Virus record (IMG/VR): IMGVR_UViG_2617270964_000009
Length of the DNA: 37,718 nucleotides
Source: a virus
Lineage: Duplodnaviria; Heunggongvirae; Uroviricota; Caudoviricetes
Strand: one strand, 5' to 3'
Of the stretch, positions 1-37,718 are shown one piece after another; positions within the stretch are counted from its first letter, which is position 1, and every line of letters begins with the position of its first letter. The translations under genes and the position numbers were made by a program. The notes beneath the pieces are model-generated. The model was not told the origin of the DNA and did not search any database. It saw only the letters and a program-made list of their open reading frames with translations.

Positions 1-573
1 TTACATTTCAGGTTGCGTTATGACAGTCCCAACAGGGTGGTAGCGGTAGATCGTTGACAGTCCAATATCATAGATAATTGCCAGCCGCTTTCTGTCATAC
101 CCTTTCTGGAGCAATCTTGCGATCTGCTCATGCTGCTCCTTCGTCAGTTTCGGGCGACGTCCTCCAACTCTCCCTTGTGCTCGCGCAGCAGCCAGTCCTG
201 CCAGCGTGCGCTCAACTATCAGTTCACGCTCCATTTCTGCCAGTGCACCCATCATATGAAAAAAGAACCTTCCCATCGGAGTGCTGGTATCGATTGAATC
301 CGTCAGACTGCGAAAATTGACACCTTTTGCGCGTAGCTCTTCTGTGAGAGCAATGAGGTGTTTCATTCTTCTACCCAACCGATCCAGCTTCCAGACCACC
401 AATGTATCCCCTCTTTTAAGGCACTTTAAAGCGCGTTTCAGGCCTGGTCGTTCCGACTTGGTTCCGCTCATTTTGTCCTCAAAAATCTGTTCACATCCTG
501 CGCACATTAATGCATTGCGTTGCAAATCTGTGTTTTGGTCATTTGTTGACACACGTATGTAGCCAATCAGCAT
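1..573 (-). CDS. gin: Serine DNA invertase, Gin/Hin/Pin/Cin family (complete, 190 aa)
   Basis: Translation begins MLIGYIRVSTNDQNTDLQRNAL with the resolvase catalytic-serine N-terminus and an HTH C-terminus; near colinear with Mu Gin as recalled from memory. Sits beside tail-fibre genes as in the Mu G-segment. Confidence 0.9.
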   Translation of the reverse strand: MLIGYIRVSTNDQNTDLQRNALMCAGCEQIFEDKMSGTKSERPGLKRALKCLKRGDTLVVWKLDRLGRRMKHLIALTEELRAKGVNFRSLTDSIDTSTPMGRFFFHMMGALAEMERELIVERTLAGLAAARAQGRVGGRRPKLTKEQHEQIARLLQKGYDRKRLAIIYDIGLSTIYRYHPVGTVITQPEM

Positions 574-627
574 TAAAAATACTCCCTTTTGAGTGGTTAA
601 AGTACTGAGATAATGTGGGGAGGATTT

Positions 628-653
628 GAGAGATAAACGTTGGTTTGGGCGAA
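628..653. promoter_or_regulatory. Candidate invertase crossover (gix/hix-like) site next to the invertase gene
   Basis: Sequence gagagataaacg-tt-ggtttgggcgaa; one half (GGTTTGGGCGAA) matches about 9 of 12 positions of the Gin/Hin half-site as I recall it, the other half is poor. No convincing partner site was found in the fibre gene by eye. Confidence 0.25.
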
Positions 654-1109
654 ACGATAAATAAAGCCTCCGGAGCTATGCAGAAATCGGCTAATGGAGC
701 TGATATTTCTGATGTATCAGCCTTCCGAAATGCGCTCCAGTTAGGGGCCGCCGCAACACGAGATGTTGGAGCAGATAATGCCTCGAAGTTACTGGATTTA
801 GACAGCTTCAGGTCAATGATGTCAGGGAATGGCTACATCTACATTCCATGCATTGCGACGACAGGAAACCCGGTGAAACTTATGTTGCAGTGGGGAACTG
901 TGGCAACACAAAAGGGAGCTGATGCTGGATATGCCTTACCATTTGCTTTTCCCTATGCAGGCTTGTTTGCGACCGGAAACCGTGGAACATCTGGCTACAA
1001 TGCCGCGATGAATGTGCGTATTGCCAGCAGAACGCATATCAGTATTCAGAACTGGTCGCCATCCGGAGAGGGCACCGAAGATTGTTGTTTTATCGCGCTG
1101 GGGTATTAA
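645..1109 (+). CDS. Alternative tail-fibre C-terminal segment (S'v-like), no independent ATG expected
   Basis: ORF opens just after an in-frame TGA at 627-629 and uses TTG in the track. It shares LQLG-AA-RDVG and a terminal ...ALGY motif with the C-terminus of the minus-strand fibre gene (…EAIGY). Position and orientation match Mu S'v. Confidence 0.5.
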   Translation: MGETINKASGAMQKSANGADISDVSAFRNALQLGAAATRDVGADNASKLLDLDSFRSMMSGNGYIYIPCIATTGNPVKLMLQWGTVATQKGADAGYALPFAFPYAGLFATGNRGTSGYNAAMNVRIASRTHISIQNWSPSGEGTEDCCFIALGY

Positions 1110-1111
1110 GA

Positions 1112-1522
1112 ATGAATAAATTTTATAAAGGCTCTTTCTATCCGGAAGCACTAAAAGATGTATATATCAGCGCCGGCTCATGGCCTGAAAACGGCGTTGA
1201 TGTTGATGATGAAACAATGGCAATTTACACGGGTGTCGTACCACAGGGTAAAATGCTAGGTTCCGATAAAAATGGCAACCCTGCTTGGGTGGATATTCCG
1301 CCTCTTTCAACGGAGCAATTAGTTGCCATTATGGAGCAGAAGAAAGGGAAACTTCGTTCGATAGCCGATGCTGAAATTAGCTGGCGACAGGATGCCGTTG
1401 ATGCAGGGATAGCGACGAAAGAGGAAACCGCCGCGTTATCTGAATGGAAAAAATACCGGGTCCTGCTGATGCGCGTTGATACAGCAAAACCCGTATGGCC
1501 TGTCAATCCGCAGGATATTTAA
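1112..1522 (+). CDS. Tail-fibre assembly protein (U'-like, Tfa family)
   Basis: Probable start MNKFYKGSFYP at 1112; C-terminus ...EWKKYRVLLMRVDTAKPVWPVNP is a typical Tfa signature; convergent with the second Tfa gene. Confidence 0.7.
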   Translation: MNKFYKGSFYPEALKDVYISAGSWPENGVDVDDETMAIYTGVVPQGKMLGSDKNGNPAWVDIPPLSTEQLVAIMEQKKGKLRSIADAEISWRQDAVDAGIATKEETAALSEWKKYRVLLMRVDTAKPVWPVNPQDI

Positions 1523-1736
1523 CGGGGGCGTTGTAGGTGGTGACATATTCAAGCAGTTCTGTTGGATATGTCACCGTTGCTGCATCTCGCTCTACGTTAA
1601 ATGTATCCGCTCCCCAGATAACACACTCCCTCAAAAATGCCTCCACCTCTGGCGAGACTTCAACCGCATCATCAGGTCGCTCTTGTTCAGAAACATAAAA
1701 ACCAACGGTCGTTGGGCTGAAATAGATATTCTCCAT
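1503..1736 (-). CDS. Tail-fibre assembly/chaperone protein (U-like, short 77 aa)
   Basis: N-terminus MENIYFSPTTVGFY resembles a Tfa N-terminus; lies immediately downstream of the fibre gene; its 3' end overlaps the U'-like gene by 20 bp. Confidence 0.5.
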   Translation of the reverse strand: MENIYFSPTTVGFYVSEQERPDDAVEVSPEVEAFLRECVIWGADTFNVERDAATVTYPTELLEYVTTYNAPVKYPAD

Positions 1737-1738
1737 AT

Positions 1739-3331
1739 TTAGTATCCTATTGCTTCAAAATGCAGTGTCGGTGTTTCGCCGAGATTGGGTGTCGTATACG
1801 CCACAGTGAATCGCGTTCTTGATACGTCAGTGCCAGAATCAGTATCGCGATGCGTTGCCAGTGATTTTCCGGCCATTGTTGACTGGGTCGGATAGCTGTA
1901 ACTCGCTAGTGTTGCCAGCGTTGCTATTTGTGCATTTGGGAATTGTCTGGGGAAATTAACCCTGTAGTAATGGGTGTAGTACGTCACCCCACCAAGCACC
2001 TGCGAGTTGAAGTTACCAACTGGTGTCAGTGTCACAGTGCCAGCCTGTCGAATCATACCATTTGGGAGAATATCCCAGGCAGTTTGTCCGTTTCGCGACA
2101 TACCAAATGCGGACATGTCCGGGAGTTGATTATTACCGGTTCCGACATCCCGTTTTGCCGCTTCTCCCAATTGAAGGTAATTGAGGACTTCTTTTATACT
2201 GCCCATAGCGATAATAGCGCGACCAATAGCTGTAAGGGTTGTCAGCGCTGCGCGGTCTGCTCCGGTAAAATAAGGCAACCGATCTGCTGCAGTGGCAAGT
2301 CCTGCCAGAGCAGTGAGCGTGGCATCTGCCGGTTGTTTTCCGTTTGCCAGATCGTATGCAGCCTTGACCGCTTTCGGTGTGGCGGCCAGTATTTCAGACG
2401 TGCTGTTGATGTCACTGCTCAATTGTACGGTGCCTTTTGCCGTCAGCGAGGCAGCAGGCACTCCCGTTATCTGACTCCACGGGTGAGTGTGGCTGACGGG
2501 CGCCTTACCGGCTGCAAGGTCGTATGCAGCCTTGACCGCCTTCGGCGTGGCAGCCTCAGTTTCTGATTGACTGTCCGTGGCGCTGCTCAGTTGTACGGTG
2601 CCTTTTGCCGTCAGCGAGGCAGCAGGCACTCCCGTTATCTGACTCCACGGGTGAGTGTGGCTGGCAGGCGCCTTGCCGGCTGCAAGGTCGTATGCAGCCT
2701 TGACCGCTTTCGGTGTGGCGGCCAGTATTTCAGACGTGCTGTTGATGTCACTGCTCAATTGTACGGTGCCTTTTGCCGTCAGCGAGGCAGCAGGCACTCC
2801 CGTTATCTGACTCCACGGGTGAGTGTGGCTGACGGGCGCCTTGCCGGCTGCAAGGTCGTATGCAGCCTTGACCGCCTTCGGCGTGGCAGCCTCAGTTTCT
2901 GATTGACTGTCCGTGGCGCTGCTCAGTTGTACGGTGCCTTTTGCCGTCAGCGAGGCAGCAGGCACTCCCGTTATCTGACTCCACGGGTGAGTATGGCTGA
3001 CGGGGGCCTTGCCGGCAGCCAGGTCATATGCAGCCTTGACGGCCTTTGGTGTGGCGGCCAGCGTTTCAGAGGTGCTGTTGGTGGCACTGCTCAGTTGGGT
3101 GAACCCCTTAGCTGTCAGTGTCGCGTCCGGGTGGTTACGGGAACGTACGTGTTCAGCCAGTGACTGTGCGGCTTCCTCCGTTTTTTTCTTCAGCCATTTC
3201 GTCCTGTTTGCCAGTTGCCGGGGGGCTCGATTTGATATCCCGTCTGCACCACCCAGAACCGGATCTGATGTCTCCAGTTGATAGATATTTTCTTCCCACT
3301 TTTCTGTTTCATTCAGGTTTCCCATAATCAA
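1739..3331 (-). CDS. Tail fibre protein (Mu S / P2 H-like), 530 aa
   Basis: N-terminus NETEKWEENIYQLETSDPVLGG...QLANRTKWL is the conserved fibre attachment region; five 56-aa repeats containing SHTHPW follow; C-terminal 150 aa is the variable receptor-binding part. Confidence 0.85.
   Translation of the reverse strand: MIMGNLNETEKWEENIYQLETSDPVLGGADGISNRAPRQLANRTKWLKKKTEEAAQSLAEHVRSRNHPDATLTAKGFTQLSSATNSTSETLAATPKAVKAAYDLAAGKAPVSHTHPWSQITGVPAASLTAKGTVQLSSATDSQSETEAATPKAVKAAYDLAAGKAPVSHTHPWSQITGVPAASLTAKGTVQLSSDINSTSEILAATPKAVKAAYDLAAGKAPASHTHPWSQITGVPAASLTAKGTVQLSSATDSQSETEAATPKAVKAAYDLAAGKAPVSHTHPWSQITGVPAASLTAKGTVQLSSDINSTSEILAATPKAVKAAYDLANGKQPADATLTALAGLATAADRLPYFTGADRAALTTLTAIGRAIIAMGSIKEVLNYLQLGEAAKRDVGTGNNQLPDMSAFGMSRNGQTAWDILPNGMIRQAGTVTLTPVGNFNSQVLGGVTYYTHYYRVNFPRQFPNAQIATLATLASYSYPTQSTMAGKSLATHRDTDSGTDVSRTRFTVAYTTPNLGETPTLHFEAIGY
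2341..3109 (-). repeat. In-frame 168-bp tandem repeats (about 4.5 copies, two alternating variants) inside the tail fibre gene
   Basis: The motif ttgtacggtgccttttgccgtcagcgaggcagcaggcactcccgttatctgactccacggg recurs at 2423, 2591, 2759 and 2925; it encodes the repeat ATPKAVKAAYDLAAGKAPVSHTHPWSQITGVPAASLTAKGTVQLSS. Confidence 0.85.
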
Positions 3332-3906
3332 CTGCTCCCGTGGTTATAACTGCCATCATGGATGGCGGTATTGTTATAGCGAATGGCCACAGACTGATAC
3401 TCCAGGCTGGCCAGATGGCAGCGGGCCGGTGCAAATGCAGCCAGCGTCTGACGCAGCATCGCGGCCTGATCGTTAGTAATGGGCTGTTTCAGAATAACGC
3501 GATAAACTGCCCAGGCGGCTGCATCTCCATGAACAAACAGTCCGTTATAGCTGCGATTGCCGTCGTAACTGAGACGACCTGTGCCTTCAATCAGATCCAC
3601 TTCACCAAAGCCAAAACGGCGGATAACTTCCCGGATTGACCACGGCGTCCCTTTATACCGGTGCAGTTCGATGGCTGCTTTTATAAGCATGCGGCGAACA
3701 TCGTCCGATTCCGCCAGCTCCCAGCCATCGCCAGACAGTGAGAACTGCTCGCCCAGCCATGGCAGCGCGGAACTGTCGACGATATCGACGAGAAAGACCA
3801 TCAGTACGCTCAGGTCGATGTTATCCAGCCGTCCTGCCAGTCTTCCCAGCGTCCTGAGACTGATATCACCCTCAAGCGGTGGCGGGAGTTGTAATGGCTC
3901 AGTCAT
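3328..3906 (-). CDS. Tail protein, Mu gp48 / P2 gpI-like
   Basis: 192-aa ORF placed between the baseplate J-like gene and the fibre gene, ending 2 bp before the fibre start; assignment is by synteny. Confidence 0.55.
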   Translation of the reverse strand: MTEPLQLPPPLEGDISLRTLGRLAGRLDNIDLSVLMVFLVDIVDSSALPWLGEQFSLSGDGWELAESDDVRRMLIKAAIELHRYKGTPWSIREVIRRFGFGEVDLIEGTGRLSYDGNRSYNGLFVHGDAAAWAVYRVILKQPITNDQAAMLRQTLAAFAPARCHLASLEYQSVAIRYNNTAIHDGSYNHGSS

Positions 3907-5002
3907 CAGACACTCCAGTCATGTTAAGAGTGATTGCCGTACAGTTTGCCCATTCGTTTTCTGCCACCACCCGCAGTGCCGGTGTCACCAGTTCAACCTG
4001 GTACACCCCGGAAACGGACAATGCACTGATAATCTGGCTGGGGACAATATCGCGCCCCAGCGTGGCGGCACGTGATGCCACCCAGTTCTGTATGGCGCTG
4101 TTAGCGACATCTTTTACAGACCTGGCATCCTGATCACGATAGATCGTAATCCTGGCTTCAATGGTGTAATCCACCTTCACTGGTGTTTTAGCCCGCACTG
4201 TATCAGTGAGTGGCCTGACTTTCTCATCAGAGCAGAAACTCTCTACCAGCGTGAGAACACCGCCGTCCGGCAGACCGGTACTGAGCAGCGGATACAGATC
4301 TACGGTCCCGGGAACCGGGGAAAGCACAGCAACATCGACAATGTTGGGATGGGCCTGCATGGCATGAAAGCGGTATGCGCCACGGCTTCCGGCATTGGTG
4401 AATGACTCCGGGGCCAGTCTGATACGCTCCCGGAGCCTGTCATCGTCTTCCTGTTCTGAACCGCCGGAACTGGCCGTCAGATTGCTCACCAGCAGGTCGA
4501 CGTTATCAATCTCATCGAGTAACTGACTGACCTGCGCAGGTTGCCAGCCGTTACCAGCGGTACCGGGTTCGGTACAGGTGGACGTGACATTGACCAGCAG
4601 CAATCCGGCCTTCAGTACCACATCTGTATCGGTGGCAAAAATAACGCTGTCGGAAGCGCTGACGCGGGTGCCTGCCGGGATCAGCACATCAATGGCCAGT
4701 GCCTCATCTACGGAGAACTGGAGCGTGGTAGTGGCAGGCTGCGCGGCAAGACGGTATACACCGACCAGTTCACCGAGGTAATCAATCATCGGCTCACGGG
4801 CAAAGGCGACCAGATTCTGCTTTGCTGCCTCCTGTACCGCAACCCTGACCAGCATTTCGCGATAGGCCCACAGATCAATCAGCAGACGTTCTGCCTGTGC
4901 CGGGTACAGCGTTTTGCCGGTATCCACTTCATACTTCGCAATCATTTCTGCCGTGATTTTGTCGGCATCGCGTTCAATAAAATCGGGTTCTGTCAGCGCC
5001 AT
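3899..5002 (-). CDS. Baseplate J-like protein (Mu gp47 / P2 gpJ-like)
   Basis: 367-aa ORF in the conserved baseplate position; size and synteny fit the J family; overlaps its neighbours by a few bp. Confidence 0.75.
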   Translation of the reverse strand: MALTEPDFIERDADKITAEMIAKYEVDTGKTLYPAQAERLLIDLWAYREMLVRVAVQEAAKQNLVAFAREPMIDYLGELVGVYRLAAQPATTTLQFSVDEALAIDVLIPAGTRVSASDSVIFATDTDVVLKAGLLLVNVTSTCTEPGTAGNGWQPAQVSQLLDEIDNVDLLVSNLTASSGGSEQEDDDRLRERIRLAPESFTNAGSRGAYRFHAMQAHPNIVDVAVLSPVPGTVDLYPLLSTGLPDGGVLTLVESFCSDEKVRPLTDTVRAKTPVKVDYTIEARITIYRDQDARSVKDVANSAIQNWVASRAATLGRDIVPSQIISALSVSGVYQVELVTPALRVVAENEWANCTAITLNMTGVSDD

Positions 5003-5340
5003 AGCAGCTCCTGAGTCCGGGTCTGTCCGTCTGAGCCTTTCCAGCTCACCCGGAGCGTAAGATGTTCGCCGTCGACGGCGGGTTTAACTGACATAAGCTG
5101 GCAGCGGGGCTCCCAGCGCCTGATGGCATCGACGGATTCGCGCACCACATGCGGAATGGCCCGGTCTACAGGCCAGTCGATATAAAGATGCAGATTGCTG
5201 CCGAACTCCGGGCGATGCGGGTCGCTGCCGCGGGGAGTCCGCAGGATAATTTGAATCGCCTGCCGGATATCATCCAGCCCCCGGACAATTTCGCCGGGAG
5301 CCTGCAGGGCTGGTTGCCAGAATACTGAGGTCGTTTTCAT
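4993..5340 (-). CDS. Baseplate protein (Mu gp46 / P2 gpW / T4 gp25-like)
   Basis: 115-aa ORF between the V-like and J-like genes, the conserved position for the W/gp25 wedge protein. Confidence 0.65.
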   Translation of the reverse strand: MKTTSVFWQPALQAPGEIVRGLDDIRQAIQIILRTPRGSDPHRPEFGSNLHLYIDWPVDRAIPHVVRESVDAIRRWEPRCQLMSVKPAVDGEHLTLRVSWKGSDGQTRTQELLWR

Positions 5341-5394
5341 GGGGGCAGTATTGCCCCCGTGCGGGAACGCTGATATTAAAGGCGTTTAAGAAGC

Positions 5395-5991
5395 TCAGTG
5401 GGAGTGGTGGCTGGAGTTTTCGCCATCAGACAGCATACTGCCCGTGACATGGGCATTCCCTTTAATCTCGATATTGCCATGGATGGTCGCGGTAACACCT
5501 TTACCACCAGAACCCGCCATGCCTCCTTCGTAAATCAGCTTTCCCCTGACACGCAGATCTCCGGTAAGTTCGGTTTCCGGTGCGTCAATCGTGGCTTTCT
5601 GTGTTTTCAATACCACATCAGCACCACACTCAATGACAATATGCTCAATGCCGCCCCGGATGGTCAGAGTGTGCGTCTTCCGGTTGTAGCTGTACTCTGC
5701 ACCATCAGCAAACCGGGTTCCCCGGATATTTTTGTCACTGAACGGTGGTTTATCGACGTCTGAATACACCGCGCCCAGAATAACACCATCCTCGCCGTTG
5801 GCATCGAGCAGCACCTCAACCTGCTCCCCCACGTCAGGGAGCCAGTAATCTTTGTTATCCTGGGTATTGCGCTGCAGCACGTTAAGCCAGTTTGTGCGCA
5901 GGTTATCGCATTCAGGCAGACGAACGCGGGCCTGAACCCTGTCGGCATCAACGGCACTGACCGTACCGACCTGACGAGTGACACCAGTCAT
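5395..5991 (-). CDS. Baseplate assembly protein V / spike (Mu gp45-like)
   Basis: 198 aa with a glycine-rich C-terminus (GGMAGSGGKGVTATIHGNIEIKGNAHVTG) typical of gpV spike proteins. Confidence 0.7.
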   Translation of the reverse strand: MTGVTRQVGTVSAVDADRVQARVRLPECDNLRTNWLNVLQRNTQDNKDYWLPDVGEQVEVLLDANGEDGVILGAVYSDVDKPPFSDKNIRGTRFADGAEYSYNRKTHTLTIRGGIEHIVIECGADVVLKTQKATIDAPETELTGDLRVRGKLIYEGGMAGSGGKGVTATIHGNIEIKGNAHVTGSMLSDGENSSHHSH

Positions 5992-7142
5992 TTTTTCTTC
6001 TCCTTAATCACCGTCGATGTACTGCCATCCGGGTGATAAACCGTGAGTTTCTGAGTTTTTTGTTTTTTCCCTCTTGTGACTGGCCCCCGTGCCACTTCCA
6101 GCTCTGTGGTGTAGCCGCTGTTACGGTCAAACGCATGGCGGGCAGTGGTTATGAGCCATGGCCCGGATAACTGCCCAAAACCCACCAGTTCAATTTTGTT
6201 GCCTGCTGTCAGTTGAGGTGTTCCCGTCAGCGTCAGGGAGCCGTTCTGCTGGTATTCGTTATGTCTGGCCAGTGCTGAATCCGCTTTAATCCGGGCACTG
6301 TCCGGGTCGCTGACGCGGCTGTTAACTTTAAGTGAGTCAGCGCTGGTAACCTTACCACCTTTGAGCTTTTTGTCGCTTTCACGGGTACCACCATCAGCTT
6401 CGTAGACGATCAGTTTTTTACTGCTGCTTTTCTGGTGTTTTACCTTTGCAGATTTATAGACCCGATTGATGGTGTCACGCAGGGAAAAGCGGGCCACATC
6501 CTGCGGTTTTAACTGCCTGACCGGCTCCTGACTGCGCAGTGTGGCCAGATGAGAAAAAATCAGCTGGTCACTGACCACTTTCACTGCATAACCATACTCG
6601 CTGGCCAGCCGGCGCAGAAAACCCACGTCGGTTTCAGCATACTGGGTCACCCGGTCGATTCTGATGGACTCAATGCTGCCCACCAGTTTCAGTCGGTGCT
6701 TTCTGGCAATCCGCCCCGCAACAGCTGCCAGCGTGGTGTTCTCAAAACCACGACTGGTTTTAGTCCGCAGGGCACTGTTAACCGAGGTGGCCACCCCACG
6801 GATAGAAACAACGGAAGCGGGCGAACTCACTTCGATCTCGTCTATAGAGAACGTACCGCAGGACAGCAGCTTCTCGCCCTGATAGCCCATTTTCAGCGTC
6901 AGCGTGTCACCCTTGCCCGGATACCACTTATCCAGCCAGCGGCCATCGGTGTCGTCCAGCTCCACCTCAATGGTATCGGACTCATTTTTGATGTTATCGC
7001 TCCAGGTCACACGGGTGACATAAGGCGCGATATCAGAGGTGATGTTTTTCTGCAGATACCACAGAGTGAACACCGGTGTCAGCACATCGCTGACGCCGGT
7101 TAACGCTGATGTGACTTGCGCAGTGCTGTTTATCTCAGCCAT
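5988..7142 (-). CDS. Tail protein, Mu gp44(P) / P2 gpD-like (baseplate hub)
   Basis: 384 aa, close to the Mu P and P2 D sizes; sits between the tape-measure and spike genes. Confidence 0.7.
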   Translation of the reverse strand: MAEINSTAQVTSALTGVSDVLTPVFTLWYLQKNITSDIAPYVTRVTWSDNIKNESDTIEVELDDTDGRWLDKWYPGKGDTLTLKMGYQGEKLLSCGTFSIDEIEVSSPASVVSIRGVATSVNSALRTKTSRGFENTTLAAVAGRIARKHRLKLVGSIESIRIDRVTQYAETDVGFLRRLASEYGYAVKVVSDQLIFSHLATLRSQEPVRQLKPQDVARFSLRDTINRVYKSAKVKHQKSSSKKLIVYEADGGTRESDKKLKGGKVTSADSLKVNSRVSDPDSARIKADSALARHNEYQQNGSLTLTGTPQLTAGNKIELVGFGQLSGPWLITTARHAFDRNSGYTTELEVARGPVTRGKKQKTQKLTVYHPDGSTSTVIKEKKK

Positions 7143-7345
7143 GGGGCAATATCCTCTTCTGTACGGGCTTCTTCAGCCTCAATCACCGGGATCAGTAACA
7201 ACAGCCCGGAGGGCAGCACCGGCGTGATGGCCACGTGCGGATTGGCGGCAATAATCCGGGGATAGCCCAGCGGGTCACCGTAGTACTGCCATGCCAGCGA
7301 ATCCCAGCGCTCTCCGTCACGGGTAACATGTTCAAGAAACATCAC
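7130..7345 (-). CDS. Tail protein X-like (LysM-like small protein)
   Basis: 71 aa; the ...DSLAWQYYGDPLGYPRIIAANPHV...LPSGLLLLIP pattern resembles the P2 gpX family. Confidence 0.45.
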   Translation of the reverse strand: MMFLEHVTRDGERWDSLAWQYYGDPLGYPRIIAANPHVAITPVLPSGLLLLIPVIEAEEARTEEDIAPWLR

Positions 7346-8226
7346 ACACTCCTCGTCAGTATTCTGGCGGCCATTGCACTTAATCCCGGAGACATGCGGT
7401 TGAATGCTGTGCCGGCGGCGTTAAGCTGCCCGGAAACGGTATCCAGAGCACCTGCAATATTTCTTTTGTCCACACCACTCAGCGCAGACTGTGCCTGCTG
7501 TACATACGTGGCTGCTTCGCTGGCTGTTCTGGCCAGACTGATGGCATCGGGCATGGATTCAGAGAGTGCGTTAAACGCCGGAACACTTTTCCCCAGAGCC
7601 CCGGAGATATTACCCAGTCCGCTCATCAGCCCCGGCACACGGGTCAGTGCGACAACGGGGTTATCCTTCATTTTCTGTGTCACCCGAACGGCGCTGATAG
7701 TGGTTTGGAGTACAGACTGCGCCTGTTTCGCATAGTTGACGCCGTTGCGGATGAACTGCGCCCCCCCTGAAGGTGAAGGAATGGCACCGGAGACCGCCCC
7801 GACACCCGGGAGCTTCGTGCGTATTGCCGGTGGTTGCAGAGGATTTTTCGGATCACCGGTGTATTCCCGGAGAGACACGGTGGCACTGACAGCCAGCACG
7901 TTACCGGTGCTGTCTGTCTGCTCGCTGGTTGCGGTCACATCGGTAATCACGAACCAGCCACGATAGTCACCGTTGCCGAAGACCAGCGCCAGTGCCTGAT
8001 GGGCTTTCATGGTTGTTCGCAGTCTCGCCAGCTCCACATCGGGTACACAATAATGCTGATGGAAGACCAGACTTATCTGGATTTCGTCCAGCCTGTCGCC
8101 GACGAACTGCAGGCCAGGCTTACCCCCGATGCGGGCATGCTCCGCATAATCGACGCCGAACGTGGCCTCGAAGCCGTCCCAGTAGGTAATCAGCTCAAAC
8201 TCAATATCACCCAGTACGGCAAACAT
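7342..8226 (-). CDS. Tail/DNA-circulation-like protein (Mu N / P2 U-position)
   Basis: 294-aa ORF directly downstream of the tape-measure gene with a 1-bp overlap; assigned by synteny only. Confidence 0.5.
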   Translation of the reverse strand: MFAVLGDIEFELITYWDGFEATFGVDYAEHARIGGKPGLQFVGDRLDEIQISLVFHQHYCVPDVELARLRTTMKAHQALALVFGNGDYRGWFVITDVTATSEQTDSTGNVLAVSATVSLREYTGDPKNPLQPPAIRTKLPGVGAVSGAIPSPSGGAQFIRNGVNYAKQAQSVLQTTISAVRVTQKMKDNPVVALTRVPGLMSGLGNISGALGKSVPAFNALSESMPDAISLARTASEAATYVQQAQSALSGVDKRNIAGALDTVSGQLNAAGTAFNRMSPGLSAMAARILTRSV

Positions 8227-11200
8227 CAGCGGTACTCCTTACGTTGTTTCTGAGCCAGCAGACGCTCCAGCATTTTTTCCAGCTCATGCAGACTCATATT
8301 CAGGGCACCAGTAAGTCCTGCAGGCGCTGTGGTTTCCCTGCCATTGAGGAAAAACTGAGGATTAAAGCTGACCTGGATACCACCAGACGTTCCACCGCCG
8401 GTTGCAGCTGCACCACGGCCTGAATATCCGGCAGCCAGGATTTCAGGCGAGGGGATACGGGGAACATCCGGTGTCATCTCATTTGCCAGACGTTGCCCTG
8501 GTAAAATCGATGCCCGGGTGGAGAGCGGAATAGCGGGCATGGAAGACAAACTATTGATTACGGCTCCGATCGCATTTTTAGCAGACGACATAAACCCATT
8601 GATATCGGGCAACGGCATACTGAAGCGAACACCTGAAGTGTTATCCCGTATTTCTGGCCCCTGAATGCTCACGGGCATTCTGGGGAGCAGTTCACTGGCC
8701 ATTCGCTGCCCGGCCAGAGCTGCAAGCGGAGTGGTCCGCTGCAGGCCAATGGCGACCCCCTGCGCGATATTGTCACCAAAGCCCATAAACACGCGGCTCG
8801 GCGAATGAATGCCCAGCTTTTCGCTGAACCAGCCACTGATGCTGTCACCCATTCCGGTTACACTGGATTTGAGCGACTCCCATTTGTTTTTGATACCGTT
8901 AATCAGACCATCGACAAGATGTCCACCGAAGTCGGTAAACTTTGCCGGCAGATCAACACCAAGATATTTCAGCGCAGCTGCAAAGGCTTTATAGAGCAGA
9001 CCTGCCGGCGACCAGTTAATCAGCAGCTTACCAGTTCCCGCGATACCGCCGTTAAAGGCTTCCTGAATGTCAGCCCAGCACTGTTTAAACCAGCTACTGA
9101 TGCTGTCACCCATTCCGGTTACACTGGATTTGAGCGACCCCCATTTGTTTTTGATACCGTTAATCAGACCGTCGATAAGATGGCCACCGAAGTCGGTGAA
9201 CTTTGCCGGCAGAGCAACGCCGAAATATTTCAGCGCAGCCGCAAAGGCTTTATAGAGCAGGCCTGCCGGCGACCAGTTAATCAGCAACTTACCGGTTCCC
9301 GCGATACCGCCGTTAAAGGCTTCCTGAATGTCAGCCCAGCACTGTTTAAACGGGCTACTGATGCTGTCACCCATTCCGGTTACACTGGATTTGAGCGACC
9401 CCCATTTGTTTTTGATACCGTTAATCAGACCGTCGACAAGATGGCCACCGAAGTCGGTGAACTTTGCCGGCAGAGCAACGCCGAAATATTTCAGCGCAGC
9501 CGCAAAGGCTTTATAGAGCAGGCCTGCCGGCGACCAGTTAATTAGCAACTTACCAGTTCCCACAATGCCGCCGTTAAAGGCTTCCTGAATGTCAGCCCAG
9601 CGCTGTTTAAACCAGCTACTGACTGCCCCCCAGTTGCGGTAGATAAGGTAAGCTGCTGCCGCGACAGCTGTGATAACGAGACCGATGGGATTCATCATCA
9701 GCGCACGTCCAATCCAGAGAACAGCACGTCCGGCGAGCATAATTCCGCGAACCAGCCCCCCGGAGAGCACGCCACTCAGTGTTCTGGCTCCTCTGGCGAC
9801 GGCGCTAAATCCGGTCACCAGCCAGCGGAGCTTACCGCCTTGCCCCAGTGCGAGCAACAGACGAAGCCAGTTGGTCCGAAGTAAAACAGCATTTTTCCAG
9901 ACACTTACAAAGGGGGAAATAAGAAGATTCAGCCCCAGTTTGAGACCAACAGTCGCTATCTTAATCGCAAGGAGCGCACTGATGAGCTTAAAAGCCCCAC
10001 TGACAAATTGCGGGTGAGTCGCTACCCAGTGTTTTGTCCCCTGAATGAGTGGGAGCAGTTCCTGAGTCAGAGAAATAAAAGATGGAGCTAATTGATCGCC
10101 CAGCGTAATTGCCAGATCGCGACTGCTGACCATAAGTGCTTTAGTGGCTTCAAGGGGAGATTTCAGCCGCTGATCATAAGCACTGGCAAGCAAATCGTTA
10201 TCCGCAGCCCTGAGAGCACCGGCGCGGATCTCGCGATATCTGTCCATGTTGGCCAGCATCGGGCGGATAAATGCCATGACCTGCATATCCGCGAACATAT
10301 CACCCAGACCAAAGTTTTTCGCCAGAGCCTGAAGTGCCTCATCTCTTGCCGTATCATTCTTTATTTTCATGGCGGATTTGAAGCCGGCCAGCGCTTCGGG
10401 GCTTTTGGCATTGAGGTAACGTTCTATAACACTCAACATCCCTTCAATCGGAGAGATCCCCGCAGCTTTATAACTCGCAATAGATCCCTGCAAATCAATA
10501 CCCAGATCAGCAAACTGTTTCTGAGTATCGCGGGCAAAAATTTTGGTAAGAAAGTTTTTAAAATTATTGGCTGCTTCGTCGGTGGAACCTGCACCGATTT
10601 TTGCTATCTGGAGACTGGCCCCGATTTCAGCAACAGCCTCTTTTCCACTGGCAATACCCGCCATCATTGGGGCCAGGGACTGCATCCACTTGACCTGATC
10701 CGGGATTTCAAATGACCCCTGGTCACCGGCATAAGCCATAATATTCTGAACGGCACCAAAATCTCTGGCCGCACCTTTCAGGGAGTTTTGCCAGACTGCG
10801 GCCACTTTTGCCCAGTCCTGAGCAGACGTGCGTGTTGCCGTTGCCGCGCGGGCAATATCCGGCATCAGAAAACCGATATCTGACACATTATCAATATTGT
10901 CGCTGATGAGTGAACCCACCGCCTCCTGCAGCTCATCCTGATACTGATTGTATTTAAGCGCCCAGCCTTTTATCTGTCCGGCAAGTGCATCCCGCGTTTT
11001 ATTGTCATATTTTGCGGTGATCGACATATCAATCATTTTGTCCTGAAAAGACATGGACTGCTGAACGGCAGGGGAAACCGTATGATAAACAGTCTGTGCC
11101 ATGCCATACGCTTCAATCCCCTGACCATACAGCGCCATGCGGTTAGCTTTCAGCGCATCACTGGTAGCGGATGCCGCTGACAGACGGCGCTGCTGGCGCT

Positions 11201-11438
11201 CAATTTGCTCCATGGTGCGGCTTACCCGCAGCAGCTCGCTGTTGAGATGCTGCATCCGGGAAGAACCCAGTTGACCATAACGTTCTGTTGCACGGGTTAA
11301 AGCGTTCTGACGTTCCTGCAGGCGGCGTGAGGTATCGCTCAGGGAATCAAGCGCACGGCGGGTACCGCTCATTGCAGAACGGAATGTGCTGCCAATCATC
11401 CCGCCGATAACAACGCCGACTGAAAACTGTCCCGACAT
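8226..11438 (-). CDS. Tail tape measure protein (1070 aa)
   Basis: Longest ORF in the tail module; has hydrophobic stretches and an internal triplicated 87-aa unit; lies downstream of the tail chaperone and tube genes. Confidence 0.85.
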   Translation of the reverse strand: MSGQFSVGVVIGGMIGSTFRSAMSGTRRALDSLSDTSRRLQERQNALTRATERYGQLGSSRMQHLNSELLRVSRTMEQIERQQRRLSAASATSDALKANRMALYGQGIEAYGMAQTVYHTVSPAVQQSMSFQDKMIDMSITAKYDNKTRDALAGQIKGWALKYNQYQDELQEAVGSLISDNIDNVSDIGFLMPDIARAATATRTSAQDWAKVAAVWQNSLKGAARDFGAVQNIMAYAGDQGSFEIPDQVKWMQSLAPMMAGIASGKEAVAEIGASLQIAKIGAGSTDEAANNFKNFLTKIFARDTQKQFADLGIDLQGSIASYKAAGISPIEGMLSVIERYLNAKSPEALAGFKSAMKIKNDTARDEALQALAKNFGLGDMFADMQVMAFIRPMLANMDRYREIRAGALRAADNDLLASAYDQRLKSPLEATKALMVSSRDLAITLGDQLAPSFISLTQELLPLIQGTKHWVATHPQFVSGAFKLISALLAIKIATVGLKLGLNLLISPFVSVWKNAVLLRTNWLRLLLALGQGGKLRWLVTGFSAVARGARTLSGVLSGGLVRGIMLAGRAVLWIGRALMMNPIGLVITAVAAAAYLIYRNWGAVSSWFKQRWADIQEAFNGGIVGTGKLLINWSPAGLLYKAFAAALKYFGVALPAKFTDFGGHLVDGLINGIKNKWGSLKSSVTGMGDSISSPFKQCWADIQEAFNGGIAGTGKLLINWSPAGLLYKAFAAALKYFGVALPAKFTDFGGHLIDGLINGIKNKWGSLKSSVTGMGDSISSWFKQCWADIQEAFNGGIAGTGKLLINWSPAGLLYKAFAAALKYLGVDLPAKFTDFGGHLVDGLINGIKNKWESLKSSVTGMGDSISGWFSEKLGIHSPSRVFMGFGDNIAQGVAIGLQRTTPLAALAGQRMASELLPRMPVSIQGPEIRDNTSGVRFSMPLPDINGFMSSAKNAIGAVINSLSSMPAIPLSTRASILPGQRLANEMTPDVPRIPSPEILAAGYSGRGAAATGGGTSGGIQVSFNPQFFLNGRETTAPAGLTGALNMSLHELEKMLERLLAQKQRKEYR
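8800..9625 (-). repeat. In-frame 261-bp tandem repeats (3 copies plus a partial) inside the tape measure gene
   Basis: gatgctgtcaccc recurs at 8838, 9099 and 9360 (period exactly 261 bp); the encoded 87-aa unit FKQCWADIQEAFNGGIAGTGKLLINWSPAGLLYKAFAAALKYFGVALPAKFTDFGGHL(V/I)DGLINGIKNKWGSLKSSVTGMGDSIS is repeated three times. Confidence 0.9.
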
Positions 11439-11513
11439 AGTGGTTAACCTCCGGGGAAGGTGAAAAGACGTGAGGGGATAACGCAGAACAGCCGCTACTG
11501 GCGGCTGTCTGTA

Positions 11514-11771
11514 TTATGATTTGTCGCCGTACTCGCTTTTTATTTGCTCTTCAGCCTGCTCCAGCCACATCTCCAGATCGTCAGTATCGAGGGCATCAAT
11601 CTCCCCCGGCTGAAACCGGAACCATCTCGCCAGCAGCCCCTGCGCCTGCGTCAGCGCCTTTGTCGCTCTCACCCATCCCCGTGATGAGCTGAAATCGTTT
11701 CTGTAACTGCAGGTAATCAGCCAGATCCATATTGTCGAGATCTTCCGGGAGAAGACCAGTACTGCGGGCAA
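11514..11771 (-). CDS. Tail assembly chaperone, downstream frame (+1 relative to 11596..11931): candidate frameshift product or frameshifted gene
   Basis: Only the C-terminal ~48 aa (KALTQAQGLLARWFRFQPGEIDALDTDDLEMWLEQAEEQIKSEYGDKS) look protein-like; the frame opens right after a TGA at 11772-11774. Confidence 0.4.
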   Translation of the reverse strand: MPAVLVFSRKISTIWIWLITCSYRNDFSSSRGWVRATKALTQAQGLLARWFRFQPGEIDALDTDDLEMWLEQAEEQIKSEYGDKS

Positions 11772-11931
11772 TCAGCGGTTCGTCCCAGTCTGCCGGGTTT
11801 TTGCTGATTTTGCGCACCTGCTTCAGGTCTTTTACCGTCAGGCGTTTCAGTTCAACCTGCTCAATTCTGGTGCCTGCAGCAGTGGTGAAGGGATAAGACA
11901 ATTTAAAAGTATCGGATGGGGTCTGTGACAT
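11596..11931 (-). CDS. Tail assembly chaperone, upstream frame (111 aa as read)
   Basis: Lies between the tube and tape-measure genes, the conserved chaperone position; N-terminal ~80 aa look protein-like, the last ~30 aa (GADAGAGAAGEMVPVSAGGD) look like out-of-frame readthrough. Confidence 0.5.
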   Translation of the reverse strand: MSQTPSDTFKLSYPFTTAAGTRIEQVELKRLTVKDLKQVRKISKNPADWDEPLIARSTGLLPEDLDNMDLADYLQLQKRFQLITGMGESDKGADAGAGAAGEMVPVSAGGD

Positions 11932-12006
11932 GATTGTGCTCCTGTGTAAGTTCAGGGCAGTATGTCGGGAGAAGCGCGTGACGGATATTAAAGGAGATTA
12001 AGAAGA

Positions 12007-12022
12007 AGGGGCCGGAGCCCCT
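12007..12022 (-). terminator. Short GC hairpin (aggggc-cgga-gcccct) followed by a T-rich tract on the minus strand, downstream of the 93-aa ORF
   Basis: Perfect 6-bp stem with a 4-nt loop; possible attenuator/terminator inside the tail operon. Confidence 0.3.
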
Positions 12023-12028
12023 GTGATG

Positions 12029-12310
12029 TCAGCAAGTGCGAAACCCCTTGCAGTTACGCAGGAAAGCGATGAGAAGCGTCTTTCCCTCAGATTTGCCGGT
12101 GCCGGAGAACCAGTGGTCGGGAGGCTCCCATGCTTCAATCAAATCCGCCAGTTTGCGGGCCTTTGAACGTGTGCAGTCAATCGGGTCATTGGTTTTACGG
12201 GTATTAAAAAGGGTTTCCACCCCCGGAATATCAAGGAGGGTAAACCACGTACCATTTGACATGCCCAGTGCCGCACATCGTCTTCCTTTATCCGTCAGTT
12301 CAACACTCAT
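12029..12310 (-). CDS. Hypothetical protein (93 aa) between tail tube and chaperone
   Basis: ATG lies 2 bp after the tube stop with a GGGGG Shine-Dalgarno about 8 bp upstream; no recognisable motif. Confidence 0.4.
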   Translation of the reverse strand: MSVELTDKGRRCAALGMSNGTWFTLLDIPGVETLFNTRKTNDPIDCTRSKARKLADLIEAWEPPDHWFSGTGKSEGKTLLIAFLRNCKGFRTC

Positions 12311-12312
12311 CG

Positions 12313-12834
12313 TCAGCCCCCGATATTGATACGGTAGTCAGTCAGTTGATCAACACCGCCGACCCGGAAGATGTTGGCCAGATAGTCCAGTTGCAGCAGC
12401 TCTTCACCATCCAGTACCTGTCTGATATACGTGCAGGTGAAGCTACTGGAGAACTCGGCGTTCTCGTGCTGTTTGAACGTCCCCAGCGGGTTCTTCTTGA
12501 ACATAATCGTCAGGAAGGTGACCAGCGGGATTTCGTCAATCAGCCCCTGCGAGCTGTAGCGCTGGACGCTGGAACGACACTGCAGTGCCAGCGACCTGTA
12601 CGGGTTCGCGGCAGACAGCATCGCATCGCGGTAAAAGCTGTTCCATTTGATTTCGCCTTCCAGTTTGTCAAAACCAGCCGGGAGTTCCACCTTACCCACC
12701 ATCCCCAGCGCCTTGTGTTCCTGCATAATCATGGAGACATCGGGGAGTTTAACTTCCTCAGCCCGTCCCAGCAGGTTAGTACCATCCAGATAGATGTTGG
12801 CATTCGTGATGCGGTTTATCTCAATCTTTGACAT
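12313..12834 (-). CDS. Tail tube protein (Mu M / P2 FII-like)
   Basis: 173-aa ORF immediately downstream of the sheath gene; size and position are typical of contractile-tail tube proteins. Confidence 0.8.
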   Translation of the reverse strand: MSKIEINRITNANIYLDGTNLLGRAEEVKLPDVSMIMQEHKALGMVGKVELPAGFDKLEGEIKWNSFYRDAMLSAANPYRSLALQCRSSVQRYSSQGLIDEIPLVTFLTIMFKKNPLGTFKQHENAEFSSSFTCTYIRQVLDGEELLQLDYLANIFRVGGVDQLTDYRINIGG

Positions 12835-14261
12835 CAGTTGCCCCCTTTCAGGGTTAACAGGTATTCCGAGGTGATCTCAGTCTCAAACGTCAGTCGCTCC
12901 AGCGGCGGTGGTGGCGTATATTTGTAGCTCAGCAACAGGTGCCCGGCGGCCAGCTCCGTCTCCGGATTGCGGGCCGGATCAAACCAGCAACGGAAGCCCA
13001 GTACCGCACCATCACCAGTCATTTTGCGACCGTAGGCGTTGACCGACTCCGTCAGTGCATCAATCAGCGCCTGAGTAATCGGCATGTCGATGTACTGCTG
13101 GCTGAAATAACGAATGGACTCGTTGATCACATCACCGGTGCGGCGAACGTTCTCAAAGTTACGCATATGGGTGACCGTTGGCCATGCTGCCGTCCGGTTA
13201 CCCCACAGACGAAGGCCGCTGCCGTAACTGCTGAATACCGTGGTGATCCCCTGTTCGTTAAGCAGGTTTACCTCACTCTGCGGGTCATCAATCATCGCGG
13301 ACAGCTGGCGCTCCACGCCGGTGATCCCCAGAATCTCCTGATTGGAGGATGACCACCAGTAGCCCTTGTCCAGATCGACTCTGGCACGCAGACCTGCTGC
13401 ACGCTGGCTGAGCGGCTCCAGACGCTCTGTGTTTGTCACCGGGTCATATACCTTCACATGCGGATAGCACAGACGGACGCGGTCGGAGCTGGTATTGAAG
13501 TTGATGGTGCCTTCCGGGCCACGACCTGCCAGAGCCTGTGCAAAGGTGGTACCGACAGGCGCATCAATGTAGGTTACCGCGCCCAGCTTCTCTGCCATGG
13601 CGATAAGCTCAACTGCGACACTCTTCTGGGTGCAGAACACCGGCGCAATCAGAATTTTGGCGAAATAGCCGTACAGGTTGAAGCTGTCGTTAAGCAGCTT
13701 CATGCCGGTTCGGTTTCCGGCGCTGTTCACCCCGCCGATGATGTCCGCCGCAGTCACCTTCGACGGGTCCGCGTACTCATAGCTCACCTTCACGCTGCCA
13801 CCGGCCTCAATAGCCTTGCCCAGGTTCGTGAGCACCCCCGCCTGCGCATCAACACGGTAGTCCGTGTTCGCCGTGTGGGTGGTGCTGCCTTCACTGTTTT
13901 TCACCACCACATTAGCGACAACCGGATGCGCCAGTCTGGCCTGCCCTGTCGATTTGTCAAAGGTAACCACCTCATCCTCGATCGCCGTTTTATGTTTCGC
14001 CGGGTCGAGGACGTTAATGACCAGAACGGTGCCTGCACCATGGTCATAAATCGCATCCAGCGCCTGCGGAATGGTAAAGCCGGTGAACTGGCTGCCAAAT
14101 GCCGCTGCGTCTTTCTCAGACAGGCACTGTACCAGCGTATTGACATCCCCCATCGGGGCGGTACCAATCAGGCCAATAACGGCAGATTTCACCGTTTTAA
14201 CCGGGCGGGCTCCGTTTTCCACCTCAATGGTTTCGGGACCATGCAGATAGTTAGCTGCCAT
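12834..14261 (-). CDS. Tail sheath protein (Mu L / P2 FI-like)
   Basis: 475 aa; conserved sheath size and position upstream of the tube gene. Confidence 0.85.
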   Translation of the reverse strand: MAANYLHGPETIEVENGARPVKTVKSAVIGLIGTAPMGDVNTLVQCLSEKDAAAFGSQFTGFTIPQALDAIYDHGAGTVLVINVLDPAKHKTAIEDEVVTFDKSTGQARLAHPVVANVVVKNSEGSTTHTANTDYRVDAQAGVLTNLGKAIEAGGSVKVSYEYADPSKVTAADIIGGVNSAGNRTGMKLLNDSFNLYGYFAKILIAPVFCTQKSVAVELIAMAEKLGAVTYIDAPVGTTFAQALAGRGPEGTINFNTSSDRVRLCYPHVKVYDPVTNTERLEPLSQRAAGLRARVDLDKGYWWSSSNQEILGITGVERQLSAMIDDPQSEVNLLNEQGITTVFSSYGSGLRLWGNRTAAWPTVTHMRNFENVRRTGDVINESIRYFSQQYIDMPITQALIDALTESVNAYGRKMTGDGAVLGFRCWFDPARNPETELAAGHLLLSYKYTPPPPLERLTFETEITSEYLLTLKGGN

Positions 14262-14505
14262 GGGCGTCCTCCGTTTTCACTTCGCTGTCACTGCTGCTTC
14301 TGCGCTTTGGTGACTGCACAGCCGGTGTGACGGCGGGGTTAGTATCTTCTGGTACCGGCGTCAGATGCTTCAGCGCCACCAGTACCTTCACGTAGTCATG
14401 CTCCTCCGGCAGGGAAACCGCCTTCCCCGGCCAGAGCAGGATTTCGGTTCCGTCCGACAGCGTGACGCCGCTGGCCGGGCCGGAATAGCGGTATGCTTTC
14501 ATCAC
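14251..14505 (-). CDS. Mu gp38-like small virion protein
   Basis: 84-aa ORF translationally coupled between the gp37-like and sheath genes; assigned by synteny. Confidence 0.45.
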   Translation of the reverse strand: MMKAYRYSGPASGVTLSDGTEILLWPGKAVSLPEEHDYVKVLVALKHLTPVPEDTNPAVTPAVQSPKRRSSSDSEVKTEDAHGS

Positions 14506-14966
14506 TCGCTTTCCTCATAGTTCACTTCGGTTAACAGCGGGCCGGACGGTAAATCGCTGTCTTCGATAAAGATGCTTTCAGTCGCGAAGTCGAGGGCGTA
14601 TTGCCACAGCCCCCTGACTTCACCGATAAACACCTCGCGGGTCAGCCAGATACGGCGGCGGCAGCCGGGCGGGGTGTGGCCACCGAGAATGCGGCGGACA
14701 GCATCCAGGACATTAATCGCCCCTTTTTTACCGTTGAGCTGGCGGAAGACCACCGTGACGCAGAGCTGGATAGTCTGAGACTGGATCACCGCACCGGTAT
14801 CATCCGGCCTGTCAAAGCGCGAACCGGCATAGCTCAGCAGCAACGCGCCAACCGGATGGTTCAGGCGATATTCAGCCGGTTTCTCCGGGAAGTACTCCAC
14901 CTGCAGTTGCGGCAGCTTCTCGCGTAACCGGGCCAGTACCGCATCAAGGACGGGCAGAACGTTCAT
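14502..14966 (-). CDS. Mu gp37-like protein (head-tail joining/tail completion)
   Basis: 154-aa ORF in conserved order with 4-bp overlaps; assigned by synteny. Confidence 0.55.
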   Translation of the reverse strand: MNVLPVLDAVLARLREKLPQLQVEYFPEKPAEYRLNHPVGALLLSYAGSRFDRPDDTGAVIQSQTIQLCVTVVFRQLNGKKGAINVLDAVRRILGGHTPPGCRRRIWLTREVFIGEVRGLWQYALDFATESIFIEDSDLPSGPLLTEVNYEESE

Positions 14967-15412
14967 CAGTATTTCTCCAGTAAACCGTCACGACCGCCGA
15001 AAGTGGCCGGGCGACTGCGTACACGAAACTCGCCAGGCTCAGGCACATCTTTCTGAGTGGACGGCAGCCCCAGCGTGAGCCTGTTATCACGTAACTCCCT
15101 GAGTTGCCGCAGCGCTTCTTTGTGGTCATCCTTCACCGTATCCGGGAGGTCACCTTCCGGGCGGCGGGCGTAGAGCCGGTATCGGACCAGCGTGATGGCA
15201 ATGTCCCGCAGAACAGTCGGTATCTCTGCCAGTGGCAGGATATAGCGTCCGCGCAGATGGGCATCAATCAGCTCGTCGGCATAGCGGATACAGCTGTCCA
15301 CCACACGGGTATTCACTGTTGCAGGCGAGTCGAAGTCCATCTCTTCACTGGTGAGCTCGATAAGCGTCCGCTCCGGCACCTGCGCAAGCAAATCCTCCAG
15401 GGTGCAGTACAT
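14966..15412 (-). CDS. Mu gp36-like protein (head-tail connector); start taken at the internal ATG at 15412
   Basis: The track ORF (to 15574) overlaps the upstream gene; ATG at 15412 (MYCTLEDLLAQV...) sits 1 nt after the upstream TGA. Confidence 0.55.
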   Translation of the reverse strand: MYCTLEDLLAQVPERTLIELTSEEMDFDSPATVNTRVVDSCIRYADELIDAHLRGRYILPLAEIPTVLRDIAITLVRYRLYARRPEGDLPDTVKDDHKEALRQLRELRDNRLTLGLPSTQKDVPEPGEFRVRSRPATFGGRDGLLEKY

Positions 15413-15413
15413 G

Positions 15414-15752
15414 TCACACCCCGCGCAGGATACGAATGACGTCGCCTTCACCCCCGGCTTCATCAAGTGCAATACCACAGGATTTACCGTCGCCGGACTG
15501 CGGCACGGCTCTGGCCTGAGCATCTGACTGAACAGCCACACCACGGCTGACAGCGGCCCCGGCCTCGACAGCAATAATGCCCAGAACGCTCACCGGCGTG
15601 CTGTCGCCGGTAACAGCATCCACTTCGGCAACCCCGAGCGCTGCGGCACCGGCTTTACAGGGGGTATTATCTGCCCCGACAAAACGCTGCTGTGCCAGTG
15701 CTGCCCCTGCCGTTACGGTTGTGATCAGAATGACCTGCTGAGTGGTTCCCAT
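15414..15752 (-). CDS. Mu gp35-like Gly/Ala-rich virion protein
   Basis: 112-aa ORF immediately downstream of the major head gene; Ala/Gly/Val-rich. Confidence 0.45.
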   Translation of the reverse strand: MGTTQQVILITTVTAGAALAQQRFVGADNTPCKAGAAALGVAEVDAVTGDSTPVSVLGIIAVEAGAAVSRGVAVQSDAQARAVPQSGDGKSCGIALDEAGGEGDVIRILRGV

Positions 15753-15761
15753 AACGCCTCC

Positions 15762-16715
15762 TTATTTACTGATACCGGTAATGAGATACCCGGCATCGCC
15801 ACCAACCACGGCGACTTTGTAGATATCGGTATAACGGCAGTACTTCACCTTGCCACCGGCTCCGTCGTATTTGTCGGCAACAGGCATCCCCTTACGACGC
15901 AGGGTGTAGCCGAAGGACGGCTCGTTCTCGTCCGCGCTGTCCGCCCCCGGCTGCGGTTTGCCGACATAGTGCAGCATCAGATTGTCTCCCCAGATATCCG
16001 CCGGCACGCTGTTCTTATCCATTGCCGCTTTCATGGACGGCAGGGAGACTGGGGCACCGATGACGATCTCTTCGATCTGAAAGAGGTCCTGCAGGATTTC
16101 TGTGGTGATGCGCTTGCGTTCGTTGGCTCCGATGGCGGCCTGAATCGCCGGGTGGAACTTCAGCAGCGCCATCACGCCGGCCCCCATGGTCATCAGGTTA
16201 GGACGCAGCCCCGTGGCCGTACGGACCGCTTCCATACCGGCTTCAATCACCCCGATGGGGTCCCCCTTACCACCGGCCCAGCGATCACTGGCTGTCAGTT
16301 TTTTGACGTGCCCGGTACGGTAGACCTTTTCATCCTGAGCCAGACGGGCAGCGATAAGTTCACGGCGCAGGTTCACGCCATTCGTGGCGCGACGGATGGC
16401 CTTGCTCTCTTCGTTAAACATGGACTCCGCCTGCTCGCGATAGTCCACCGGCGCAGCCAGATCGTGTTCACCCAGCACCAGGTCCAGCGTGCCTGTTTTT
16501 TCACGAACCAGAACATTGCTGTCCGCCCCGACGGCACGCTCGGTGTCATATTCCACAAAGGCGGTTTTCCCGAAGGTCGGTACACGCACGCCTTCCTTGT
16601 CCGTCAGCACGACGGGGAAAATACGTTCGCCGATGAATGCGGCATTTTTATAGCCACGGGCGATACTGGTCAGTACCGGATCAACGACACGTTTACCTTT
16701 TAAGTAATCAGACAT
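15762..16715 (-). CDS. Major head (capsid) protein, Mu T-like
   Basis: 317-aa ORF downstream of the protease/scaffold gene; conserved size and position. Confidence 0.8.
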   Translation of the reverse strand: MSDYLKGKRVVDPVLTSIARGYKNAAFIGERIFPVVLTDKEGVRVPTFGKTAFVEYDTERAVGADSNVLVREKTGTLDLVLGEHDLAAPVDYREQAESMFNEESKAIRRATNGVNLRRELIAARLAQDEKVYRTGHVKKLTASDRWAGGKGDPIGVIEAGMEAVRTATGLRPNLMTMGAGVMALLKFHPAIQAAIGANERKRITTEILQDLFQIEEIVIGAPVSLPSMKAAMDKNSVPADIWGDNLMLHYVGKPQPGADSADENEPSFGYTLRRKGMPVADKYDGAGGKVKYCRYTDIYKVAVVGGDAGYLITGISK

Positions 16716-16729
16716 GCTCTCTCCTTAAA

Positions 16730-17845
16730 TTACAGGCAGCGTGCGACAGCAGCCTCATAGCTGATGCCTTCTTTTTTGGACAGGGCCACTGCTTTCTGAT
16801 GCAGGGCCAGACGCTCAGGATCGGCTTCCGCAAACTCTGCCACATCCACCTTCACCGTGTCGCCGACACGCTCTTTTGTGGCCTGTTCGGCGAAATTCAT
16901 CACCGGCTCCCCGTCGGAGAGCAATGAACGAAAGGCGGTGGCCAGCGGTGTGCGGCTTTCCCCCTCAGCAAACTCCACCGGCTTGTCGCCACCGGCGACG
17001 GCATCCAGCAGGGCAACCACCACGGAGGAGGCGCGGGGAGCCAGACGGCCCTCTGCGACCAGTTTTTCTGCAAAGGCCACATTGTCCTTATGCAGTTGCT
17101 CCTGTCTGACCTGTGCATCACGCGCATCGCGATCAGCAGCCTGCTGCTTCAGGCGGCGGTTCTCCTCCTGAAGGGCTTCAATCTCTTCTTTTGTCATCGA
17201 TGATTCCTCGTTACTTGCGGAAGACGGCACCTGGCCTGTCTCACTGAATTGCGCACCTGCTGCATCCTGCGACGGTGTGTCGCGGTACGCCTCTTCGCGC
17301 AGATTGTTGAGCTGCCATTCCGGCAGGACTTTTTCTGCTTCGTCCAGACTGAAGCGGGCGATCAGAAAATCGCGCAGCTTTCCCCACAGGGAGGCATTCG
17401 TGATGGCCTGCCAGTCGGCGAACTCCACCACACCTTCTTCCTGCTCACTGAAGGACACCTGTTTCAGCCCCTTGACGGAAGGTGGCTGTGCCCCGAGAAA
17501 GCCCACATGGCGCAGGTAGAGCACGCCGGGCTTCGGATTGGACGGTGAATCCGGGAGGTAGAAAGAGGCGGACACTTTTTTGAATCGTCCGTCGGTGACC
17601 ATCTCAGCAAACTGCGGGTCCAGCTGGGCAGGCTCTGCCATCAGATCGACGCCGCTGAGCGACAGGGCTTTCACCCAGCCCCACGCCGGGTCTTCCGTTC
17701 TGGGATGACCAATCACGAGTGGTGCTTCATGGACGGACGGGTCATAGGCTTTCACGCAGGCGGCAAGATCGTCTGGCGTGAACGGCAGTTTTTTGCCGTG
17801 CATATCGGTATGAGTACCGGCTTTAAAAATGTGAATGGCTGACAT
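16730..17845 (-). CDS. Head maturation protease / scaffold, Mu I-like
   Basis: 371 aa; N-terminal protease-like region and a C-terminal charged coiled-coil region (KEEIEALQEENRRLKQQAADRDARD). Confidence 0.75.
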   Translation of the reverse strand: MSAIHIFKAGTHTDMHGKKLPFTPDDLAACVKAYDPSVHEAPLVIGHPRTEDPAWGWVKALSLSGVDLMAEPAQLDPQFAEMVTDGRFKKVSASFYLPDSPSNPKPGVLYLRHVGFLGAQPPSVKGLKQVSFSEQEEGVVEFADWQAITNASLWGKLRDFLIARFSLDEAEKVLPEWQLNNLREEAYRDTPSQDAAGAQFSETGQVPSSASNEESSMTKEEIEALQEENRRLKQQAADRDARDAQVRQEQLHKDNVAFAEKLVAEGRLAPRASSVVVALLDAVAGGDKPVEFAEGESRTPLATAFRSLLSDGEPVMNFAEQATKERVGDTVKVDVAEFAEADPERLALHQKAVALSKKEGISYEAAVARCL

Positions 17846-17981
17846 TTTGCTGTCCCGCGTTATGTTGTCGGAGACAGTTTGTGAGAAATGCAGGCCCGGC
17901 GATTTTAATCTGCTTTAGAAAACATCAGGGGAGAAGGACAGGGAAAGCAATACGGTGAACCGGAGGCGGTTATAAAACAGA

Positions 17982-18013
17982 GGCTGTAAAGCCTTTATAA
18001 AGGTAATACAGCC
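17982..18013. promoter_or_regulatory. Nested palindrome in the 214-bp G-I intergenic gap (candidate late regulatory site or terminator)
   Basis: ggctgta-aagcctttataaaggtaa-tacagcc, with an inner perfect 12-bp palindrome cctttataaagg; a T-rich tract follows on the minus strand. Confidence 0.3.
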
Positions 18014-18059
18014 CCTCATTCGCTGGCAATGATAAATCACCCGCCTGAAGAGAGAAAAC

Positions 18060-18518
18060 TCAGCGACGGGCCGCTGATTCAAGATGGCGGACAATGGTAT
18101 CGAGGATGGGGATTACCACTTCAGGCTGTAGTTCTCCATCCCCCGTCACCGGCAGGAACGGGCGAGCCGGAAGTTCAACAGACTCATTACGCCCCGTTTT
18201 ACCCCCGAACTGGTGAATGGCACCGTAAACAACGTTGGTCCCCACAACAGCCTGCCGGTCGTCATGGTCGGTTGATACTGACCCCATCAGACGCCCGGTA
18301 TCCTGCAGTGTCTGCCCGTCACGCTCTTCCGCTGCCAGCGAGGGCATCCACCCCGGACGCCCCTCATCAAGAAAGTTAAACTGTGTTTCCGCCAGCAGGG
18401 TTCCGGCAATTTTGCGCATCGCGGGCTCCAGGTCTGTGGCAGCAAGATCCAGCGCACGGAGGCTCCGGCGCAGGGATTTATCGTTAATGGTGATACTGAC
18501 CAGGTTATCGGAAGCCAT
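18060..18518 (-). CDS. Virion morphogenesis protein, Mu G-like
   Basis: 152-aa ORF downstream of the F-like gene; conserved size and order. Confidence 0.7.
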   Translation of the reverse strand: MASDNLVSITINDKSLRRSLRALDLAATDLEPAMRKIAGTLLAETQFNFLDEGRPGWMPSLAAEERDGQTLQDTGRLMGSVSTDHDDRQAVVGTNVVYGAIHQFGGKTGRNESVELPARPFLPVTGDGELQPEVVIPILDTIVRHLESAARR

Positions 18519-18520
18519 TG

Positions 18521-19342
18521 TTATCCTCTCAGTTCCTGTTGTGCCAGTGGCTGAAGCGTACCCTGATAGCGGGCCAGGTCGGGACGGTATGCTGCCCCCG
18601 GTGCATAAGACCAGCCGACGTCGGTGGTCACCTTCGTGGTGCCGGTATTAAAGGTGGCCACGTTCCGCATTTCGCCGGTTTTCTCTGAGACCAGTTTCAG
18701 TTCCTGGCCCATGGCAGAGCCGGAGCTGATAACCTTCAGGCCACGGGCACGTACATCCGCCGCACTCAGGGCAATCACACTACAGCGGCAGCGCCAGCCG
18801 TTCGGCGGGTAAAATGCCTGCCAGAACGGGTCATCCCAACGCAGCACCAGACCATGCAGCGCCAGATGGCTCCTGCGGGTATGACTGTCGTTGATGCCGG
18901 TATACATCCAGTACGGCCTGTCGTCGACGTTTTCCATCTGTTCCGCCCAACGACCGGCGCTGTAGAGTACGGACATATTGGTGCGAAAGATGGTATCGAG
19001 CCGCCACGGACTGCCCTGCTGAATGGTGACCGGCTCACCCGTTACCGGGTCAGTCGTGTCACGTGGTCCCCACCATCCCTTACGCTTCAGCACCGGCTCC
19101 AGCTCCTGCCGGAACCAGCGATCGGTTTTTCCTTCATCGACAGCCTGCTGCAGTGCCCCGCGAATATCTTCCAGGATATCCAGGCGGGTCACTTTAGCAA
19201 CGGTAAAGGCGCGGGCATGGGCCTCCTGCCACATTTCTTCCCAGTCCCAGGTAATCTGATACCCTTTGGACTTCAGGTAGTTGATTGCCCGCTTCGGGGG
19301 AAGCGTCATGCAGTACGCCAGTTCAGCCGTTGTCACGCTCAT
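18521..19342 (-). CDS. Head morphogenesis / minor capsid protein, Mu F-like
   Basis: 273-aa ORF immediately downstream of the portal gene with overlapping start. Confidence 0.65.
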   Translation of the reverse strand: MSVTTAELAYCMTLPPKRAINYLKSKGYQITWDWEEMWQEAHARAFTVAKVTRLDILEDIRGALQQAVDEGKTDRWFRQELEPVLKRKGWWGPRDTTDPVTGEPVTIQQGSPWRLDTIFRTNMSVLYSAGRWAEQMENVDDRPYWMYTGINDSHTRRSHLALHGLVLRWDDPFWQAFYPPNGWRCRCSVIALSAADVRARGLKVISSGSAMGQELKLVSEKTGEMRNVATFNTGTTKVTTDVGWSYAPGAAYRPDLARYQGTLQPLAQQELRG

Positions 19343-20819
19343 GCAGACGCCCCCAGATATTTGTCACAAAGAGAATGCGGGCCAGCCGCTCCTGCAGATC
19401 GTCCGTGTTCATCTGAGGGTAGAGCTCCGCCAGTTCGCCCAGCAGCTCAGACGGGTTAACCCCATTTTCGACCCGCCTGAACAGAGGTGCCAGGACGGGT
19501 TCCAGCGTGCCATTTAACGCGCCTCCGTTCATCAGAATGTCCAGCGCGTCGTCAAGCTGCTGCTGAGCCTGAATATCAGCACCAATCGCCTCGGCAAATG
19601 ACAGCGGCAGCATGTTATTCTGGCGTTCCGACGGTGATATCTCGTCAATATCGCCGTCCTGCAGTTGGTACTCACGCATGAAGTACTGCGGGGTCAGACG
19701 CAGACCCGCCCGGGTGAGTTTTTCGTCGCGGGTGGCACGGGTGTCATCAATGGCCTCCTGTTCCCACATGGCCCAGACCGGACACGGCACATCGCCGAAG
19801 TTCAGGGTGACCACCGTTCTGATGACCTGATTCACTGCCGCCTGAATGATGTCCGCATCCGCATCGCGGATATCAGCCGTCACCTCCAGCCCGGCCTGTG
19901 CAGAGGCCTTGTTACTGTTCGCTTCCGTGGTCTGATTCTGACCGAGTAATGCAATGGAGATCTCACTGCGTGACAGTGTGATCAGCTCGCGAAATACCTC
20001 GCTGCTGTCTGCCTTGCCATCCGCTGCCCTGAGCTCAATACTGCTGTCATCGGGGATGGCGGCCACCGCGTCCTCCACCATCTGCTCCATGGAGTCCAGC
20101 AGTTTTTCAATCTCTGCATCATTTGCGCCCCTCGGGTGCTTACCGATCACCCACGGGGAACCAAACTTTTCGGCAAAGCGGAGCCAGAATTTCATCCCGC
20201 CTTTCTTGAAGGCAACCGGCCAGAAGCACATGGACAGGTCAGGGAAACCGTAAGGATTGTCATACGAGGCATCCTGTGCCGGCACCACGAATTTTGACGG
20301 TGACAGCAGCTCACCCTCCACACCCGCATCACGAGCCCGGAAGCGCAGGCAGTTGTCCGTATCAAACTGAAACCACTCTGGCGGTTTGCCGACAATATCC
20401 GTCACCGCCCACGCCCTGACCGAACGGCCCCACATGATTTCACAGGGCTGATACCCGTAGAGCACGGCATCGCTCATCTCACCGATGATACGGGACAGAT
20501 CCAGATCGTCGAGCATGTCGCGGATGAAACGGAAGACCCGGGCAGAAGCGTGACCGCGCTCCAGTCCACGCTCCAGCGATTTGAGCGCTGCTTTACGTCT
20601 GCGGATACAGCCCCCGACCAGCGGGTCGGTGCGCAGTTCCCGGTAGATACGGATATCCCGTCCCTGCGCCTTGAGAATGGGATCAGGATTGGGCAGATAC
20701 ATGCCCAGAGCGTAAAAGTCGATGGCGCGACTGCGCGAGGCAATCTGCGCGGTCAGTGATTTCTGAGGCTCAGAAAACGCAACAAATTCATCGGGTGAAA
20801 CCCAGATACCTTTAGCCAT
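19323..20819 (-). CDS. Portal protein (Mu gp29-like)
   Basis: 498-aa ORF directly downstream of the large terminase with overlapping stop/start. Confidence 0.8.
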   Translation of the reverse strand: MAKGIWVSPDEFVAFSEPQKSLTAQIASRSRAIDFYALGMYLPNPDPILKAQGRDIRIYRELRTDPLVGGCIRRRKAALKSLERGLERGHASARVFRFIRDMLDDLDLSRIIGEMSDAVLYGYQPCEIMWGRSVRAWAVTDIVGKPPEWFQFDTDNCLRFRARDAGVEGELLSPSKFVVPAQDASYDNPYGFPDLSMCFWPVAFKKGGMKFWLRFAEKFGSPWVIGKHPRGANDAEIEKLLDSMEQMVEDAVAAIPDDSSIELRAADGKADSSEVFRELITLSRSEISIALLGQNQTTEANSNKASAQAGLEVTADIRDADADIIQAAVNQVIRTVVTLNFGDVPCPVWAMWEQEAIDDTRATRDEKLTRAGLRLTPQYFMREYQLQDGDIDEISPSERQNNMLPLSFAEAIGADIQAQQQLDDALDILMNGGALNGTLEPVLAPLFRRVENGVNPSELLGELAELYPQMNTDDLQERLARILFVTNIWGRLHERDNG

Positions 20820-22411
20820 CAGTACCCCTCCAGCATGCGGGCCGCCTGACGACGACGGCGTGAGCTTGCCTTCACCGGCCCTTTGTTAATTTCACGGCTG
20901 GCGAAATACGCCAGCGCCAGTGCGATGGCTGAATCCCCGTGACGTTTACCACCATCAGCCTTTGCTTTTGAGCGTTGCTCCGGCACGCGGGGGACACCGT
21001 TCACCACCTGAACGGCCCGCAGGTCATCCAGTGTGTCTTCATCCTTTGGTAAGTCCACCAGGTTACCGTCTTCCAGTGCAGCTTTGACCGGAGGCATATG
21101 CTCCCGGTACCAGCCTTCGGTTGGCATCACCTGCTGAACCCGGCCGGAGCCGTAGCGCTGCATGGCGTATTCAGCCAGATAGGCACCATTACCACGGGCA
21201 TCAAACGCAGCACCCAGCAGACCGGGCAGGCCATCCATCAGATACCAGGTGATTTGCTCCTGCTGCCTGAACGGCACGTTACGCAACTCCAGTACGAATG
21301 GCACGCGTCGTATCAGGTTCTTCTCCTGCAACAACGGGTAGTCCACCGACAAATCCCCGCTGCGACCAAAGTCACGCCCTAGAAAAGAGCGGGCACCAGC
21401 GGGGAGCGCCTCCAGTAATGGTTTCAGATGCTCATCAAGCCAGTCCTGCGTCTCGCGGAAGCGAACTTCATCAGACAGCAGTTCATAACCTTCCTTGCAG
21501 GTCAGACGCAATACCGGCGTATCAGCGGACATGCGGGACTCTATCAGGGCTCGGGACAGCCAGGCACCGCCACCGTTGGCCGGAATACAGTCAAGCTCTT
21601 CGGATGCACCGGCACCGTAGAATTTGTACACCGACGCCATCCAGGCCTGCTCGGATGCCTCCGACCATTCCTTCCCGGTGCGCAGACAAACGCGCCGGAA
21701 CAGCCCCTCAGATACGGCTTCCCGGAAAGTGATGCGATGTACGCTGCCTCCCTGACGTCCGGCACGGATATCCCCGATAAGCGTATTGAACGGATTGTCG
21801 TCACCGTCATGGGTGGAGATAACGCGTACCTTTCCCCCCCAGATAAGCATCGCCAGCGCCGCTTTCAGCAGTTCGTCCAGTTGCTCATGGAACGCCGCTT
21901 CGTCGATAACAATAATACCCTGACGGCCACGCAGGTTAGACGGGCGGCTGGAGAGCGCAACAATACGAAAGCCGGAGTCAGGAAATTTGATGGTGTAAGT
22001 CTTGATGTGTTTGTCGTCGTCCTCTTCCCAGAATCCTTCTTCAATTTCACTGGCCGCATAGTTGAATGCCCGTGCCCACATCGCACACGCCTGAATGTAT
22101 TCGACGGTCATGTCCTGGTTATAAGCGATGTAATACACATTCATCCCGCCTGCTGGCGCAGAAGAGGCGGCGGTCAGTACGTTATCGGATGCCTCAGCCC
22201 ATGTAATACCGGTACGACGGCTCTTTTCTATCACCTTAAGCGGAGAGGTGTCTGCCACCCAGCGCTGCTGGTAAGGCAACAGAACGGGAGGGGCATCCAG
22301 CGCCGAGGTATCAGGCAAAACGGGAGCAAGGTTATTCCTCCCGTCCATGGGACTCATCCCTTCGGGGCCGCCGCCAGCGGCGTTTAAAATCACTCCGGAT
22401 GATTTTGTCAT
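20819..22411 (-). CDS. Terminase large subunit (Mu gp28-like)
   Basis: 530 aa with ATPase and nuclease-sized halves; overlaps the small-subunit gene by 4 bp. Confidence 0.8.
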   Translation of the reverse strand: MTKSSGVILNAAGGGPEGMSPMDGRNNLAPVLPDTSALDAPPVLLPYQQRWVADTSPLKVIEKSRRTGITWAEASDNVLTAASSAPAGGMNVYYIAYNQDMTVEYIQACAMWARAFNYAASEIEEGFWEEDDDKHIKTYTIKFPDSGFRIVALSSRPSNLRGRQGIIVIDEAAFHEQLDELLKAALAMLIWGGKVRVISTHDGDDNPFNTLIGDIRAGRQGGSVHRITFREAVSEGLFRRVCLRTGKEWSEASEQAWMASVYKFYGAGASEELDCIPANGGGAWLSRALIESRMSADTPVLRLTCKEGYELLSDEVRFRETQDWLDEHLKPLLEALPAGARSFLGRDFGRSGDLSVDYPLLQEKNLIRRVPFVLELRNVPFRQQEQITWYLMDGLPGLLGAAFDARGNGAYLAEYAMQRYGSGRVQQVMPTEGWYREHMPPVKAALEDGNLVDLPKDEDTLDDLRAVQVVNGVPRVPEQRSKAKADGGKRHGDSAIALALAYFASREINKGPVKASSRRRRQAARMLEGY

Positions 22412-22953
22412 GTGGCAATCCCCAGAATCTCGCGACGAAGCGCCTGTACTGCGTCGCTTGACAGTCCCCCCTTACGGGCAATTTTCTCGGCGTTGCTGGC
22501 TGCCTGCTGCGCTCTGGCCCGTACTTCAGACTGGAACTTTTTGAGGTTGACGGACGCGCGGGACAGCGTAGCCACATTCTTCGCCACCTTCGACAGCAGG
22601 GCCACGCGTTCTTTAGGATCGACTTCGCCTTCTTCCGCCTCCTGCAACTGGACAATACTCTCGAACAGCTCGGTCTGAATAAGGGCTATCACAGCCTCCG
22701 AACGCGCATCCTGATCGTCTGCTGCGCCTTCGGTCAGCATGCGGGCCGCTTCTGTTGCCGCACGGATAGCACCATAGCGGCGCTCAATCTTCTGTCCATA
22801 GCGATGGATAGCGGATTTGCTGATGACGTACCCCCGCTCACGCAGCAGGGACTCCAGCTCGTTATACCCGCTGAAGCCGGATTCAGTCAGCGCCCGTTCA
22901 AGCCAGCGGCGCACGTCTTCCGGCAGCTTTTCTATTGTGCTGCGTCTGGCCAT
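22408..22953 (-). CDS. Terminase small subunit-like protein (Mu gp27-like)
   Basis: 181-aa basic helical protein immediately upstream of the large terminase. Confidence 0.6.
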   Translation of the reverse strand: MARRSTIEKLPEDVRRWLERALTESGFSGYNELESLLRERGYVISKSAIHRYGQKIERRYGAIRAATEAARMLTEGAADDQDARSEAVIALIQTELFESIVQLQEAEEGEVDPKERVALLSKVAKNVATLSRASVNLKKFQSEVRARAQQAASNAEKIARKGGLSSDAVQALRREILGIAT

Positions 22954-23264
22954 TATTCACTCCAGTACTTTTCCGGGCGGGCAATACCCGGACCACATTC
23001 CACGGTGTATTCCACCAGGTCTACGCCGAGGCGGGTCAGGTCAGCAAACCAGTCGCCAGAAGGTTTTTTCTCCAGATCAACCATTTTACGGTCAGCCAGA
23101 TAATCCAGTTCGCGGCGCAGTTCCAGCGGTGTGGTGTCCGGGTAGATGGCACGGGACACATCCAGCAGCAGCGTCTCGCTGGCGGTGTAAGGGCGGGTCT
23201 TGTTCAGGGCAACCAGCAGACTCCAGCGCAGGGATTCGCGGCGTACCCGGGTAATATCGACCAT
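22953..23264 (-). CDS. Mu gp26-like hypothetical protein
   Basis: 103-aa ORF, translationally coupled to its neighbours; assigned by synteny. Confidence 0.45.
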   Translation of the reverse strand: MVDITRVRRESLRWSLLVALNKTRPYTASETLLLDVSRAIYPDTTPLELRRELDYLADRKMVDLEKKPSGDWFADLTRLGVDLVEYTVECGPGIARPEKYWSE

Positions 23265-23590
23265 TATTGACCTCCGGTATTGCGGTACTGCTGTACCACT
23301 TCCAGTTTGTTATAAAGCGCGTCCAGTTTGGCCTCGATGACTGTCTGGCCACGGATATAATCCTCGCGACGGACATAATTCAGCGGTAAATCCGCTTTAA
23401 ATCGCATAAATTCTTTTTCCAGCTCGCCCCAGTTGGAGGCGGACTGTTGCAGGGCCTGTTCAAGGGAGGCGAATCGTGCCGCCTGGCGTTCTTCTGTTTT
23501 ACTGAACAACCATTTGGCGAGCCCTCCCACAAACCCCATGAAGGTGAGCAGAAAACTCACCACCGTCCAGAATTCAACCTGCAGTGTCAT
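23264..23590 (-). CDS. Mu gp25-like membrane protein
   Basis: 108 aa with an N-terminal TM segment (FWTVVSFLLTFMGFVGGLAKWLF) and a coiled coil; start overlaps the Rz stop. Confidence 0.5.
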   Translation of the reverse strand: MTLQVEFWTVVSFLLTFMGFVGGLAKWLFSKTEERQAARFASLEQALQQSASNWGELEKEFMRFKADLPLNYVRREDYIRGQTVIEAKLDALYNKLEVVQQYRNTGGQ

Positions 23591-24237
23591 TTCTGTAATC
23601 CTTCCCGTTCATCCAGTAACGCGTTTATCTGGTTCCGCCAGCGACGACATTGTCCTGCGTTGTCGATGATGTTGGCGAGAACGTCACGCTGGGAGACACC
23701 CGAATCGCGTAACCGGGTGTCAGTGGTTTCAGGTTGCCCGGTCGCTGTGCCAGAGCGGGTGCCAGCGGCGGCAACTGAGTCTGAATGACCGGTGTCGACG
23801 GATGCGTTGTCATATCCGAGTGCGGCGTTGTACTGGCGCACGAAACCGCGAGTAAACACGCACTCAATGGGATGGCTCTTACCTTTTTCATCAATCCAGC
23901 GCTGTGTGACATCGTTAATTTGCCCCTGTAGTTGTTTATTCCGGCTCTCCAGTTGAGCAATCTGCTCAAGATAACCGGCTTCAGCCCGCTGCCCGGCGGC
24001 CACCTGCTCCTGATACCGTCTGGCCCAGGCCCGCAGCGCAGCATTCTCAAGCGTTGTCTGCTCCGTTTTGTACGCGTCAAATGCTGACTGCAACTGACTG
24101 AGCGCGGTATCACCGTCACGCTTTGCAGAGTCATGACCACTTCTGTATCCCATGGCATACAGGCCGACCAGAAAGGCATTGATAAGAATGGCCAGCAGAA
24201 TGCCGCGCCACGGCAGCTTTTTAACCAGATGCCACAC
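23587..24237 (-). CDS. Rz-like inner-membrane spanin (i-spanin), start taken at GTG 24237
   Basis: The GTG has a GGGGAGG Shine-Dalgarno 8 nt upstream; N-terminal TM (WRGILLAILINAFLVGLYAMGY) then a coiled-coil periplasmic region; an Rz1-like ORF is embedded in the +1 frame. Confidence 0.6.
   Translation of the reverse strand: MWHLVKKLPWRGILLAILINAFLVGLYAMGYRSGHDSAKRDGDTALSQLQSAFDAYKTEQTTLENAALRAWARRYQEQVAAGQRAEAGYLEQIAQLESRNKQLQGQINDVTQRWIDEKGKSHPIECVFTRGFVRQYNAALGYDNASVDTGHSDSVAAAGTRSGTATGQPETTDTRLRDSGVSQRDVLANIIDNAGQCRRWRNQINALLDEREGLQK
23625..23891 (-). CDS. Rz1-like outer-membrane lipoprotein spanin (o-spanin), embedded in Rz
   Basis: MKKVRAIPLSACLLAVSCAS: signal peptide with a lipobox-like AVSC; mature part is proline-rich (TPHSDMTTHPSTPVIQTQLPPLAPALAQRPGNLKPLTPGY). 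Confidence 0.55.
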   Translation of the reverse strand: MKKVRAIPLSACLLAVSCASTTPHSDMTTHPSTPVIQTQLPPLAPALAQRPGNLKPLTPGYAIRVSPSVTFSPTSSTTQDNVVAGGTR

Positions 24238-24961
24238 AACTGCTGCCTCCCCATGTGAGATATCGCGGTGCCAGTTCGCGCAGGATGCGCTGCGGATAAT
24301 GGCGGTTCTCCCGCCAGCTGGCCGCATTGCGTCCGGCATTCACCGTGGCGACATGTCCGAACCAGCGGGTGCTGTCCAGACCTTTCTGTGATGCAAGCCG
24401 CCTGTCCCGTTGTACCCAGCCCAGACCACCGTTATAGCCCGACAGTGTCATGGCCATACGCTCGCAGTCACTGGCGGCGCTGACACGCTGCCACAGCCAG
24501 CGGTCATAGCTGACCAGCGCCCGGATAGCCCATGCCGGATTAAACGGCTCACGACTGCTCAGCATCGGTATCAACTGGCTTATCCAGTCGGCAGTGGCAG
24601 GCATGAACTGCGCCAGTCCCTGAGCGCCAGCCGGCGAGATCGCATCAGGTCGCCAGCCGCTTTCCTGATGCAGTTGCGCGGCGAAATCGGCCACCGGCGC
24701 AGACAGTCCCCATTCAAGCCGGGCATTACGGATCACATCATCGCGATACTGCAGCGCAGCCTGCGGAGGTTGTGCTGCGCATGCCTGGCTGAAAAAGCCG
24801 CCACACCAGAGCAACATTGCGACAAAGAATACCCATGCCATATGAACCAGAAAGGTCCCGGCGCGGACTGACAGGCGTTCGGTTCTGATGAAGACCCGAA
24901 AGGCTTCGAAAGCCAGTTTCAGGGACATGCATACAATCCAGGTGATCTGCGGCCAGTTCAT
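24221..24961 (-). CDS. Endolysin, lytic transglycosylase (SLT-domain) type with N-terminal hydrophobic/SAR-like segment
   Basis: Contains HQESGW...GAQGLAQFMP, the SLT catalytic region with the catalytic Glu; TM-like MAWVFFVAMLLWCGGFF; ATG is 2 nt after the upstream stop. An alternative start at M41 (24841) is possible. Confidence 0.7.
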   Translation of the reverse strand: MNWPQITWIVCMSLKLAFEAFRVFIRTERLSVRAGTFLVHMAWVFFVAMLLWCGGFFSQACAAQPPQAALQYRDDVIRNARLEWGLSAPVADFAAQLHQESGWRPDAISPAGAQGLAQFMPATADWISQLIPMLSSREPFNPAWAIRALVSYDRWLWQRVSAASDCERMAMTLSGYNGGLGWVQRDRRLASQKGLDSTRWFGHVATVNAGRNAASWRENRHYPQRILRELAPRYLTWGGSSCVASG

Positions 24962-24963
24962 GA

Positions 24964-25314
24964 TTAAAGCCCCATCGCAACAGCCAGGCAGACCGCTGCA
25001 ACAATCAGTGCACGGCGGATTAACGCAGCAGAAAACACCAGGTGAAGGCCGGTCTGTACCGGGAAACGCCCTTCAGCCATCAGCCTGTCGTCATGTTTCA
25101 GGTACTGACCGGGACGGGCTTTGGGGAAGAGCGAACGGTCAAGCCAGTAACCCAGCACTGCTGCCAGCGTGATGAGTGCCAGCTTGTAGATCACAACAGG
25201 CAGCTGCTGTGGTGAGACCAGAGCGATGGTGCCCAGCAACAGCACTGAGGTCAGCAGCCAGCCGCTGAGGCGAGGTTTTTTAACAGGGGGAATGAATTTT
25301 TTCAGGTTTTTCAT
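24964..25314 (-). CDS. Holin-like membrane protein (3 predicted TM segments)
   Basis: Start chosen at ATG 25314 (MKNLKKF) with a GAGGAG Shine-Dalgarno 7 nt upstream; three hydrophobic helices; sits first in the lysis cassette. Confidence 0.5.
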   Translation of the reverse strand: MKNLKKFIPPVKKPRLSGWLLTSVLLLGTIALVSPQQLPVVIYKLALITLAAVLGYWLDRSLFPKARPGQYLKHDDRLMAEGRFPVQTGLHLVFSAALIRRALIVAAVCLAVAMGL

Positions 25315-25444
25315 GTGTGTCTCCTCGTTTGGTGGAGACAGCATCACAAATACAGGGCGCAAAGGATTTTAAAGCGCGTTAAGAGAGCCGGGGATACGGG
25401 ATGTGCAGGATAAACGATGAATTATTCACAGAGGAGAATACGAT

Positions 25445-26173
25445 ATGACGCACACACTGAATCCGGTCATCACTGTCACTGTGTCCGATCCTGTGGGCAG
25501 CGGTAAAAGTTACGTACTGGCGCGGATAGAAGAGATGGTGAAACAGGAACTCGGAAACAGCGTCATTGTCGATGCTGCTGACGTGGAGAATGAGCGCCGT
25601 ATGAATGGCGAAGATCTGACGACCTGGCAGAAGCCACGGGGTGGCACAGTGATCAGGCTGGAGGAATACACGGGACAGGGCCTGTTGTCATACGGCGAGG
25701 AGCGTATCTGTCGGACGAATGAGCTGCTGGATGTTATATGCCCCACGGGCCGGCAACCCTGGATACTGCCCGATGCACTGCATGCCACCATTGCGGCACT
25801 GATGACAGTTTACGATCAGGAGCTGCTCATGAAGGAGTTACGTAAACTCACCGGTCAGCCAACAGAATGTTGTTCGTCTCCGAAGTACGGCAAACAGGAA
25901 CACATCCCGATTAACCAGCCTCCCCGGTTCTTCGACGAATACCTTCTGACACCGGAAAATAAAGCTGAGCATGAAGAGATCAAAGCGGCGTTGTTCCGGG
26001 AAATCAGGAAGATTGCTGAAATGCAGTTGGGGGGCGGGCTGGACAGAGTGATGGCGAGAGGAGAATGGGCATCGCTGTTTGAAAGAGTTTCCCCGGAATT
26101 ACTTCCCCTCGCACTGGCTATCGGGATTATGCAGACAGCGGATAAACCTCACTTACGTTCATTAAACACGTAA
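25445..26173 (+). CDS. Hypothetical protein (242 aa) with a degenerate P-loop-like motif
   Basis: Strong RBS (GAGGAG, 7-nt spacing); N-terminal VTVSDPVGSGKSY resembles a Walker-A-like P-loop but is non-canonical; no other recognisable domain. Confidence 0.5.
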   Translation: MTHTLNPVITVTVSDPVGSGKSYVLARIEEMVKQELGNSVIVDAADVENERRMNGEDLTTWQKPRGGTVIRLEEYTGQGLLSYGEERICRTNELLDVICPTGRQPWILPDALHATIAALMTVYDQELLMKELRKLTGQPTECCSSPKYGKQEHIPINQPPRFFDEYLLTPENKAEHEEIKAALFREIRKIAEMQLGGGLDRVMARGEWASLFERVSPELLPLALAIGIMQTADKPHLRSLNT

Positions 26174-26553
26174 CGCATAATCCGGGATACGCATTCAGCG
26201 ATGACTGCATTTTCACCGGTTTTTACTGCATCCAGAAGTGACTCTTTAAATGGTACGGGCCGGGGCTGCAGAAAGGTCGGCATGGCATTGAGCAGACAGA
26301 GCGTTTTTTCCGTGAGGACGACATCAGCCGCTCCCACAGCCAGCAACTGAGAGTAACGAATATAGCTGTTATCCCGAAGCCATATCAGCGTATCAATAAA
26401 ACACCGGCACTTTTTCTGGTCGTGATCAACCTGGTCCGGGATATCGAAAAAACCAGAATAAATCAAAACCTGAGGTGCCGGATGCGTGTTCAGTAATCGG
26501 CAGAATATTTTGCCGGTGAGTACATAAAAATCATCATTTAAGGAGTGCATCAT
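26149..26553 (-). CDS. Hypothetical protein (134 aa)
   Basis: Starts ATGATG with GGGGA upstream; its 3' end overlaps the 242-aa ORF by 25 bp (convergent) and its start codon overlaps the 71-aa ORF start (divergent). Confidence 0.35.
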   Translation of the reverse strand: MMHSLNDDFYVLTGKIFCRLLNTHPAPQVLIYSGFFDIPDQVDHDQKKCRCFIDTLIWLRDNSYIRYSQLLAVGAADVVLTEKTLCLLNAMPTFLQPRPVPFKESLLDAVKTGENAVIAECVSRIMRYVFNERK

Positions 26554-26767
26554 GAATCCCCGATTAACGTTAACAGAACATCAGCGCCGTGCTGAAGCAG
26601 TGAACAATGTTCTGGAAGATATTATCCGGTTATACCGCGGAGAACTGAGTGTCTGTCGTGCCGCTTTTCATTTTCAGGGAATACAAAAGCAGTTTGATAC
26701 TTCTGTTTTTGCAGAAGGTATTACTTATGCCCTGGACCGGATAAGGTCAGAAAATCGCCCCGGATAA
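26552..26767 (+). CDS. Hypothetical small protein (71 aa)
   Basis: AAGGAG Shine-Dalgarno 6 nt upstream of the ATG; no recognisable motif. Confidence 0.4.
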   Translation: MNPRLTLTEHQRRAEAVNNVLEDIIRLYRGELSVCRAAFHFQGIQKQFDTSVFAEGITYALDRIRSENRPG

Positions 26768-26823
26768 TCCCTAAACCACATTAACAGAAATCCCGCCATC
26801 CCTGCCGCATCATGAAAGAACGA

Positions 26824-26851
26824 CCAGCCCGGCACCCGAAAGCCGGGCTGG
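26824..26851. other. GC-rich hairpin (ccagcccggc-acccgaaa-gccgggctgg) between the 71-aa ORF and dam
   Basis: Perfect 10-bp stem, 8-nt loop; no U-tract on the plus strand, so more likely an RNA structure or regulatory element than a canonical terminator. Confidence 0.35.
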
Positions 26852-26957
26852 TCATCGCCCCACAGGAATGCGCTGTGAGCCGACCAAGGTTCAGTCAGTC
26901 TCGCGAGACCTGACCAGACTGCCATATTTTTTAATAATTGTAAAAGGCTTACAGATT

Positions 26958-27725
26958 ATGAAAATGCAGACATTACCCATCGTGCCGTGGATTGGTGGCA
27001 AACGCCGCCTTGCAAAACACATTCTGCCGCTGTTTCCGGCGCATGAATGTTATGTGGAGCCGTTTTGTGGGGCAGCAGCGCTCTATTTTCTTAAGACACC
27101 CGGCAAGATCGAAGTCATCAATGATATCAACGGTGAACTGGTGAATCTGTACCGGGTGGTAAAGCATCACCTGGAAGAATTTGTCCGCCAGTTCAAATGG
27201 GCGCTGGTCAGCCGTCAGATCTACAAATGGCTGCAGATCACCCCGGAAGAAACACTGACGGATATCCAGCGTGCGGCACGGTTCTACTACCTCCAGAAGC
27301 AGGCGTTTGGTGGCAAGGTGGCAGAGCATAGTTTCGGCACCTCCACCACATCCCCGCCACGCTTCAACCTGCTGCGTATTGAGGAAGAGCTCTCAGCGGC
27401 ACACCTGCGACTTTCCAGAACGGTGATAGAACACATGGACTGGCAACAGTGCATTGAGCGTTATGACCGTCCGCACACGCTGTTCTACTGCGACCCACCG
27501 TACCTGGGTACGGAAGGCTATGGTGTGGATTTTCCTGAAGGGAACTACTCGCGGTTGGCAGAGCTGGCCCGTTGCATCAGAGGAAAGATGATTATATCGG
27601 TCAACGATATCCCGGAAATGCGGCAGGTTTTTAACGGTCTGAACATTCACTGTGTGAAGGTCAACTACAGTCTTGCAGGAAAGGGAACACTACGGCGCGA
27701 ACTTATTGTAAGTAATTTAGAGTAG
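26958..27725 (+). CDS. dam: DNA adenine methyltransferase, Dam/D12 class (N6-adenine)
   Basis: N-terminal PIVPWIGGKRRLAKHILPLFP, the AdoMet motif EPFCGAAALYF and the catalytic DPPY tetrapeptide (FYCDPPYLGTEGYG). Confidence 0.85.
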   Translation: MKMQTLPIVPWIGGKRRLAKHILPLFPAHECYVEPFCGAAALYFLKTPGKIEVINDINGELVNLYRVVKHHLEEFVRQFKWALVSRQIYKWLQITPEETLTDIQRAARFYYLQKQAFGGKVAEHSFGTSTTSPPRFNLLRIEEELSAAHLRLSRTVIEHMDWQQCIERYDRPHTLFYCDPPYLGTEGYGVDFPEGNYSRLAELARCIRGKMIISVNDIPEMRQVFNGLNIHCVKVNYSLAGKGTLRRELIVSNLE

Positions 27726-27750
27726 GCTCAGAAGGAGGTAAGTAGTCTTG

Positions 27751-27782
27751 CATAACAATGCACCTGATGGTGCATTGTTATG
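27751..27782. terminator. Perfect 14-bp stem / 4-nt loop hairpin between convergent dam and the RexB-like gene
   Basis: cataacaatgcacc-tgat-ggtgcattgttatg; overlaps the stop codon of the minus-strand gene and is followed by a moderately T-rich stretch on the plus strand. Confidence 0.4.
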
Positions 27783-28215
27783 ATATCACTTTGATTATAT
27801 TGAATAATCGCCTACCTGTTTGTAATAAACACAACATAGACATAACAACAAGCCCAATGAGGATAGCGGCTACAATCTCTTGATGCTTACTTTGCAGCAT
27901 CAACCCAATCAAACATGTCAACACCAACACTAGCAAAACTAAGCAAGTGTAGAATGCATCGGTCATCAGACGCTTGTAATGTCCGGTTTTTTGCATGTTT
28001 TTAAGTAACGGTTTATCAAGCAATGATGCAAGTAGTGCAATTGCTGTAATAATAAAACCTAACAACGTTGCAAAGACACTGGACAATGTAGTCATGAAGT
28101 TTGGGATTGCGGCTACTGGCATATGGGGCAACTTGAACCAGTAGAGAAAACCAATCCCACATCCAATCAATAAACTAAGCAATAGGGCCGAGTTCATCTT
28201 CTCCAATATATGCAT
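27778..28215 (-). CDS. RexB-like four-TM membrane protein (about 145 aa)
   Basis: Start taken at ATG 28215 (GGGAGAG Shine-Dalgarno, 5-nt spacing); four hydrophobic helices; the TLSSVFATLLGFIITAIALL segment resembles lambda RexB TM2 as recalled from memory; last gene of the repressor operon; low GC. Confidence 0.55.
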   Translation of the reverse strand: MHILEKMNSALLLSLLIGCGIGFLYWFKLPHMPVAAIPNFMTTLSSVFATLLGFIITAIALLASLLDKPLLKNMQKTGHYKRLMTDAFYTCLVLLVLVLTCLIGLMLQSKHQEIVAAILIGLVVMSMLCLLQTGRRLFNIIKVIS

Positions 28216-29068
28216 TGATACTCTCCCGGTTTTCAGCATACGCAGTATCGATTAGACGGTACATGGTTTCGGCTGGAGGGAAACGAGCGTCAGTAACTAC
28301 CGATTGATAGGACGAAATACGCTCGGCAATCAAATCCACAGGATGGACAACACCATCAGCATCGAACACATCAATTACAGCCTTTTTCGCCCCAAACTCG
28401 ACTAACTCTTGCATAGCAAATTTTATATTCTGCTTAAGCCTACCATCACTATCGCCACGGCGAGTATTAATCCCCATTACAATTTGCATTGTATCGGCAC
28501 CTGCATCACCAAGCAGTTGTAGTGTCTTTTGACTGAAATCAGTATCAGGGTAAAACTCAGGATTACGGGGGCGAGGAATCGTCAACTGGATTTTTTTCAT
28601 TTTGACATCTCCTCTCATAAGCCTAGCGATTGCATCTTTTTCCAGCAAAGGTGCGGGCTTAACCTTTGAACCAAAGATAGTTGAAAGAAATGCACTAAAA
28701 CGGCTTATACCACAAGCCATATGATTATAGTGCCAACCTATAACATTGATTCGAGGATAGAATACAAAGAAATTGCGCTCAATGATCCCTTCATCCTTGG
28801 CAAGTGGAATAGGGGTAGACTGTTTCCCTGGTGCACCTTTATCCGGAATGTTCGAGTTGCGAAATTTTCTCAACTCTCCACTAAAAGAACCATCCGCGCG
28901 TTTTTTCAACCCCCAAATTTCTCTAGTAAAACCCTCATGGTTTGAAGAGGAAGGGCTCTGTTTATCAATTACAGATTGAAAAGCATCTCCGAGATTTGCC
29001 AGCTGATCTGTGGCCTTAAACGATAGCTGATGAAACTCAATACGATAATTTCTCACATCACCACTCAT
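28175..29068 (-). CDS. RexA-like protein (297 aa), partner of the membrane protein
   Basis: AAGGA Shine-Dalgarno; sits directly downstream of the CI-like repressor in the same orientation; size near lambda RexA (279 aa); low GC. Homology is unverified. Confidence 0.5.
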   Translation of the reverse strand: MSGDVRNYRIEFHQLSFKATDQLANLGDAFQSVIDKQSPSSSNHEGFTREIWGLKKRADGSFSGELRKFRNSNIPDKGAPGKQSTPIPLAKDEGIIERNFFVFYPRINVIGWHYNHMACGISRFSAFLSTIFGSKVKPAPLLEKDAIARLMRGDVKMKKIQLTIPRPRNPEFYPDTDFSQKTLQLLGDAGADTMQIVMGINTRRGDSDGRLKQNIKFAMQELVEFGAKKAVIDVFDADGVVHPVDLIAERISSYQSVVTDARFPPAETMYRLIDTAYAENRESINAYIGEDELGPIA

Positions 29069-29139
29069 ACGATTAATCCTTAACGCGGAAAGTTCAGATG
29101 GTTAGTGCAAACAGCACATCCTACTGTTTAAATCAGCGC

Positions 29140-29170
29140 ATATAACGAAGAGGTTTGATAACCTTGTCAA
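29140..29170 (-). promoter_or_regulatory. Candidate sigma70 promoter for the rexA/rexB-like genes (TTGACA-19 nt-TTATAT on the minus strand)
   Basis: Found in the 122-bp gap between the repressor stop and the rexA-like start; the spacer is 19 nt, which is long. Confidence 0.25.
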
Positions 29171-29190
29171 TTGTTCTCATTGGGAATAGA

Positions 29191-29607
29191 TTAACCCACA
29201 TTTTTTAACCGCTCAATCGTTGCGGATAATTCCTTCAGTTGTTTTTCCATCTCGATCACTCGCTGTTTTTCCGCAGCGCCTCGCAGAAGATCGTTACGAA
29301 CCTCGGGGTCTAGCTGCTTTAAAAGCTCAAGCATAGTAAGGTCAGCTTGGCTAAACTGCACTTGCGTCGGAGTTACGTCTACTTCTTTTGATAAACCTTG
29401 TTTTCTACCTGTTAGCAACCAATCTAAAGAAACCCCCTTTTCTTCTGCGATGTTTATGCAAATTGCATAAGGCACAGAATCACGCTTCCTCCAACTTGCA
29501 AGTGTCTGCCTATTGACGTTAAGCGCTCTTGCCAACTCACTATCATTCTCTGCTTGGAATAGTGACATTAACCGGGAAAGCACAGCGTTAACATCTTTGT
29601 TATTCAT
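29191..29607 (-). CDS. CI-like prophage repressor (HTH; no peptidase domain)
   Basis: SELARALNVNRQTLASWRKRDSVPYAICINIAEEKGVSLDWLLTG is the phage CI-repressor HTH signature; coiled-coil C-terminus; divergent from the ner-like gene. ATG at 29607 preferred over the track's upstream start at 29622. Confidence 0.75.
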   Translation of the reverse strand: MNNKDVNAVLSRLMSLFQAENDSELARALNVNRQTLASWRKRDSVPYAICINIAEEKGVSLDWLLTGRKQGLSKEVDVTPTQVQFSQADLTMLELLKQLDPEVRNDLLRGAAEKQRVIEMEKQLKELSATIERLKNVG

Positions 29608-29637
29608 TTTGCGTAATTCCACTTGATTTATTTATTT

Positions 29638-29657
29638 TGAATAAGTACATTTATTCA
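29638..29657. promoter_or_regulatory. Operator-like palindrome in the repressor/ner divergent control region
   Basis: tgaataa-gtacat-ttattca (perfect 7-bp arms); AGTACAT recurs 19 bp downstream at 29663-29669; the whole region is AT-rich. Confidence 0.3.
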
Positions 29658-29695
29658 TATTGAGTACATGATAACCCAACTGGAACTATCCGCAT

Positions 29696-29920
29696 ATGAA
29701 TAAACAACAAGTTCGGGCACGACTAGTTGAACGAGGCAGTAGCTTGCGCCAGTTCGCGCTTAACGCAGGCTATGAGCCACGAACAGTCACACAGGCAGTC
29801 AGTCGCTGGGCTGGTAAAAGTGAACTACCACGTGGTCGTTTGACTTATCGGATTTTGCGAGATCTATCGGTTGCAATAGGTAAAGAAGTTACCCCCGGTA
29901 TCCTTAAGGAGGTGTCATGA
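29696..29920 (+). CDS. ner: Ner-like DNA-binding protein (Cro analogue of Mu-like phages)
   Basis: 74 aa; SLRQFALNAGYEPRTVTQAVSRWAG matches the Ner family pattern; first gene of the rightward early operon, divergent from the repressor. Confidence 0.65.
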   Translation: MNKQQVRARLVERGSSLRQFALNAGYEPRTVTQAVSRWAGKSELPRGRLTYRILRDLSVAIGKEVTPGILKEVS

Positions 29921-30225
29921 ATAAACCAAATACATCAAGCGCAGGTACCCGTATTTTGCGTGTTCTTAAGGCGTTACGTGGCCACGCTCTGAACGGTATC
30001 TCCAACGGTGAACTGGCGGCAGCACTGCACGAGTCACCAGCAAACATTAATCGGGCACTCAACACCCTCATTGAAGAAGGGCTGGCCCTGAAACTGGAGA
30101 ATGGACGTTTTGCACCGGGCATCCAGTTACTGCAGATCGCCATGGCTCACAGTAACGAGATGGCACGAGCGCAGGATCGTATTAACGAAATCAACCAACG
30201 TGTCATTTCAGGTAGTCGTTTATAA
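29917..30225 (+). CDS. Putative winged-helix DNA-binding protein (102 aa)
   Basis: AAGGAGG Shine-Dalgarno; start overlaps the ner stop; GISNGELAAALHESPANINRALNTLIEEGLA looks like an HTH. Confidence 0.45.
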   Translation: MNKPNTSSAGTRILRVLKALRGHALNGISNGELAAALHESPANINRALNTLIEEGLALKLENGRFAPGIQLLQIAMAHSNEMARAQDRINEINQRVISGSRL

Positions 30226-30235
30226 GGAGTAATCA

Positions 30236-31147
30236 ATGGGACGTACCAAATCACCAATGTCCACTGATCTGAATGCTGAGGTGCCGCTGTCTGATGATCT
30301 CAACATCAGTCTTAATACCATGGCACAACACCGCGTGGAGATCATGCAGCAGTTCGGCGATGGTCTGCCTTATGAACGTGATCGCATTGTTCACGAAGCA
30401 CGCTTTTATATGGCACAAAGTGCTGAGGCCATGCTAGAGGCAGGTAAACGACTGATAATACTGAAAGAAAATGAACCACATGGTGATTTCATAAATATTG
30501 TCGAGTCTGAATTATCAATGTCAAAGCGTACTGCACAGGTAATGATGCAGGCATCAATAAAATATTTATCACCACAACTTGAGTCAAAAGCGCAGACGTT
30601 TGCGCTTTTAGGAAAAGCCAAATTATTCGAGTTAATGACGGAAGACGATGAAAACCTTGCCGAACTGGCTGATGGTGGCACTGTTGCCGGCCTGACGCTT
30701 GACGACGTTGATCGCATGTCAGTACGCGAACTTCGCCAGGCCCTGCGCGAAGCGCGCGAAACCAACGCAGCACAACAGCGCGTACTCGCCGATAAAAATG
30801 AAAAAATTGATTCTCTCTCTACCAGACTGGAAAAGAAATCCCGTATTCAGCCGCCTGAGCCTGATGAGGAGGTTAAGAAGCTGCGGGCGGAAGTGACAGC
30901 ATTAGCGGTTGAGGCGGAATCTGCTATCGCCGTCCGACTGTCCAGCGCTTTTGAGACACTGTGCGCATATTGTGCTGAAAACATGATTGATACCCCCAGA
31001 GACTTCATGGCAGGCCTGGTCTGTCAACTGGAAAGCACAGCGCGTAGCCTGCGCTCCACATTTGACCTGCCGGACGAGCCAACAGGCAATGCAGCGCCTT
31101 CATGGCTGACTGAGCCGACGCCACAGATTAACGGGCTGGAGGCATAA
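30236..31147 (+). CDS. Hypothetical early protein (303 aa), acidic with coiled coil
   Basis: AGGAG Shine-Dalgarno; immediately upstream of the transposase; no recognisable catalytic motif. Confidence 0.45.
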   Translation: MGRTKSPMSTDLNAEVPLSDDLNISLNTMAQHRVEIMQQFGDGLPYERDRIVHEARFYMAQSAEAMLEAGKRLIILKENEPHGDFINIVESELSMSKRTAQVMMQASIKYLSPQLESKAQTFALLGKAKLFELMTEDDENLAELADGGTVAGLTLDDVDRMSVRELRQALREARETNAAQQRVLADKNEKIDSLSTRLEKKSRIQPPEPDEEVKKLRAEVTALAVEAESAIAVRLSSAFETLCAYCAENMIDTPRDFMAGLVCQLESTARSLRSTFDLPDEPTGNAAPSWLTEPTPQINGLEA

Positions 31148-31150
31148 CCA

Positions 31151-32920
31151 ATGAATGCTGCCCTGACTGAACGACTGGTTTATGTCGCCCGCGCGGCACG
31201 TGACGCGGGGCATGGTAAACGCGGTGCAATATACGACGCTGCCTGTGCTGAACTTGGCATGTCCCGCGCCACTCTGCTGCGCAGGCTGAAGGAGGTCTCT
31301 GTGACTGATAAACGCAAAAAACGCGCCGATGCCGGGCGCAGCGCCCTGACCCGCGACGAAGCCGCGCTGATATCTGCCACACTGCGTGAGGCCACCCGCA
31401 AGAACGGTAAGCGTCTCTATTCCATCGCGGATGCAGTGGAAACCCTGCGGGCTAACGGCTTTATCTCCGCAGGCAGAACAGATGAAACCACCGGTGAGTT
31501 TTTCCCGTTGTCCGAAGATGCCATCAGCCGTGCCCTGCGTAACTATGGCCTGCACCCGGAACAACTGGATGCCCCTGCGCCGCATACCGAAGTGGCCAGT
31601 CTGCATCCCAATCATGTCTGGCAGATTGATGCCTCGCTCTGCACGCTTTACTACCTGAGCAATGGACACAAAGGGCTGCAGGTGATGGACAGCGCGAAAT
31701 TCTACAAGAACAAGCCCGCTAACCTTGCCCGTATCGCCAGTGACCGCGTGTGGAGTTATGAGATTACCGACCATGCCAGCGGCTGGATTTACGTTGAGTA
31801 TGTGACGGGTGCGGAATCCGGTGAGAACCTGTGTTCTGTGCTTATCAACGCCATGCAGGAGCGTGGCGGCGCAGACGTGCTGCACGGCGTGCCAAAAATA
31901 CTCTATCTCGACCCCGGCTCGGCAAACACCGCGGGTATGACGAAAAACATGTGCCGCTCACTGGGCATTGACCTGATAGCGCACAAGCCGCATAACGCCC
32001 GCGCCACCGGACAGGTGGAAAAGGCGCGAGACATTATCGAACGCAAGCTGGAGCCGGGTCTGAAGTTCCGGCCGGTTCACAGTCTGGAAGAACTCAACGC
32101 GCTGGCCGCGAAATGGCGCAGCCACTTTAACGCCACGGCTGTTCACAGCCGCCACGGTAAAACCCGCACGGATATCTGGCTGAAGATTACTACTGAGCAG
32201 CTGAAAAAAGCGCCTTCCGTTGAGGTATGTCGTGAACTGGCTGTGGCGGCACCAGAACTCCGCAAAGTCACGCCAAAACTTCGTGTCTCGTTCCGGGGCA
32301 CTGAATTTGACGTATCAACGGTACCGGGCGTACTGGTCGGTGAAAAACTGATGATTACCCGTAACCCGTGGCGCAGCGATGTGGCACAGGTGGTTCTGAC
32401 CGGTGAGGACGGCCACGAGACGTTCTTCCTGGTCGAAGAGGTCAGAAAGAACGAGTTTGGCTTTGCTGAAGGCGCGGCGGTATTTGGCGAAAGTTACAAA
32501 GCCCTGCCGGAAACACCGGCGCAGACGGCGGCAAAAGAAACTGAAGCGCTGGTCACCGGTACAGACAACGCCACAGATGCAGCTGTCGCACGCAAGGCGA
32601 AGGCGCTGCCGTTCGGCGGGCGGCTTGACCCGTATAAACATATTGATGACGCCACACTTCCGGCCTATATGCCGAAGCGCGGTCAGGCCTCTGACGTACG
32701 CGGGCCGCGCACTGAACAACGTCCCATGACTCATGTGGAGGCCGCGAAAGCCCTGCGCGATAAGTTCAGCGCCGACGGCCTTACCTGGACGCCGGAACAT
32801 TACCGCCAGTTAACGGCACAGTACCCGGACGGCGTACCGGAAGCCGCACTGGATGAAGTCATGGCCACGCTGACCACACCGGCCCGCAGCAGTGTTATCA
32901 GCATTGTTAACGGCAACTGA
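31151..32920 (+). CDS. DDE transposase (Mu A / TnsB / rve-superfamily)
   Basis: Candidate DDE triad: D in VWQIDAS, D in ILYLDPGSAN, E about 35 aa later in ATGQVEKARD; followed by an AAA+ ATPase gene as in MuA-MuB; GGAGG Shine-Dalgarno. Confidence 0.75.
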   Translation: MNAALTERLVYVARAARDAGHGKRGAIYDAACAELGMSRATLLRRLKEVSVTDKRKKRADAGRSALTRDEAALISATLREATRKNGKRLYSIADAVETLRANGFISAGRTDETTGEFFPLSEDAISRALRNYGLHPEQLDAPAPHTEVASLHPNHVWQIDASLCTLYYLSNGHKGLQVMDSAKFYKNKPANLARIASDRVWSYEITDHASGWIYVEYVTGAESGENLCSVLINAMQERGGADVLHGVPKILYLDPGSANTAGMTKNMCRSLGIDLIAHKPHNARATGQVEKARDIIERKLEPGLKFRPVHSLEELNALAAKWRSHFNATAVHSRHGKTRTDIWLKITTEQLKKAPSVEVCRELAVAAPELRKVTPKLRVSFRGTEFDVSTVPGVLVGEKLMITRNPWRSDVAQVVLTGEDGHETFFLVEEVRKNEFGFAEGAAVFGESYKALPETPAQTAAKETEALVTGTDNATDAAVARKAKALPFGGRLDPYKHIDDATLPAYMPKRGQASDVRGPRTEQRPMTHVEAAKALRDKFSADGLTWTPEHYRQLTAQYPDGVPEAALDEVMATLTTPARSSVISIVNGN

Positions 32921-32930
32921 GGAGGGAAAC

Positions 32931-34097
32931 ATGCTGGTACTGAAGCAGCAACTGAAAGAGGCCCGTATTCCACAGGCGGTGGTGGCGAGAGCTGTCGATG
33001 TTTCTGAGGCCACGCTGGCCCAGATTGTGAATCATAACGCGTGGCCCCGCACCAGCCCCGGAGAAGTGCGCCGGCGTCTTGCGTCCTGGCTGGAAAGTCA
33101 GGGGATTGATACAACGAAGAGTTTTGATGCTGTACAGGGCGCGGCCACGCCCCGTACAGCGGGTACCACAGATAAAACGAGCCTCAGTGAGGAAGAGAAT
33201 ATGTTACTCAAAAAACAGGTGTTATTTCCAGCAACCAAAAAAGCGTTTGGTCTTTTCCGTGACCCGTTCGCCGACGAAGCCATGCAGGGTTCTGATGATG
33301 TGTTCACCACCCCGGATATTCGCTACGTGCGTGAGGCGTTGTACCAGACAGCCCGTCATGGTGGGTTTATGGCCGTCATCGGTGAGTCCGGTGCGGGTAA
33401 ATCCACGCTGCGCCGCGACCTGACTGAACGTATCAACCGCGAGAATGCGCCGGTAATTGTTATCGAGCCATACATCATCGCTATGGAAGACAACGATGTG
33501 AAAGGGAAAACCCTGAAGGCAGCAGCGATTGCCGAAGCCATTATCAGTACCATCGCACCACTGGAAAGCATCAGACGCAGTCAGGACGCCCGCTTTCGCC
33601 AGTTGCATCGCGTCCTGAAAGACAGCAGCCAGGCGGGGTTCAGCCACGTTCTGGTGATTGAGGAGGCCCACAGTCTGCCCATTCCGACACTGAAACACCT
33701 CAAACGCTTTTTTGAGCTGGAGTCCGGTTTCAAAAAACTGCTGTCCATCGTGCTGATTGGCCAGCCGGAACTGGCGACAAAACTGTCTGAACGCAATATG
33801 GAAGTCCGTGAAGTCGTTCAGCGCTGTGAGGTGGTCGAACTTCTGCCTCTGGACAATAACCTTGAAGAGTTTCTGACGTTCAAACTGCAACGGGCCGGTA
33901 AACAACTGACGGACATTATGGACGCCAGCGCAGTGGATGCCATACGTGCCCGCCTGAGCAATCCGGGAAGTCATCGTAAAAATATGGTCAGCCTGCTGTA
34001 TCCGCTGGCCGTCAGTAACCTGGTAATAGCCGCCATGAATCTGGCCGCTGAAATCGGGGTTCCACAGGTCAACGCTGACGTTGTCAAAGGGGTTTAA
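32931..34097 (+). CDS. Transposition ATPase (Mu B analogue; TniB/ExeA-type AAA+)
   Basis: Walker A in VIGESGAGKSTL and Walker-B-like VLVIEEAH; start at ATG 32931 with a GGAGGG Shine-Dalgarno. Confidence 0.75.
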   Translation: MLVLKQQLKEARIPQAVVARAVDVSEATLAQIVNHNAWPRTSPGEVRRRLASWLESQGIDTTKSFDAVQGAATPRTAGTTDKTSLSEEENMLLKKQVLFPATKKAFGLFRDPFADEAMQGSDDVFTTPDIRYVREALYQTARHGGFMAVIGESGAGKSTLRRDLTERINRENAPVIVIEPYIIAMEDNDVKGKTLKAAAIAEAIISTIAPLESIRRSQDARFRQLHRVLKDSSQAGFSHVLVIEEAHSLPIPTLKHLKRFFELESGFKKLLSIVLIGQPELATKLSERNMEVREVVQRCEVVELLPLDNNLEEFLTFKLQRAGKQLTDIMDASAVDAIRARLSNPGSHRKNMVSLLYPLAVSNLVIAAMNLAAEIGVPQVNADVVKGV

Positions 34098-34099
34098 TA

Positions 34100-34369
34100 A
34101 TGAAATCCACCACAGGTATCAACCAGCAAATCAGCAAAGTGCAGTCAGCCATTATGGCGCTTAAGGCGACGAACACGGATGTACAAAGCATCACCATCAG
34201 GGGTAACAAACCTGTCATCCGCGTTTCCCGGAGTGCGCATTGCATGCGCATGCTTGAGCAGGGAAAGGCCTGTTATCTGTATACCGGTCATGACCACAGG
34301 GGACATTTCCGTCAGGGCGTTTTCGAACTGCACGGCTGTCGCGTCGTGTGGCCGGAATCTTTGTGGTAA
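34100..34369 (+). CDS. Hypothetical early protein (89 aa)
   Basis: Good RBS; translationally coupled to the upstream ATPase; no recognisable motif. Confidence 0.4.
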   Translation: MKSTTGINQQISKVQSAIMALKATNTDVQSITIRGNKPVIRVSRSAHCMRMLEQGKACYLYTGHDHRGHFRQGVFELHGCRVVWPESLW

Positions 34370-34396
34370 TCAGCACAACAGGAGGAGTCATAAAAT

Positions 34397-34927
34397 ATGG
34401 CAAAAAGTACAAAAGGGGCAAAACGTATCAAAGCCGCAGCAGCACTCTGGGTGCCGGGGACACGCGAAGAGGTCATTGAGGGAATCAGACTGCTTGGTGA
34501 CGCGCAACGTGAACTGGTCAGGGCTGAAACAGAAATGAATGACACCATTGGCGACATCACTGCACGTTATGCCCCGCTCACCGAGAGCCTGAAAAAACGC
34601 ATGGCCGAACTGCAGTCCGGTATCCAGACATGGTGTGAGGCGCACCGTGATGAACTGACCGGCAACGGGAAGGTGAAGTTCGCTAACCTCACCACCGGCG
34701 AGGTGCAGTGGCGAAACCGTCCGCCATCAGTCAGTATCCGTGGGGCGGATAATGTTATTGAATTACTGAGACGTCTGGGGCTTGAGCGCTTTATTCGTGT
34801 AAAAGAGGAAATAAATAAAGACGCTATCCTGAATGAAAAAGAGGCCGTGAAAAATATTCCCGGTATTTCCATTAAAAGCGACATTGAGGATTTTTCAATA
34901 ATTCCTTTTGAGCAGGATGTGCAGTAA
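34397..34927 (+). CDS. gam: Host-nuclease inhibitor protein Gam (Mu Gam family)
   Basis: 176 aa; MAKSTKGAKRIKAAAALWVP...NRPPSVSIRGADNVIELLRRLGLERFIRVKEEINKDAIL...IEDFSIIPFEQ is nearly colinear with Mu Gam (174 aa) as recalled from memory. Confidence 0.85.
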   Translation: MAKSTKGAKRIKAAAALWVPGTREEVIEGIRLLGDAQRELVRAETEMNDTIGDITARYAPLTESLKKRMAELQSGIQTWCEAHRDELTGNGKVKFANLTTGEVQWRNRPPSVSIRGADNVIELLRRLGLERFIRVKEEINKDAILNEKEAVKNIPGISIKSDIEDFSIIPFEQDVQ

Positions 34928-35024
34928 ACACACCACGTTAATTATTTAATAAAAACATTTTCTTTTTTATTCCGGCGTCAGCGCCGTGGGCTTCTGCACG
35001 CCGGAAACAGAGGAGAATTAAATT

Positions 35025-35219
35025 ATGATATTTAAATGTATTCAGTGCGAGAGGGATATAACAGCCCTGCGTTTTCACAGCGCCATCGCCGTGATGTCCG
35101 GTAAATACCACATCCCTGCGGTACGCGTCACCCTGGTCTGTCCGTACTGCAGCCAGCATTTTTCGGCGGACGTGCCCGTCATGGAATTCTCCCGCCCTGA
35201 CAGGGAGGACGCGCAATGA
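35025..35219 (+). CDS. Small zinc-ribbon protein (CxxC...CxxC), 64 aa
   Basis: Cysteine pairs C5/C8 and C39/C42; GAGGAG Shine-Dalgarno. Confidence 0.45.
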   Translation: MIFKCIQCERDITALRFHSAIAVMSGKYHIPAVRVTLVCPYCSQHFSADVPVMEFSRPDREDAQ

Positions 35220-35488
35220 TTACCCCACAGGAAGCACGACAGCGCACCCGAACCCTTGTTGAACACTATGTCAACGAGTGTGAATGCCGCGACCTCACCG
35301 ATGTGAAGCACGTCCTGACGGCGTTAATCAGCATGGCCGCTCAGGCCATTGTGGCAACCAACGGAAAGGCGGCTGCCCTGCAGGTACTGATGAACACACT
35401 CACCCACACGGCAGAGCACGAGGTGCCGTACCGGGTGGAAACCACTGCAGAAGGCGGCCTGAACATCACCGTCGACCGGAAACACTGA
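35216..35488 (+). CDS. Hypothetical early protein (90 aa)
   Basis: ATGA start/stop overlap with the upstream gene; no recognisable motif. Confidence 0.4.
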   Translation: MITPQEARQRTRTLVEHYVNECECRDLTDVKHVLTALISMAAQAIVATNGKAAALQVLMNTLTHTAEHEVPYRVETTAEGGLNITVDRKH

Positions 35489-35497
35489 GGGCGCGGC

Positions 35498-35803
35498 ATG
35501 ACACGGAACACCGAACTCACCCGCACCGCCCTCTACCGTCTGGCCCTGCAGCGTTTCGGTCCGGATGCACAGGCCCTGAAACTGACAGAAGAGGCCGCTG
35601 AACTGGCGGCCAGTGCTGCCCGCAACCTGAACGGACAGGGCAGCGAAAGTGACCTCGCGGCAGAGCTGGCAGACGTGGAAATCATGACAGAGCAGCTGCG
35701 CCTTCAGGGGATGGACCGGCTGATTGACTTCCACAAACAGAAAAAACTGGAACGCCTTGCCGCACGGCTGGGCGTCATGTACACCGGAGATACTGAACAA
35801 TGA
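35498..35803 (+). CDS. MazG-like nucleotide pyrophosphohydrolase domain protein (101 aa)
   Basis: TEEAAELAASAAR ... SDLAAELADVEIMTEQL matches the paired EExxE / ExxD metal-binding helices of the MazG/HisE all-alpha NTP-PPase fold; GAGGG Shine-Dalgarno. Confidence 0.5.
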   Translation: MTRNTELTRTALYRLALQRFGPDAQALKLTEEAAELAASAARNLNGQGSESDLAAELADVEIMTEQLRLQGMDRLIDFHKQKKLERLAARLGVMYTGDTEQ

Positions 35804-36483
35804 CAGACCAGGATAAACACATTGAGAAACTGAAAAAGTTGCTGGCGCTGGCCGCATCCGGCAACCCTCACGAGGCCGCTCTGGCACTGCGCCGCGCCCG
35901 TAAACTGATGGATGTTCACGGCATCACACATTCCGACATCGCCATGAGTGATATTGATGAAACCATCAGTCACTACTGGCCGACAGGCAGCCTCCGTCCG
36001 CCGCGCTACATGCAGGGCCTGATGAACATCATCCGCGAGGCATTTGGTGTTAACTCCATCATTCACCCCGGCACATATCCGGGTGTGGGGTTCTACGGCA
36101 ACCGGGAACGGGCCGCACTGGCCGCGTACACCTGGGAAGTGCTGGCCCGTCAGCTGAAAAAGGCGCGTCAGCAGTATATCAGTGCACAGAACAAAAGAAT
36201 AAAAACCGCCACCCGCACCAGCCGTGGAGACCAGTTTGCTGAAGGCTGGGTGCTGGCCGTTATCAGTGAAATACAGTCCTTCGCCTTGACCGATGACGAA
36301 CGTGAACTGATGCAGCAGTGGCTGGAACATAAATACCCGCAGACGCAAACCACCAGGGCGCGTAAACCGGGAAGAAGTCGCAATGGCGACGCCTCGCGCT
36401 ATGCGGGGTTTCGAGAAGGGCAGAACGTCAGACTGCACCGACCGGTCAGTGGGCGGGAACAGCAGAAACTGGAGGCCAGATGA
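35800..36483 (+). CDS. Hypothetical early protein (227 aa), DUF2786-like N-terminus
   Basis: N-terminal HIEKLKKLLALAASGNPHEAALALRRARKLMDVHGI motif; start overlaps the upstream stop; preferred over the antisense ORF 35704..36438. Confidence 0.45.
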   Translation: MTDQDKHIEKLKKLLALAASGNPHEAALALRRARKLMDVHGITHSDIAMSDIDETISHYWPTGSLRPPRYMQGLMNIIREAFGVNSIIHPGTYPGVGFYGNRERAALAAYTWEVLARQLKKARQQYISAQNKRIKTATRTSRGDQFAEGWVLAVISEIQSFALTDDERELMQQWLEHKYPQTQTTRARKPGRSRNGDASRYAGFREGQNVRLHRPVSGREQQKLEAR

Positions 36484-36710
36484 TTACGTTATCAGGTAAC
36501 AGCCGGAAATTAAAAGCCTGCCGAATATCTGCCAGATACCTTTTTGCCCGCGCCTTTTTTAAGAACGTCAGGCCGGGGATCACAATTGGTGTTATTGCCG
36601 GACGCGAACAGGTTGAAAAATACATGTCAGGTGCATGGTGGAATAAAGACCCTGTCATTGCTGCCCGTAATATTCATATCAGTTGGGGGGATATTCAGAA
36701 TGACGGCTGA
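36480..36710 (+). CDS. Hypothetical small protein (76 aa)
   Basis: GGAGG Shine-Dalgarno; translationally coupled. Confidence 0.35.
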   Translation: MITLSGNSRKLKACRISARYLFARAFFKNVRPGITIGVIAGREQVEKYMSGAWWNKDPVIAARNIHISWGDIQNDG

Positions 36711-36915
36711 ATCTGTTGTATGTGCCCTGTTCTGGTATTGTTTTGTCGGTTGGTGTACTGCTGAACTGCACCGCCGTTCAGGGTTTTATTCACGTTACAG
36801 TGGTGCCGGTTACTGGATTAGCTGGTCGGTGATGTTCCTGTGCTGGCCTGTGGCACTTCCTTTATATGTCGATTATATCGGTGATGCAGGCAGAAGGAGC
36901 AACGATGATGACTAA
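36700..36915 (+). CDS. Small membrane protein (71 aa)
   Basis: Start ATG 36700 after a GGGGG Shine-Dalgarno; two hydrophobic helices (VVCALFWYCFVGWCT, ISWSVMFLCWPVALPLYV). Confidence 0.4.
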   Translation: MTAESVVCALFWYCFVGWCTAELHRRSGFYSRYSGAGYWISWSVMFLCWPVALPLYVDYIGDAGRRSNDDD

Positions 36916-37357
36916 ACAACGTCTTATCCAGCTCATTCATATTGCCCGTAATGAACTGGGTATGGATGAAGACAGCTACCGCCAGATGTTACAGGGGCTG
37001 ACCGGTAAAGCCTCAACCAAAGGAATGGATACCACACAACTAAACTGCGTGCTGGAATCCATGAAAAGGAAAGGCTTTCGCGTTAAGCCTGCCGGAAAAG
37101 CCAGCTCCGGTTTACCGCTGGATAACCATCCGCAGTCCAGGAAAATCCGTGCGCTATGGCTTGAAATGGCTGCTGCCGGCATTGTTCGTGACCGTTCAGA
37201 AAATGCATTAGCGCGGTGGATCAAGCGGGAAACGGGCATCAGCGCCCTGCGCTGGCTCAATACTGAACAGGCAAGCAGTGTTATTGAGAAACTGAAGAAG
37301 TGGCAGCGCAGAGCTGCGGGAGTAAAACATGAGCGACCTGAATCAGTTTCGAAGTAA
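36905..37357 (+). CDS. gemA: GemA-like regulatory protein (Mu gp16 family)
   Basis: KQRLIQLIHIARNELGMDEDSYRQMLQGLTGKAS...QLNCVLESMKRKGF follows the GemA N-terminal pattern; AGGAG Shine-Dalgarno; immediately precedes mor. Confidence 0.65.
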   Translation: MMTKQRLIQLIHIARNELGMDEDSYRQMLQGLTGKASTKGMDTTQLNCVLESMKRKGFRVKPAGKASSGLPLDNHPQSRKIRALWLEMAAAGIVRDRSENALARWIKRETGISALRWLNTEQASSVIEKLKKWQRRAAGVKHERPESVSK

Positions 37358-37718
37358 AGGGCCGGAACTCCTGGTGGAACTGGCACAGCATACCTCTGAG
37401 ACCGTTCGCGAGATTATTGATATTGAGCCCGCAATTGCCGACCAGATTGGTCAGGCCGTCGCGAACCGCATGATGCAGGTCTGGGGCGGGCAAAACGTTT
37501 ATTTCCCGATGGGCATGGTATGGAAGGTCAGTCAGCGCGATCGGGAAATCTTCAGGGAGTTTAACGGACGTAACCACCATGAACTGGCCCGCAAATTTGG
37601 TGTTTCGCTTCAGTGGGTCTACAGCGTGGTTAAGCGGGTAAGAAAAGAAGAACTGGATCGGATGCAGGGCAAGCTATTTGCTGATGAACCCGATGTAGAT
37701 ACGGAGAAAAAAGAGTAA
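37329..37718 (+). CDS. mor: Mor-like middle-operon transcriptional activator (Mor/C family)
   Basis: C-terminal GGQNVYFPMG...FNGRNHHELARKFGVSLQWVYSVVKR matches the Mor/C HTH region; GGGAG Shine-Dalgarno; the window ends at its stop codon. Confidence 0.8.
   Translation: MSDLNQFRSKGPELLVELAQHTSETVREIIDIEPAIADQIGQAVANRMMQVWGGQNVYFPMGMVWKVSQRDREIFREFNGRNHHELARKFGVSLQWVYSVVKRVRKEELDRMQGKLFADEPDVDTEKKE

What the first reader, a model, noticed from the sequence alone, without database searches (positions are those of the whole stretch)
1..3331. Gin-type invertase with a G-segment-like invertible tail-fibre cassette; crossover sites not obvious
The gene order gin <- | S'v-like -> U'-like -> | <- U-like <- Sv-Sc fibre is the Mu G-segment host-range switch. 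The two alternative fibre C-termini share LQLG..RDVG and a terminal ...GY, and there are two convergent fibre-assembly genes. The S'v-like ORF is opened by an in-frame TGA at 627-629, so a crossover must lie between about 630 and 720, but I could not find a matching inverted repeat in the fibre gene by eye. Only one Gin-like half-site (642-653) is recognisable, so the switch may use diverged sites or be fossilised.
Basis: partly seen in the sequence, partly recalled or inferred. Interest (0 to 1): 0.5.

Follow-up and report, generated by a model that had tools for sequence, protein, structure and literature searches.

The report
Invertible tail-fibre switch, Mu-like prophage
This is an ordinary, apparently working phage host-range switch: a Gin-type enzyme flips a 1.5-kb DNA segment to swap the tip of the tail fibre, and the two "missing" 26-bp crossover sites are now located.

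Summary
The window is a Mu-like transposable prophage whose tail region is 99% identical to prophage Phi2 of E. coli EC958. Its Gin-type serine invertase (1-573, minus strand) is 190/190 identical to the Phi2 enzyme, whose inversion was shown by PacBio reads (Forde 2014, PMC4134206).

The crossover sites are 628-653 (GAGAGATAAACG|TT|GGTTTGGGCGAA) and 2162-2187 (reverse complement TCCTCAATTACC|TT|CAATTGGGAGAA). They are inverted relative to each other, share the central dinucleotide and sit in the same codon phase. In-silico inversion gives an in-frame 541-residue ORF (539 aa from the likely ATG). The sites match each other at only 13 of 26 positions, which explains why they were missed by eye.

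The outer half-sites are identical to the published Phi2 sites. The inner half-sites, including the non-canonical CAATTG one, are identical to those in a near-isogenic P2-like prophage pair (EC26 and EC11) that carries this same cassette in opposite orientations, exchanged exactly at TT. Lambdoid prophages and P1-like plasmids show the same thing.

The "U-like" gene is a 77-aa ORF with only an N-terminal Tfa-like motif.

Nothing indicates a fossil. This is a new member of a known kind, and interest is low.

The parts
1..573 (-). gin-type serine DNA invertase, 190 aa, with catalytic Ser9
   Evidence: Resolvase and HTH_7 domains. Matches Mu Gin PDB 4M6F at E=2e-93. It is 73% identical to Mu Gin and 190/190 identical to WP_000904922.1 of EC958 Phi2. 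The Fis/enhancer-contact residues are conserved: Q150, R153 and L154, and the basic residues K46, R47 and K50. These correspond to Hin 151, 154, 155 and 47, 48, 51 by a +1 offset.
420..480 (.). candidate recombinational enhancer: two Fis-like 15-mers inside the 5' part of gin (466-480 and 420-434, which are gin nt 94-108 and 140-154)
   Evidence: Two G-N13-C 15-mers with A/T-rich centres lie at the same gin coordinates in Mu gin. Their centres are 46 bp apart by my reading, against 47 bp in hin (PMC3798978). This is inferred and not demonstrated.
627..629 (+). in-frame TGA that closes the S'v reading frame upstream, so the cassette is silent in this orientation
   Evidence: Read directly from the sequence.
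628..653 (+). invertase-proximal 26-bp crossover site, GAGAGATAAACG|TT|GGTTTGGGCGAA, with the core at 640-641
   Evidence: Homology breakpoints fall at 635-653. The outer half plus core is identical to the published EC958 Phi2_3prime site. It ranks 3rd of about 37,700 positions with a PWM built from published Din sites.
642..2173 (.). invertible segment of 1,532 bp between the two cores
   Evidence: The same segment lies inverted at 95.0% identity in EC11. It is found in both orientations in EC26 vs EC11 at 99.87% identity, in L001 vs L005 at 99.0% and in L011 vs L012 at 99.7%.
654..1109 (+). S'v: the silent alternative fibre C-terminus (Gp53-like_C)
   Evidence: Pfam hit. In-silico inversion fuses it in frame to Sc, giving ..VLNYLGLGETINK.. 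and a 541-residue ORF from the mechanical TTG at 3331, or 539 aa from the likely ATG at 3325. This same fusion exists in E. coli E-1246 (L003).
1112..1522 (+). U': the tail-fibre assembly protein that goes with S'v
   Evidence: Caudo_TAP at E=4e-31 and phrog_188 at E=5e-43.
1503..1736 (-). orf77: a short ORF immediately downstream of Sv, with an N-terminal Tfa-like motif only, overlapping the U' 3' end by 20 nt
   Evidence: phrog_188 matches residues 1-31 only. The ORF is intact and nearly identical in all six copies examined. A 51%-identical homologue sits in the same position in Klebsiella phage KP12 clone 2.
1739..2173 (-). Sv: the currently expressed variable fibre C-terminus (Gp53-like_C)
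   Evidence: Pfam hit. It is 32% identical to S'v.
2162..2187 (-). fibre-internal 26-bp crossover site. Minus strand reads TCCTCAATTACC|TT|CAATTGGGAGAA, core at 2174-2175, encoding ..LNYLQLGE
   Evidence: Homology breakpoints fall at 2161-2179. The outer half is identical to the published EC958 Phi2_5prime site. The inner half CAATTGGGAGAA is seen joined to different outer halves in flipped isoforms. It ranks 1st in the window with the Din PWM.
2176..3325 (-). Sc: the constant N-terminal part of the tail fibre, with five Phage_fiber_2 repeats and a 168-bp tandem array at 2345-3097
   Evidence: Pfam hit at E=4e-89 and TRF result. It is 96.5-99% identical to EC958 Phi2.

Best explanation
This is a functional Din-family (Gin/Cin/Pin/Hin-type) site-specific inversion switch in an EC958-Phi2-like, Mu-like prophage.

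Proposed mechanism:
- Gin dimers bind the two 26-bp sites at 628-653 and 2162-2187.
- They synapse, probably with Fis bound to an enhancer inside the 5' end of gin.
- They cut at the central TT/AA and rotate, inverting the 1.53-kb segment.

In the present orientation the late tail operon makes Sc-Sv (528 aa from the likely ATG at 3325) followed by orf77. After inversion it makes Sc-S'v (539 aa from that ATG) followed by the Tfa-type chaperone U'. This changes the receptor-binding tip and hence the host range.

What is shown: the anatomy, the sites, frame compatibility, both isoforms in nature, and published inversion by the identical enzyme. What is inferred: Fis and enhancer dependence, activity in this particular genome, and the receptor specificities.
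For: 1. The invertase is intact, has Ser9 and carries the invertase-specific Fis-contact residues.
2. It is 190/190 identical to the EC958 Phi2 invertase. PacBio assembly of EC958 produced an alternative-orientation contig, and Forde et al. list the sites TCCTCAATTACCTT|GGTTTAGGAGAA and GAGAGATAAACGTT|GGTTTGGGGGAA. Their outer halves and cores equal those in the window.
3. EC958 and WP3-W18-ESBL-07 carry Phi2 at the same aroA locus in opposite orientations. The inner-half polymorphisms travel with the segment, which places the exchange within the 7 bp TT-GGTTT that hold the core, and not elsewhere in the 227-bp inverted repeat.
4. The window's own cassette, with inner halves identical to the window's (GGTTTGGGCGAA and CAATTGGGAGAA), is flipped between the near-isogenic P2-like prophages EC26 and EC11. 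Flanks are 99.5% and 99.7% identical, the segment 99.87%, and the junctions swap exactly at TT. Lambdoid L001 vs L005 and P1-like plasmids L011 vs L012, which share the same recombinase, show the same.
5. Junction counts in 5,426 E. coli genomes:
   - Recombinase-S'v junction: 64 genomes.
   - Recombinase-Sv junction: 15 genomes.
   - Sc-S'v junction: 15 genomes.
6. In-silico inversion keeps the frame.
7. The two sites rank 1st and 3rd in the window on a PWM built from published Din sites. The chance of such hits falling in the required intervals is about 0.008 and 0.023.
Against: - No reads or second isolate of this exact prophage are available, so inversion here is not observed directly.
- No complete E. 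coli genome holds the window's exact combination in either orientation. The best single-place coverage was 64%, at 87% identity.
- The sites are weak matches to characterised sites, at 8.8 and 11.5 bits against 17-32 bits, and are no better than the best hit in shuffled sequence when position is ignored.
- The combination of the Phi2 Gin with the CAATTG inner half has not been seen flipped. That half-site is validated only with invertases 75% and 84% identical to this one.
- No sigma-70-like promoter for gin was found.
- The Fis-like 15-mers are 46 bp apart, not 47 bp.
Confidence: 0.86

Rival explanations
1. Fossilised switch. The cassette was captured from another phage, and the non-canonical site 2 (inner half CAATTG in place of AAACC) is no longer a substrate for this Gin, so the prophage is locked in the Sv orientation.
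For: The PWM scores are weak, and two consensus positions next to the core are lost in the site 2 inner half. No genome shows this Gin joined to the CAATTG half on the invertase-proximal side (Mu-like hits stop being collinear about 62-65 nt past the junction). L009, which carries the same Gin, has the canonical GGTTT form in front of a similar Sv start.
Against: The CAATTG half recombines precisely at TT in three other backbones, with Pin-like and Cin-like enzymes 75% and 84% identical to this one. By established knowledge, and not tested here, Gin, Cin, Pin and Hin complement one another, and Cin uses poorly matching quasi-sites provided the central dinucleotide fits (Iida and Hiestand-Nauer 1987, cited). 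Positions 5-12 of the half-site, which are the part I recall the invertase DNA-binding domain contacting (from memory, not checked here), are canonical (TTGGGAGAA). Both cassettes and gin are intact.
Confidence: 0.09
2. The orientation differences among genomes come from homologous recombination or horizontal cassette replacement, not from invertase action. On this view the 26-bp 'sites' are merely module boundaries.
For: The cassette occurs in four unrelated backbones, so horizontal exchange certainly happens. In EC958 Phi2 the sites lie inside a 227-bp repeat of 96% identity that RecA could use.
Against: In this cassette the two ends share no repeat beyond the 26-bp sites, which match at 13 of 26 positions. 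This is too short and too diverged for RecA. Even so, near-isogenic pairs differ by a clean inversion with the exchange point at the TT core. In Phi2 the inner-half polymorphisms map the exchange to the core and not to the long repeat. About half of the EC958 culture reads were flipped at Phi1, and alternative contigs arose for Phi2.
Confidence: 0.03
3. The switch is flipped mainly in trans by other Pin/Cin-type invertases resident in the same cell. The local gin is dispensable or silent.
For: Lambdoid copies with truncated recombinase genes (L001, L005) still occur in both orientations. Forde et al. infer trans action on Phi4. No gin promoter was recognised.
Against: gin here is intact and identical to the Phi2 gene. 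This reading complements the main explanation and does not replace it.
Confidence: 0.02

Closest known systems
Invertible tail-fibre segment of prophage Phi2 of E. coli ST131 EC958 (Forde et al. 2014, PLoS One 9:e104400; PMC4134206)
   Same: The invertase protein is identical (190/190). The backbone is the same Mu-like prophage, with 99% nucleotide identity over the fibre constant part and the baseplate genes. The outer half-sites and the TT core are identical, and the layout is the same.
   Different: The invertible cassette is replaced, precisely at the crossover sites. Phi2 has a 2,067-bp segment with Tail-Collar-type tips, 227-bp inverted repeats and, by my scan, a third site. The window has a 1,532-bp segment with Gp53-like_C tips, no repeat beyond the 26-bp sites, a CAATTG inner half-site and the 77-aa orf77.
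Phage Mu G segment with Gin and gix sites
   Same: Both are transposable phages with the same gene order (baseplate, S, U | U', S' | gin) and a crossover inside the fibre gene. Mu gix encodes ..NLGLQE and this locus ..YLGLGE or ..YLQLGE. The Fis-like 15-mers sit at the same gin coordinates.
   Different: Gin is only 73% identical. The core is TT/AA, as in Pin, Cin, Hin and Min, and not GA/TC. There are no 34-bp perfect repeats. The variable parts and chaperones are unrelated in family, and the segment is 1.5 kb against 3 kb.
e14 Pin with the P segment, P1 Cin with the C segment, and p15B Min
   Same: The core is AA/TT. Site 1 resembles pixR and the mix sites (..CCCAAACC AA CGTTTAT..). The outer half of site 2 resembles mixQ''R' (GGTAAT..). 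Some characterised sites likewise pair one good half-site with one poor one, such as hixR and three of the mix sites. The very same cassette sits in Pin-type P2-like and lambdoid prophages and in Cin-type P1-like plasmids.
   Different: The backbone and invertase lineage differ, at 75-84% identity. There are only two sites here, against six in Min.

Membership tests
Din-family (Gin/Hin/Cin/Pin) serine DNA invertase system | A small serine recombinase with an N-terminal catalytic domain carrying the nucleophilic Ser9/10 and a C-terminal HTH | tested here: met
   Resolvase (E=8e-51) and HTH_7 (E=1e-12) domains. Residues 1-181 align to Mu Gin 4M6F at E=2e-93, with the RVS motif at residues 7-9. 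phrog_125 'DNA invertase' matches at E=1e-94.
Din-family (Gin/Hin/Cin/Pin) serine DNA invertase system | Two 26-bp crossover sites in inverted orientation, each made of two imperfect 12-bp half-sites around a 2-bp core that is identical in both sites | tested here: met
   The sites are 628-653 and 2162-2187, with core TT/AA, inverted relative to each other. They rank 3rd and 1st on a PWM from published sites, but at low absolute scores. The outer halves equal the published Phi2 sites.
Din-family (Gin/Hin/Cin/Pin) serine DNA invertase system | A recombinational enhancer with two Fis sites about 47 bp apart, located in cis, classically in the 5' part of the invertase gene | tested here: inconclusive
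   Two Fis-like G-N13-C 15-mers lie at gin nt 94-108 and 140-154, at the same coordinates as in Mu gin, with centres 46 bp apart. The reference architecture comes from PMC3798978. No binding data exist for this locus.
Din-family (Gin/Hin/Cin/Pin) serine DNA invertase system | Invertase-specific residues that contact Fis and the enhancer (Hin Q151, R154, L155, and basic residues 47, 48, 51) | tested here: met
   Q150, R153, L154 and K46, R47, K50 are present. The +1 offset relative to Hin is fixed by the alignment to the Hin DNA-binding domain 1HCR.
Din-family (Gin/Hin/Cin/Pin) serine DNA invertase system | The segment is actually found in both orientations, with exchange at the core | tested here: met
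   For the identical enzyme: published PacBio isoforms in EC958, and EC958 vs WP3-W18-ESBL-07. For the identical inner half-sites and cassette: EC26 vs EC11, L001 vs L005 and L011 vs L012. It was not testable for the window's own genome, because no reads are available.
G-segment-type tail-fibre host-range cassette | A constant fibre N-terminus is fused in frame to one of two alternative C-termini. Each C-terminus is followed by its own assembly gene, and the silent copy lacks a start and a promoter. | tested here: met
   Both fusions are in frame, at 530 and 541 residues from the mechanical TTG at 3331, or 528 and 539 aa from the likely ATG at 3325. The TGA at 627-629 closes the silent copy. 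U' is a complete Caudo_TAP protein. The partner of Sv is the atypical 77-aa orf77.
Phage Mu (Muvirus) G segment proper | gix sites with a GA core inside 34-bp perfect inverted repeats, and Mu S/U and S'/U' sequences | tested here: not met
   The core is TT/AA and the sites match each other at only 13 of 26 positions. Gin is 73% identical. The variable parts belong to the Gp53-like_C family. The locus works like the G segment but is not that element.

The most novel reading that the evidence does not exclude
The 26-bp crossover sites double as portable module junctions. One and the same 1.5-kb invertible cassette (95-99.9% identical) has been slotted, exactly at the TT cores, into four unrelated backbones: Mu-like, P2-like and lambdoid prophages, and P1-like plasmids. 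This would suggest invertase-mediated intermolecular cassette exchange. On this reading the cassette also carries a non-canonical CAATTG half-site tolerated by at least three invertase lineages, and a minimal 77-aa chaperone-like protein that would replace a full-length Tfa.
Probability: 0.3. Interest if true: 0.35.

Novelty: new member of a known kind. Interest (0 to 1): 0.15.

Why it matters
It matters little for mechanism, because this is the textbook Gin/Pin/Cin host-range switch. The same enzyme and the same outer half-sites were already reported for EC958 prophage Phi2.

The practical value lies in three points:
- The crossover sites of this cassette type are now defined. They match each other at only 13 of 26 positions, and one half-site is non-canonical. 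Annotation pipelines and inverted-repeat-based inversion finders would miss them.
- The same receptor-binding cassette circulates among Mu-like, P2-like, lambdoid and P1-like elements of E. coli. This is relevant to predicting prophage and phage-plasmid host range.
- Fibre genes around such switches are often mis-annotated as pseudogenes or fragments.

Tried and rejected
- A generic inverted-repeat search over 560-3400 listed 150 pairs. The true site pair was not among the 25 longest, and those 25 include several internal palindromes of the 168-bp fibre repeats.
- The core pattern AAACCNNGGTTT with up to 2 mismatches found only site 1, and the number of hits was below chance expectation.
- A PWM built from published Din sites is not significant against whole-window shuffles when used alone. 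The mean best score in shuffles is 10.9 bits, against 11.5 and 8.8 bits for the two sites. Significance comes only from position, orientation, core, frame and the comparative data.
- I considered a third site at the S'v-internal LQLG (about 724-749). It is homologous to the Sv junction at 23 of 32 nt by my own hand alignment of the sequence. However, its core is TC and the neighbouring PWM registers all score strongly negative (the exact register was not printed), so I rejected it.
- The PWM rank-2 hit at 2189-2214, next to site 2, has a GC core and a poor right half. I treat it as chance.
- NCBIfam gave no specific family for any of the five proteins.
- The promoter scan found no gin promoter.
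- No dN/dS could be obtained for orf77, because the six copies differ by at most 1 nt.
- I looked for the window's exact cassette and backbone combination in either orientation in 5,426 complete E. coli genomes and found none.
- Johnson's 2015 review could not be retrieved.


Full report
**Anatomy**

Window 1-3331 holds the following features.
- A 190-aa serine recombinase on the minus strand at 1-573, with Resolvase and HTH_7 domains.
- A start-less ORF with a Gp53-like_C domain at 645-1109 (+), here called S'v.
- A complete Caudo_TAP tail-fibre assembly gene at 1112-1522 (+), here called U'.
- A 77-aa ORF at 1503-1736 (-), here called orf77.
- A tail-fibre gene at 1739-3331 (-), with five Phage_fiber_2 repeats and a Gp53-like_C end.

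The fibre probably starts at the ATG at 3325, just after the stop of the gpI-like gene. This is my reading of the sequence, and it agrees with the RefSeq annotation of the homologue. An in-frame TGA at 627-629 closes the S'v frame upstream.

The rest of the window is a Mu-like transposable prophage. It has an rve transposase, a MuB-like AAA protein, Portal_Mu, Mu_F, and the gene order gpD-V-W-J-I-fibre. Window 2673-6400 is 99.0% identical to prophage Phi2 of E. coli EC958, which lies next to aroA.

**Finding the crossover sites**

A generic inverted-repeat search does not surface them. BLAST against phage and E. coli collections showed instead that homology to other elements breaks at two places, 635-653 and 2161-2179. 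At those places lie two sites.
- Site 1, 628-653: GAGAGATAAACG|TT|GGTTTGGGCGAA on the plus strand.
- Site 2, 2162-2187: TCCTCAATTACC|TT|CAATTGGGAGAA on the minus strand.

The sites are inverted relative to each other, share the central dinucleotide and lie in the same codon phase (..NY-L|QLGE and ..IN-V|GLGE). An in-silico inversion of 642-2173 gives an in-frame fibre ORF of 541 residues from the mechanical TTG at 3331, or 539 aa from the likely ATG at 3325. It reads ..VLNYLGLGETINK.. and is followed directly by U'.

The two sites match each other at only 13 of 26 positions.

I built a PWM from the published hix, gix, cix, pix, mix and bix sites (PMC3241671 Table 3). Site 2 and site 1 rank 1st and 3rd among about 37,700 positions. 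They score only 11.5 and 8.8 bits, against 17-32 bits for characterised sites. By score alone they are therefore not significant. The chance of such hits falling in the required intervals is about 0.008 and 0.023, before also requiring orientation, core identity and frame.

The inner half of site 2 departs from the family consensus at the two positions next to the core (TTCTCCCAATTG against TTC----AAAC-).

**Is the invertase active?**

The protein is 190/190 identical to WP_000904922.1 of EC958 Phi2. Forde et al. 2014 (PMC4134206) reported alternative-allele PacBio contigs for Phi2. They listed its crossover sites as TCCTCAATTACCTT|GGTTTAGGAGAA and GAGAGATAAACGTT|GGTTTGGGGGAA. The outer halves and the core are exactly those of the window.

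Independently, EC958 and WP3-W18-ESBL-07 carry Phi2 at the same aroA locus with the segment in opposite orientations. The two inner halves differ at two positions, and these differences travel with the segment. The exchange therefore lies within the 7 bp TT-GGTTT that hold the core, and not elsewhere in the 227-bp repeat.

**Are the window's inner half-sites usable?**

The window's whole segment (637-2178) occurs at 95% identity, inverted, in a P2-like prophage of strain EC11. Three pairs of closely related elements show this cassette in both orientations.
- EC26 carries the same P2-like prophage as EC11. Flanks are 99.5% and 99.7% identical, and the segment is 99.87% identical but inverted. 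The four junctions are clean reciprocal swaps at TT. EC26 has TTTTCATAAACG-TT-GGTTTGGGCGAA and TTCTCGCATACC-TT-CAATTGGGAGAA, and EC11 has the opposite pairing. Both inner halves are identical to the window's.
- Two lambdoid prophages, L001 and L005, carry the segment at 99.0% identity in opposite orientations.
- Two P1-like plasmids with the same recombinase, L011 and L012, carry it at 99.7% identity in opposite orientations.

In a Phi2-type prophage of strain E-1246, Sc is fused to the window's S'v type exactly as predicted: TCCTCAATTACC-TT-GGTTTGGGAGAA-ACGATAAATAAAGCC.

Junction counts across 5,426 complete E. coli genomes, at 80% or more query coverage, are as follows.

| Junction | Genomes |
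|---|---|
| Recombinase-S'v | 64 |
| Recombinase-Sv | 15 |
| Sc-S'v | 15 |
| Sv-Sc | 9, plus many fusions to other Sc types |

**Family features**

The enzyme is 73% identical to Mu Gin, 75% to the P2-like Pin-type enzyme and 84% to the P1-like plasmid enzyme. It has Ser9.

It also has the residues that McLean et al. (PMC3798978) describe as uniquely conserved in Fis/enhancer-dependent invertases. These are Hin Q151, R154 and L155, which correspond here to Q150, R153 and L154, and the basic residues 47, 48 and 51, which correspond here to K46, R47 and K50.

Two Fis-like 15-mers lie at gin nt 94-108 and 140-154 (window 466-480 and 420-434). Mu gin has such 15-mers at the same coordinates. Their centres are 46 bp apart by my reading, whereas hin has 47 bp. 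I regard the enhancer as likely but not shown. No sigma-70-like promoter for gin was picked up.

**The 'U-like' gene**

orf77 is not a standard Tfa. Only its first 31 residues match the Tfa family. It is intact in all six copies examined, with at most one nucleotide difference. It starts 2 nt after the Sv stop. A 51%-identical homologue sits in the same place, after an Sv cassette and next to an invertase, in Klebsiella phage KP12 clone 2. It is probably the cognate, short assembly factor for this Gp53-like tip. That is an inference.

**Verdict**

The crossover sites exist but are short and diverged, and nothing points to a fossil.

The residual uncertainty is that inversion has not been observed in this very genome, and that this Gin has not been seen acting on the CAATTG half-site.

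The system is a new member of a well-known kind. It is effectively EC958 Phi2 with a different invertible cassette, one that also circulates in P2-like, lambdoid and P1-like elements. That fits Sandmeier's (1994) theme of acquisition and rearrangement of tail-fibre sequence motifs, known to me here only from the title and citation; that the sites act as the module junctions is my own inference.

Noticed in passing
L002 4067-4092 (EC958 Phi2), L010 1567-1592 and L007 2931-2956: Phi2-type relatives carry a third crossover-like site, GGCATAGAAACG|TT|GGTTTGGGGGAA. It is in direct orientation to the invertase-proximal site and precedes a second silent fibre-tip cassette. The switch could therefore have three alleles, as in Min. 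Forde et al. list only two sites for Phi2. Some genomes (for example H152-H154) lack about 439 bp, which equals the distance between the two direct sites, as expected from a site-specific deletion.
   Followed up: partly
window 724-770: S'v contains an internal relic of the Sv-type junction (..NALQLGAAATRDVG). It matches the Sv junction at 23 of 32 nt by my hand alignment, has a TC core and lies 29 codons downstream of the real crossover. S'v seems to have gained a new adaptor that carries a canonical GLGE site.
   Followed up: partly
window 2345-3097: The constant part of the fibre gene holds a 168-bp (56-aa) tandem array of 4.5 copies. Copy number differs among relatives; the E-1246 locus is 168 bp longer.
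   Followed up: partly
window 2189-2214: The second-best Din-PWM hit in the whole window (TTCTTTTATACT GC CCATAGCGATAA) lies directly beside site 2. Its core is GC and its right half is poor, so it is probably chance. It lies in the fibre constant part, which is highly similar in Phi2 relatives.
   Followed up: no
window 1503-1522: The convergent genes U' and orf77 overlap by 20 nt at their 3' ends. No terminator-like structure was found between them.
   Followed up: no
window 1: The window starts exactly at the gin stop codon. In EC958 the prophage end and aroA follow within about 255 bp, so the right end of the prophage (attR) lies outside the window.
   Followed up: partly
L001 1068-2672 (NZ_AP027818.1) and L005 1613-3387: In the lambdoid copies the recombinase gene is truncated. 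In one case it lies next to a TIR-domain reverse transcriptase (a defence gene), and in the other next to IS903B and ISKpn26 elements. The cassette still occurs in both orientations, which implies inversion in trans.
   Followed up: no
OP434518.1 (phage phi458) 39754-42156: The same cassette in phage phi458 is interrupted by an IS element (InsA and transposase B are annotated under the match).
   Followed up: no

What the first reader, a model, noticed from the sequence alone, without database searches (positions are those of the whole stretch)
8800..9625. Recent in-frame triplication (261 bp = 87 aa) inside the tape measure gene
Three near-identical tandem copies plus a partial fourth sit within the tape measure ORF. 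Tape-measure length sets tail length, so each copy should lengthen the tail by a predictable increment; the high identity suggests a recent expansion or ongoing copy-number variation.
Basis: partly seen in the sequence, partly recalled or inferred. Interest (0 to 1): 0.45.

Follow-up and report, generated by a model that had tools for sequence, protein, structure and literature searches.

The report
Variable-copy repeat in phage tape measure
A prophage tail-length "ruler" gene carries three in-frame copies of an 87-amino-acid module, and close relatives in other E. coli genomes carry one, two or three copies made by repeated unequal recombination; this probably gives tails of different lengths, but it is a known kind of variation in such genes.

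Summary
Window 8827-9622 holds 3.05 tandem copies of a 261-nt (87-aa) unit, 94-97% identical. They lie in frame in the minus-strand ORF 8226-11438 (1070 aa), which is a tape measure protein by Pfam, PHROG and gene order. The "partial fourth copy" is only a 13-nt boundary repeat.

Single-copy (896 aa; more diverged 821 aa), two-copy (983 aa) and three-copy (1070 aa) alleles coexist in closely related E. coli prophages. In a systematic sample of 636 finished genomes with a hit, about 63% had two copies, 23% three and 2% one. No four-copy allele was seen.

Marker patterns in finished genomes show five array architectures. These need at least four independent unequal crossovers, two expansions and two contractions. 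The window's middle unit is a hybrid: its 5' part matches unit 3 and its 3' part matches unit 1.

The first duplication is not recent. dS between units 1 and 3 is 0.21, against 0.015-0.076 for the backbone among lineages, with purifying selection (dN/dS 0.12-0.18).

The same module is amplified independently, with other periods, in distant tape measure proteins.

The effect on tail length (about 13 nm per unit) is inferred, not shown. This is a new member of a known kind, of modest interest.

The parts
8226..11438 (-). Tail tape measure protein gene, 1070 aa, intact ORF
   Evidence: ORF list and translation. Pfam PF10145 PhageMin_Tail 2e-20 at aa 159-340. phrog_28 'tail length tape measure protein' 4e-136. 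Annotated as tape measure in hundreds of E. coli genomes.
9360..9620 (-). Repeat unit 1 (aa 607-693), type 'a-a'
   Evidence: It carries the a-type markers in both halves.
9099..9359 (-). Repeat unit 2 (aa 694-780), hybrid 'b-a': 5' part like unit 3, 3' part like unit 1. This is the signature of unequal crossing-over. It carries a Trp-to-Pro change (TGG to CCG) at the junction that none of the relatives aligned here has.
   Evidence: The marker pattern reads bbbb-aaaaaaaaa, with one exception (position 72 of the unit is unit-1-like).
8838..9098 (-). Repeat unit 3 (aa 781-867), type 'b-b'. In its 3' half it resembles the single unit of the outgroups.
8825..8837 (-). Together with its partner at the 5' edge of unit 1 (window 9610-9622) it forms a 13-nt direct repeat, TCAGTGGCTGGTT. 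This repeat flanks the unit in single-copy alleles and is the likely seed of the first duplication.
   Evidence: Boundary sequences of 8 alleles.
9639..10010 (-). Hydrophobic region (aa 477-513 and 572-600) just N-terminal to the array
   Evidence: Kyte-Doolittle 19-residue scan at 1.5 or above.
8499..8711 (-). Second length polymorphism: a 71-aa segment (aa 910-980) flanked by GQR(M/L)A motifs, absent from the 821-aa relatives
   Evidence: Protein alignment; coordinates.
11514..11931 (-). Tail assembly chaperone pair (gpE-like ORF 11596-11931 plus overlapping ORF 11514-11771 in another frame). By analogy these are partners of the tape measure during assembly.
   Evidence: PF10109 Phage_TAC_7 3.5e-22. 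phrog_166 and phrog_8286. RefSeq annotates a separate 'GpE family phage tail protein' at the homologous site.
12313..14261 (-). Tail tube (12313-12834) and contractile sheath (12834-14261) genes. Their polymer length would follow the tape measure.
   Evidence: PF04985 2.9e-53; PF04984 and PF17482. The tube protein, and in most loci the sheath protein, is identical between 1-, 2- and 3-copy prophages (same WP accessions).
7342..8226 (-). gpU-like tail protein directly downstream of the tape measure gene
   Evidence: PF06995 1.1e-38.

Best explanation
The array is a copy-number-variable length module of the tape measure protein of a BcepMu-like (transposable, P2-type contractile tail) E. coli prophage.

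An ancestral single 87-aa unit lies just after the hydrophobic region. It is flanked by a 13-nt direct repeat and was duplicated once, well before this prophage clade diversified. Since then the tandem copies have acted as substrates for unequal homologous recombination, which repeatedly adds or removes exactly one 261-nt unit.

The window's allele [a-a][b-a][b-b] is the product of a misaligned crossover between unit 2 and unit 1 of a two-copy [a-a][b-b] array.

The tape measure protein acts as a ruler for tube and sheath polymerisation. Each unit should therefore lengthen the tail by roughly 87 x 0.15 nm, about 13 nm or three tube/sheath rings. That gives a natural series of predicted tail lengths for the 821-, 896-, 983- and 1070-aa alleles.

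Shown here: the repeat, its reading frame, the identity of the gene, the copy-number polymorphism, the recombinant architectures, the relative ages and purifying selection.

Inferred: which recombination machinery acts, the effect on tail length, and any selective value.
For: - Repeat and frame.
- Gene identity and synteny.
- Copy number in finished E. coli genomes: 636 of 5426 genomes have a hit. In an evenly spaced sample of 60 ranked records the spans were 3213 nt in 14, 2952 nt in 38, 2691 nt in 1 and 2454 nt (the diverged 821-aa type) in 3. All alleles translated were intact ORFs except ABU 83972.
- Protein database: lengths of 896, 983 and 1070 aa carry 1, 2 and 3 unit motifs. No four-copy protein appears among the top-scoring 120.
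- Architectures in finished genomes: 1 copy [a/b]; 2 copies [a-a][b-b] and [a|b-a][b-b]; 3 copies [a-a][b-a][b-b] and [a-a][a-a][b-b]. Each is derivable from another by one crossover at a different position, which needs at least 2 expansions and 2 contractions.
- Close relatives with different copy numbers: flanks of 8.4 kb differ by only 25-37 substitutions between alleles.
- Recurrence: a neighbour-joining tree of 62 repeat-free backbones needs at least 13 copy-number changes. Three groups with identical 809-aa backbones hold both 2- and 3-copy proteins.
- Age and selection: dS U1-U3 is 0.21 against backbone dS of 0.015-0.076; dN/dS is 0.12-0.18.
- Seed of the first duplication: a 13-nt direct repeat flanks the single unit.
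- Same module in distant proteins: 564 cluster representatives match the unit. Of 91 that are 700 aa or longer, 57 have one match, 24 two, 8 three and 2 four. Tandem periods of 76, 110 and 42 aa occur, and copies within a protein are closer to each other than to the E. coli unit.
- Ruler principle: deletions and duplications in the tape measure protein change tail length in proportion in lambda and TP901-1 (PMC3271669 background; PMC5099701).
Against: - No tail length was measured, and no electron microscopy was found for any of these alleles. A search for phage PhiKM found no usable paper.
- The unit lies in the C-terminal half, next to the hydrophobic region. Not every part of a tape measure protein need count toward length: TP901-1 extrapolates to about 127 residues that do not contribute (PMC5099701).
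- Structure prediction gave no usable model (pLDDT 39), so the assumed extended or helical conformation is not supported here.
- Some prophage copies are decaying, so part of the variation may be neutral. Examples are the chaperone pseudogene in EcPF7 and the frameshifted tape measure gene in ABU 83972.
- The cases with identical backbones but different copy numbers come mainly from draft or metagenome assemblies, where repeat collapse is possible. Phage PhiKM has a 100-N gap exactly here.
- The genome counts are inflated by clonal ST131 sampling.
Confidence: 0.8

Rival explanations
1. Assembly artefact: the source is a draft assembly, and the assembler expanded or mis-joined a shorter repeat into three copies.
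For: The window is identical over 7.2 kb to a contig of the draft assembly GCA_000601135.1. The repeat does break assemblies: phage PhiKM has a 100-N sequencing gap inside it.
Against: The three units are distinguishable, with 9-16 differences each. The same [a-a][b-a][b-b] architecture occurs in finished chromosomes (SCU-101, 18044, EC5654). 57 finished genomes align over the whole 3213 nt at 99% or more. The identical protein is on 25 contigs.
Confidence: 0.03
2. Ancient, fixed domain repeat: three copies are the stable, conserved state of this protein family, and the high identity is kept by gene conversion rather than by turnover in copy number.
For: The founding duplication is old relative to the clade (dS 0.21). 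Many distant homologues carry 2-4 diverged copies of the same module. Some arrays show patchy marker exchange that suggests conversion (the 'aab' patch in unit 3 of L008, L012 and L014; two near-identical units in P0002).
Against: Close relatives have 1, 2 or 3 units, and two copies is the commonest state. Hybrid units map to discrete crossovers. The outgroups (821-aa type) have one unit.
Confidence: 0.07
3. Real copy-number variation with no phenotypic meaning. Either the prophages are largely cryptic, or this segment does not count in the ruler (for example it serves membrane insertion or chaperone binding). Copy number would then drift neutrally.
For: Pseudogenes occur in the tail module of some copies. 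The unit adjoins the hydrophobic, putative membrane-active region. Nothing here links copy number to host type.
Against: dN/dS of 0.12-0.18 between units shows that both copies were kept functional. Every allele translated but one is an intact ORF. Related phages have been deposited as phage isolates (PhiKM, Phi06_2974 B). In TP901-1, deletions in both the repeat region and the hydrophobic region changed tail length (PMC5099701).
Confidence: 0.15

Closest known systems
Tape measure proteins with variable numbers of tandem repeat units (Belcaid, Bergeron and Poisson 2011, PMC3271669; TP901-1 TMP, Mahony et al. 2016, PMC5099701)
   Same: In-frame tandem repeats inside the tail-length ruler. The number of units differs between related phages through duplication and loss. 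Those authors proposed that repeats make tail length easy to change.
   Different: Those repeats are short (11 or 18 aa) and are marked by regularly spaced Trp/Phe. Here the unit is 87 aa with irregular aromatic spacing. The copies are nearly identical at the DNA level. The turnover can be reconstructed event by event within one bacterial species.
Lambda gpH and T4 gp29 protein rulers (Katsura and Hendrix 1984 and Katsura 1987, cited in PMC3271669 and PMC9022992; the T4 gp29 length experiments are recalled from my own knowledge)
   Same: Engineered in-frame deletions and duplications change tail length in proportion. T4 shows that the principle holds for contractile tails.
   Different: Those were laboratory mutants. 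Here the duplications are natural alleles that segregate in prophage populations. No length data exist for them.
Tape measure proteins of BcepMu-like / P2-type tail modules (nearest phage records: Escherichia phage PhiKM, genus Bcepmuvirus; Klebsiella phage KP12 record)
   Same: Same gene order: sheath, tube, chaperones E/E', tape measure, U, X, D. The tape measure gene is 96% (PhiKM) and about 86% (KP12) identical at nt level.
   Different: KP12 and the E. coli 821-aa type have one unit and lack the 71-aa C-terminal segment. The copy number of PhiKM is unknown because of its sequencing gap.

Membership tests
Phage tail tape measure protein (TMP) | Sequence match to curated TMP families | tested here: met
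   PF10145 2e-20, above the gathering score. phrog_28 4e-136 and many other TMP PHROGs.
Phage tail tape measure protein (TMP) | Position in the tail module: after the tail assembly chaperone pair, before the baseplate hub genes, downstream of tube and sheath | tested here: met
   Order is sheath, tube, DUF7739, Phage_TAC_7, TMP, gpU, gpX, gpD.
Phage tail tape measure protein (TMP) | Long, largely helical protein with internal hydrophobic segments | tested here: inconclusive
   It is 1070 aa, and only the DUF7739 ORF separates the chaperone pair from the tube gene. Hydrophobic stretches lie at aa 477-513 and 572-600. The AlphaFold model is all-helical but has pLDDT 39, so it is not reliable.
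Phage tail tape measure protein (TMP) | Protein length sets tail length | not testable with these tools
   This needs electron microscopy of virions from 1-, 2- and 3-unit alleles.
TMP tandem-repeat units of Belcaid et al. / TP901-1 type | Period of 11 (or 18) aa with Trp/Phe at fixed positions | tested here: not met
   The period is 87 aa. Aromatic residues are at unit positions 3, 4, 8, 15, 29, 36, 39, 45, 46, 54, 57 and 73. Only two 11-residue spacings occur (4-15 and 46-57).
TMP tandem-repeat units of Belcaid et al. / TP901-1 type | Variable number of units among related phages through duplication and loss | tested here: met
   1, 2 or 3 units in close relatives, with recombinant architectures.
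Assembly artefact (collapsed or expanded repeat) | The array is not reproduced in independent finished assemblies | tested here: not met
   The same three-unit architecture is found in finished chromosomes, and 57 full-length matches reach 99% or more.
BcepMu-like transposable phage (Bcepmuvirus) | DDE transposase plus AAA+ transposition ATPase together with a P2-type contractile tail module; nearest classified phage in that genus | tested here: met
   rve domain in ORF 31151-32920 and AAA_22 in ORF 32892-34097. PhiKM, 96% identical over the TMP gene, is filed under Bcepmuvirus. Transposition ends and whole-genome comparison were not examined.

The most novel reading that the evidence does not exclude
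The 87-aa module may be an evolvable 'length cassette' of a large tape measure superfamily. It has been amplified independently at the same position with different unit boundaries in many lineages. In E. coli prophages, including those of ST131, it flips between 1, 2 and 3 copies fast enough to create a standing tail-length polymorphism. Selection might maintain that polymorphism, for example by matching tail reach to the thickness of capsule or O-antigen, in step with the variable-length tail fibre shaft encoded 6 kb away.
Probability: 0.15. Interest if true: 0.55.

Novelty: new member of a known kind. Interest (0 to 1): 0.3.

Why it matters
This gives a ready-made natural allelic series for the ruler protein: 821, 896, 983 and 1070 aa. 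The tube protein, and in most loci the sheath protein, is identical across the series, and it occurs in cultivable, sequenced E. coli strains. That allows a direct test of the ruler model, and of nanometres per residue, for a P2-type contractile tail. It also allows a test of whether tail length affects adsorption or host range.

There is a practical point as well. The repeat breaks short-read assemblies (a gap in phage PhiKM). It also misleads automatic annotation: intact three-unit genes are called as two 'partial' pseudogenes. Copy number at this locus should therefore be trusted only when it comes from long reads.

Tried and rejected
1. Structure prediction of aa 547-913 from the single sequence gave pLDDT 38.9 and pTM 0.19. 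I did not use it for fold search or as evidence of conformation.

2. The plus-strand ORF 8805-9545 (246 aa), antisense to the array, gives Pfam matches such as IpaB_EvcA at 5.7e-8. That score is the sum of three weak 40-residue matches, one per repeat copy. The tape measure frame is the one supported by homology and by dN/dS. I rejected this ORF as a by-product of repeating a stop-free stretch.

3. Pfam finds no domain in the unit itself or in the C-terminal 203 aa.

4. A regular 11/18-aa aromatic periodicity inside the unit was not found.

5. I looked for alleles with four or more copies. None appeared among 120 finished-genome rows or among the top 120 protein clusters. One 1084-aa protein (P0001) turned out to be a different 101-aa duplication in another register.

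6. Literature searches for PhiKM or for E. coli Bcepmuvirus tail measurements found nothing usable.

7. A search of the second half of the window against the phage collection failed on query length and was not repeated.

Full report
**Observation**

Tandem Repeats Finder reports one array at window 8827-9622 with period 261 nt, 3.0 copies, 95% matches, no indels and score 1445. The gapless repeat finder places three copies in register at 8827, 9088 and 9349.

The array lies wholly inside the minus-strand ORF 8226-11438, which is 1070 aa with no internal stop. Since 261 = 3 x 87, the frame is kept. In protein terms the units are aa 607-693, 694-780 and 781-867. At nucleotide level U1/U2 are 96.6% identical, U1/U3 93.9% and U2/U3 94.3%.

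Beyond it similarity is lost: 192 of 261 positions differ.

**What the gene is**

- The ORF matches Pfam PF10145 (PhageMin_Tail, 2e-20) and PHROG 28, "tail length tape measure protein" (4e-136).
- It follows a sheath gene (PF04984/PF17482), a tube gene (PF04985) and a gpE-type chaperone (PF10109). It precedes gpU, gpX and gpD homologues. This is a P2-type contractile tail module.
- Elsewhere the window encodes an rve-family transposase and an AAA+ ATPase.
- The closest phage record, Escherichia phage PhiKM (96% over this gene), is classified in Bcepmuvirus.
- Over 7.2 kb the window is identical to a contig of E. coli draft assembly GCA_000601135.1.
- The units sit directly after two hydrophobic stretches (aa 477-513 and 572-600) and 203 aa before the C-terminus.

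**Is it an assembly artefact?**

No.
- The three units differ from each other at 9-16 positions.
- The identical protein is recorded on 25 contigs.
- 57 finished E. coli genomes align to all 3213 nt in one ungapped piece at 99% or more.
- The same unit architecture is present in finished chromosomes.

The repeat does cause technical trouble, however. PhiKM has a 100-N gap in it, annotated "coding region disrupted by sequencing gap". RefSeq annotation also splits the intact three-unit genes of strains SCU-101 and 18044 into two "partial" pseudogenes.

**Homologues and copy number**

636 of 5426 finished E. coli genomes carry a related gene. In a sample of 60 records taken at even steps down the ranking, the match spans were:

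| Span (nt) | Units | Records |
|---|---|---|
| 3213 | 3 | 14 |
| 2952 | 2 | 38 |
| 2691 | 1 | 1 |
| 2454 (more diverged 821-aa type) | 1 | 3 |

Clonal ST131 sampling inflates the two-unit class.

Translation of 16 loci confirms intact ORFs of 896, 983 and 1070 aa with 1, 2 and 3 units. The one exception is the frameshifted ABU 83972 copy.

The 821-aa relatives (E. coli GABEEC10 and the Klebsiella phage KP12 record) have one unit. They also lack a 71-aa segment further downstream, at window aa 910-980, flanked by GQR(M/L)A.

In the 5.8-billion-protein database the top 120 clusters show the same three length classes and no four-unit protein.

**How the copies arose**

Diagnostic positions define an "a" and a "b" state for each half of a unit. 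The a state is that of the first unit and the b state that of the last unit of the two-unit allele L005. Finished genomes show five architectures:

| Units | Architecture | Examples |
|---|---|---|
| 1 | [a/b], crossover between unit positions 98 and 119 | EcPF7 |
| 2 | [a-a][b-b] | Ecol_745, KE50, O78 strain 3 |
| 2 | [a\|b-a][b-b] | the ST131 strain MB1159, AR_0058, 097H6, DFS.1 |
| 3 | [a-a][b-a][b-b] | this window, SCU-101, 18044, EC5654 |
| 3 | [a-a][a-a][b-b] | S22EC, EC21GDE043, AHB7 |

Each follows from another by a single misaligned homologous crossover.
- The window's hybrid middle unit is what pairing of unit 2 with unit 1 of an [a-a][b-b] array would produce.
- The [a-a][a-a][b-b] form needs a crossover nearer the 5' edge of the unit.
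- The ST131-type two-unit form is a three-unit array contracted by a crossover between positions 18 and 53.
- The EcPF7 single unit is a contraction, and it still carries a derived marker of its lineage's first unit.

This requires at least two expansions and two contractions.

Prophages with different copy numbers differ by only 25-37 substitutions in 8.4 kb of flanks. On a neighbour-joining tree of 62 repeat-free protein backbones, parsimony needs at least 13 copy-number changes. Three groups with identical 809-aa backbones contain both two- and three-unit proteins. Those identical-backbone cases are mostly from draft assemblies, where repeat collapse cannot be excluded.

In single-unit alleles the unit is flanked by a perfect 13-nt direct repeat, TCAGTGGCTGGTT. 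This is a plausible seed for the founding duplication by slippage or illegitimate recombination (inference).

**Age and selection**

Synonymous divergence between units 1 and 3 is 0.21. The rest of the gene differs between the sampled prophage lineages by dS 0.015-0.076. The outgroups, at 86-89% nt identity, have one unit.

The first duplication therefore predates the diversification of this E. coli clade but postdates the split from the 821-aa type. Only the step to three units is recent. dN/dS between units is 0.12-0.18, so both copies have been kept as working protein.

**Wider family**

An exhaustive search with one unit against 1.84 billion cluster representatives found 564 proteins at E of 0.001 or better. 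Of the 91 listed proteins that are 700 aa or longer, 57 match once, 24 twice, 8 three times and 2 four times.

The tandem periods in these proteins differ: 76-77 aa, 110 aa, and 41-43 aa half-units. Copies within one protein are 46-76% identical to each other but only 33-49% identical to the E. coli unit.

The same region of this tape measure family has therefore been amplified independently, with different boundaries, many times. One E. coli protein (P0001, 1084 aa) carries yet another duplication, of 101 aa in a different register.

**Mechanism and consequence**

What is shown is a recombination-driven, in-frame copy-number polymorphism in the ruler gene. What is inferred is its effect.

In lambda and in TP901-1, in-frame deletions and duplications of the tape measure protein change tail length in proportion (PMC3271669; PMC5099701). 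The TP901-1 authors proposed that repeats ease such changes (PMC5099701). From my own knowledge the usual figure is about 0.15 nm per residue, and the tube ring rise is about 4 nm. T4 has 138 gp19 subunits, that is 23 rings (PMC3004832). On those figures, 87 aa predicts about 13 nm, or about three extra tube and sheath rings, per unit.

The tube protein, and in most loci the sheath protein, has the same RefSeq accession in 1-, 2- and 3-unit prophages. Any length difference would therefore be attributable to the tape measure protein.

No measurement exists in the material I could search. The AlphaFold model was too poor to support an extended helical conformation. Some copies are decaying, so part of the variation may be neutral.

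**Comparison with what is known, and verdict**

Variable numbers of tandem units in tape measure proteins, and their link to tail length, are established (PMC3271669, PMC5099701). This case differs in three ways.
- The unit is 87 aa, not the 11/18-aa aromatic-periodic type (that feature was tested and not met).
- The copies are near-identical at DNA level.
- The history of gains and losses can be read directly from hybrid units within a single host species.

I file it as a new member of a known kind. It is wrong on two details: the founding duplication is not recent, and there is no real fourth copy. Interest is modest. Its main value is as a natural allelic series for testing the ruler model in a contractile tail, and as a warning about assembly and annotation at this locus.

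Noticed in passing
window 2345-3097 (minus-strand ORF 1739-3331): The tail fibre gene (Phage_fiber_2 repeats, gp53-like C-terminus) has its own tandem array, 168 nt x 4.5 or 336 nt x 2.2 at 86-95% identity. In finished E. coli genomes the homologous stretch spans 1171, 987, 835, 787, 713 or 458 nt. The fibre shaft therefore also varies in repeat number (for example by 336 nt in the commonest hit type in the sample). The receptor-binding C-terminal 420 nt is exchanged in most relatives.
   Followed up: partly
window 8499-8711 (TMP aa 910-980): A second length polymorphism in the same gene. A 71-aa segment bounded by GQRMA.../GQRLA... motifs is absent from the 821-aa relatives (E. coli GABEEC10, Klebsiella phage KP12 record).
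   Followed up: partly
L008 (SCU-101) and L019 (strain 18044), locus 3001-6213; L001 (PhiKM) 2353-2452: RefSeq annotates intact three-unit tape measure ORFs as two 'incomplete, partial in the middle of a contig' pseudogenes, leaving a gap over the repeat. The PhiKM phage genome has a 100-N sequencing gap at the same place. The repeat defeats both annotation and short-read assembly.
   Followed up: yes
protein P0001 (1084 aa, one contig of 22.8 kb): A related E. coli tape measure protein carries a different tandem duplication of 101 aa. It spans the second hydrophobic segment and the first 28 residues of the unit (junction GKLL|REGGKLRW). The region is therefore prone to duplication in more than one register. 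It rests on a single contig, so it is unverified.
   Followed up: partly
window 8805-9545, plus strand: A 246-aa antisense ORF runs through the array. Its Pfam matches (IpaB_EvcA 5.7e-8, Mu_Gam-like 1e-6) are sums of three weak per-copy matches. It is most likely an artefact of repeating a stop-free stretch.
   Followed up: partly
window 9351-9353 (unit 2, third codon): In the window's middle unit the Trp at the unit junction (SSWF) is replaced by Pro through two adjacent base changes (TGG to CCG). None of the relatives aligned here has this change.
   Followed up: no
window 11514-11931, minus strand: A gpE-like chaperone ORF (11596-11931) overlaps a second ORF in another frame (11514-11771, phrog_8286). 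This is the layout expected for the programmed-frameshift E/E+E' chaperone pair. The candidate slippery heptamers found (TTTAAAT at 11907, AAACCCG at 11800) lie upstream of the overlap, so the shift site was not identified.
   Followed up: partly
L013 (E. coli ABU 83972) locus 3001-6215; L004 (EcPF7) locus 5849-6564: Some prophage copies are decaying. The three-unit tape measure gene of ABU 83972 is 3215 nt and frameshifted. EcPF7 has an internal stop in the chaperone gene and a frameshift in the neighbouring small ORF.
   Followed up: no
window 31151-34097, plus strand: An rve-family transposase (589 aa) and an AAA+ ATPase (401 aa) lie side by side. This fits a Mu/BcepMu-type transposable prophage joined to a P2-type tail module. 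The ends of the element were not examined.
   Followed up: no

What the first reader, a model, noticed from the sequence alone, without database searches (positions are those of the whole stretch)
11514..11931. Tail assembly chaperone split across two frames (+1 relationship): programmed frameshift or frameshifted gene
In the conserved chaperone slot between tube and tape measure, the upstream frame looks protein-like for about 80 aa and then decays, while the +1 frame supplies a plausible acidic ~48-aa C-terminus. Tailed phages commonly make two chaperone isoforms by programmed frameshifting, usually -1; here the geometry needs +1, or a 1-nt indel near the GGGG run at about 11672-11680.
Basis: seen in the sequence. 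Interest (0 to 1): 0.45.

Follow-up and report, generated by a model that had tools for sequence, protein, structure and literature searches.

The report
Conserved +1 frameshift, tail chaperone gene

Summary
On the minus strand, between the tail tube and tape measure genes, a 111-aa PF10109 chaperone ORF (11931..11596) is overlapped in the +1 frame by an ORF ending at 11514 that encodes a P2 GpE (E')-like peptide. The same two-frame layout is found in about 200 related loci (146 distinct sequences, from Enterobacterales to Burkholderia BcepMu). The locus itself is in 637 of 5,426 complete E. coli genomes, so it is not an indel artefact. Codon-position analysis shows selection on frame 0 up to Gly85 (11679..11677). 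From the next triplet, TGG (11675..11673), selection is on the +1 frame. The 0-frame tail is variable, ends at different places and is predicted disordered. The allowed shift windows of all relatives overlap in about 10 codons, and the only feature conserved there is an in-frame CGA_TTT_C (11697..11691), fixed even at synonymous sites. The best reading is a programmed +1 frameshift on UUU_C giving a 138-aa E+E'-like fusion. P2 uses -1 and Mu uses -2, so this is a new variant of a known device. No protein-level evidence was available.

The parts
11596..11931 (-). ORF1, the frame-0 tail assembly chaperone (P2 gpE-like), 111 aa including a dispensable tail
   Evidence: PF10109 at E=3.5e-22, residues 8-81. 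phrog_166 'tail protein' at E=5e-33. AlphaFold2 is confident for residues 4-88, with the last helix at 70-84.
11691..11697 (-). CGA_TTT_C, the best candidate +1 slippery site (E-site CGA, P-site UUU re-pairing with UUC)
   Evidence: One in-frame TTT followed by C lies in the permitted window of all 146 distinct +1-type sequences, and 142 of 146 have CGA before it. Of 22 conserved degenerate codon columns, only these two have fixed codons: CGA 47/48 and TTT 49/49. The site lies inside the intersection of permitted windows, from 3 codons before to 6 codons after TTT.
11676..11680 (-). G-run ACG_GGG_A (Gly85 codon plus the next base).
   Evidence: The frame-0 pattern ends at 11677 and the +1 pattern starts at 11675. 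The codon is not conserved as slippery: GGG, GGC, GGA, AGC, ACC, AAC in relatives. By Pfam coordinates it corresponds to the P2 junction position.
11514..11690 (-). +1-frame coding part of the long product (E'-like), 58 codons plus stop if the shift is at UUU_C, conserved from TGG at 11675..11673
   Evidence: The +1-frame peptide W..K.L..A..LLARWFRFQP(G/S)E(I/L)..L..(D/E)(D/E).E.WL..A..QI(K/R) is conserved from E. coli to Xenorhabdus, Dickeya, Ralstonia, Pseudomonas and BcepMu. PF06528 (P2 GpE) scores E=0.0017 here, and 9 of 11 relatives match it, best 3.6e-14. phrog_8286 scores E=8.7e-34.
11596..11676 (-). Frame-0 low-complexity tail (MGESDKGADAGAGAAGEMVPVSAGGD*), a by-product of the +1-frame coding
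   Evidence: In relatives the tail is variable and stops at different places: 6, 10, 14, 24, 26, 28, 29 or 31 codons after TTT. A 90-aa allele ending ...GESN* is seen on 914 contigs. pLDDT is below 50. Nucleotide variation here follows +1-frame phase.
11603..11607 (-). Terminal G5 run (GCC_GGG_GGA_GAT_TGA), my first guess by analogy with Mu, now rejected as the shift site
   Evidence: The run lies inside the conserved E' domain (Q-P-G-E) and is AGT or AGC (Ser) in many relatives. In many relatives frame 0 stops upstream of it.
12313..12834 (-). Tail tube gene (context)
   Evidence: PF04985 at E=2.9e-53.
8226..11438 (-). Tape measure gene (context), the client of the chaperone
   Evidence: PF10145 at E=2e-20.

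Best explanation
This is a tail assembly chaperone gene decoded in two ways. Shown: most ribosomes would read frame 0 and make the 111-aa gpE-like protein, a folded PF10109 domain of about 85 residues plus a meaningless disordered tail. Inferred: a minority shift +1 within window 11709..11676, continue in the overlapping frame to the TAA at 11516..11514, and make a 138-aa E+E'-like fusion whose C-terminal GpE-like domain is the conserved part of that frame. Established for lambda G/GT and P2 E/E+E', inferred here: the short form coats the tape measure protein, and the long form additionally recruits tube subunits. The most likely slip site (about 55-60% given that recoding occurs) is CGA_UUU_C at 11697..11691. 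There, peptidyl-tRNAPhe (anticodon GAA) on UUU would re-pair with the better-matched UUC. The rare I:A-wobble codon CGA in the E site could help, because weak E-site pairing favours +1 shifting. The predicted product is ...LQKRF|SSSRGWVRATKALTQAQGLLARWFRFQPGEIDAL.... No stimulatory RNA structure or Shine-Dalgarno-like element was found, so efficiency is probably low (a few per cent), which is all such chaperone pairs need.
For: Identity and position: PF10109 chaperone between the tube and tape measure genes, and a P2 GpE-like peptide in the +1 frame. Conservation of the split: 198 of about 206 related loci are +1-type, giving 146 distinct sequences from many genera including BcepMu, and the locus is in 637/5,426 E. 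coli genomes. Frame-specific selection: variable sites by frame-0 codon position are 10/24, 7/24, 20/24 upstream of 11677 and 25/27, 16/27, 13/27 in the overlap. The overlap pattern matches the +1-only region downstream, 24/26, 14/26, 15/26. No conserved start codon follows the switch; the codon after Trp is GTG, GCA, CTG, ATC or TTG. Site: the permitted windows intersect from 3 codons before to 6 codons after a TTT_C present in all 146 sequences. CGA and TTT are the only codon-invariant columns among 22 conserved degenerate ones, while other conserved Arg columns use CGC or CGT. CGA is the rarest Arg codon in the window, and in-frame CGA_TTT_C occurs nowhere else in ORFs of at least 200 aa. 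The -1-type relatives (P2 with T_TTT_TTG, Pasteurella phage with A_AAG_GGA) lack this Phe and have their own heptamers. Literature: tailed phages use -1, -2 or +1 for this device and Mu uses -2 (PMC5009743). UUU is +1 shift-prone in E. coli argI, and weak E-site pairing raises +1 frameshifting (PMC2790909). UUU is among the most slippery P-site codons in the prfB context, and several hundred +1 chaperone frameshifts are annotated in actinophages (PMC10885494). P2 E+E' also lacks a downstream structure (PMC3091744).
Against: There is no protein, ribosome-profiling or reporter evidence, so the fusion is inferred. UUU_C alone is common: 53 in-frame cases in the long ORFs of this window, a count that includes spurious antisense ORFs. 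The 0-frame A-site codon (CAG or CAA) is not rare, and no Shine-Dalgarno-like or structural stimulator was found, so it is unclear what makes this site special beyond CGA. Protein-level selection stays on frame 0 for the 5 codons after TTT (Q-x-[ILV]-[TIV]-G) and switches only at Gly85|Trp. The AlphaFold helix runs to residue 84, and P2's junction maps to the end of the domain. A shift at UUU_C would therefore replace the last helical turn with a variable linker, which fits a junction at Gly85 somewhat better. The invariance of CGA_TTT_C could in principle reflect something other than slippage.
Confidence: 0.72

Rival explanations
1. Recoding happens, but at the first reader's G-run. Either a +1 slip of tRNAGly on GGG_A (11679..11676), or a Mu-style -2 event there, joins the complete chaperone domain (to Gly85) to Trp and the E' domain. 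The products would be ...FQLITG|WVR... or ...FQLITGG|WVR....
For: The selected frame switches exactly here. The predicted last helix ends at residue 84. P2's verified junction maps to the same end of the PF10109 profile. 16 of 18 non-redundant close relatives have GGG_N, which keeps two of three base pairs after a +1 slip. Mu's verified -2 site is also a G-run.
Against: In relatives the codon is not conserved and is often unable to re-pair: GGC_C, GGA_T, AGC_A, ACC_G, AAC_G. Its third base varies freely (GGG 35, GGC 4, GGA 4). The 0-frame A-site codon is a common AUG, CUG or GUG. -2 re-pairing (GGG onto CGG or CUG) is poor and not conserved.
Confidence: 0.17
2. There is no frameshift. The +1 ORF is translated on its own from an internal start (for example GTG at 11672 or CTG at 11654, as gene callers and PGAP annotate) to give a separate 46-52-aa 'GpE family' protein.
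For: PGAP and PHROGs treat it as a separate small gene. BcepMu and Pseudomonas phage records also annotate a separate small CDS.
Against: No start codon is conserved at or after the point where +1-frame conservation begins, and the Trp and upstream residues are conserved before any possible start. No Shine-Dalgarno sequence is conserved. In the homologous P2 system E' is made only as the E+E' fusion. The E' domain has no way of binding the tape measure protein without the chaperone part (lambda G/GT paradigm, established knowledge).
Confidence: 0.06
3. The gene is simply broken, through a mutational or sequencing 1-nt indel, in a decaying prophage, and the ancestral state is a single ORF.
For: A few single-ORF versions exist: P0001-4, P0008, P0012, P0095, and L020, L035, L203.
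Against: These versions change frame at different places: the G5 run, after GESNQ, codon ~42, upstream of CGA_TTT, and at the 0-frame stop. That is the pattern expected of independent errors or variants, and several would destroy the conserved E' N-terminus. The two-frame state is seen on hundreds to about 1000 contigs per cluster and in distant genera, with purifying selection in both parts.
Confidence: 0.02
4. The frame change is made at the RNA level by transcriptional slippage of RNA polymerase on a homopolymer run.
For: G-runs are present in this particular sequence (G4 at 11680..11677, G5 at 11607..11603), and G4 variants of the G5 run turn up in read-derived assemblies.
Against: Neither run is conserved. 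The G5 run lies inside the E' domain. Known slippage sites need longer runs (established knowledge), and the conserved TTT is only 3 nt.
Confidence: 0.02

Closest known systems
Phage P2 gpE / gpE+E' (PF10109 + PF06528), -1 frameshift at T_TTT_TTG
   Same: Same gene position (tube, then E/E', then tape measure). Same N-terminal chaperone family. A homologous C-terminal GpE-like extension (FHWPPSEL..M...EL..W versus FRFQPGEI..L...DL..W). Similar product sizes (91/142 aa versus 111/138 aa). No downstream RNA structure in either.
   Different: The direction is +1, not -1. There is no slippery heptamer. The candidate site is CGA_UUU_C, about 5 codons before the domain end. Frame 0 runs on for 31 codons over more than half of E', whereas P2's frame 0 stops 5 codons after the shift. 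The window's own match to PF06528 is below Pfam's cutoff (18.3 versus 23 bits).
Phage Mu gp41 / gp41-extended, experimentally verified -2 frameshift (Xu, Hendrix & Duda 2004)
   Same: Same frame geometry (+1 is equivalent to -2). Same gene slot in a transposable myovirus. Weak PF10109 relationship.
   Different: Mu gp41 belongs to PF23746 and its extension is unrelated to GpE. Mu's site is a G5 run, CGG_GGG_CGA, allowing perfect -2 re-pairing. No such conserved run exists here.
Lambda gpG / gpGT tail assembly chaperone pair (-1 at G_GGA_AAG)
   Same: Same logic: two proteins sharing an N-terminus, encoded just upstream of the tape measure gene, with the long form rare (PMC5009743).
   Different: No sequence similarity, the direction is -1, and lambda is a siphovirus.
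+1 shift-prone sites in E. coli: prfB CUU_UGA_C and argI UUU_UAU
   Same: A P-site tRNA can re-pair one base downstream, and UUU is a documented +1-prone codon. An E-site weak-pairing effect is documented (PMC2790909; PMC10885494).
   Different: [quoted passage not shown]
Burkholderia phage BcepMu gp41/gp42/gp43 as annotated in GenBank AY539836
   Same: Same lineage (PhiKM, 98.9% identical to the window, is filed under Bcepmuvirus). gp41 is PF10109, and the E'-like peptide is in the +1 frame with an in-frame TCC_TTT_CGC.
   Different: The record calls gp42 (the E' ORF from an internal ATG) the 'lambda G' equivalent and places the ribosomal slippage between gp42 and a low-complexity gp43. The comparative data here indicate the pair is gp41 and gp41-42.

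Membership tests
Frameshifted tail assembly chaperone pair (lambda G/GT paradigm) | Encoded between the major tail/tube gene and the tape measure gene | tested here: met
   Tube 12834..12313, ORF pair 11931..11514, tape measure 11438..8226.
Frameshifted tail assembly chaperone pair (lambda G/GT paradigm) | Second ORF overlaps the first in another frame, has no start of its own, and is conserved as protein | tested here: met
   The +1 frame is conserved from Trp at 11675 with no conserved start codon.
Frameshifted tail assembly chaperone pair (lambda G/GT paradigm) | A slippery sequence in the overlap | tested here: inconclusive
   CGA_TTT_C is conserved in 146/146 (TTT_C) and 142/146 (CGA) distinct sequences and at synonymous sites. 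It is a candidate only, and it has no known stimulator.
Frameshifted tail assembly chaperone pair (lambda G/GT paradigm) | Both short and long proteins are made, with the long one at a low ratio, and both are needed for tail assembly | not testable with these tools
   Needs western blot, mass spectrometry or genetics.
P2 E / E+E' family | N-terminal PF10109 (Phage_TAC_7) domain | tested here: met
   E=3.5e-22, 78.7 bits against a cutoff of 25.
P2 E / E+E' family | C-terminal extension of the PF06528 (Phage_P2_GpE) family | tested here: inconclusive
   The window peptide scores 18.3 bits (E=0.0017), below the 23-bit cutoff. However, 9 of 11 aligned relatives match, best E=3.6e-14, and BLASTP against P2 E' aligns the core motif.
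P2 E / E+E' family | -1 frameshift on T_TTT_TTG | tested here: not met
   The E' frame is +1 and no such heptamer exists.
Mu gp41 -2 frameshift | Gp41_Mu domain (PF23746) | tested here: not met
   ORF1 matches only PF10109. Mu gp41 matches PF23746 at E=9e-35.
Mu gp41 -2 frameshift | G-run permitting -2 re-pairing of tRNAGly at a conserved place | tested here: not met
   The G4 and G5 runs of the window are not conserved in relatives.
prfB-type +1 programmed frameshift | P-site codon that re-pairs in the +1 frame | tested here: met
   UUU to UUC for tRNAPhe(GAA), read from the sequence.
prfB-type +1 programmed frameshift | Stop or rare codon in the 0-frame A site, and a Shine-Dalgarno-like element about 3 nt upstream | tested here: not met
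   The A-site codon is CAG or CAA in 135/146 sequences. The upstream sequence (CAGAAA, GCAAAA) is not purine-rich GGAGG-like and varies.

The most novel reading that the evidence does not exclude
BcepMu-type prophages, present in about 12% of complete E. coli genomes and in many other Proteobacteria, may express their P2-E/E'-homologous chaperone pair through a minimal, structure-independent +1 frameshift signal, CGA_UUU_C (weak I:A E-site codon plus tRNAPhe re-pairing). This signal would have replaced the -1 heptamer of P2 and would leave a ~90-nt overlap in which the 0-frame continuation is evolutionary junk. It would be a defined natural +1 signal of a type not catalogued for Gram-negative phage chaperones. 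It would also mean that hundreds of database records are mis-annotated, including BcepMu's own annotation and PGAP's 'internal stop' pseudogene calls.
Probability: 0.45. Interest if true: 0.55.

Novelty: new variant of a known kind. Interest (0 to 1): 0.42.

Why it matters
Frameshifted tail chaperone pairs are textbook, so the existence of one here is ordinary. Three things are less ordinary.

1. Homologues of the P2 E/E' pair use the opposite direction (+1 instead of -1) throughout a large, widespread prophage lineage.
2. The only conserved candidate signal is a very simple tri-codon, CGA_UUU_C, with no stop codon, rare A-site codon or RNA structure. If confirmed, this would be a useful natural model for low-level +1 slippage and for the role of E-site I:A wobble.
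3. Current annotation handles the locus badly. It appears as two unrelated small genes, as a 'frameshifted' or 'internal stop' pseudogene, or with slippage placed at the wrong ORF pair in BcepMu. A defined rule would correct many records and help frameshift predictors, which perform poorly on +1 cases.

Tried and rejected
1. My first hypothesis was a Mu-like shift on the terminal G5 run GCC_GGG_GGA_GAT_TGA (11607..11603). I rejected it because the run is Ser (AGT or AGC) in many relatives and lies inside the conserved E' domain (Q-P-G/S-E). In many relatives, and in the commonest E. coli allele (90 aa, 914 contigs), frame 0 stops upstream of it.

2. Conserved RNA structure downstream of the site. 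RNAalifold on 11 diverse sequences gave -4.2 kcal/mol and no covarying pair.

3. -2 slippage. No position in the permitted window allows conserved -2 re-pairing.

4. Translational bypass from UUU (11694) to the second CGG_UUU_CAG (11618..11610, +1 frame). Rejected because the skipped +1-frame codons are under protein-level selection.

5. Using single-ORF homologues to locate the junction. They fuse at different points and look like independent indels or assembly errors. L191, first scored as -1, was a script mis-call and is +1-type.

6. NCBIfam gave no hit for either ORF.

7. Literature searches found no description of a +1 shift in P2-E/E'-type or BcepMu-type chaperones. The original P2 (Christie 2002), Mu (Xu 2004), BcepMu (Summer 2004) and UUU-pyrimidine (Schwartz & Curran 1997) papers are not in the held library, so prior mention there cannot be excluded.

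Full report
WHAT IS THERE. All genes in this part of the window run on the minus strand. In order they are:
- tail sheath (14261..12834, PF04984/PF17482);
- tail tube (12834..12313, PF04985);
- a 93-aa ORF of unknown function (12310..12029);
- the ORF pair in question;
- a 1070-aa tape measure protein (11438..8226, PF10145).

ORF1 (11931..11596, 111 aa, ATG preceded by AGGAG) matches Pfam PF10109 'Phage tail assembly chaperone proteins, E, or 41 or 14' over residues 8-81 (E=3.5e-22). A second frame is open from 11771 to the TAA at 11516..11514. Its codons begin one base downstream of ORF1's, so it is the +1 frame, with the same geometry as -2.

WHAT THE ELEMENT IS. The region is 98.9% identical to Escherichia phage PhiKM, which is filed under Bcepmuvirus and annotates only 'tail protein E' here. 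The locus occurs in 637 of 5,426 complete E. coli genomes. PGAP calls ORF1 'phage tail assembly protein' and sometimes calls the +1 ORF a separate 'GpE family phage tail protein'.

IS IT A BROKEN GENE? No. I collected about 206 related loci from species-representative genomes and viral contigs plus annotated phages. In 198 of them the E'-like peptide lies in the +1 frame relative to the chaperone ORF. These comprise 146 distinct sequences from Escherichia, Salmonella, Klebsiella, Pantoea, Mixta, Brenneria, Pectobacterium, Dickeya, Serratia, Xenorhabdus, Photorhabdus, Lonsdalea, Arsenophonus, Crenobacter, a Ralstonia phage, a Pseudomonas phage and BcepMu itself. Only the Pasteurella phage AFS-2018a has it in -1, with a canonical A_AAG_GGA heptamer, as in P2. 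Single-ORF versions are rare: database proteins P0001-4, P0008, P0012 and P0095, and loci L020, L035 and L203. They change frame at different points: the G5 run, after GESNQ, near codon 42, upstream of CGA_TTT, and at the 0-frame stop. Several would delete the conserved start of E'. This is the signature of independent indels or assembly errors, not of an ancestral single ORF. By contrast, the two-frame alleles are seen on 487, 914 and about 1000 contigs per cluster.

WHERE THE SELECTED FRAME CHANGES. A gap-free DNA alignment of 27 relatives (18 non-redundant) shows frame-0 third positions carrying the variation up to the Gly85 codon, GGG at 11679..11677. Variable sites by frame-0 codon position there are 10/24, 7/24 and 20/24. 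From the very next triplet, TGG at 11675..11673, variation sits at frame-0 first positions, which are +1-frame third positions: 25/27, 16/27, 13/27. That is the same pattern as downstream of the 0-frame stop, where only +1 can be coding: 24/26, 14/26, 15/26.

The +1-frame peptide W..K.L..A..LLARWFRFQP(G/S)E(I/L)..L..(D/E)(D/E).E.WL..A..QI(K/R) is conserved out to relatives whose chaperone is only 32-55% identical. The 0-frame residues over the same DNA are a variable Gly/Ala/Ser/Asp-rich string that stops 6 to 31 codons after Phe80. The commonest E. coli allele stops frame 0 at ...ITGMGESN* (90 aa, 914 contigs). AlphaFold2 on ORF1 gives a confident fold ending in a helix at residues 70-84 and pLDDT <50 for residues 89-111.

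The +1 peptide hits Pfam PF06528 (P2 GpE) weakly here (E=0.0017, 18.3 bits, below the 23-bit cutoff). However, 9 of 11 aligned relatives hit it, the best at 3.6e-14. BLASTP aligns its core with P2 E' (LARWFRFQPGEIDALDTDDLEMWLEQA versus VAVIFHWPPSELYPMSLTELITWREKA). No start codon is conserved at or after the switch. The E' domain must therefore be reached from ORF1 by recoding, as in P2, where E+E' is made by a verified -1 shift at T_TTT_TTG (PMC3091744).

WHERE THE SHIFT OCCURS. My first guess, by analogy with Mu's verified -2 site CGG_GGG_CGA, was the G5 run just before the ORF1 stop (11607..11603). It is wrong. The run lies inside the conserved E' domain, is AGT or AGC in many relatives, and is downstream of the 0-frame stop in many others.

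Each relative allows a shift only between the last stop in the E' frame and the stop of frame 0. The intersection of these windows over 146 distinct sequences runs from 3 codons before to 6 codons after a single in-frame TTT followed by C, which every one of them has. The contexts are:
- CGA_TTT_CAG, 113 sequences;
- CGA_TTT_CAA, 22;
- CGA_TTT_CGC, 5;
- six singletons.

In a set of 49 sequences thinned to <95% nucleotide identity, 22 amino-acid columns are conserved and codon-degenerate. Only two of these have fixed codons: Arg(-1) is CGA in 47/48 and Phe(0) is TTT in 49/49. Other conserved Arg columns use CGC or CGT, and CGA is the rarest Arg codon in the window. In the window the motif is at 11697..11691. 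BcepMu has TCC_TTT_CGC in the same place. The -1-type relatives (P2, Pasteurella phage) do not have this Phe.

A +1 slip of peptidyl-tRNAPhe (anticodon GAA) from UUU to the better-matched UUC is mechanistically simple. UUU is documented as +1-prone in E. coli (argI UUU_UAU; prfB randomisation), and weak E-site pairing is documented to raise +1 shifting (PMC2790909; PMC10885494). That CGA is read through an I:A wobble is established knowledge that I recall rather than something tested here. The predicted long product is 138 aa...LQKRF|SSSRGWVRATKALTQAQGLLARWFRFQPGEIDALDTDDLEMWLEQAEEQIKSEYGDKS.

THE MAIN UNCERTAINTY. The protein-level switch at Gly85|Trp is five codons downstream of TTT. The predicted last helix runs to residue 84, and P2's junction maps to the end of the PF10109 profile, corresponding to our residues ~83-85. 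But that codon is GGG, GGC, GGA, AGC, ACC or AAC in relatives, varies at its third base, is followed by common codons, and offers no conserved re-pairing for +1 or -2.

The two views can be reconciled. The five codons after TTT are read in both frames but are constrained only by the abundant short product. The long product carries a variable linker (SSSRG, SKSLG, NPCLA...) before its first conserved residue, Trp. I put about 55-60% on UUU_C and about 20% on the G-run, given that recoding occurs. No downstream RNA structure is conserved, and none is known for P2 E+E' either. TTT_C by itself is common in this window's ORFs, so efficiency is probably low. That is what this class of chaperone pairs requires (lambda about 30:1; PMC5009743).

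COMPARISON WITH WHAT IS KNOWN. Functionally this is the lambda G/GT or P2 E/E+E' device. By sequence it belongs with P2 E/E' (PF10109 plus a GpE-like extension), but it fails that family's defining -1 T_TTT_TTG feature. It shares Mu's +1/-2 geometry, but not Mu's protein family (PF23746) or its G-run. +1 shifts in tail chaperones are known elsewhere: haloarchaeal HSTV-2 (PMC5009743) and about 350 annotated in actinophages (PMC10885494). The KS10 authors reported finding no frameshift site in a Mu-like Burkholderia phage with a FluMu gp41-like domain (PMC2628397). BcepMu's GenBank record places the slippage between gp42 and gp43 rather than between gp41 and gp42.

VERDICT. The programmed-frameshift reading is supported and the indel reading is refuted. 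This is a new variant (+1, distinct signal, long junk overlap) of a well-known kind, of moderate interest. Everything about expression is inferred from sequence, so the decisive tests are a tagged-construct western blot, junction-peptide mass spectrometry, and synonymous TTT->TTC and CGA->CGT mutants.

Noticed in passing
window 8827-9622 (inside the tape measure gene 11438..8226, minus strand): There is a 261-bp tandem repeat of 3.0 copies at 95% identity, giving three 87-aa protein repeats. Relatives have shorter tape measure genes (2466 and 2691 nt versus 3213 nt here), so tail length may vary by repeat copy number. PhiKM's gene is 'disrupted by a sequencing gap', probably at this repeat.
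   Followed up: partly
window 12007-12022, minus strand: A terminator-like GC hairpin, AGGGGCTCCGGCCCCT followed by TCTTCTT, sits between the 93-aa ORF and the chaperone start. It may be a partial terminator that lowers chaperone and tape measure expression relative to sheath and tube.
   Followed up: no
window 11488-11508: A perfect 9-bp palindromic hairpin (ACAGCCGC-TAC-TGGCGGCTGT) lies in the 75-nt gap between the E' stop codon and the tape measure start.
   Followed up: no
L207 (BcepMu AY539836) 5603-6364: The published BcepMu annotation calls gp42 (the E'-like ORF from an internal ATG) the lambda G equivalent, and a low-complexity gp43 its slippage product. gp41 is the PF10109 chaperone, and gp42's frame is +1 to it with an in-frame TCC_TTT_CGC, so the real pair is probably gp41 and gp41-42.
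   Followed up: partly
L003 (E. coli EcPF7 NZ_CP054232) 1560-1895; protein P0027: PGAP flags the chaperone as a pseudogene with an 'internal stop'. That 90-aa allele (...GESN*) is the commonest form (914 contigs) and only truncates the dispensable 0-frame tail, so this is probably a false pseudogene call.
   Followed up: partly
window 12029-12310, minus strand: An extra 93-aa ORF (phrog_1239 E=5e-48; weak DUF7739) is inserted between the tube and chaperone genes. It is absent from P2 and from the Salmonella relative L006.
   Followed up: no
window 11689-11697 and 11610-11618, minus strand: The nonamer CGA_TTT_CAG (R-F-Q in frame 0) recurs as CGG_TTT_CAG (R-F-Q in the +1 frame, within ARWFRFQP) 79 nt downstream. 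I considered a translational bypass between them and rejected it. The repeat is otherwise unexplained.
   Followed up: partly
L203 versus L191 (IMG/VR contigs from sister metagenomes 3300002920 and 3300002925): These are near-identical loci. One has the usual +1 split (...ACC_GAT_TGA). The other has a 1-nt difference at the 0-frame stop that fuses the chaperone and E' into a single ORF. This is either a real fused variant or an assembly error.
   Followed up: partly

What the first reader, a model, noticed from the sequence alone, without database searches (positions are those of the whole stretch)
25315..29695. Late and early Mu-like modules meet head-to-head, which is not Mu-colinear
In Mu all genes except c run one way (c <- | ner A B ... 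mor C lys head tail G gin ->). Here the complete late module, gin included, is on the minus strand while the early module is on the plus strand, and the two diverge from a 4.4-kb central region carrying cargo, dam, the rex-like pair and the repressor. Either this is one transposable phage with a divergent genome organisation, or two Mu-like elements abut and the left one has lost its early region. I could not see Mu-type ends at the junction.
Basis: inference. Interest (0 to 1): 0.55.

Follow-up and report, generated by a model that had tools for sequence, protein, structure and literature searches.

The report
BcepMu-type transposable prophage, divergent layout
The head-to-head meeting of late and early genes is real, but it is the normal, long-known genome layout of BcepMu/B3-type transposable phages, and the window is one intact prophage of that kind that is common in E. 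coli.

Summary
Observation confirmed. Late genes (1-25314) lie on the minus strand and early genes (29696-37718) on the plus strand. They diverge from a 4.4-kb region holding three unknown ORFs, dam, a two-gene pair and a CI-type repressor.

This is one transposable phage.
- In four E. coli genomes the whole 37.0-38.5-kb element lies between 6-bp target duplications, with 5'-TG...CA-3' ends. In three of them it splits a single host gene.
- The window stops 78 bp and 162 bp short of those ends, which is why no ends were seen.
- No end-type site pairs occur in the central region.

The layout is not new. 34 of 52 proteins match phage BcepMu in strict colinear order and with the same relative strands, and Pseudomonas phage B3 is arranged the same way. 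The literature describes BcepMu as two opposed gene clusters with lysogeny control at the interface.
- The transposase is the Tn552-like rve type, not MuA.
- About 640 of 5426 complete E. coli genomes carry relatives, all with this junction but with variable central cargo.

The parts
1..573 (-). Gin-type serine DNA invertase. This is the last gene before the element's invertase-side terminus, which lies 78 bp outside the window.
   Evidence: Pfam Resolvase + HTH_7. 76% identical to Mu Gin by tblastn. Position relative to the terminus.
574..1738 (+). Invertible-segment-like region. It holds an alternative tail-fibre C-terminus (645-1109) and a tail-fibre assembly protein (1082-1522) on the opposite strand. 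One gix-like site lies at 630-649.
   Evidence: Pfam Gp53-like_C and Caudo_TAP. Sequence read. Only one copy of the site was found.
1739..25314 (-). Late module: tail fibre, P2-like baseplate and tail, tape measure, sheath and tube, Mu-like head genes, TerL and TerS, and the lysis cassette ending with the holin (24964-25314).
   Evidence: Pfam. 28 consecutive proteins are colinear with BcepMu gp52 back to gp21.
25315..25444 (.). Divergent intergenic region upstream of the holin. Inferred to hold the late (lysis/morphogenesis) promoter.
   Evidence: Sequence. The same position as the region upstream of BcepMu gp21. The promoter itself is inferred; the sigma-70 scan found none.
25445..26767 (.). 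Three small cargo ORFs of unknown function: 242 aa (+), 134 aa (-) and 71 aa (+).
   Evidence: PHROGs 3787, 2266 and 4490, all of unknown function. No Pfam or PADLOC hit. Replaced by other genes in some relatives.
26868..27725 (+). Dam-type N6-adenine DNA methyltransferase. RefSeq relatives start at window position 26958.
   Evidence: Pfam MethyltransfD12 at 1e-29. PADLOC MTase_II at 1e-112. RefSeq annotation in L004.
27751..27782 (.). Perfect 14-bp-stem hairpin between the convergent dam gene and the 4-TM gene. Probably a bidirectional terminator.
   Evidence: the repeat finder I2. The function is inferred.
27778..28239 (-). Membrane protein of 145-153 aa with four hydrophobic segments. It is the partner of the RexA-fold protein and is RexB-like in size, topology and position.
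   Evidence: Hydropathy. BLASTP against lambda RexB gives E 0.47, colinear. hhalign probability is 2%. A 144/145-aa gene follows the DUF6731 gene in other mobile contexts, and overlaps it there too.
28175..29068 (-). RexA-fold protein of 297 aa. Its relatives are annotated DUF6731.
29191..29622 (-). CI-type prophage repressor, the positional equivalent of BcepMu gp17 and B3 ORF18.
   Evidence: Pfam Phage_CI_repr at 1.2e-17. PHROG transcriptional repressor. Synteny.
29623..29695 (.). Operator and early-promoter region between the repressor and the early operon. It contains a repeated AGTACAT motif at 29644 and 29663.
   Evidence: Sequence. The function is inferred from position.
29696..30225 (+). 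First two early genes: a small HTH protein (Cro/Ner-like, in the position of BcepMu gp16) and a winged-HTH regulator (homologue of BcepMu gp12).
   Evidence: Pfam and PHROG. tblastn to BcepMu gp12.
30236..34097 (+). Transposition genes: a DUF3102 protein (homologue of BcepMu gp10), an rve DDE transposase TnpA (31151-32920), and an AAA+ ExeA-like TnpB (32931-34097).
   Evidence: Pfam rve, AAA_22 and DUF3102. 68% identity to BcepMu gp09 and 59% to gp08.
34100..37718 (+). Remainder of the early operon: Gam (34397-34927), small ORFs, DUF2786/DUF7168, GemA (36908-37357) and a Mor-family activator (37329-37718). The Mor-side terminus lies 162 bp beyond the window.
   Evidence: Pfam Phage_Mu_Gam, GemA and Mor. 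BcepMu gp02 and gp01 homologues. Terminus position.

Best explanation
The window is a single, apparently intact BcepMu-type transposable myovirus prophage of E. coli, cut just inside both termini. It is related to Escherichia phage PhiKM and Klebsiella phage KP12.

The genome is built as two opposed transcription blocks around a central immunity and cargo region.
- A CI-type repressor (29191-29622, leftward) is inferred to bind operators in the 73-bp gap at 29623-29695. This would shut off the rightward early operon.
- The early operon reads: Cro/Ner-like HTH, wHTH regulator, DUF3102, Tn552-like rve transposase, AAA+ TnpB, Gam, further small genes, GemA, Mor.
- On induction, the Mor-family activator encoded at the far end of the early operon is inferred to act in trans on a late promoter upstream of the holin (25315-25444). 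That promoter would drive leftward transcription of lysis, terminase, head, tail and tail-fibre genes.

Activation is in trans, and transposition needs only the two inverted termini. Each terminus has the form 5'-TGA-N8-GMGATAWWT-N13-GMGATAWWT. The orientation of the early block relative to the late block is therefore free, and this lineage, like BcepMu and B3, has it opposite to Mu.

The space between repressor and holin is a variable slot for accessory genes. In this copy it holds dam, three unknown ORFs and a RexA-fold/4-TM pair.

Shown here: gene content, strands, synteny, termini, 6-bp target duplications, absence of internal ends, prevalence, and cargo variability. Inferred: the operators, the late promoter, the Mor-dependent cascade, and replicative transposition.
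For: 1. Strands and functions.
2. Colinearity with BcepMu. 34 of 52 proteins match in strict order. Late genes on '-' map to BcepMu '+', and early genes on '+' map to BcepMu '-'. BcepMu annotation: genes 1-16 leftward, gp17 repressor and later genes rightward.
3. B3 has the same layout.
4. PMC2771037 states that BcepMu has bottom-strand genes 1-13, top-strand genes 17-52, lysogeny control at the interface, a Tn552/IS1604-type transposase and CA termini.
5. Single-element proof. In L004, L006, L007 and L008 the 36,960-38,490-bp element is flanked by the 6-bp duplications GCTATG, GGTTAT, ATTTTC and CCTTCA. Its ends read TGATGCGCC...TCTAATCA. It splits wcaJ, zntB and a reverse-transcriptase gene, and in L007 it lies between flgA and flgB.
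6. The termini align with those of BcepMu and B3. Exact paired end sites occur only at the two termini of the full element.
7. The Mor-end query matched 640 of 5426 genomes. The junction query matched 636 genomes, and all listed rows but three span it from end to end in a single place; only 23 genomes share this cargo. Cargo variants.
8. Phage records PhiKM (NCBI taxonomy Bcepmuvirus) and KP12 are colinear with the window.
Against: - The window lacks the termini, so ends and duplications were read in near-identical prophages of other genomes, not in the source copy.
- No experiment here shows induction, transposition or packaging.
- No sigma-70-like promoter was detected in either intergenic region. 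Mor-dependent promoters would not be expected to match that scan.
- The repressor and the Cro/Ner-like protein have no detectable sequence similarity to BcepMu gp17 and gp16. Their equivalence is positional.
- One relative (L005) lacks a target duplication.
Confidence: 0.95

Rival explanations
1. Two Mu-like elements abut head-to-head. The left one has kept only its late genes and the right one only its early genes.
For: Only the divergent orientation, the low-GC central region, and the absence of visible termini in the window.
Against: - One 6-bp target duplication brackets the whole element in 4 of 4 simple insertions, and single host genes are split by it.
- No end-type site pairs occur in the central region.
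- There is exactly one complement of early and late genes, colinear with BcepMu and B3.
- The same junction is present in 636 genomes and in phage records.
Confidence: 0.01
2. An assembly artefact or a recent inversion specific to this genome created the head-to-head junction.
For: None beyond the departure from Mu's gene order. Recombination between prophage copies does occur: L005 lacks a duplication and has non-adjacent host flanks.
Against: - The junction is spanned contiguously in hundreds of independently assembled complete genomes.
- It is also present in the PhiKM and KP12 records, in BcepMu, phiE255 and B3, and in about 60 Pseudomonas phage records whose transposase points toward the near end.
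Confidence: 0.01
3. A defective prophage remnant that keeps the BcepMu layout but no longer functions as a phage.
For: - Only one gix-like site was found for the invertase.
- Some relatives carry IS insertions or frameshifted tape-measure genes.
- No induction data exist for this copy.
Against: - All core ORFs in the window are open and full length relative to BcepMu.
- PhiKM, deposited as a phage record, is 96-98% identical.
- Up to 3 places (matching sites) per genome and diverse insertion sites with fresh duplications indicate recent transposition.
Confidence: 0.1

Closest known systems
Burkholderia phage BcepMu and phiE255 (Bcepmuvirus; Summer et al. 2004, as summarised in PMC2771037 and PMC2920897)
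   Same: - Two opposed gene clusters with the repressor at the interface.
- Tn552-like rve transposase (68% identity), ExeA-like TnpB (59%), and Mor and GemA at the far end of the early cluster.
- Holin, SLT lysin and spanin, Mu-like terminase and head, P2-like tail. 34 of 52 proteins are colinear.
- TG...CA termini with two GMGATAWWT sites per end.
   Different: - Enterobacterial host.
- No nucleotide-level match by megablast.
- Different repressor and Cro/Ner-like proteins, and different central cargo (dam, the RexA-fold pair).
- It has a Gin-type invertase with alternative tail-fibre genes, which BcepMu lacks.
- It lacks the BcepMu gp53 acyltransferase.
Escherichia phage PhiKM (PQ738613) and Klebsiella phage KP12 clone KP12_2 (OM835952)
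   Same: Near-identical (96-98%) and about 86% identical respectively. Both are colinear with the window, including the head-to-head junction.
   Different: - PhiKM covers only about 80% of the window. It lacks this repressor and the RexA-fold pair, and its record is circularly permuted and partial.
- KP12 has other genes between dam and the repressor.
- Both records lack defined termini.
Pseudomonas phage B3 (Beetrevirus) and relatives
   Same: - The same divergent layout: ORFs 1-17 (Mor, GemA ... TnpB, TnpA ... HTH) run leftward, and the repressor, lysis and head genes run rightward.
- Transposase 56% identical.
- Similar terminal sequence.
   Different: B3's genus is described as a siphovirus with a different tail module. 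No tail comparison was made here, because only the first 20 kb of B3 was fetched.
Escherichia phage Mu (Muvirus)
   Same: Transposable temperate myovirus. It shares Gin (76%), TerL, portal, F, G, Gam, GemA and Mor homologues, TG...CA ends, and insertion at diverse chromosomal sites.
   Different: - Mu's early and late genes run the same way, with only c opposed.
- Mu uses MuA and MuB, which have no homologues here, and its known 5-bp duplication contrasts with the 6 bp found here.
- Mu has its own tail genes rather than P2-like ones, and separate Mor and C activators.
- Only 9 of 52 window proteins match Mu.
Lambda cI-rexA-rexB immunity-region exclusion system (RexA structure 8TWQ; PMC11077077)
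   Same: A soluble protein of about 290 aa with the RexA fold, followed by a 4-TM protein of about 145 aa, lies directly downstream of and co-oriented with a CI-type repressor.
   Different: - No sequence-level membership: Pfam and PADLOC give no Rex hit, and hhalign probability is 2-3%.
- The cassette also occurs away from repressors, in a lambdoid late region and in a CP4-57-like island.
- No exclusion phenotype is known.

Membership tests
BcepMu-like transposable phages (Bcepmuvirus type) | Transposase of the Tn552/IS1604-like rve (DDE) family rather than MuA, with an ExeA-like AAA+ partner | tested here: met
   Pfam finds only rve in the 589-aa protein and AAA_22 in the next gene. They are 68% and 59% identical to BcepMu gp09 and gp08. 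There is no match to MuA or MuB.
BcepMu-like transposable phages (Bcepmuvirus type) | Two opposed gene clusters (early/transposition versus lysis/morphogenesis) with lysogeny control at their interface | tested here: met
   Strand map. Colinear with the BcepMu annotation. Feature as described in PMC2771037.
BcepMu-like transposable phages (Bcepmuvirus type) | 5'-TG...CA-3' termini carrying paired imperfect repeats of about 23 bp in inverted orientation | tested here: met
   Read in near-identical prophages (L004-L008), because the window lacks the ends. The form is TGA-N8-GMGATAWWT-N13-GMGATAWWT at both ends, and it aligns with the BcepMu and B3 termini. Repeats as described in PMC2920897.
BcepMu-like transposable phages (Bcepmuvirus type) | Insertion at many chromosomal sites with a short target-site duplication | tested here: met
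   Four different sites, each with a perfect 6-bp duplication. 640 genomes carry it at scattered coordinates, with up to 3 places per genome.
BcepMu-like transposable phages (Bcepmuvirus type) | Mu-like terminase and head module joined to a P2-like contractile tail module | tested here: met
   Pfam Phage_Mu_Gp27, Portal_Mu, Phage_Mu_F and sheath domains. Tail proteins are colinear with BcepMu gp39-gp52, which are annotated as P2 homologues.
BcepMu-like transposable phages (Bcepmuvirus type) | Replicative transposition, and random host DNA at the ends of packaged virion DNA | not testable with these tools
   This needs virion DNA sequencing. The PhiKM and KP12 records are partial and carry no defined ends.
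BcepMu-like transposable phages (Bcepmuvirus type) | Genus-level nucleotide relatedness to BcepMu (ICTV-style criterion; my own knowledge) | tested here: inconclusive
   Megablast of the window found no BcepMu match. Protein identities run from 28% to 76%. NCBI taxonomy nevertheless files the 96-98%-identical PhiKM under Bcepmuvirus. No formal intergenomic distance was computed.
Mu (Muvirus) | MuA-type transposase and MuB | tested here: not met
   No tblastn hit of any window protein to Mu A or B. No Mu-transposase Pfam domains.
Mu (Muvirus) | Unidirectional gene order c<-|ner A B ... mor C lys head tail G gin | tested here: not met
   The early block is inverted relative to the late block.
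Mu (Muvirus) | 5-bp target-site duplication | tested here: not met
   The duplication is 6 bp in 4 of 4 insertions. The 5-bp figure for Mu is from established knowledge.
Lambda RexAB-type exclusion system | RexA-fold soluble component | tested here: met
   [not shown]
Lambda RexAB-type exclusion system | RexB homologue (4-TM membrane partner) | tested here: inconclusive
   Four hydrophobic segments and a similar length. BLASTP E 0.47 and hhalign probability 2%. No Pfam RexB hit.
Lambda RexAB-type exclusion system | Sequence-family membership (Pfam or PADLOC Rex models) | tested here: not met
   No Rex hit in Pfam or PADLOC. hhalign against RexA gives probability 3%. Relatives are filed as DUF6731.
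Lambda RexAB-type exclusion system | Exclusion of superinfecting phage, or modulation of the lysis-lysogeny switch | not testable with these tools
   This requires plaque assays on lysogens or on cloned genes.

The most novel reading that the evidence does not exclude
The DUF6731 (RexA-fold) protein and its overlapping 4-TM partner form a previously unrecognised, highly diverged Rex-like exclusion or abortive-infection cassette. The cassette moves between transposable phages, lambdoid prophages and genomic islands. In this prophage it has landed in the classic cI-rexA-rexB position, and it may also bias the repressor switch. The divergent genome layout itself has no novel reading left.
Probability: 0.4. 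Interest if true: 0.35.

Novelty: already known. Interest (0 to 1): 0.12.

Why it matters
For the finding as stated, it matters only as a correction. 'Not Mu-colinear' does not signal a chimera or a new genome plan. It is the signature of the BcepMu/B3 lineage of transposable phages, which use a Tn552-like transposase and make 6-bp duplications.

Useful by-products:
- Exact termini and the end-site consensus for a prophage family present in about 12% of complete E. coli genomes.
- Evidence that the repressor-to-holin interval is a swap site for immunity and accessory genes.
- A structural link between DUF6731 and lambda RexA that could guide a defence-system test.

Tried and rejected
- Searched the window for end-type motifs, first GMGATAAATGVCA and then GMGATAWWT pairs. 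Nothing was found in the central region. A cluster of near-matches at 607-654 is largely explained by a gix-like site next to the invertase.
- Looked for the second gix site with the Mu gix consensus, with the local site allowing 3 mismatches, and with a local alignment. It was not found.
- Sigma-70 promoter and terminator scan of 25.2-29.8 kb gave counts below the shuffle means (5 vs 6.8 promoter-like, 3 vs 4.3 terminator-like sites) and no site in either key intergenic region.
- PADLOC and Pfam on the central ORFs identified only the methyltransferase and the repressor.
- BLASTP and hhalign of the pair against lambda RexA and RexB were not significant. Only the structure comparison linked the 297-aa protein to RexA.
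- The primary papers of Summer et al. 2004 (BcepMu) and Braid et al. 2004 (B3) are not held. I used secondary descriptions and the GenBank annotations instead.
- One paper search with loose terms returned irrelevant hits, and one find call failed on a term that was too short.
- 'DUF6731' occurs in no held paper.
- A regex search for the E. coli termini in PhiKM and KP12 found none. Both records are partial, and PhiKM's is also circularly permuted.


Full report
**What is in the window.**
The ORF list and the Pfam/PHROG scans show a complete temperate transposable myovirus.
- 1 to 25314, all on the minus strand: a Gin-type invertase, tail-fibre genes, a P2-like baseplate and tail, tape measure, sheath and tube, Mu-like head genes (G, F, portal, TerL, gp27-type TerS), and a lysis cassette (spanin-like protein, SLT lysin, holin).
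- 29696 to 37718, all on the plus strand: a small HTH protein, a winged-HTH regulator, a DUF3102 protein, an rve-domain transposase, an AAA+ partner, Gam, several small ORFs, a DUF2786/DUF7168 protein, GemA and a Mor-family activator.
- 25315 to 29695, the 4,381 bp between them: three ORFs of unknown function, a Dam-type methyltransferase, a 4-TM protein, a 297-aa protein and a CI-type repressor, on mixed strands. GC falls to 42-49% here, against 54-59% elsewhere.

The invertase is 76% identical to Mu Gin.

**One element or two.**
The window begins exactly at the invertase stop codon and ends at the Mor stop codon, so it cannot contain the termini. I fetched near-identical prophages with their flanks from complete E. 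coli genomes.
- In four of them the whole element (36,960 to 38,490 bp) sits at a different chromosomal site: within wcaJ, within zntB, between flgA and flgB, and within a reverse-transcriptase gene.
- In each it begins 5'-TGATGCGCCGCGCGATAAATG and ends CATTTATCTCAAGTCTAATCA-3'.
- Each is flanked by a perfect 6-bp direct duplication: GCTATG, GGTTAT, ATTTTC and CCTTCA.
- The window starts 78 bp inside one terminus and stops 162 bp short of the other.
- A single duplication bracketing both blocks, with the two halves of one host gene on either side in three of the four cases, is what a single transposition event leaves. It is incompatible with two abutting insertions.

A fifth copy (L005) has no duplication, and its host flanks are not adjacent. 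That genome holds two copies, so recombination between copies is the likely cause. I did not follow this up.

**No internal ends.**
- Both termini carry two copies of GMGATAWWT at about positions 12 and 35 from the end. The BcepMu and B3 termini have the same architecture.
- In the full element, exact paired sites occur only at the two termini. The window has no exact site at all.
- The central region has only seven single one-mismatch sites, roughly what base-composition shuffles of the whole window predict for 4.4 kb, and no pairs.

**Comparison with known phages.**
- Megablast finds Escherichia phage PhiKM (96-98% identical; NCBI taxonomy Bcepmuvirus) and Klebsiella phage KP12 clone 2 (about 86%). 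Both are colinear with the window across the junction.
- By tblastn, 34 of the 52 window proteins match BcepMu in strict order. Late proteins on the window's minus strand map to BcepMu's plus strand (gp52 back to gp21). Early proteins on the plus strand map to BcepMu's minus strand (gp12, gp10, gp09, gp08, gp02, gp01).
- The BcepMu record shows genes 1-16 leftward, and gp17 (repressor) and all later genes rightward.
- PMC2771037 states this directly. BcepMu has two clusters, with genes 1 to 13 on the bottom strand and 17 to 52 on the top strand. Lysogeny control lies at the interface, followed by the lysis cassette. The transposase is a Tn552/IS1604-family enzyme and the termini end in CA.
- PMC2920897 describes the 23-bp terminal repeats of phiE255 and BcepMu.
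- Pseudomonas phage B3 has the same divergent plan, and its transposase is 56% identical.
- Only 9 window proteins match Mu. Both blocks map to Mu's plus strand, so the early block is inverted relative to Mu. There is no MuA or MuB homologue.

The layout is therefore real, not Mu-like, and already well described for this lineage.

**Not an artefact, and the centre is a swap site.**
- A query spanning lysin to DUF3102 matches 636 of 5426 complete E. coli genomes. In nearly all listed rows it is spanned from end to end in one place. Only 23 genomes share this central cargo.
- Variants keep the frame of holin, cargo, repressor, Cro/Ner-like HTH, wHTH and DUF3102. They exchange the repressor together with the small HTH gene, and they exchange the genes just downstream of the repressor.
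- Downstream of the repressor, the alternatives seen are: nothing; a 328-aa plus 193-aa (L011) or 328-aa plus 203-aa (L012) pair; a 401-aa protein plus a nucleoid-associated protein; and the pair seen here.

**How it most likely works.**
- The repressor, transcribed leftward, would bind the 73-bp gap at 29623-29695. That gap contains a repeated AGTACAT motif. Binding would hold the rightward early operon off.
- After induction the early operon would supply the transposase, TnpB and Gam for replicative transposition, and at its far end the Mor-family activator.
- Mor would then act in trans on a promoter upstream of the holin (25315-25444) to drive the leftward late operon.
- Neither trans-activation nor the two inverted termini depend on the relative orientation of the blocks, so the divergent plan works as well as Mu's.
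- These regulatory steps are inferred from homology and position, not shown. The sigma-70 scan found no promoter in either gap, which is uninformative for activator-dependent promoters.

**The 'rex-like pair'.**
- The 297-aa protein has no Pfam or PADLOC hit, but its relatives are filed as DUF6731.
- The overlapping downstream gene encodes a 145-153-aa protein with four hydrophobic segments, like RexB. Sequence comparisons with RexB are not significant.
- The pair sits directly downstream of the CI-type repressor, as rexA and rexB do in lambda.
- The same two-gene cassette also occurs in a lambdoid prophage next to an antiterminator Q gene, and in a CP4-57-like island. It therefore behaves as a mobile accessory module.
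PMC11077077 already reports rex-like genes beside CI/Cro in other temperate phages, so this would be a new member of a known kind.

**Verdict.**
The 'one phage with a divergent organisation' reading is right. The 'two elements' and 'artefact' readings are refuted. The organisation is the known BcepMu/B3 type, so novelty is 'already known' and interest is low.

The only mildly new item is the DUF6731 to RexA structural link, which is a side result and not part of the finding.

Noticed in passing
[not shown]
   Followed up: partly
L005 (NZ_CP107182.1) element ends at 3469 and 43880: This prophage copy has intact termini but no target-site duplication, and its host flanks are not adjacent (aroA side versus yehI side). 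An ISEc23 insertion disrupts its invertase gene. The genome has two copies, which suggests a chromosomal rearrangement by recombination between them.
   Followed up: no
window 574-1738 and 1739-3331: A Mu G-segment-like region: an alternative tail-fibre C-terminus and an assembly gene on the opposite strand, next to a Gin homologue. Only one gix-like site was found (630-649, CCCAAACCAACGTTTATCTC). The tail-fibre region differs in length and content among otherwise near-identical prophages (L004-L008).
   Followed up: partly
window 25315-29695 versus L008, L010, L011, L012: The interval between holin and repressor is a swap site. Only 23 of 636 E. coli genomes with this prophage family share this cargo. 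At least four repressor sizes (118, 135, 138 and 153 aa in L010, L008, L004-L007 and L011/L012), paired with at least three Cro/Ner-like gene forms, and several alternative gene pairs downstream of the repressor, occur in relatives.
   Followed up: partly
L001 (PhiKM, PQ738613) 29100-29910: PhiKM, deposited as a phage, has no annotated repressor between its Cro/Ner-like gene and dam. About 570 bp there hold only a 41-aa ORF. It may be a repressor-deleted or clear-plaque derivative, or it may simply be under-annotated.
   Followed up: no
window 27751-27782: A perfect 14-bp-stem, 4-nt-loop hairpin lies exactly between the convergent dam gene and the 4-TM gene and overlaps the latter's stop codon. 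It is probably a bidirectional terminator. The T-run-based terminator scan did not pick it up.
   Followed up: no
window 29623-29695: The AGTACAT motif is repeated 19 bp apart in the repressor/early-operon intergenic region. These repeats are candidate operator half-sites.
   Followed up: no
table (E. coli genomes): Relatives of this prophage occur in 640 of 5426 complete E. coli genomes, with up to three places per genome and one place on a plasmid.
   Followed up: no

What the first reader, a model, noticed from the sequence alone, without database searches (positions are those of the whole stretch)
25445..26767. Junction cargo: three unannotatable ORFs with unusual overlaps, including a degenerate P-loop protein
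Between the lysis cassette and dam lie a 242-aa protein with a non-canonical P-loop-like motif (SDPVGSGKS), a convergent 134-aa ORF overlapping it by 25 bp, and a 71-aa ORF whose start codon overlaps the 134-aa start on the opposite strand. All have plausible RBSs and none resembles a structural or replication gene. Prophage junctions of this kind are where defence, anti-defence and toxin-antitoxin cargo accumulates.
Basis: seen in the sequence. Interest (0 to 1): 0.55.

Follow-up and report, generated by a model that had tools for sequence, protein, structure and literature searches.

The report
Prophage accessory genes with back-to-back pair
The three small genes are real accessory genes of a Mu-like E. 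coli prophage: one carries a tiny nucleotide-binding-loop module that a single private mutation has spoiled in this copy, and the other two form a head-to-head gene pair, also found in the anti-virus gene hotspot of unrelated P2-like phages, whose function is still unknown.

Summary
All three ORFs, their overlaps and their ribosome-binding sites are as described. The window is a whole BcepMu-like transposable prophage, found in about 11% of complete E. coli genomes. The ORFs lie in its variable region between the lysis genes and the repressor.

They are two independent units, not a 242/134 pair.

1. ORF242 belongs to a small enterobacterial family. It has a roughly 75-aa N-terminal mini P-loop module fused to shuffled C-terminal modules. 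The "degenerate" motif is one private SNP (G15D, base 25488); relatives carry the canonical GPVGSGKS.

2. ORF134 and ORF71 are a conserved back-to-back cassette. ORF134 has an acidic winged-helix fold. In all 53 loci examined a small ORF starts on the opposite strand at a shared CATG. Most of these loci are in the gpA-gpQ defence hotspot of P2-like phages. Both genes are under purifying selection there.

No library of known defence, toxin-antitoxin or regulator families matches any of the three. My best guess is that the cassette is a self-contained expression switch; this is inferred, not shown.

Interest is moderate: the cargo itself is ordinary, but the cassette has an unusual architecture shared across phage families and I found no description of it.

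The parts
25315..25444 (.). Intergenic region between the holin start (RefSeq start corresponds to 25314, - strand) and ORF242. Presumed divergent promoters for the late/lysis operon and for ORF242.
   Evidence: Coordinates. The promoter role is inferred; no consensus promoter was found here.
25445..26173 (+). ORF242, a mosaic protein: N-terminal mini P-loop module, variable middle, C-terminal helical module.
   Evidence: (phrog_3787, E 7e-167). The AlphaFold model is poor (pLDDT 49).
25445..25669 (+). Mini P-loop module (aa 1-75): strand, Walker A, helix, strand, W61..P64, strand. This is the only part shared with distant relatives.
   Evidence: 40-57% identity over residues 1-75 in proteins of 156-364 aa. 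It also stands alone in L070 3989-4240. The PDB profile matches only the Walker-A strand-loop-helix of ABC ATPases and the designed P-loop protein 6c2u.
25484..25510 (+). Walker A region SDPVGSGKS. A25488 (GGT to GAT) gives G15D, a private substitution.
25940..26170 (+). C-terminal helical module of ORF242 (D-x-V-x-x-R-x-x-W motif). It is a separate 102-aa gene in the Serratia-type relative.
   Evidence: pLDDT is 55-79 over residues 170-240.
26149..26173 (.). 25-bp convergent overlap of the 3' ends of ORF242 and ORF134, with no terminator hairpin.
   Evidence: Fold z-scores are -0.24 and -1.5. The Serratia-type locus has a 37-bp overlap at the same place.
26149..26553 (-). ORF134: a winged-helix-fold protein (aa 3-88, 26290-26547) plus two C-terminal helices. 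The likelier start is the second ATG at 26550.
26498..26515 (.). 18-bp near-perfect palindrome CGGCAGAATATTTTGCCG inside ORF134 codons 13-19, 37-54 nt upstream of the ORF71 ATG. Candidate operator.
   Evidence: The same codons are kept in the 52-54%-identical Serratia-type gene. Function is inferred.
26548..26554 (.). Shared start-codon block CATCATG: ORF71 ATG on +, ORF134 ATGs on -. Each gene's Shine-Dalgarno lies within the other's first codons.
   Evidence: A shared CATG is conserved in all 53 loci examined.
26552..26767 (+). ORF71, the small partner of ORF134.
   Evidence: phrog_4490. A positional equivalent of 63-86 aa is present in every relative. There are only weak HTH_psq and excisionase-like hints (E 0.08-0.36).
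26822..26853 (.). Strong hairpin between ORF71 and dam. It is followed by a U-rich stretch only on the - strand, so it is a likely terminator or insulator.
   Evidence: -28.9 and -36.3 kcal/mol, z -6.2 and -5.3. The exact stem sequence is found in 17 of the 87 loci fetched, all copies of this prophage type.
26958..27725 (+). dam (D12-class N6-adenine methyltransferase), a neighbour and not part of the cassette.
   Evidence: Pfam PF02086, E 1.2e-29. It occurs without ORF71/ORF134 in L008, L009 and L071.

Best explanation
The three ORFs are real, dispensable accessory genes in the variable region of a BcepMu-like transposable prophage. That region lies between the late/lysis operon and the immunity region. 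The ORFs form two independent units.

Unit 1 is ORF242. It belongs to a small enterobacterial family whose only constant part is a roughly 75-aa N-terminal module with a Walker-A loop. That module is too short to be a full NTPase. The rest of the protein is shuffled small modules. In this window the loop carries a private G15D change, so any phosphate-binding activity is probably impaired in this copy.

Unit 2 is ORF134 plus ORF71, a self-contained back-to-back cassette. ORF134 is an acidic protein with a winged-helix fold. ORF71 is a small partner gene whose start codon and ribosome-binding site are the reverse complement of ORF134's.

My proposed mechanism for Unit 2 is inferred. Each gene must be transcribed from inside or beyond the other. 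The two mRNAs would therefore be complementary across both translation-initiation regions, and the RNA polymerases would converge. The pair would then behave as a mutually antagonistic expression switch, possibly tuned by the winged-helix protein binding the 18-bp palindrome upstream of ORF71.

What is shown: the genes are real, they are cargo, the two units are independent, the fold is a winged helix, and the architecture is conserved. What is inferred: the switch behaviour, any nucleic-acid binding, and any biological role, such as control or insulation of neighbouring cargo or conflict with other mobile elements.
For: Genes are real: PHROG matches; dN/dS 0.08 and 0.14-0.17; pN/pS about 0.3; RefSeq calls all three.

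Cargo status: alternative gene content at this position in related prophages; BcepMu gp18-20 are unrelated; G+C falls to 43% at the 134/71 junction against 56-63% in the late genes.

Independence of the units.

Private SNP.

Mini P-loop module.

Cassette architecture: a shared CATG and a 63-86-aa divergent ORF in all 53 loci examined, across three lineages down to about 30% identity.

Extra constraint on the DNA: synonymous diversity is depressed in the first 60 codons of the larger gene (0.14-0.31, apart from 0.43 in codons 21-30) against 0.4-0.5 in most of the 3' half. The palindrome is conserved codon for codon between the window and the Serratia-type gene.

Transcription units: there is no terminator between the convergent ORF242 and ORF134, and a strong hairpin separates ORF71 from dam.

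The late activator is accounted for elsewhere: 37329-37718 is 54% identical to BcepMu Mor/C.
Against: No transcription start sites are known. Consensus scans find only weak promoter-like sites inside either gene.

The winged-helix family is acidic (median pI 4.8; core net charge -6 to -7 in P2-type members). That is atypical for a DNA-binding repressor and fits a protein-binding winged helix equally well.

The small partners of the window-type and P2-type cassettes show no detectable homology (hhalign probability 0.1), so equivalence rests on position alone.

The palindrome encodes conserved residues (GKIFCR), so its conservation could be purely a coding effect.

The ORF242 model is too poor to say whether the N-module folds as a P-loop (pLDDT 49).

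The C-terminal module of ORF242 co-occurs with the cassette in both BcepMu-type lineages where it is seen, so a three-part unit is not excluded.
Confidence: 0.5

Rival explanations
1. The ORF134/ORF71 cassette, possibly with the ORF242 C-terminal module, is itself a small anti-phage defence, exclusion or abortive-infection system.
For: In P2-like phages the cassette always lies in the cos-proximal gpA-gpQ locus. That locus is a documented defence hotspot (PMC9122126). There the cassette sits next to a retron type VI RT, Fic, GmrSD, an AAA_15 ATPase, NsnA and TIR genes.

In phage Midge the cassette is almost the only content of that locus.

Many unknown genes in P2 and P4 hotspots are predicted or shown to be defensive (PMC13586616).
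Against: There are no PADLOC, Pfam or NCBIfam hits. No enzymatic, membrane or other effector-like domain is present. The genes are arranged divergently rather than as an operon. The cassette is conserved beside changing defence genes, which makes it look more like a fixed resident than swappable cargo.
Confidence: 0.2
2. ORF242 and ORF134 form a convergent toxin-antitoxin-like or defence pair.
For: Their 3' ends overlap by 25 bp with no terminator. A convergent overlap of 37 bp with a homologue of the ORF242 C-terminal module is also seen in the Serratia-type locus.
Against: The mini-P-loop family occurs at the same prophage position without ORF134 (L007, L071, L072). ORF134 relatives occur without any ORF242 relative in 37 distinct P2-type loci. 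ORF242 diverges by 4% where ORF134 and ORF71 are identical, which implies a recombination break between them. ORF134-null variants keep ORF242 intact.
Confidence: 0.07
3. ORF71 is a Com-like activator of the downstream dam gene, by analogy with Mu com-mom and the com-methyltransferase operons of FluMu-type prophages.
For: ORF71 lies directly upstream of dam and is co-directional with it, both in the window and in the Serratia-type locus. Mu-like phages place small regulators upstream of their DNA-modification genes (PMC3299994).
Against: ORF71 has one cysteine, whereas Com needs four. The P2-type cassettes have no adjacent dam. dam occurs without ORF71. A strong hairpin separates ORF71 from dam.
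Confidence: 0.05
4. ORF242 is an active P-loop NTPase or kinase effector.
For: The family keeps GPxGxGKS almost invariantly. It has weak sub-threshold hits to AAA, ABC and Zeta-toxin models, and NCBI labels short variants 'ABC transporter ATPase'.
Against: Only about 75 residues are conserved. The profile aligns only to the Walker-A strand-loop-helix. No Walker B or ABC signature is recognisable. Only three strands are predicted, in a low-confidence model. Deletion variants lacking residues 52-124 exist. Some members have GKN. This copy has G15D.
Confidence: 0.1
5. One or more of the overlapping ORFs is a chance ORF and not a gene.
For: The window contains many long spurious ORFs. GenBank's PhiKM record does not annotate ORF134.
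Against: There are PHROG families for all three. Purifying selection acts on both cassette genes. The partner ORF is conserved in all 53 loci examined. The ORF134 model is confident.
Confidence: 0.03

Closest known systems
Cargo of the gpA-gpQ (old/tin) hotspot of P2-like phages (Rousset et al. 2022, PMC9122126)
   Same: Relatives of ORF134 and its small partner sit in exactly this locus in 37 distinct P2-type loci, flanked by recognised defence genes. The window's own position is also a variable cargo slot.
   Different: The cassette is conserved while the genes around it change. It matches no catalogued defence family, has no recognisable effector domain, and has not been tested.
Face-to-face promoter switches of P2 (C/Cox) and 186 (CI/Apl). 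This comparison rests on my own knowledge of those systems.
   Same: A small divergent gene pair whose transcripts must overlap at their 5' ends, with one member having a DNA-binding-type fold.
   Different: There is no sequence relationship. Here the start codons themselves overlap, so the promoters must lie inside coding sequence. Promoters are not mapped. The winged-helix protein is acidic. The cassette sits far from the prophage's own repressor (29191-29622).
Transcription regulators attached to varied defence systems (BrxR/CapW, CapH-CapP). This comparison rests on my own knowledge.
   Same: A small regulator-like unit found next to many unrelated defence genes. In 9 of 37 distinct P2-type loci the cargo lies directly downstream of the winged-helix gene and is co-directional with it.
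   Different: There is no WYL, peptidase or canonical HTH domain and no family match. In most loci the neighbouring gene is convergent.
Mu com-mom and com-adenine methyltransferase operons (PMC3299994)
   Same: A small ORF lies upstream of a DNA-modification gene in a Mu-like phage.
   Different: ORF71 lacks the Cys4 zinc finger, is separated from dam by a hairpin, and travels with ORF134 rather than with dam.
Walker-A strand-loop-helix of ABC-type ATPases and designed minimal P-loop proteins (PDB 6c2u, 9jix)
   Same: The N-module profile aligns to exactly this element (E 5e-6).
   Different: There is no Walker B, Q-loop or signature motif. The module is about 75 aa and also exists alone as a protein of about 75-83 aa. 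The window copy has lost the first glycine.

Membership tests
P-loop NTPase | Walker A motif G/AxxxxGK[ST] | tested here: not met
   The window copy reads DPVGSGKS. Relatives read GPVGSGKS. The difference is one SNP at 25488, so the family meets the feature but this copy does not.
P-loop NTPase | Walker B (hhhhD/E) and a complete alpha/beta core of five or more strands | tested here: inconclusive
   Only three strands are predicted, but the model is poor (pLDDT 49). Conservation stops at about residue 75. Profile matches cover only the Walker-A element.
ABC-type ATPase (NCBI label 'ABC transporter ATPase' on short variants) | Pfam ABC_tran match above threshold, including the LSGGQ signature | tested here: not met
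   The best ABC_tran scores are 15-18 bits against a cut-off of 25 and cover only residues 2-57. No LSGGQ-like motif is present in the sequence.
Winged-helix fold | Helix-strand-helix-helix-strand-strand topology, with structural similarity to solved winged-helix domains | tested here: met
MarR / PadR / DUF2513 regulator families | Sequence-profile match to the family | tested here: not met
   No Pfam hit for ORF134 or for 38 relatives at E up to 1. P0031, which UniRef names DUF2513, has no DUF2513 hit at E up to 10.
Sequence-specific DNA-binding repressor | DNA binding to an operator | not testable with these tools
   A candidate 18-bp palindrome exists, but the family is acidic. An EMSA or footprint is needed.
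Type II toxin-antitoxin system | Co-transcribed pair with a recognisable toxin domain, where loss of the antitoxin is not tolerated | tested here: not met
   The genes are divergent (134/71) or convergent (242/134) rather than operonic. No toxin family matches. ORF134-null variants keep ORF71 and ORF242 intact.
Catalogued anti-phage defence systems (PADLOC 2.0) | Match to a defence protein model | tested here: not met
   Only hits with E of 0.02 or worse for ORF242, and none for ORF134 or ORF71. Neighbours of the P2-type cassette do match strongly.
Mu Com translational activator | Four-cysteine zinc finger, in an operon with the modification gene | tested here: not met
   ORF71 has a single Cys. 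A hairpin lies between it and dam. Com features are taken from PMC3299994.
T7 gp5.5/5.7 (similarity claimed in the GenBank note for phage Midge) | Profile similarity to gp5.5 or gp5.7 | tested here: not met
   hhalign of the 38-sequence family profile against each T7 protein gave probabilities of 0.07 and 0.28. The T7 side was a single sequence, so power is limited.
Mor/C late transcription activator of Mu-like phages | Homology to Mor/C | tested here: not met
   ORF134 has no Pfam Mor hit. The window's Mor/C homologue is at 37329-37718, 54% identical to BcepMu gp01.

The most novel reading that the evidence does not exclude
The ORF134/ORF71 unit is a new, mobile two-gene toggle. An acidic winged-helix protein and a small partner would be expressed mutually exclusively, because their start codons, ribosome-binding sites and promoters are embedded in each other. 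Temperate phages of unrelated families (Bcepmuvirus, Peduoviridae) would keep it in their accessory hotspots, either to switch on or insulate defence cargo, or as a minimal defence or counter-defence device in its own right.
Probability: 0.25. Interest if true: 0.65.

Novelty: new variant of a known kind. Interest (0 to 1): 0.4.

Why it matters
If the cassette is a genuine switch or a defence-related unit, it would be a compact new regulatory design shared by accessory hotspots of unrelated temperate phages. The window-type genes are in about 11% of complete E. coli genomes, including many ST131 isolates. One P2-type allele is in a further 94 of 5426 genomes. Knowing what the cassette does would help explain how prophage cargo is expressed in lysogens.

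The mini P-loop family is a natural example of a Walker-A module of about 75 aa that can stand alone. That is of some interest for how minimal phosphate-binding domains work.

For annotation, the result corrects the idea of a 'degenerate P-loop protein'. It is a canonical family with one mutated copy here.

Tried and rejected
- Pfam, NCBIfam, PADLOC and PDB sequence and profile searches gave no family for any of the three proteins.
- AlphaFold of ORF242 with a 12-sequence alignment was too poor to use (pLDDT 49). No fold search was run on it.
- BFVD fold search of the ORF134 model found nothing significant. The afdb50 library was unavailable.
- The T7 gp5.5/5.7 similarity from the Midge GenBank note was not reproduced.
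- Homology between the window-type and P2-type small partners was not detectable.
- P0042 and P0065 in the representative search are repeat-driven artefacts: Ig-domain and SH3 repeat proteins.
- Consensus sigma-70 promoter scans inside the cassette gave only weak, unconvincing sites.
- Rfam found nothing in 25000-29800.
- BcepMu gp18-gp20 as counterparts: no similarity.
- Literature searches by accession and PHROG id returned nothing.
The family's full range of contexts is therefore under-sampled.
Full report
**What the window is.** The 37.7-kb window is an entire BcepMu-like (genus Bcepmuvirus) transposable prophage of E. coli.
- The finding's region is 98% identical to Escherichia phage PhiKM.
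- It is present in 614 of 5426 complete E. coli genomes.
- Late and lysis genes run leftward up to the holin (24964-25362). Early genes run rightward from 29917: a Ner-like HTH, DUF3102, the transposase, an ExeA-type B protein and Gam.
- GemA and a Mor/C late activator lie at the right end, 45% and 54% identical to BcepMu gp02 and gp01.
- The three ORFs lie between the lysis cassette and the repressor (29191-29622). They share that space with dam and with a leftward pair, a 153-aa membrane protein and a 297-aa protein.

**Checking the observation.** Everything stated is in the sequence.
- ORF242 is at 25445-26173 (+), ORF134 at 26149-26553 (-) and ORF71 at 26552-26767 (+).
- ORF242 and ORF134 overlap convergently by 25 bp. 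The start codons of ORF134 and ORF71 share 2 nt within gcATCATGaat.
- Shine-Dalgarno sequences are GAGGAG (8 nt spacing) for ORF242 and AAGGAG (6 nt) for ORF71. For ORF134 it is GGGGA, which fits the second ATG (26550) better than the first.
- Long ORFs are common on non-coding frames here, so conservation is what counts. Each ORF matches a PHROG family of unknown function over its whole length, and PGAP annotates all three.
- ORF242 alleles show pN/pS of about 0.29.
- In the better-sampled P2-type relatives, the ORF134 homologue has dN/dS 0.08 and its small partner 0.14-0.17, at a median dS of 0.75-0.9.

**The "degenerate P-loop".** All 11 aligned relatives read S-GPVGSGKS, a canonical Walker A.
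- The window differs from the Ecol_448 prophage at one base in 1601: A25488 instead of G, giving G15D.
- The window allele is recorded on 4 contigs. The canonical alleles are on at least 1000 and 700 contigs.
- The motif is therefore a private, probably inactivating, substitution or a sequencing error, not a property of the protein family.

**What ORF242 is.** An exhaustive HMMER scan of 1.84 billion representatives found only 47 relatives.
- Beyond close alleles they share only residues 1-75. The pattern is strand, GPxGxGKS, helix, strand, an invariant W61 and P64, then another strand. Identity is 40-57%.
- This module is attached to quite different, visibly shuffled C-terminal modules, in proteins of 156-364 aa.
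- The module also occurs alone, as a protein of about 75-83 aa in an unrelated viral contig (L070). Short 141-158-aa forms and internal-deletion forms exist in E. coli.
- A profile of the module matches only the Walker-A strand-loop-helix of ABC ATPases and a designed minimal P-loop protein. No Walker B or signature motif is seen.
- The AlphaFold model was poor (pLDDT 49). I therefore regard it as a minimal phosphate-loop module rather than a complete NTPase.
- In Salmonella diarizonae and Citrobacter braakii BcepMu-like prophages, a family member sits in the same place, divergent from the lysis genes. It carries other C-terminal modules and has no ORF134/ORF71 nearby.
- Its function is unknown.

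**The real pair is ORF134 plus ORF71.** ORF134 has 29-34% identical relatives in P2-like phages such as Midge, ST147-VIM1phi7.1 and FSL SP-004. In each annotated genome a 63-64-aa gene on the opposite strand starts 2 nt inside it.
- I collected 56 viral loci and examined 53 loci in all, including the window.
- Every one has a 63-86-aa divergent ORF that begins at a shared CATG.
- This holds in three lineages: the window type, a Serratia type (52-54% identity) and the P2 type (37 distinct sequence pairs).
- Each gene's Shine-Dalgarno lies in the other's first codons.
- The small partners of the window and Serratia types are clearly related to each other. They are not detectably related to the P2-type partners.
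- The ORF134 family comprises 86 clusters; every organism named by a source is an enterobacterium, and no cluster has a Pfam domain.

**Structure of ORF134.** With a 38-sequence alignment AlphaFold gave pLDDT 78. The model is a winged-helix core (residues 3-88, with the second helix replaced by a loop) plus two C-terminal helices.
- The family is acidic: median pI is 4.8, and the core carries a net charge of -6 to -7 in P2-type members and -2 in the window.
- Nucleic-acid binding is therefore not a safe assumption. A protein-binding winged helix is just as plausible.

**Genomic setting.** In E. coli BcepMu-like prophages the holin-to-repressor interval is a cargo slot. Some prophages have holin directly next to dam. 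Others have a DUF2441 gene plus dam. Others have a truncated P-loop gene plus two unrelated genes and no dam.
- BcepMu itself has unrelated gp18-gp20 there.
- In P2-like phages the cassette always lies between gpA and the portal gene gpQ. This is the cos-proximal defence hotspot described by Rousset et al. (PMC9122126).
- Its neighbours there differ from locus to locus. They include a retron type VI reverse transcriptase, Fic, GmrSD, an AAA_15 ATPase, NsnA, a TIR effector and an MBL-fold protein.
- In 9 of 37 distinct loci the cargo is directly downstream of the winged-helix gene and co-directional with it. In at least 7 a cargo operon follows the small gene.
- In Midge the cassette is almost alone in the locus.
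- The cassette is thus a conserved resident of accessory hotspots in two unrelated temperate-phage families.

**Clues to mechanism.** With start codons back to back, each promoter must lie within or beyond the other gene. The two mRNAs would then be complementary across both initiation regions, and transcription would converge.
- In the P2-type set, synonymous-codon diversity of the larger gene is depressed in the first 60 codons: 0.24-0.31 in codons 1-20 and 0.14-0.25 in codons 31-60, with 0.43 in codons 21-30. Most of the 3' half shows 0.4-0.5. This indicates constraints beyond protein coding.
- In the window an 18-bp palindrome (26498-26515) lies 37-54 nt upstream of the ORF71 ATG. The Serratia-type gene keeps it almost codon for codon.
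- Against this, consensus promoter scans find nothing convincing, and Rfam finds nothing.
- A strong hairpin (26822-26853) separates ORF71 from dam. No hairpin separates the convergent ORF242 and ORF134.

**Dispensability.** Two viral contigs carry a 318-bp deletion that removes most of ORF134 (window 26182-26499). Another has a stop at codon 41. In all three, ORF71 and ORF242 are intact. This argues against ORF134 being an antitoxin for either neighbour.

**Relation of ORF242 to the cassette.** The two are separable, as shown above. Even so, the C-terminal module of ORF242 appears as a separate 102-aa gene in the Serratia-type locus. There it again converges on and overlaps the ORF134 homologue, by 37 bp. 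I found this module only in these two contexts. Shared ancestry explains this, but a three-part unit within the BcepMu-type lineage is not excluded.

**Verdict.** The cargo interpretation is supported. The proposed 242/134 pairing and the degenerate-P-loop reading are not supported.

The most useful result is the ORF134/ORF71 cassette. I found no description of it, its architecture is conserved, and it sits beside defence genes in P2-like phages. Its function remains inferred. I favour a self-contained expression switch (about 0.35 on its own). A small defence or counter-defence unit is the main rival (about 0.2).

Noticed in passing
window 27778-29068 (- strand): A two-gene leftward unit lies directly downstream of the repressor: a 297-aa protein (phrog_7651, E 1.5e-19) and an overlapping 153-aa multi-pass membrane protein. 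The unit is AT-rich (38-44% G+C). Only 23 of 636 matching genomes cover at least 80% of the 24221-29700 query that includes it, and other prophages carry different genes here (for example a nucleoid-associated protein plus a 401-aa protein in L009). It looks like a second cargo slot, possibly an exclusion or defence pair. There is no PADLOC hit.
   Followed up: partly
window 26822-26853: A very stable hairpin (12-15 bp stem, -29 and -36 kcal/mol, z about -6 and -5) lies between ORF71 and dam. A U-rich tail follows it only on the - strand. The exact stem sequence is found in 17 of the 87 loci fetched, all copies of this prophage type.
   Followed up: partly
window 26958-27725 (or from 26868): The D12-class adenine methyltransferase may be the functional analogue of Mu Mom, as shown for the non-specific adenine methyltransferases of FluMu-type prophages (PMC3299994). 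Its specificity was not examined. PhiKM and RefSeq annotate different start codons.
   Followed up: no
L070 3989-4240 (IMGVR_UViG_3300009944_000236): A stand-alone mini P-loop protein of about 75-83 aa, 37% identical to ORF242 residues 1-65, occurs in an unrelated viral contig. The module is therefore an autonomous unit.
   Followed up: partly
L083 and L084 (3224-3230 junction); L018 3393-3515: Natural ORF134-null variants of the prophage exist: a 318-bp deletion of window 26182-26499, and a premature stop at codon 41. ORF71 and ORF242 stay intact in each.
   Followed up: yes
window 26170-26195 and ORF134 codons 121-127: A second run of identical codons between the window and the 52-54%-identical Serratia-type gene (GCT GAA TGC GTA TCx CGG ATT) lies just beyond the ORF242 stop codon. 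It is unexplained and could be a constraint from the convergent transcript.
   Followed up: no
L004, L021, L022, L027, L030, L031, L049, L053, L054 (about +550 to +1800 from the winged-helix start): In nine P2-type loci a retron type VI reverse transcriptase (PADLOC RT_VI, E 1.6e-104) converges on the cassette. In all but L049, whose contig ends there, a small HTH gene follows the reverse transcriptase. GenBank calls the reverse transcriptase 'polymerase' in ST147-VIM1phi7.1.
   Followed up: partly
window 37329-37718: The Mor/C-type late activator ORF runs off the right end of the window, so the prophage end lies at or just beyond the window edge.
   Followed up: no

Follow-up and report, generated by a model that had tools for sequence, protein, structure and literature searches.

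The methyltransferase gene of the window (the whole stretch of viral DNA that was analysed, 37,718 nucleotides) was confirmed to encode a real, intact alpha-class D12 DNA amino-methyltransferase, with catalysis predicted from its sequence and modelled structure. Comparison of related genomes showed that it is a solitary (orphan) accessory gene of enterobacterial BcepMu-like transposable prophages. The best overall explanation of its presence, to which we assign a probability of roughly 0.55, is that the orphan D12 enzyme serves self-protection of the phage by adenine methylation during the lytic phase.

An intact D12 methyltransferase gene carried by BcepMu-like prophages

The reading frame is open throughout without interruption, and RefSeq places WP_016238312.1 at identical coordinates under the product name 'DNA adenine methylase'. 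Its ATGAAA start at 26958 was kept in 7 + 8 related prophages. An in-frame ATG lies upstream at 26868 and is elsewhere out of frame or followed by a stop, owing to a 1-nt indel; the 285-aa frame that starts there in the PhiKM annotation was rejected because of this indel in other prophages and the conservation of the ATGAAA start. The Pfam D12-class profile PF02086 matched with an E value of 8.2e-30 (104.8 bits; cutoff, 22 bits) over profile positions 1-252 of 253, in agreement with the original prediction of a complete D12-class gene. A REBASE-derived Type II methyltransferase model was also matched over its full length (E 1e-112), and NCBIfam, PADLOC and PHROG searches gave hits too.

The sequence motifs occur in the order of the alpha group, with motif I (residues 36-41) followed by the recognition segment (~85-140) and motif IV (179-182), and the protein conserves each of the 22 columns that are invariant in an alignment of 18 family members. 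Two motifs had been claimed from the sequence, of which the catalytic DPPY is there and is invariant across the family alignment, whereas the literal FxGxG is not: motif I reads FxGxA (F36-C-G-A-A-A41), with G38 invariant and F36 nearly so. The family consensus for this motif is EPFxGxA, and FxGxA is the usual form within the subfamily.

The AlphaFold model of the protein has a pLDDT of 87.3, and the recognition segment is its least confident part (pLDDT <50 at residues 120-122). Foldseek matched the model to EcoDam with an E value of 1e-16 and a TM score of 0.77-0.81, and the TM scores for DpnM, T4 Dam and M.CbeI were 0.77, 0.67 and 0.79-0.83, respectively. M.CbeI (PDB 7M6B), an alpha-class enzyme with DPPY that is needed to transform C. 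bescii with E. coli DNA, is as near in fold and sequence (E 1.8e-12) as the adenine enzymes, but unlike them it targets the N4 of cytosine in GGCC. The example of M.CbeI shows that D12-like membership is not enough to predict the target sequence or, strictly speaking, even which base is modified.

Table 1. Coordinates of the methyltransferase gene, its leader and the adjoining features in the window
Feature	Position	Strand	Remarks
Conserved leader or promoter region	26813..26957	+	145 bp; travels with the methyltransferase gene
12-bp perfect GC-rich hairpin, left edge of the module	26822..26853		Fold -28.9 kcal/mol, z -6.5
Perfect palindrome GTCTCGCGAGAC, candidate protein-binding site	26898..26909		Invariant in all relatives
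Orphan methyltransferase gene	26958..27725	+	255 aa; WP_016238312.1; allele of M.EcoMIV
Motif I, AdoMet binding, F36-C-G-A-A-A41	27063..27080	+	Read from sequence
Counterpart of the EcoDam DNA-recognition beta-hairpin, residues 116-137 (AFGGKVAEHSFGTSTTSPPRFN)	27303..27368	+	Aligned with EcoDam and DpnM by phmmer
Motif IV, catalytic DPPY, residues 179-182	27492..27503	+	Read from sequence
Swapped immunity and cargo module	27683..29916		Left breakpoint within the ~14 3'-terminal codons of the methyltransferase gene
Perfect 14-bp hairpin between convergent genes	27751..27782		Arms 27751-27764 and 27769-27782; 4-nt loop
RexB-like small membrane protein	27778..28215	-	145 aa by RefSeq start; ORF open back to 28239
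RexA-like protein, DUF6731 family	28175..29068	-	297 aa
CI-type repressor, head of leftward operon	29191..29622	-	PF07022 Phage_CI_repr, E 1.2e-17

A close allele of the gene is M.EcoMIV (EC958_1101, WP_000783854.1) of prophage Phi2 in the E. coli ST131 strain EC958, which occupies the same gene position in the same BcepMu-like backbone. The invertible tail-fibre segment of Phi2, published at 1005540-1007607 (PMC4134206), falls within the BcepMu-like prophage flanked by aroA and ycaL, and the sole methylase there is WP_000783854.1. The two proteins are 94.9% identical over 254 aa and share the D12 domain, and the leader is also shared. They are identical through residue ~220, and all 13 amino-acid differences fall within the C-terminal ~35 residues because an exchange of the immunity and cargo module had its breakpoint within the 3'-terminal part of the gene. 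Homology to EC958 Phi2, PhiKM and Ecol_AZ153 ends at 27682 and restarts at 29917-29959. The slot downstream of the gene is empty in Phi2, whereas in the present prophage it holds a RexAB-like pair. The gene is already known, since it is annotated in RefSeq and this 95%-identical allele has been named in REBASE and published; the finding of the enzyme is thus not new.

We found the methyltransferase module in 546/5426 E. coli genomes, and about 1 in 10 complete E. coli genomes, the pandemic ST131 lineage included, carry it. BcepMu itself is without the methyltransferase, as is a prophage of E. coli strain Eco889 that is equivalent in other respects. These comparisons showed that the gene and its 145-bp leader are flanked by a variable cargo slot on either side, towards the lysis genes and towards the repressor, and that the methyltransferase is inherited independently of the contents of either slot, the RexAB-like pair included. 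RT-PCR in EC958 found the M.EcoMIV transcript to be significantly below that of dam, and no methylation motif in the lysogen was attributable to M.EcoMIV (Forde et al. 2015, PMC4659465). The literature on homologues with >65% identity contained no measured activity, target motif or expression timing.

The conserved leader and the variable cassette

In comparisons with prophages without the upstream genes, similarity starts at 26812-26813. The leader is near-invariant in 7 heteroimmune prophages and in 12 further Enterobacterales species, the latter found by a search seeded with the palindrome GTCTCGCGAGAC, whereas the downstream proteins are only 82-88% identical. Since the conservation of the leader exceeds that of the coding sequence across heteroimmune prophages, the variable immunity repressor cannot be what controls the gene. 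Covariation backs only the first hairpin of the leader RNA (26822..26853), in which compensatory changes were seen at two stem positions among relatives. This hairpin has a T-rich tail (GTTCTTTCA) on the minus strand only and may act as a leftward terminator. A second helix, in which CUGUGAGCC pairs with GGCUUACAG (26872-26880 with 26945-26953), is predicted to cover the ribosome-binding site; it is invariant among relatives, so that covariation neither supports nor refutes it. An Rfam search of 26400-28000 gave no meaningful match, with rli40 the only one reported (14.9 bits; gathering score, 100).

The palindrome occurs exactly once in the window, and near-copies (≤3 mismatches) are no commoner than in shuffles; being unique, it leaves control by a Mor-type activator unsupported. 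The prophage has a gene for a Mor-family activator, located at the right end of the window. We also compared the leader with seven other intergenic regions, including the region upstream of the lysis genes (assumed to hold the late promoter), two late-gene gaps and the regions upstream of the early and repressor genes, and no 11-mer (≤1 mismatch) was common to the leader and these regions. A shared Mor/C-type activator box was rejected for want of such an 11-mer and of a second copy of the palindrome above chance.

To the right, the methyltransferase gene converges, as had been predicted, with a leftward operon consisting of the repressor gene (29191-29607 by the RefSeq coordinates), the 297-aa gene and a 145/153-aa membrane gene. 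The membrane protein contains four hydrophobic segments (7-25, 47-65, 89-107 and 113-131), in a layout like that of lambda RexB (8-26, 42-60, 84-102 and 116-134), and its BLASTP alignment to RexB is colinear and not significant (E 0.38). The RexB-like gene follows the 297-aa gene in 4/5 other loci examined, with no partner called in the fifth. By sequence, the cassette proteins had no match in PDB, PADLOC, Pfam or NCBIfam, and the predicted relationship to RexA was revealed by structure prediction only. The cassette resembles lambda RexA/RexB in its RexA fold, its four-TM partner of ~144 aa and the co-orientation of the two genes downstream of a CI repressor.

The perfect 14-bp hairpin reported between the methyltransferase gene and this operon was also found, with arms that are 100% complementary. 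Compared with shuffled sequences, its folding z scores were -3.6 (+) and -4.7 (-). Since a T-run is missing from both sides, it is no textbook intrinsic terminator. The hairpin shares nucleotides with the stop codon of the membrane-protein gene and is part of the cargo module. Further copies of the cassette, like other variants of the prophage, have their own, different perfect hairpins at this convergent junction. We thus rejected the view that the hairpin is special to the methyltransferase, since it lies in a swapped module of which every variant has its own.

The adjacency and convergent layout of the two units are the only points in favour of a further proposal, that the methyltransferase is the modification partner of a restriction-like activity nearby, protecting against the two-gene cassette in a restriction-modification-like or toxin-antidote arrangement. 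This we consider extremely improbable. The whole 26400-30300 stretch with the cassette occurs in only 23 E. coli genomes, as against the 546 that contain the methyltransferase module. The slot beside the gene contains nothing in EC958 and Ecol_AZ153 and is filled with other genes in the M-17, Salmonella and Yersinia prophages, and the cassette itself is found elsewhere without a D12 enzyme, both in lambdoid prophages beside the Q antiterminator and in a CbtA/CbeA island. No linked, co-occurring endonuclease of the kind that marks a Type II restriction-modification system was found, and both flanks vary among prophages that share the methyltransferase. Among the neighbours of the methyltransferase, no nuclease and no other Pfam or PADLOC domain was detected; the cassette proteins are RexA/RexB-like, not nuclease-like, and a recombination breakpoint divides the methyltransferase from the cassette. 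The partnership, whether of the restriction-modification or of the toxin type, was rejected on the genome distribution.

Target sequence of the enzyme

The designation 'Dam-type' did not hold in the sense of a GATC methylase. With the NCBIfam Dam equivalog model NF008152 the protein scored 71.5 bits against a cutoff of 441, and it barely passed the TIGR00571 dam subfamily model (116.5 vs 114.85 bits). EcoDam and DpnM (PDB 2G1P, 4RTJ and 2DPM) share with it a common fold, the motif order, DPPY, an N-terminal GGK and a recognition segment of equal length; they are 23-26% identical to it, and the prophage enzyme differs from them in being accessory and phage-borne, not chromosomal housekeeping. 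Family-wide conservation in the recognition segment is confined to F117, G118 and the F-G pair at 126/127. The EcoDam/DpnM hairpin consensus [FY]-N-G-L-x-R-x-N is replaced by F-G-G-K-V-A-E-H in the prophage enzyme, and K9, N120, L122, R124 and P134 of EcoDam align to P10, G118, K120, A122 and S132/P133, the same residues as in the DpnM alignment. In work of 2006 attributed to Horton and colleagues, K9, N120, L122 and R124 of EcoDam reportedly make base contacts or intercalate. With both the recognition hairpin and the K9 position diverged, the enzyme probably reads its recognition sequence unlike EcoDam on GATC, and its target may be other than GATC altogether. M.EcoMIV is listed in REBASE as a putative asymmetric-site enzyme. 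T4 Dam reads GATC too, through different N-terminal contacts, and is a precedent by which the divergence of the hairpin is compatible with GATC recognition.

The frequency of GATC in the prophage was 0.52 of that expected, the lowest among the 16 four-base palindromes, and one stretch of 5.9 kb is free of GATC. In BcepMu, from a Burkholderia host, the observed/expected ratio was 1.02. Depletion of GATC in enterobacteriophages has been reported and was ascribed in that report to methyl-directed mismatch repair. The ratio in phage T1 was 0.78; its enzyme is of the NPPY type, without DPPY, so that T1 is only loosely informative as a control for GATC avoidance by a phage with its own Dam.

If the enzyme were a true, GATC-methylating Dam isozyme, it could top up methylation on fast-replicating phage DNA, and the phage would thereby avoid nicking by MutH or restriction of the DpnII/MboI type, or would be able to grow in Dam-deficient hosts. 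Consistent with such an enzyme, the TIGR00571 threshold was passed, among enzymes of solved structure the GATC methylases DpnM (E 1.2e-17) and EcoDam (E 2.5e-16) lie nearest in sequence, the recognition segment has the length of the EcoDam hairpin with R135/F136 aligned to EcoDam R137/Y138, and the protein bears the label 'Dam homolog' in databases and in Forde et al. We nevertheless regard this explanation as possible but doubtful, since the equivalog model failed by far, all four of the GATC-reading positions K9, N120, L122 and R124 are replaced, the GGCC N4-cytosine enzyme M.CbeI is equally near in fold, and the REBASE listing is for an asymmetric site. The strong GATC avoidance would also be unexpected if the sites were self-methylated; it may have other causes.

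Proposed lytic-phase self-protection and its alternatives

Adenine methyltransferases carried by Mu-like prophages shield DNA from many restriction enzymes (Drozdz et al. 2012, PMC3299994). The non-specific enzymes Hia5, Hin1523 and Nma1821, from transposable Mu-like prophages that have no mom, offer the closest parallel for a function against restriction. By analogy, the methyltransferase studied here may have such a role. Hia5-type genes lie at the mom position, in SuMu right after com, whereas the prophage gene is internal, between the lysis genes and the repressor; it has no com in front of it, and the annotations of the Phi2 and PhiKM prophage copies list neither com nor mom.

That the enzyme is itself sequence-non-specific, of the Hia5/Hin1523/M.EcoGII kind, and gives blanket protection from restriction appears very unlikely. 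Mu-like prophages are a known home of such enzymes, and a recognition segment that is poorly conserved and, in the model, poorly ordered would suit few base-specific contacts. However, according to Drozdz et al. 2012 (PMC3299994) the Hia5 family has no more than a distant kinship with Dam-type enzymes, to which the prophage protein aligns directly, and the genomic position differs from the mom position. With the com-linked SuMu gp53 at the mom position standing in for the Hia5 family by position and annotation, BLASTP gave an E value of 0.02 in the DPPY neighbourhood only, and on the D12 model gp53 scored 23 bits against 105 for the prophage enzyme. Membership in the Hia5 family was rejected on the gp53 comparison.

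Mu Mom carries out adenine carbamoylmethylation and is controlled by Dam, OxyR, C and Com. It is unrelated to the prophage enzyme in protein and chemistry, and the two possibly share a purpose, the late modification of phage DNA against restriction. The mom gene has its own elaborate control region, and the conservation of the leader suggests that the same is true of the prophage gene. The leader contains no GATC site, the nearest being at 26424 and 27107; control of the Dam/OxyR type, as at the mom promoter, is thus not indicated.

The methyltransferase gene adjoins the immunity region, and it could instead act as an epigenetic regulator in the lysogen, where low-level methylation of phage or host promoters would hold lysogeny or set the induction frequency. 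In Burkholderia cenocepacia H111, the prophage methylase gp51 was undeletable with the prophage present, and its authors proposed that gp51, whose homology to the present enzyme is not established, maintains lysogeny via promoter methylation (bioRxiv 10.1101/2020.03.09.983379). We find a regulatory role of this sort unlikely, because in the EC958 lysogen the M.EcoMIV transcript was significantly lower than that of dam and the genome had no extra methylated motif, because equivalent prophages without the gene exist and are apparently stable, and because the leader is common to prophages with different repressors and operators, which argues that the gene is not wired into any single immunity system.

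Under lytic-phase self-protection, the gene would be held low in the lysogen and then turned on from its own leader during lytic development. The enzyme would methylate adenine in replicating phage DNA at a short motif, and the progeny would thereby resist adenine-methylation-sensitive restriction in the next host, a counterpart of Mom in Mu and of Hia5/Hin1523 in FluMu-type phages. A bolder proposal is that the enzyme has a non-GATC short motif or relaxed specificity and is a lytic-phase replacement for Mom in enterobacterial BcepMu-like phages, gated by the leader. The leader would keep the enzyme off in the lysogen and release it lytically, with the palindrome providing transcriptional gating and the helix over the ribosome-binding site translational gating. 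Such gating would be a second, independent solution beside the use of C and Com at mom in Mu; we consider this proposal as a whole quite doubtful.

The gene is so little expressed in lysogens that methylome studies of these cannot see the enzyme. The results caution that annotation as 'Dam' is no proof of GATC specificity and that a defence-like cassette as neighbour is no proof of partnership. Related proteins form 666 clusters at 50% identity (E ≤ 1e-30), and the target motif, once known, would give a specificity to this very widespread family.

An intact D12-class methyltransferase in a BcepMu-like prophage

The complete D12-class N6-adenine methyltransferase of the original prediction was borne out: the reading frame is open, and the Pfam D12 model is matched over its full length (104.8 bits, cutoff 22 bits; profile positions 1-252 of 253). 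The enzyme also matched PADLOC's model of Type II methyltransferases, which derives from REBASE (E 1e-112), and PHROG 56, "DNA methyltransferase". Of the two motifs claimed, DPPY is present at residues 179-182, and the literal FxGxG is not, since motif I reads FCGAAA (FxGxA), the usual form in the subfamily. An AlphaFold model built from an 18-sequence alignment (mean pLDDT 87.3) superposed on EcoDam, DpnM and M.CbeI with TM scores of about 0.77-0.83 and on T4 Dam with about 0.67. These results show that the protein is an intact D12 amino-methyltransferase. Some relatives (P0123, P0136, P0141, P0148, P0170, P0187 and P0226) are giant proteins of 1000-2500 aa with two to four separate stretches matching the enzyme.

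Features of the prophage around the methyltransferase gene
Feature	Position	Strand	Detail
Tail, head and lysis genes	first in layout	-	
Short accessory region	between tail/head/lysis genes and methyltransferase		
GC hairpin	26822-26853		compensatory changes; T-rich tail on minus strand only
Predicted 9-bp helix	26872-26880, paired with Shine-Dalgarno region		covers ribosome-binding site
Unique perfect palindrome GTCTCGCGAGAC	26898-26909		in leader
Methyltransferase ORF	26958-27725	+	open frame, 255 aa
Perfect 14-bp hairpin	27751-27764 / 27769-27782		4-nt loop
Leftward repressor operon	after methyltransferase		
Rightward early operon	after repressor operon		DDE transposase, MuB-like ATPase, Gam, Mor-type activator

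The entire window constitutes a transposable prophage of the BcepMu-like (Bcepmuvirus) type. Its first 25 kb were matched over 83% of their length by Escherichia phage PhiKM at 98.5% identity, and 26400-30300 is 100% identical to the E. coli Ecol_448 chromosome. At the left end (1-653 and 2161-2929) are a gene for a Gin-type invertase and repeats of tail-fibre segments, the counterpart of the invertible tail-fibre switch reported in Phi2, a prophage of E. coli EC958. In EC958, the reference ST131 strain, the equivalent prophage sits between aroA and ycaL, and its sole methylase is WP_000783854.1. The published Phi2 invertible segment (1005540-1007607; PMC4134206) falls within this prophage, indicating that WP_000783854.1 is M.EcoMIV (EC958_1101). 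The window enzyme is 94.9% identical to M.EcoMIV, with all 13 differences in the last ~35 residues. M.EcoMIV was described as a prophage-borne D12 orphan, 100% identical in >80 E. coli genomes, which REBASE classes as a putative asymmetric-site enzyme; no methylation motif could be assigned to it, and its homologues at >65% identity have no known recognition site (Forde et al., PMC4659465). For ST101, a comparable description, "Dam-like orphans of unknown specificity on prophages", has been given. The gene was correctly observed and is an ordinary, already catalogued one.

Relationship to Dam and target specificity

We found that the methyltransferase barely passed the broad dam subfamily model TIGR00571 (116.5 versus 114.85 bits) and failed the Dam equivalog model (71.5 versus 441 bits). 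The recognition hairpin was placed alike by two independent alignments, one with EcoDam and one with DpnM. In EcoDam and DpnM it reads [FY]-N-G-L-x-R-x-N, whereas the window enzyme has F117-G-G-K-V-A-E-H124. EcoDam reportedly contacts bases through K9, L122, R124 and P134, with N120 intercalating. K9 is replaced by P10 in the window enzyme, and the distal pair R137/Y138 is kept as R135/F136. Among 86 family members, wide conservation within the recognition segment is limited to F117, G118 and the F126-G127 pair, and this segment is the least confident portion of the AlphaFold model. M.CbeI, a GGCC N4-cytosine enzyme, is as near in fold as Dam. The "Dam" label overreaches.

Of all 16 four-base palindromes, none is as depleted in the prophage as GATC, with 93 occurrences against 179 expected (ratio 0.52); the ratio is 0.54 in EC958 Phi2 and 1.02 in BcepMu, which has a Burkholderia host. 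The early transposase/MuB/Gam region contains a 5.9-kb stretch (30710-36578) without any GATC, the prophage average being 2.5 per kb. Depletion of GATC in enterobacteriophages is attributed, in the title of one paper, to methyl-directed mismatch repair. Such depletion would be unexpected for a phage efficiently methylating its own GATC sites. A genuine GATC Dam isozyme, with which the subfamily score and the retained distal pair are consistent, is unlikely. The enzyme is Dam-type at the fold and family level only, and GATC specificity should not be assumed, though a non-GATC target is unproven.

The mom position of FluMu-type prophages was shown to be occupied by non-specific adenine methyltransferases (Drozdz et al., PMC3299994), and phage SuMu has such a gene immediately downstream of com. 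The SuMu protein reached just 23 bits against the D12 model and had only the DPPY neighbourhood in common with the window enzyme (BLASTP E 0.02). Hia5-type identity was rejected, as position, com linkage and sequence all differ. That the window enzyme is non-specific, like the FluMu-type enzymes, is very improbable.

Inheritance independent of the neighbouring genes

DNA homology to Phi2, PhiKM and the related prophage of Ecol_AZ153 breaks off within the 3' part of the methyltransferase gene, at 27682, and restarts at 29917-29959, indicating that the immunity region is swapped together with any cargo as a single block. One breakpoint falls within the final codons of the methyltransferase gene, so that the enzyme's C-terminus is mosaic, and the other inside an IclR-type HTH gene. 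This module (27683-29916) is exchanged as a block among prophages otherwise ~97-98% identical. The gap between methyltransferase and repressor is empty in EC958 and Ecol_AZ153, holds a nucleoid-associated-protein homologue and a 401-aa protein in M-17 and AREA_C483, and holds a 175-aa or 88-aa gene in loci whose proteins are named from Salmonella and Yersinia. The holin-side flank is likewise variable. The slot there (25445-26767) is a second variable cargo site, also seen in M-17 (L004) and in prophage loci L017-L024; here it carries 242-aa, 134-aa and 71-aa genes (PHROGs 3787, 2266 and 4490), and in other prophages a DUF2441 protein, an "ABC transporter ATPase" fragment or nothing.

A rex-like operon had been predicted beside the methyltransferase, and structure justifies the name for this cassette, whose function is putative. 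In the 145-aa partner, four hydrophobic segments lie at nearly the same positions as those of RexB, and repressor, RexA-like and RexB-like genes follow the lambda cI-rexA-rexB order on one strand; sequence similarity of the cassette proteins to Rex was not significant. Foldseek ranked RexA first and RdgC next for the cassette protein. In M-17 (L004 5113-6120 and 3905-5110) and prophage locus L025, the rex-like slot holds a 335-aa "nucleoid-associated protein" homologue and the 401-aa protein, which, given the RdgC match, may be another Rex-like DNA-binding/effector pair.

The predicted perfect hairpin between the convergent genes was confirmed, folding better than 200 of 200 shuffles on both strands. 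It lies inside the exchanged module, extends over the membrane-protein gene's stop codon and has no T-run. Each other cassette copy or prophage variant examined has a different perfect hairpin at this junction. We interpret it as a conventional terminator or 3'-end structure separating two convergent units.

Of 5426 complete E. coli genomes, 546 carry the methyltransferase with its leader, whereas the entire 26400-30300 stretch was found in only 23. BcepMu and the otherwise equivalent prophage of E. coli Eco889 have no methyltransferase, indicating that it is a frequent, dispensable accessory gene. The 297-aa cassette gene was also found in a CbtA/CbeA island and, in a lambdoid prophage, next to the Q antiterminator. 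Of the five other loci examined for this gene, four had a called ~145-aa partner, and none has a D12 enzyme. These separate distributions rule out the suggestion that the methyltransferase is the modification partner of a nearby restriction-like activity, and they contradict a partnership with the cassette, which is scarcely credible. The methyltransferase is thus an orphan, inherited independently.

The leader and the proposed role

Hardly any variation is seen in the 145 bp directly upstream of the methyltransferase (26813-26957), either among seven heteroimmune prophages or in 12 additional Enterobacterales species, located with a 21-nt seed. The downstream ORF was found intact in 8 of these 12 loci, and its proteins are only 82-87% identical to the window enzyme. 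Across both sets, the leader is more conserved than the gene. Since immunity repressors differ between the prophages, the immunity repressor cannot be the source of control at the leader. The 9-bp helix sequence does not vary and so offers no covariation for or against this predicted structure. The leader matched no Rfam family and had no motif in common with the other intergenic regions compared, including that upstream of the lysis genes.

In lysogens, the near-identical allele M.EcoMIV is transcribed significantly below dam, and well below it (Forde et al., PMC4659465). A role in lysogeny maintenance or epigenetic control, of the kind suggested for a Burkholderia prophage methylase, is improbable for the window enzyme. 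We favor instead a lytic role, in which the gene's own control region would drive methyltransferase expression in the lytic phase and the enzyme would modify progeny DNA at a short motif. By analogy with Mom and Hia5, whose role in other transposable phages is restriction protection, this methylation may shield progeny DNA from restriction.
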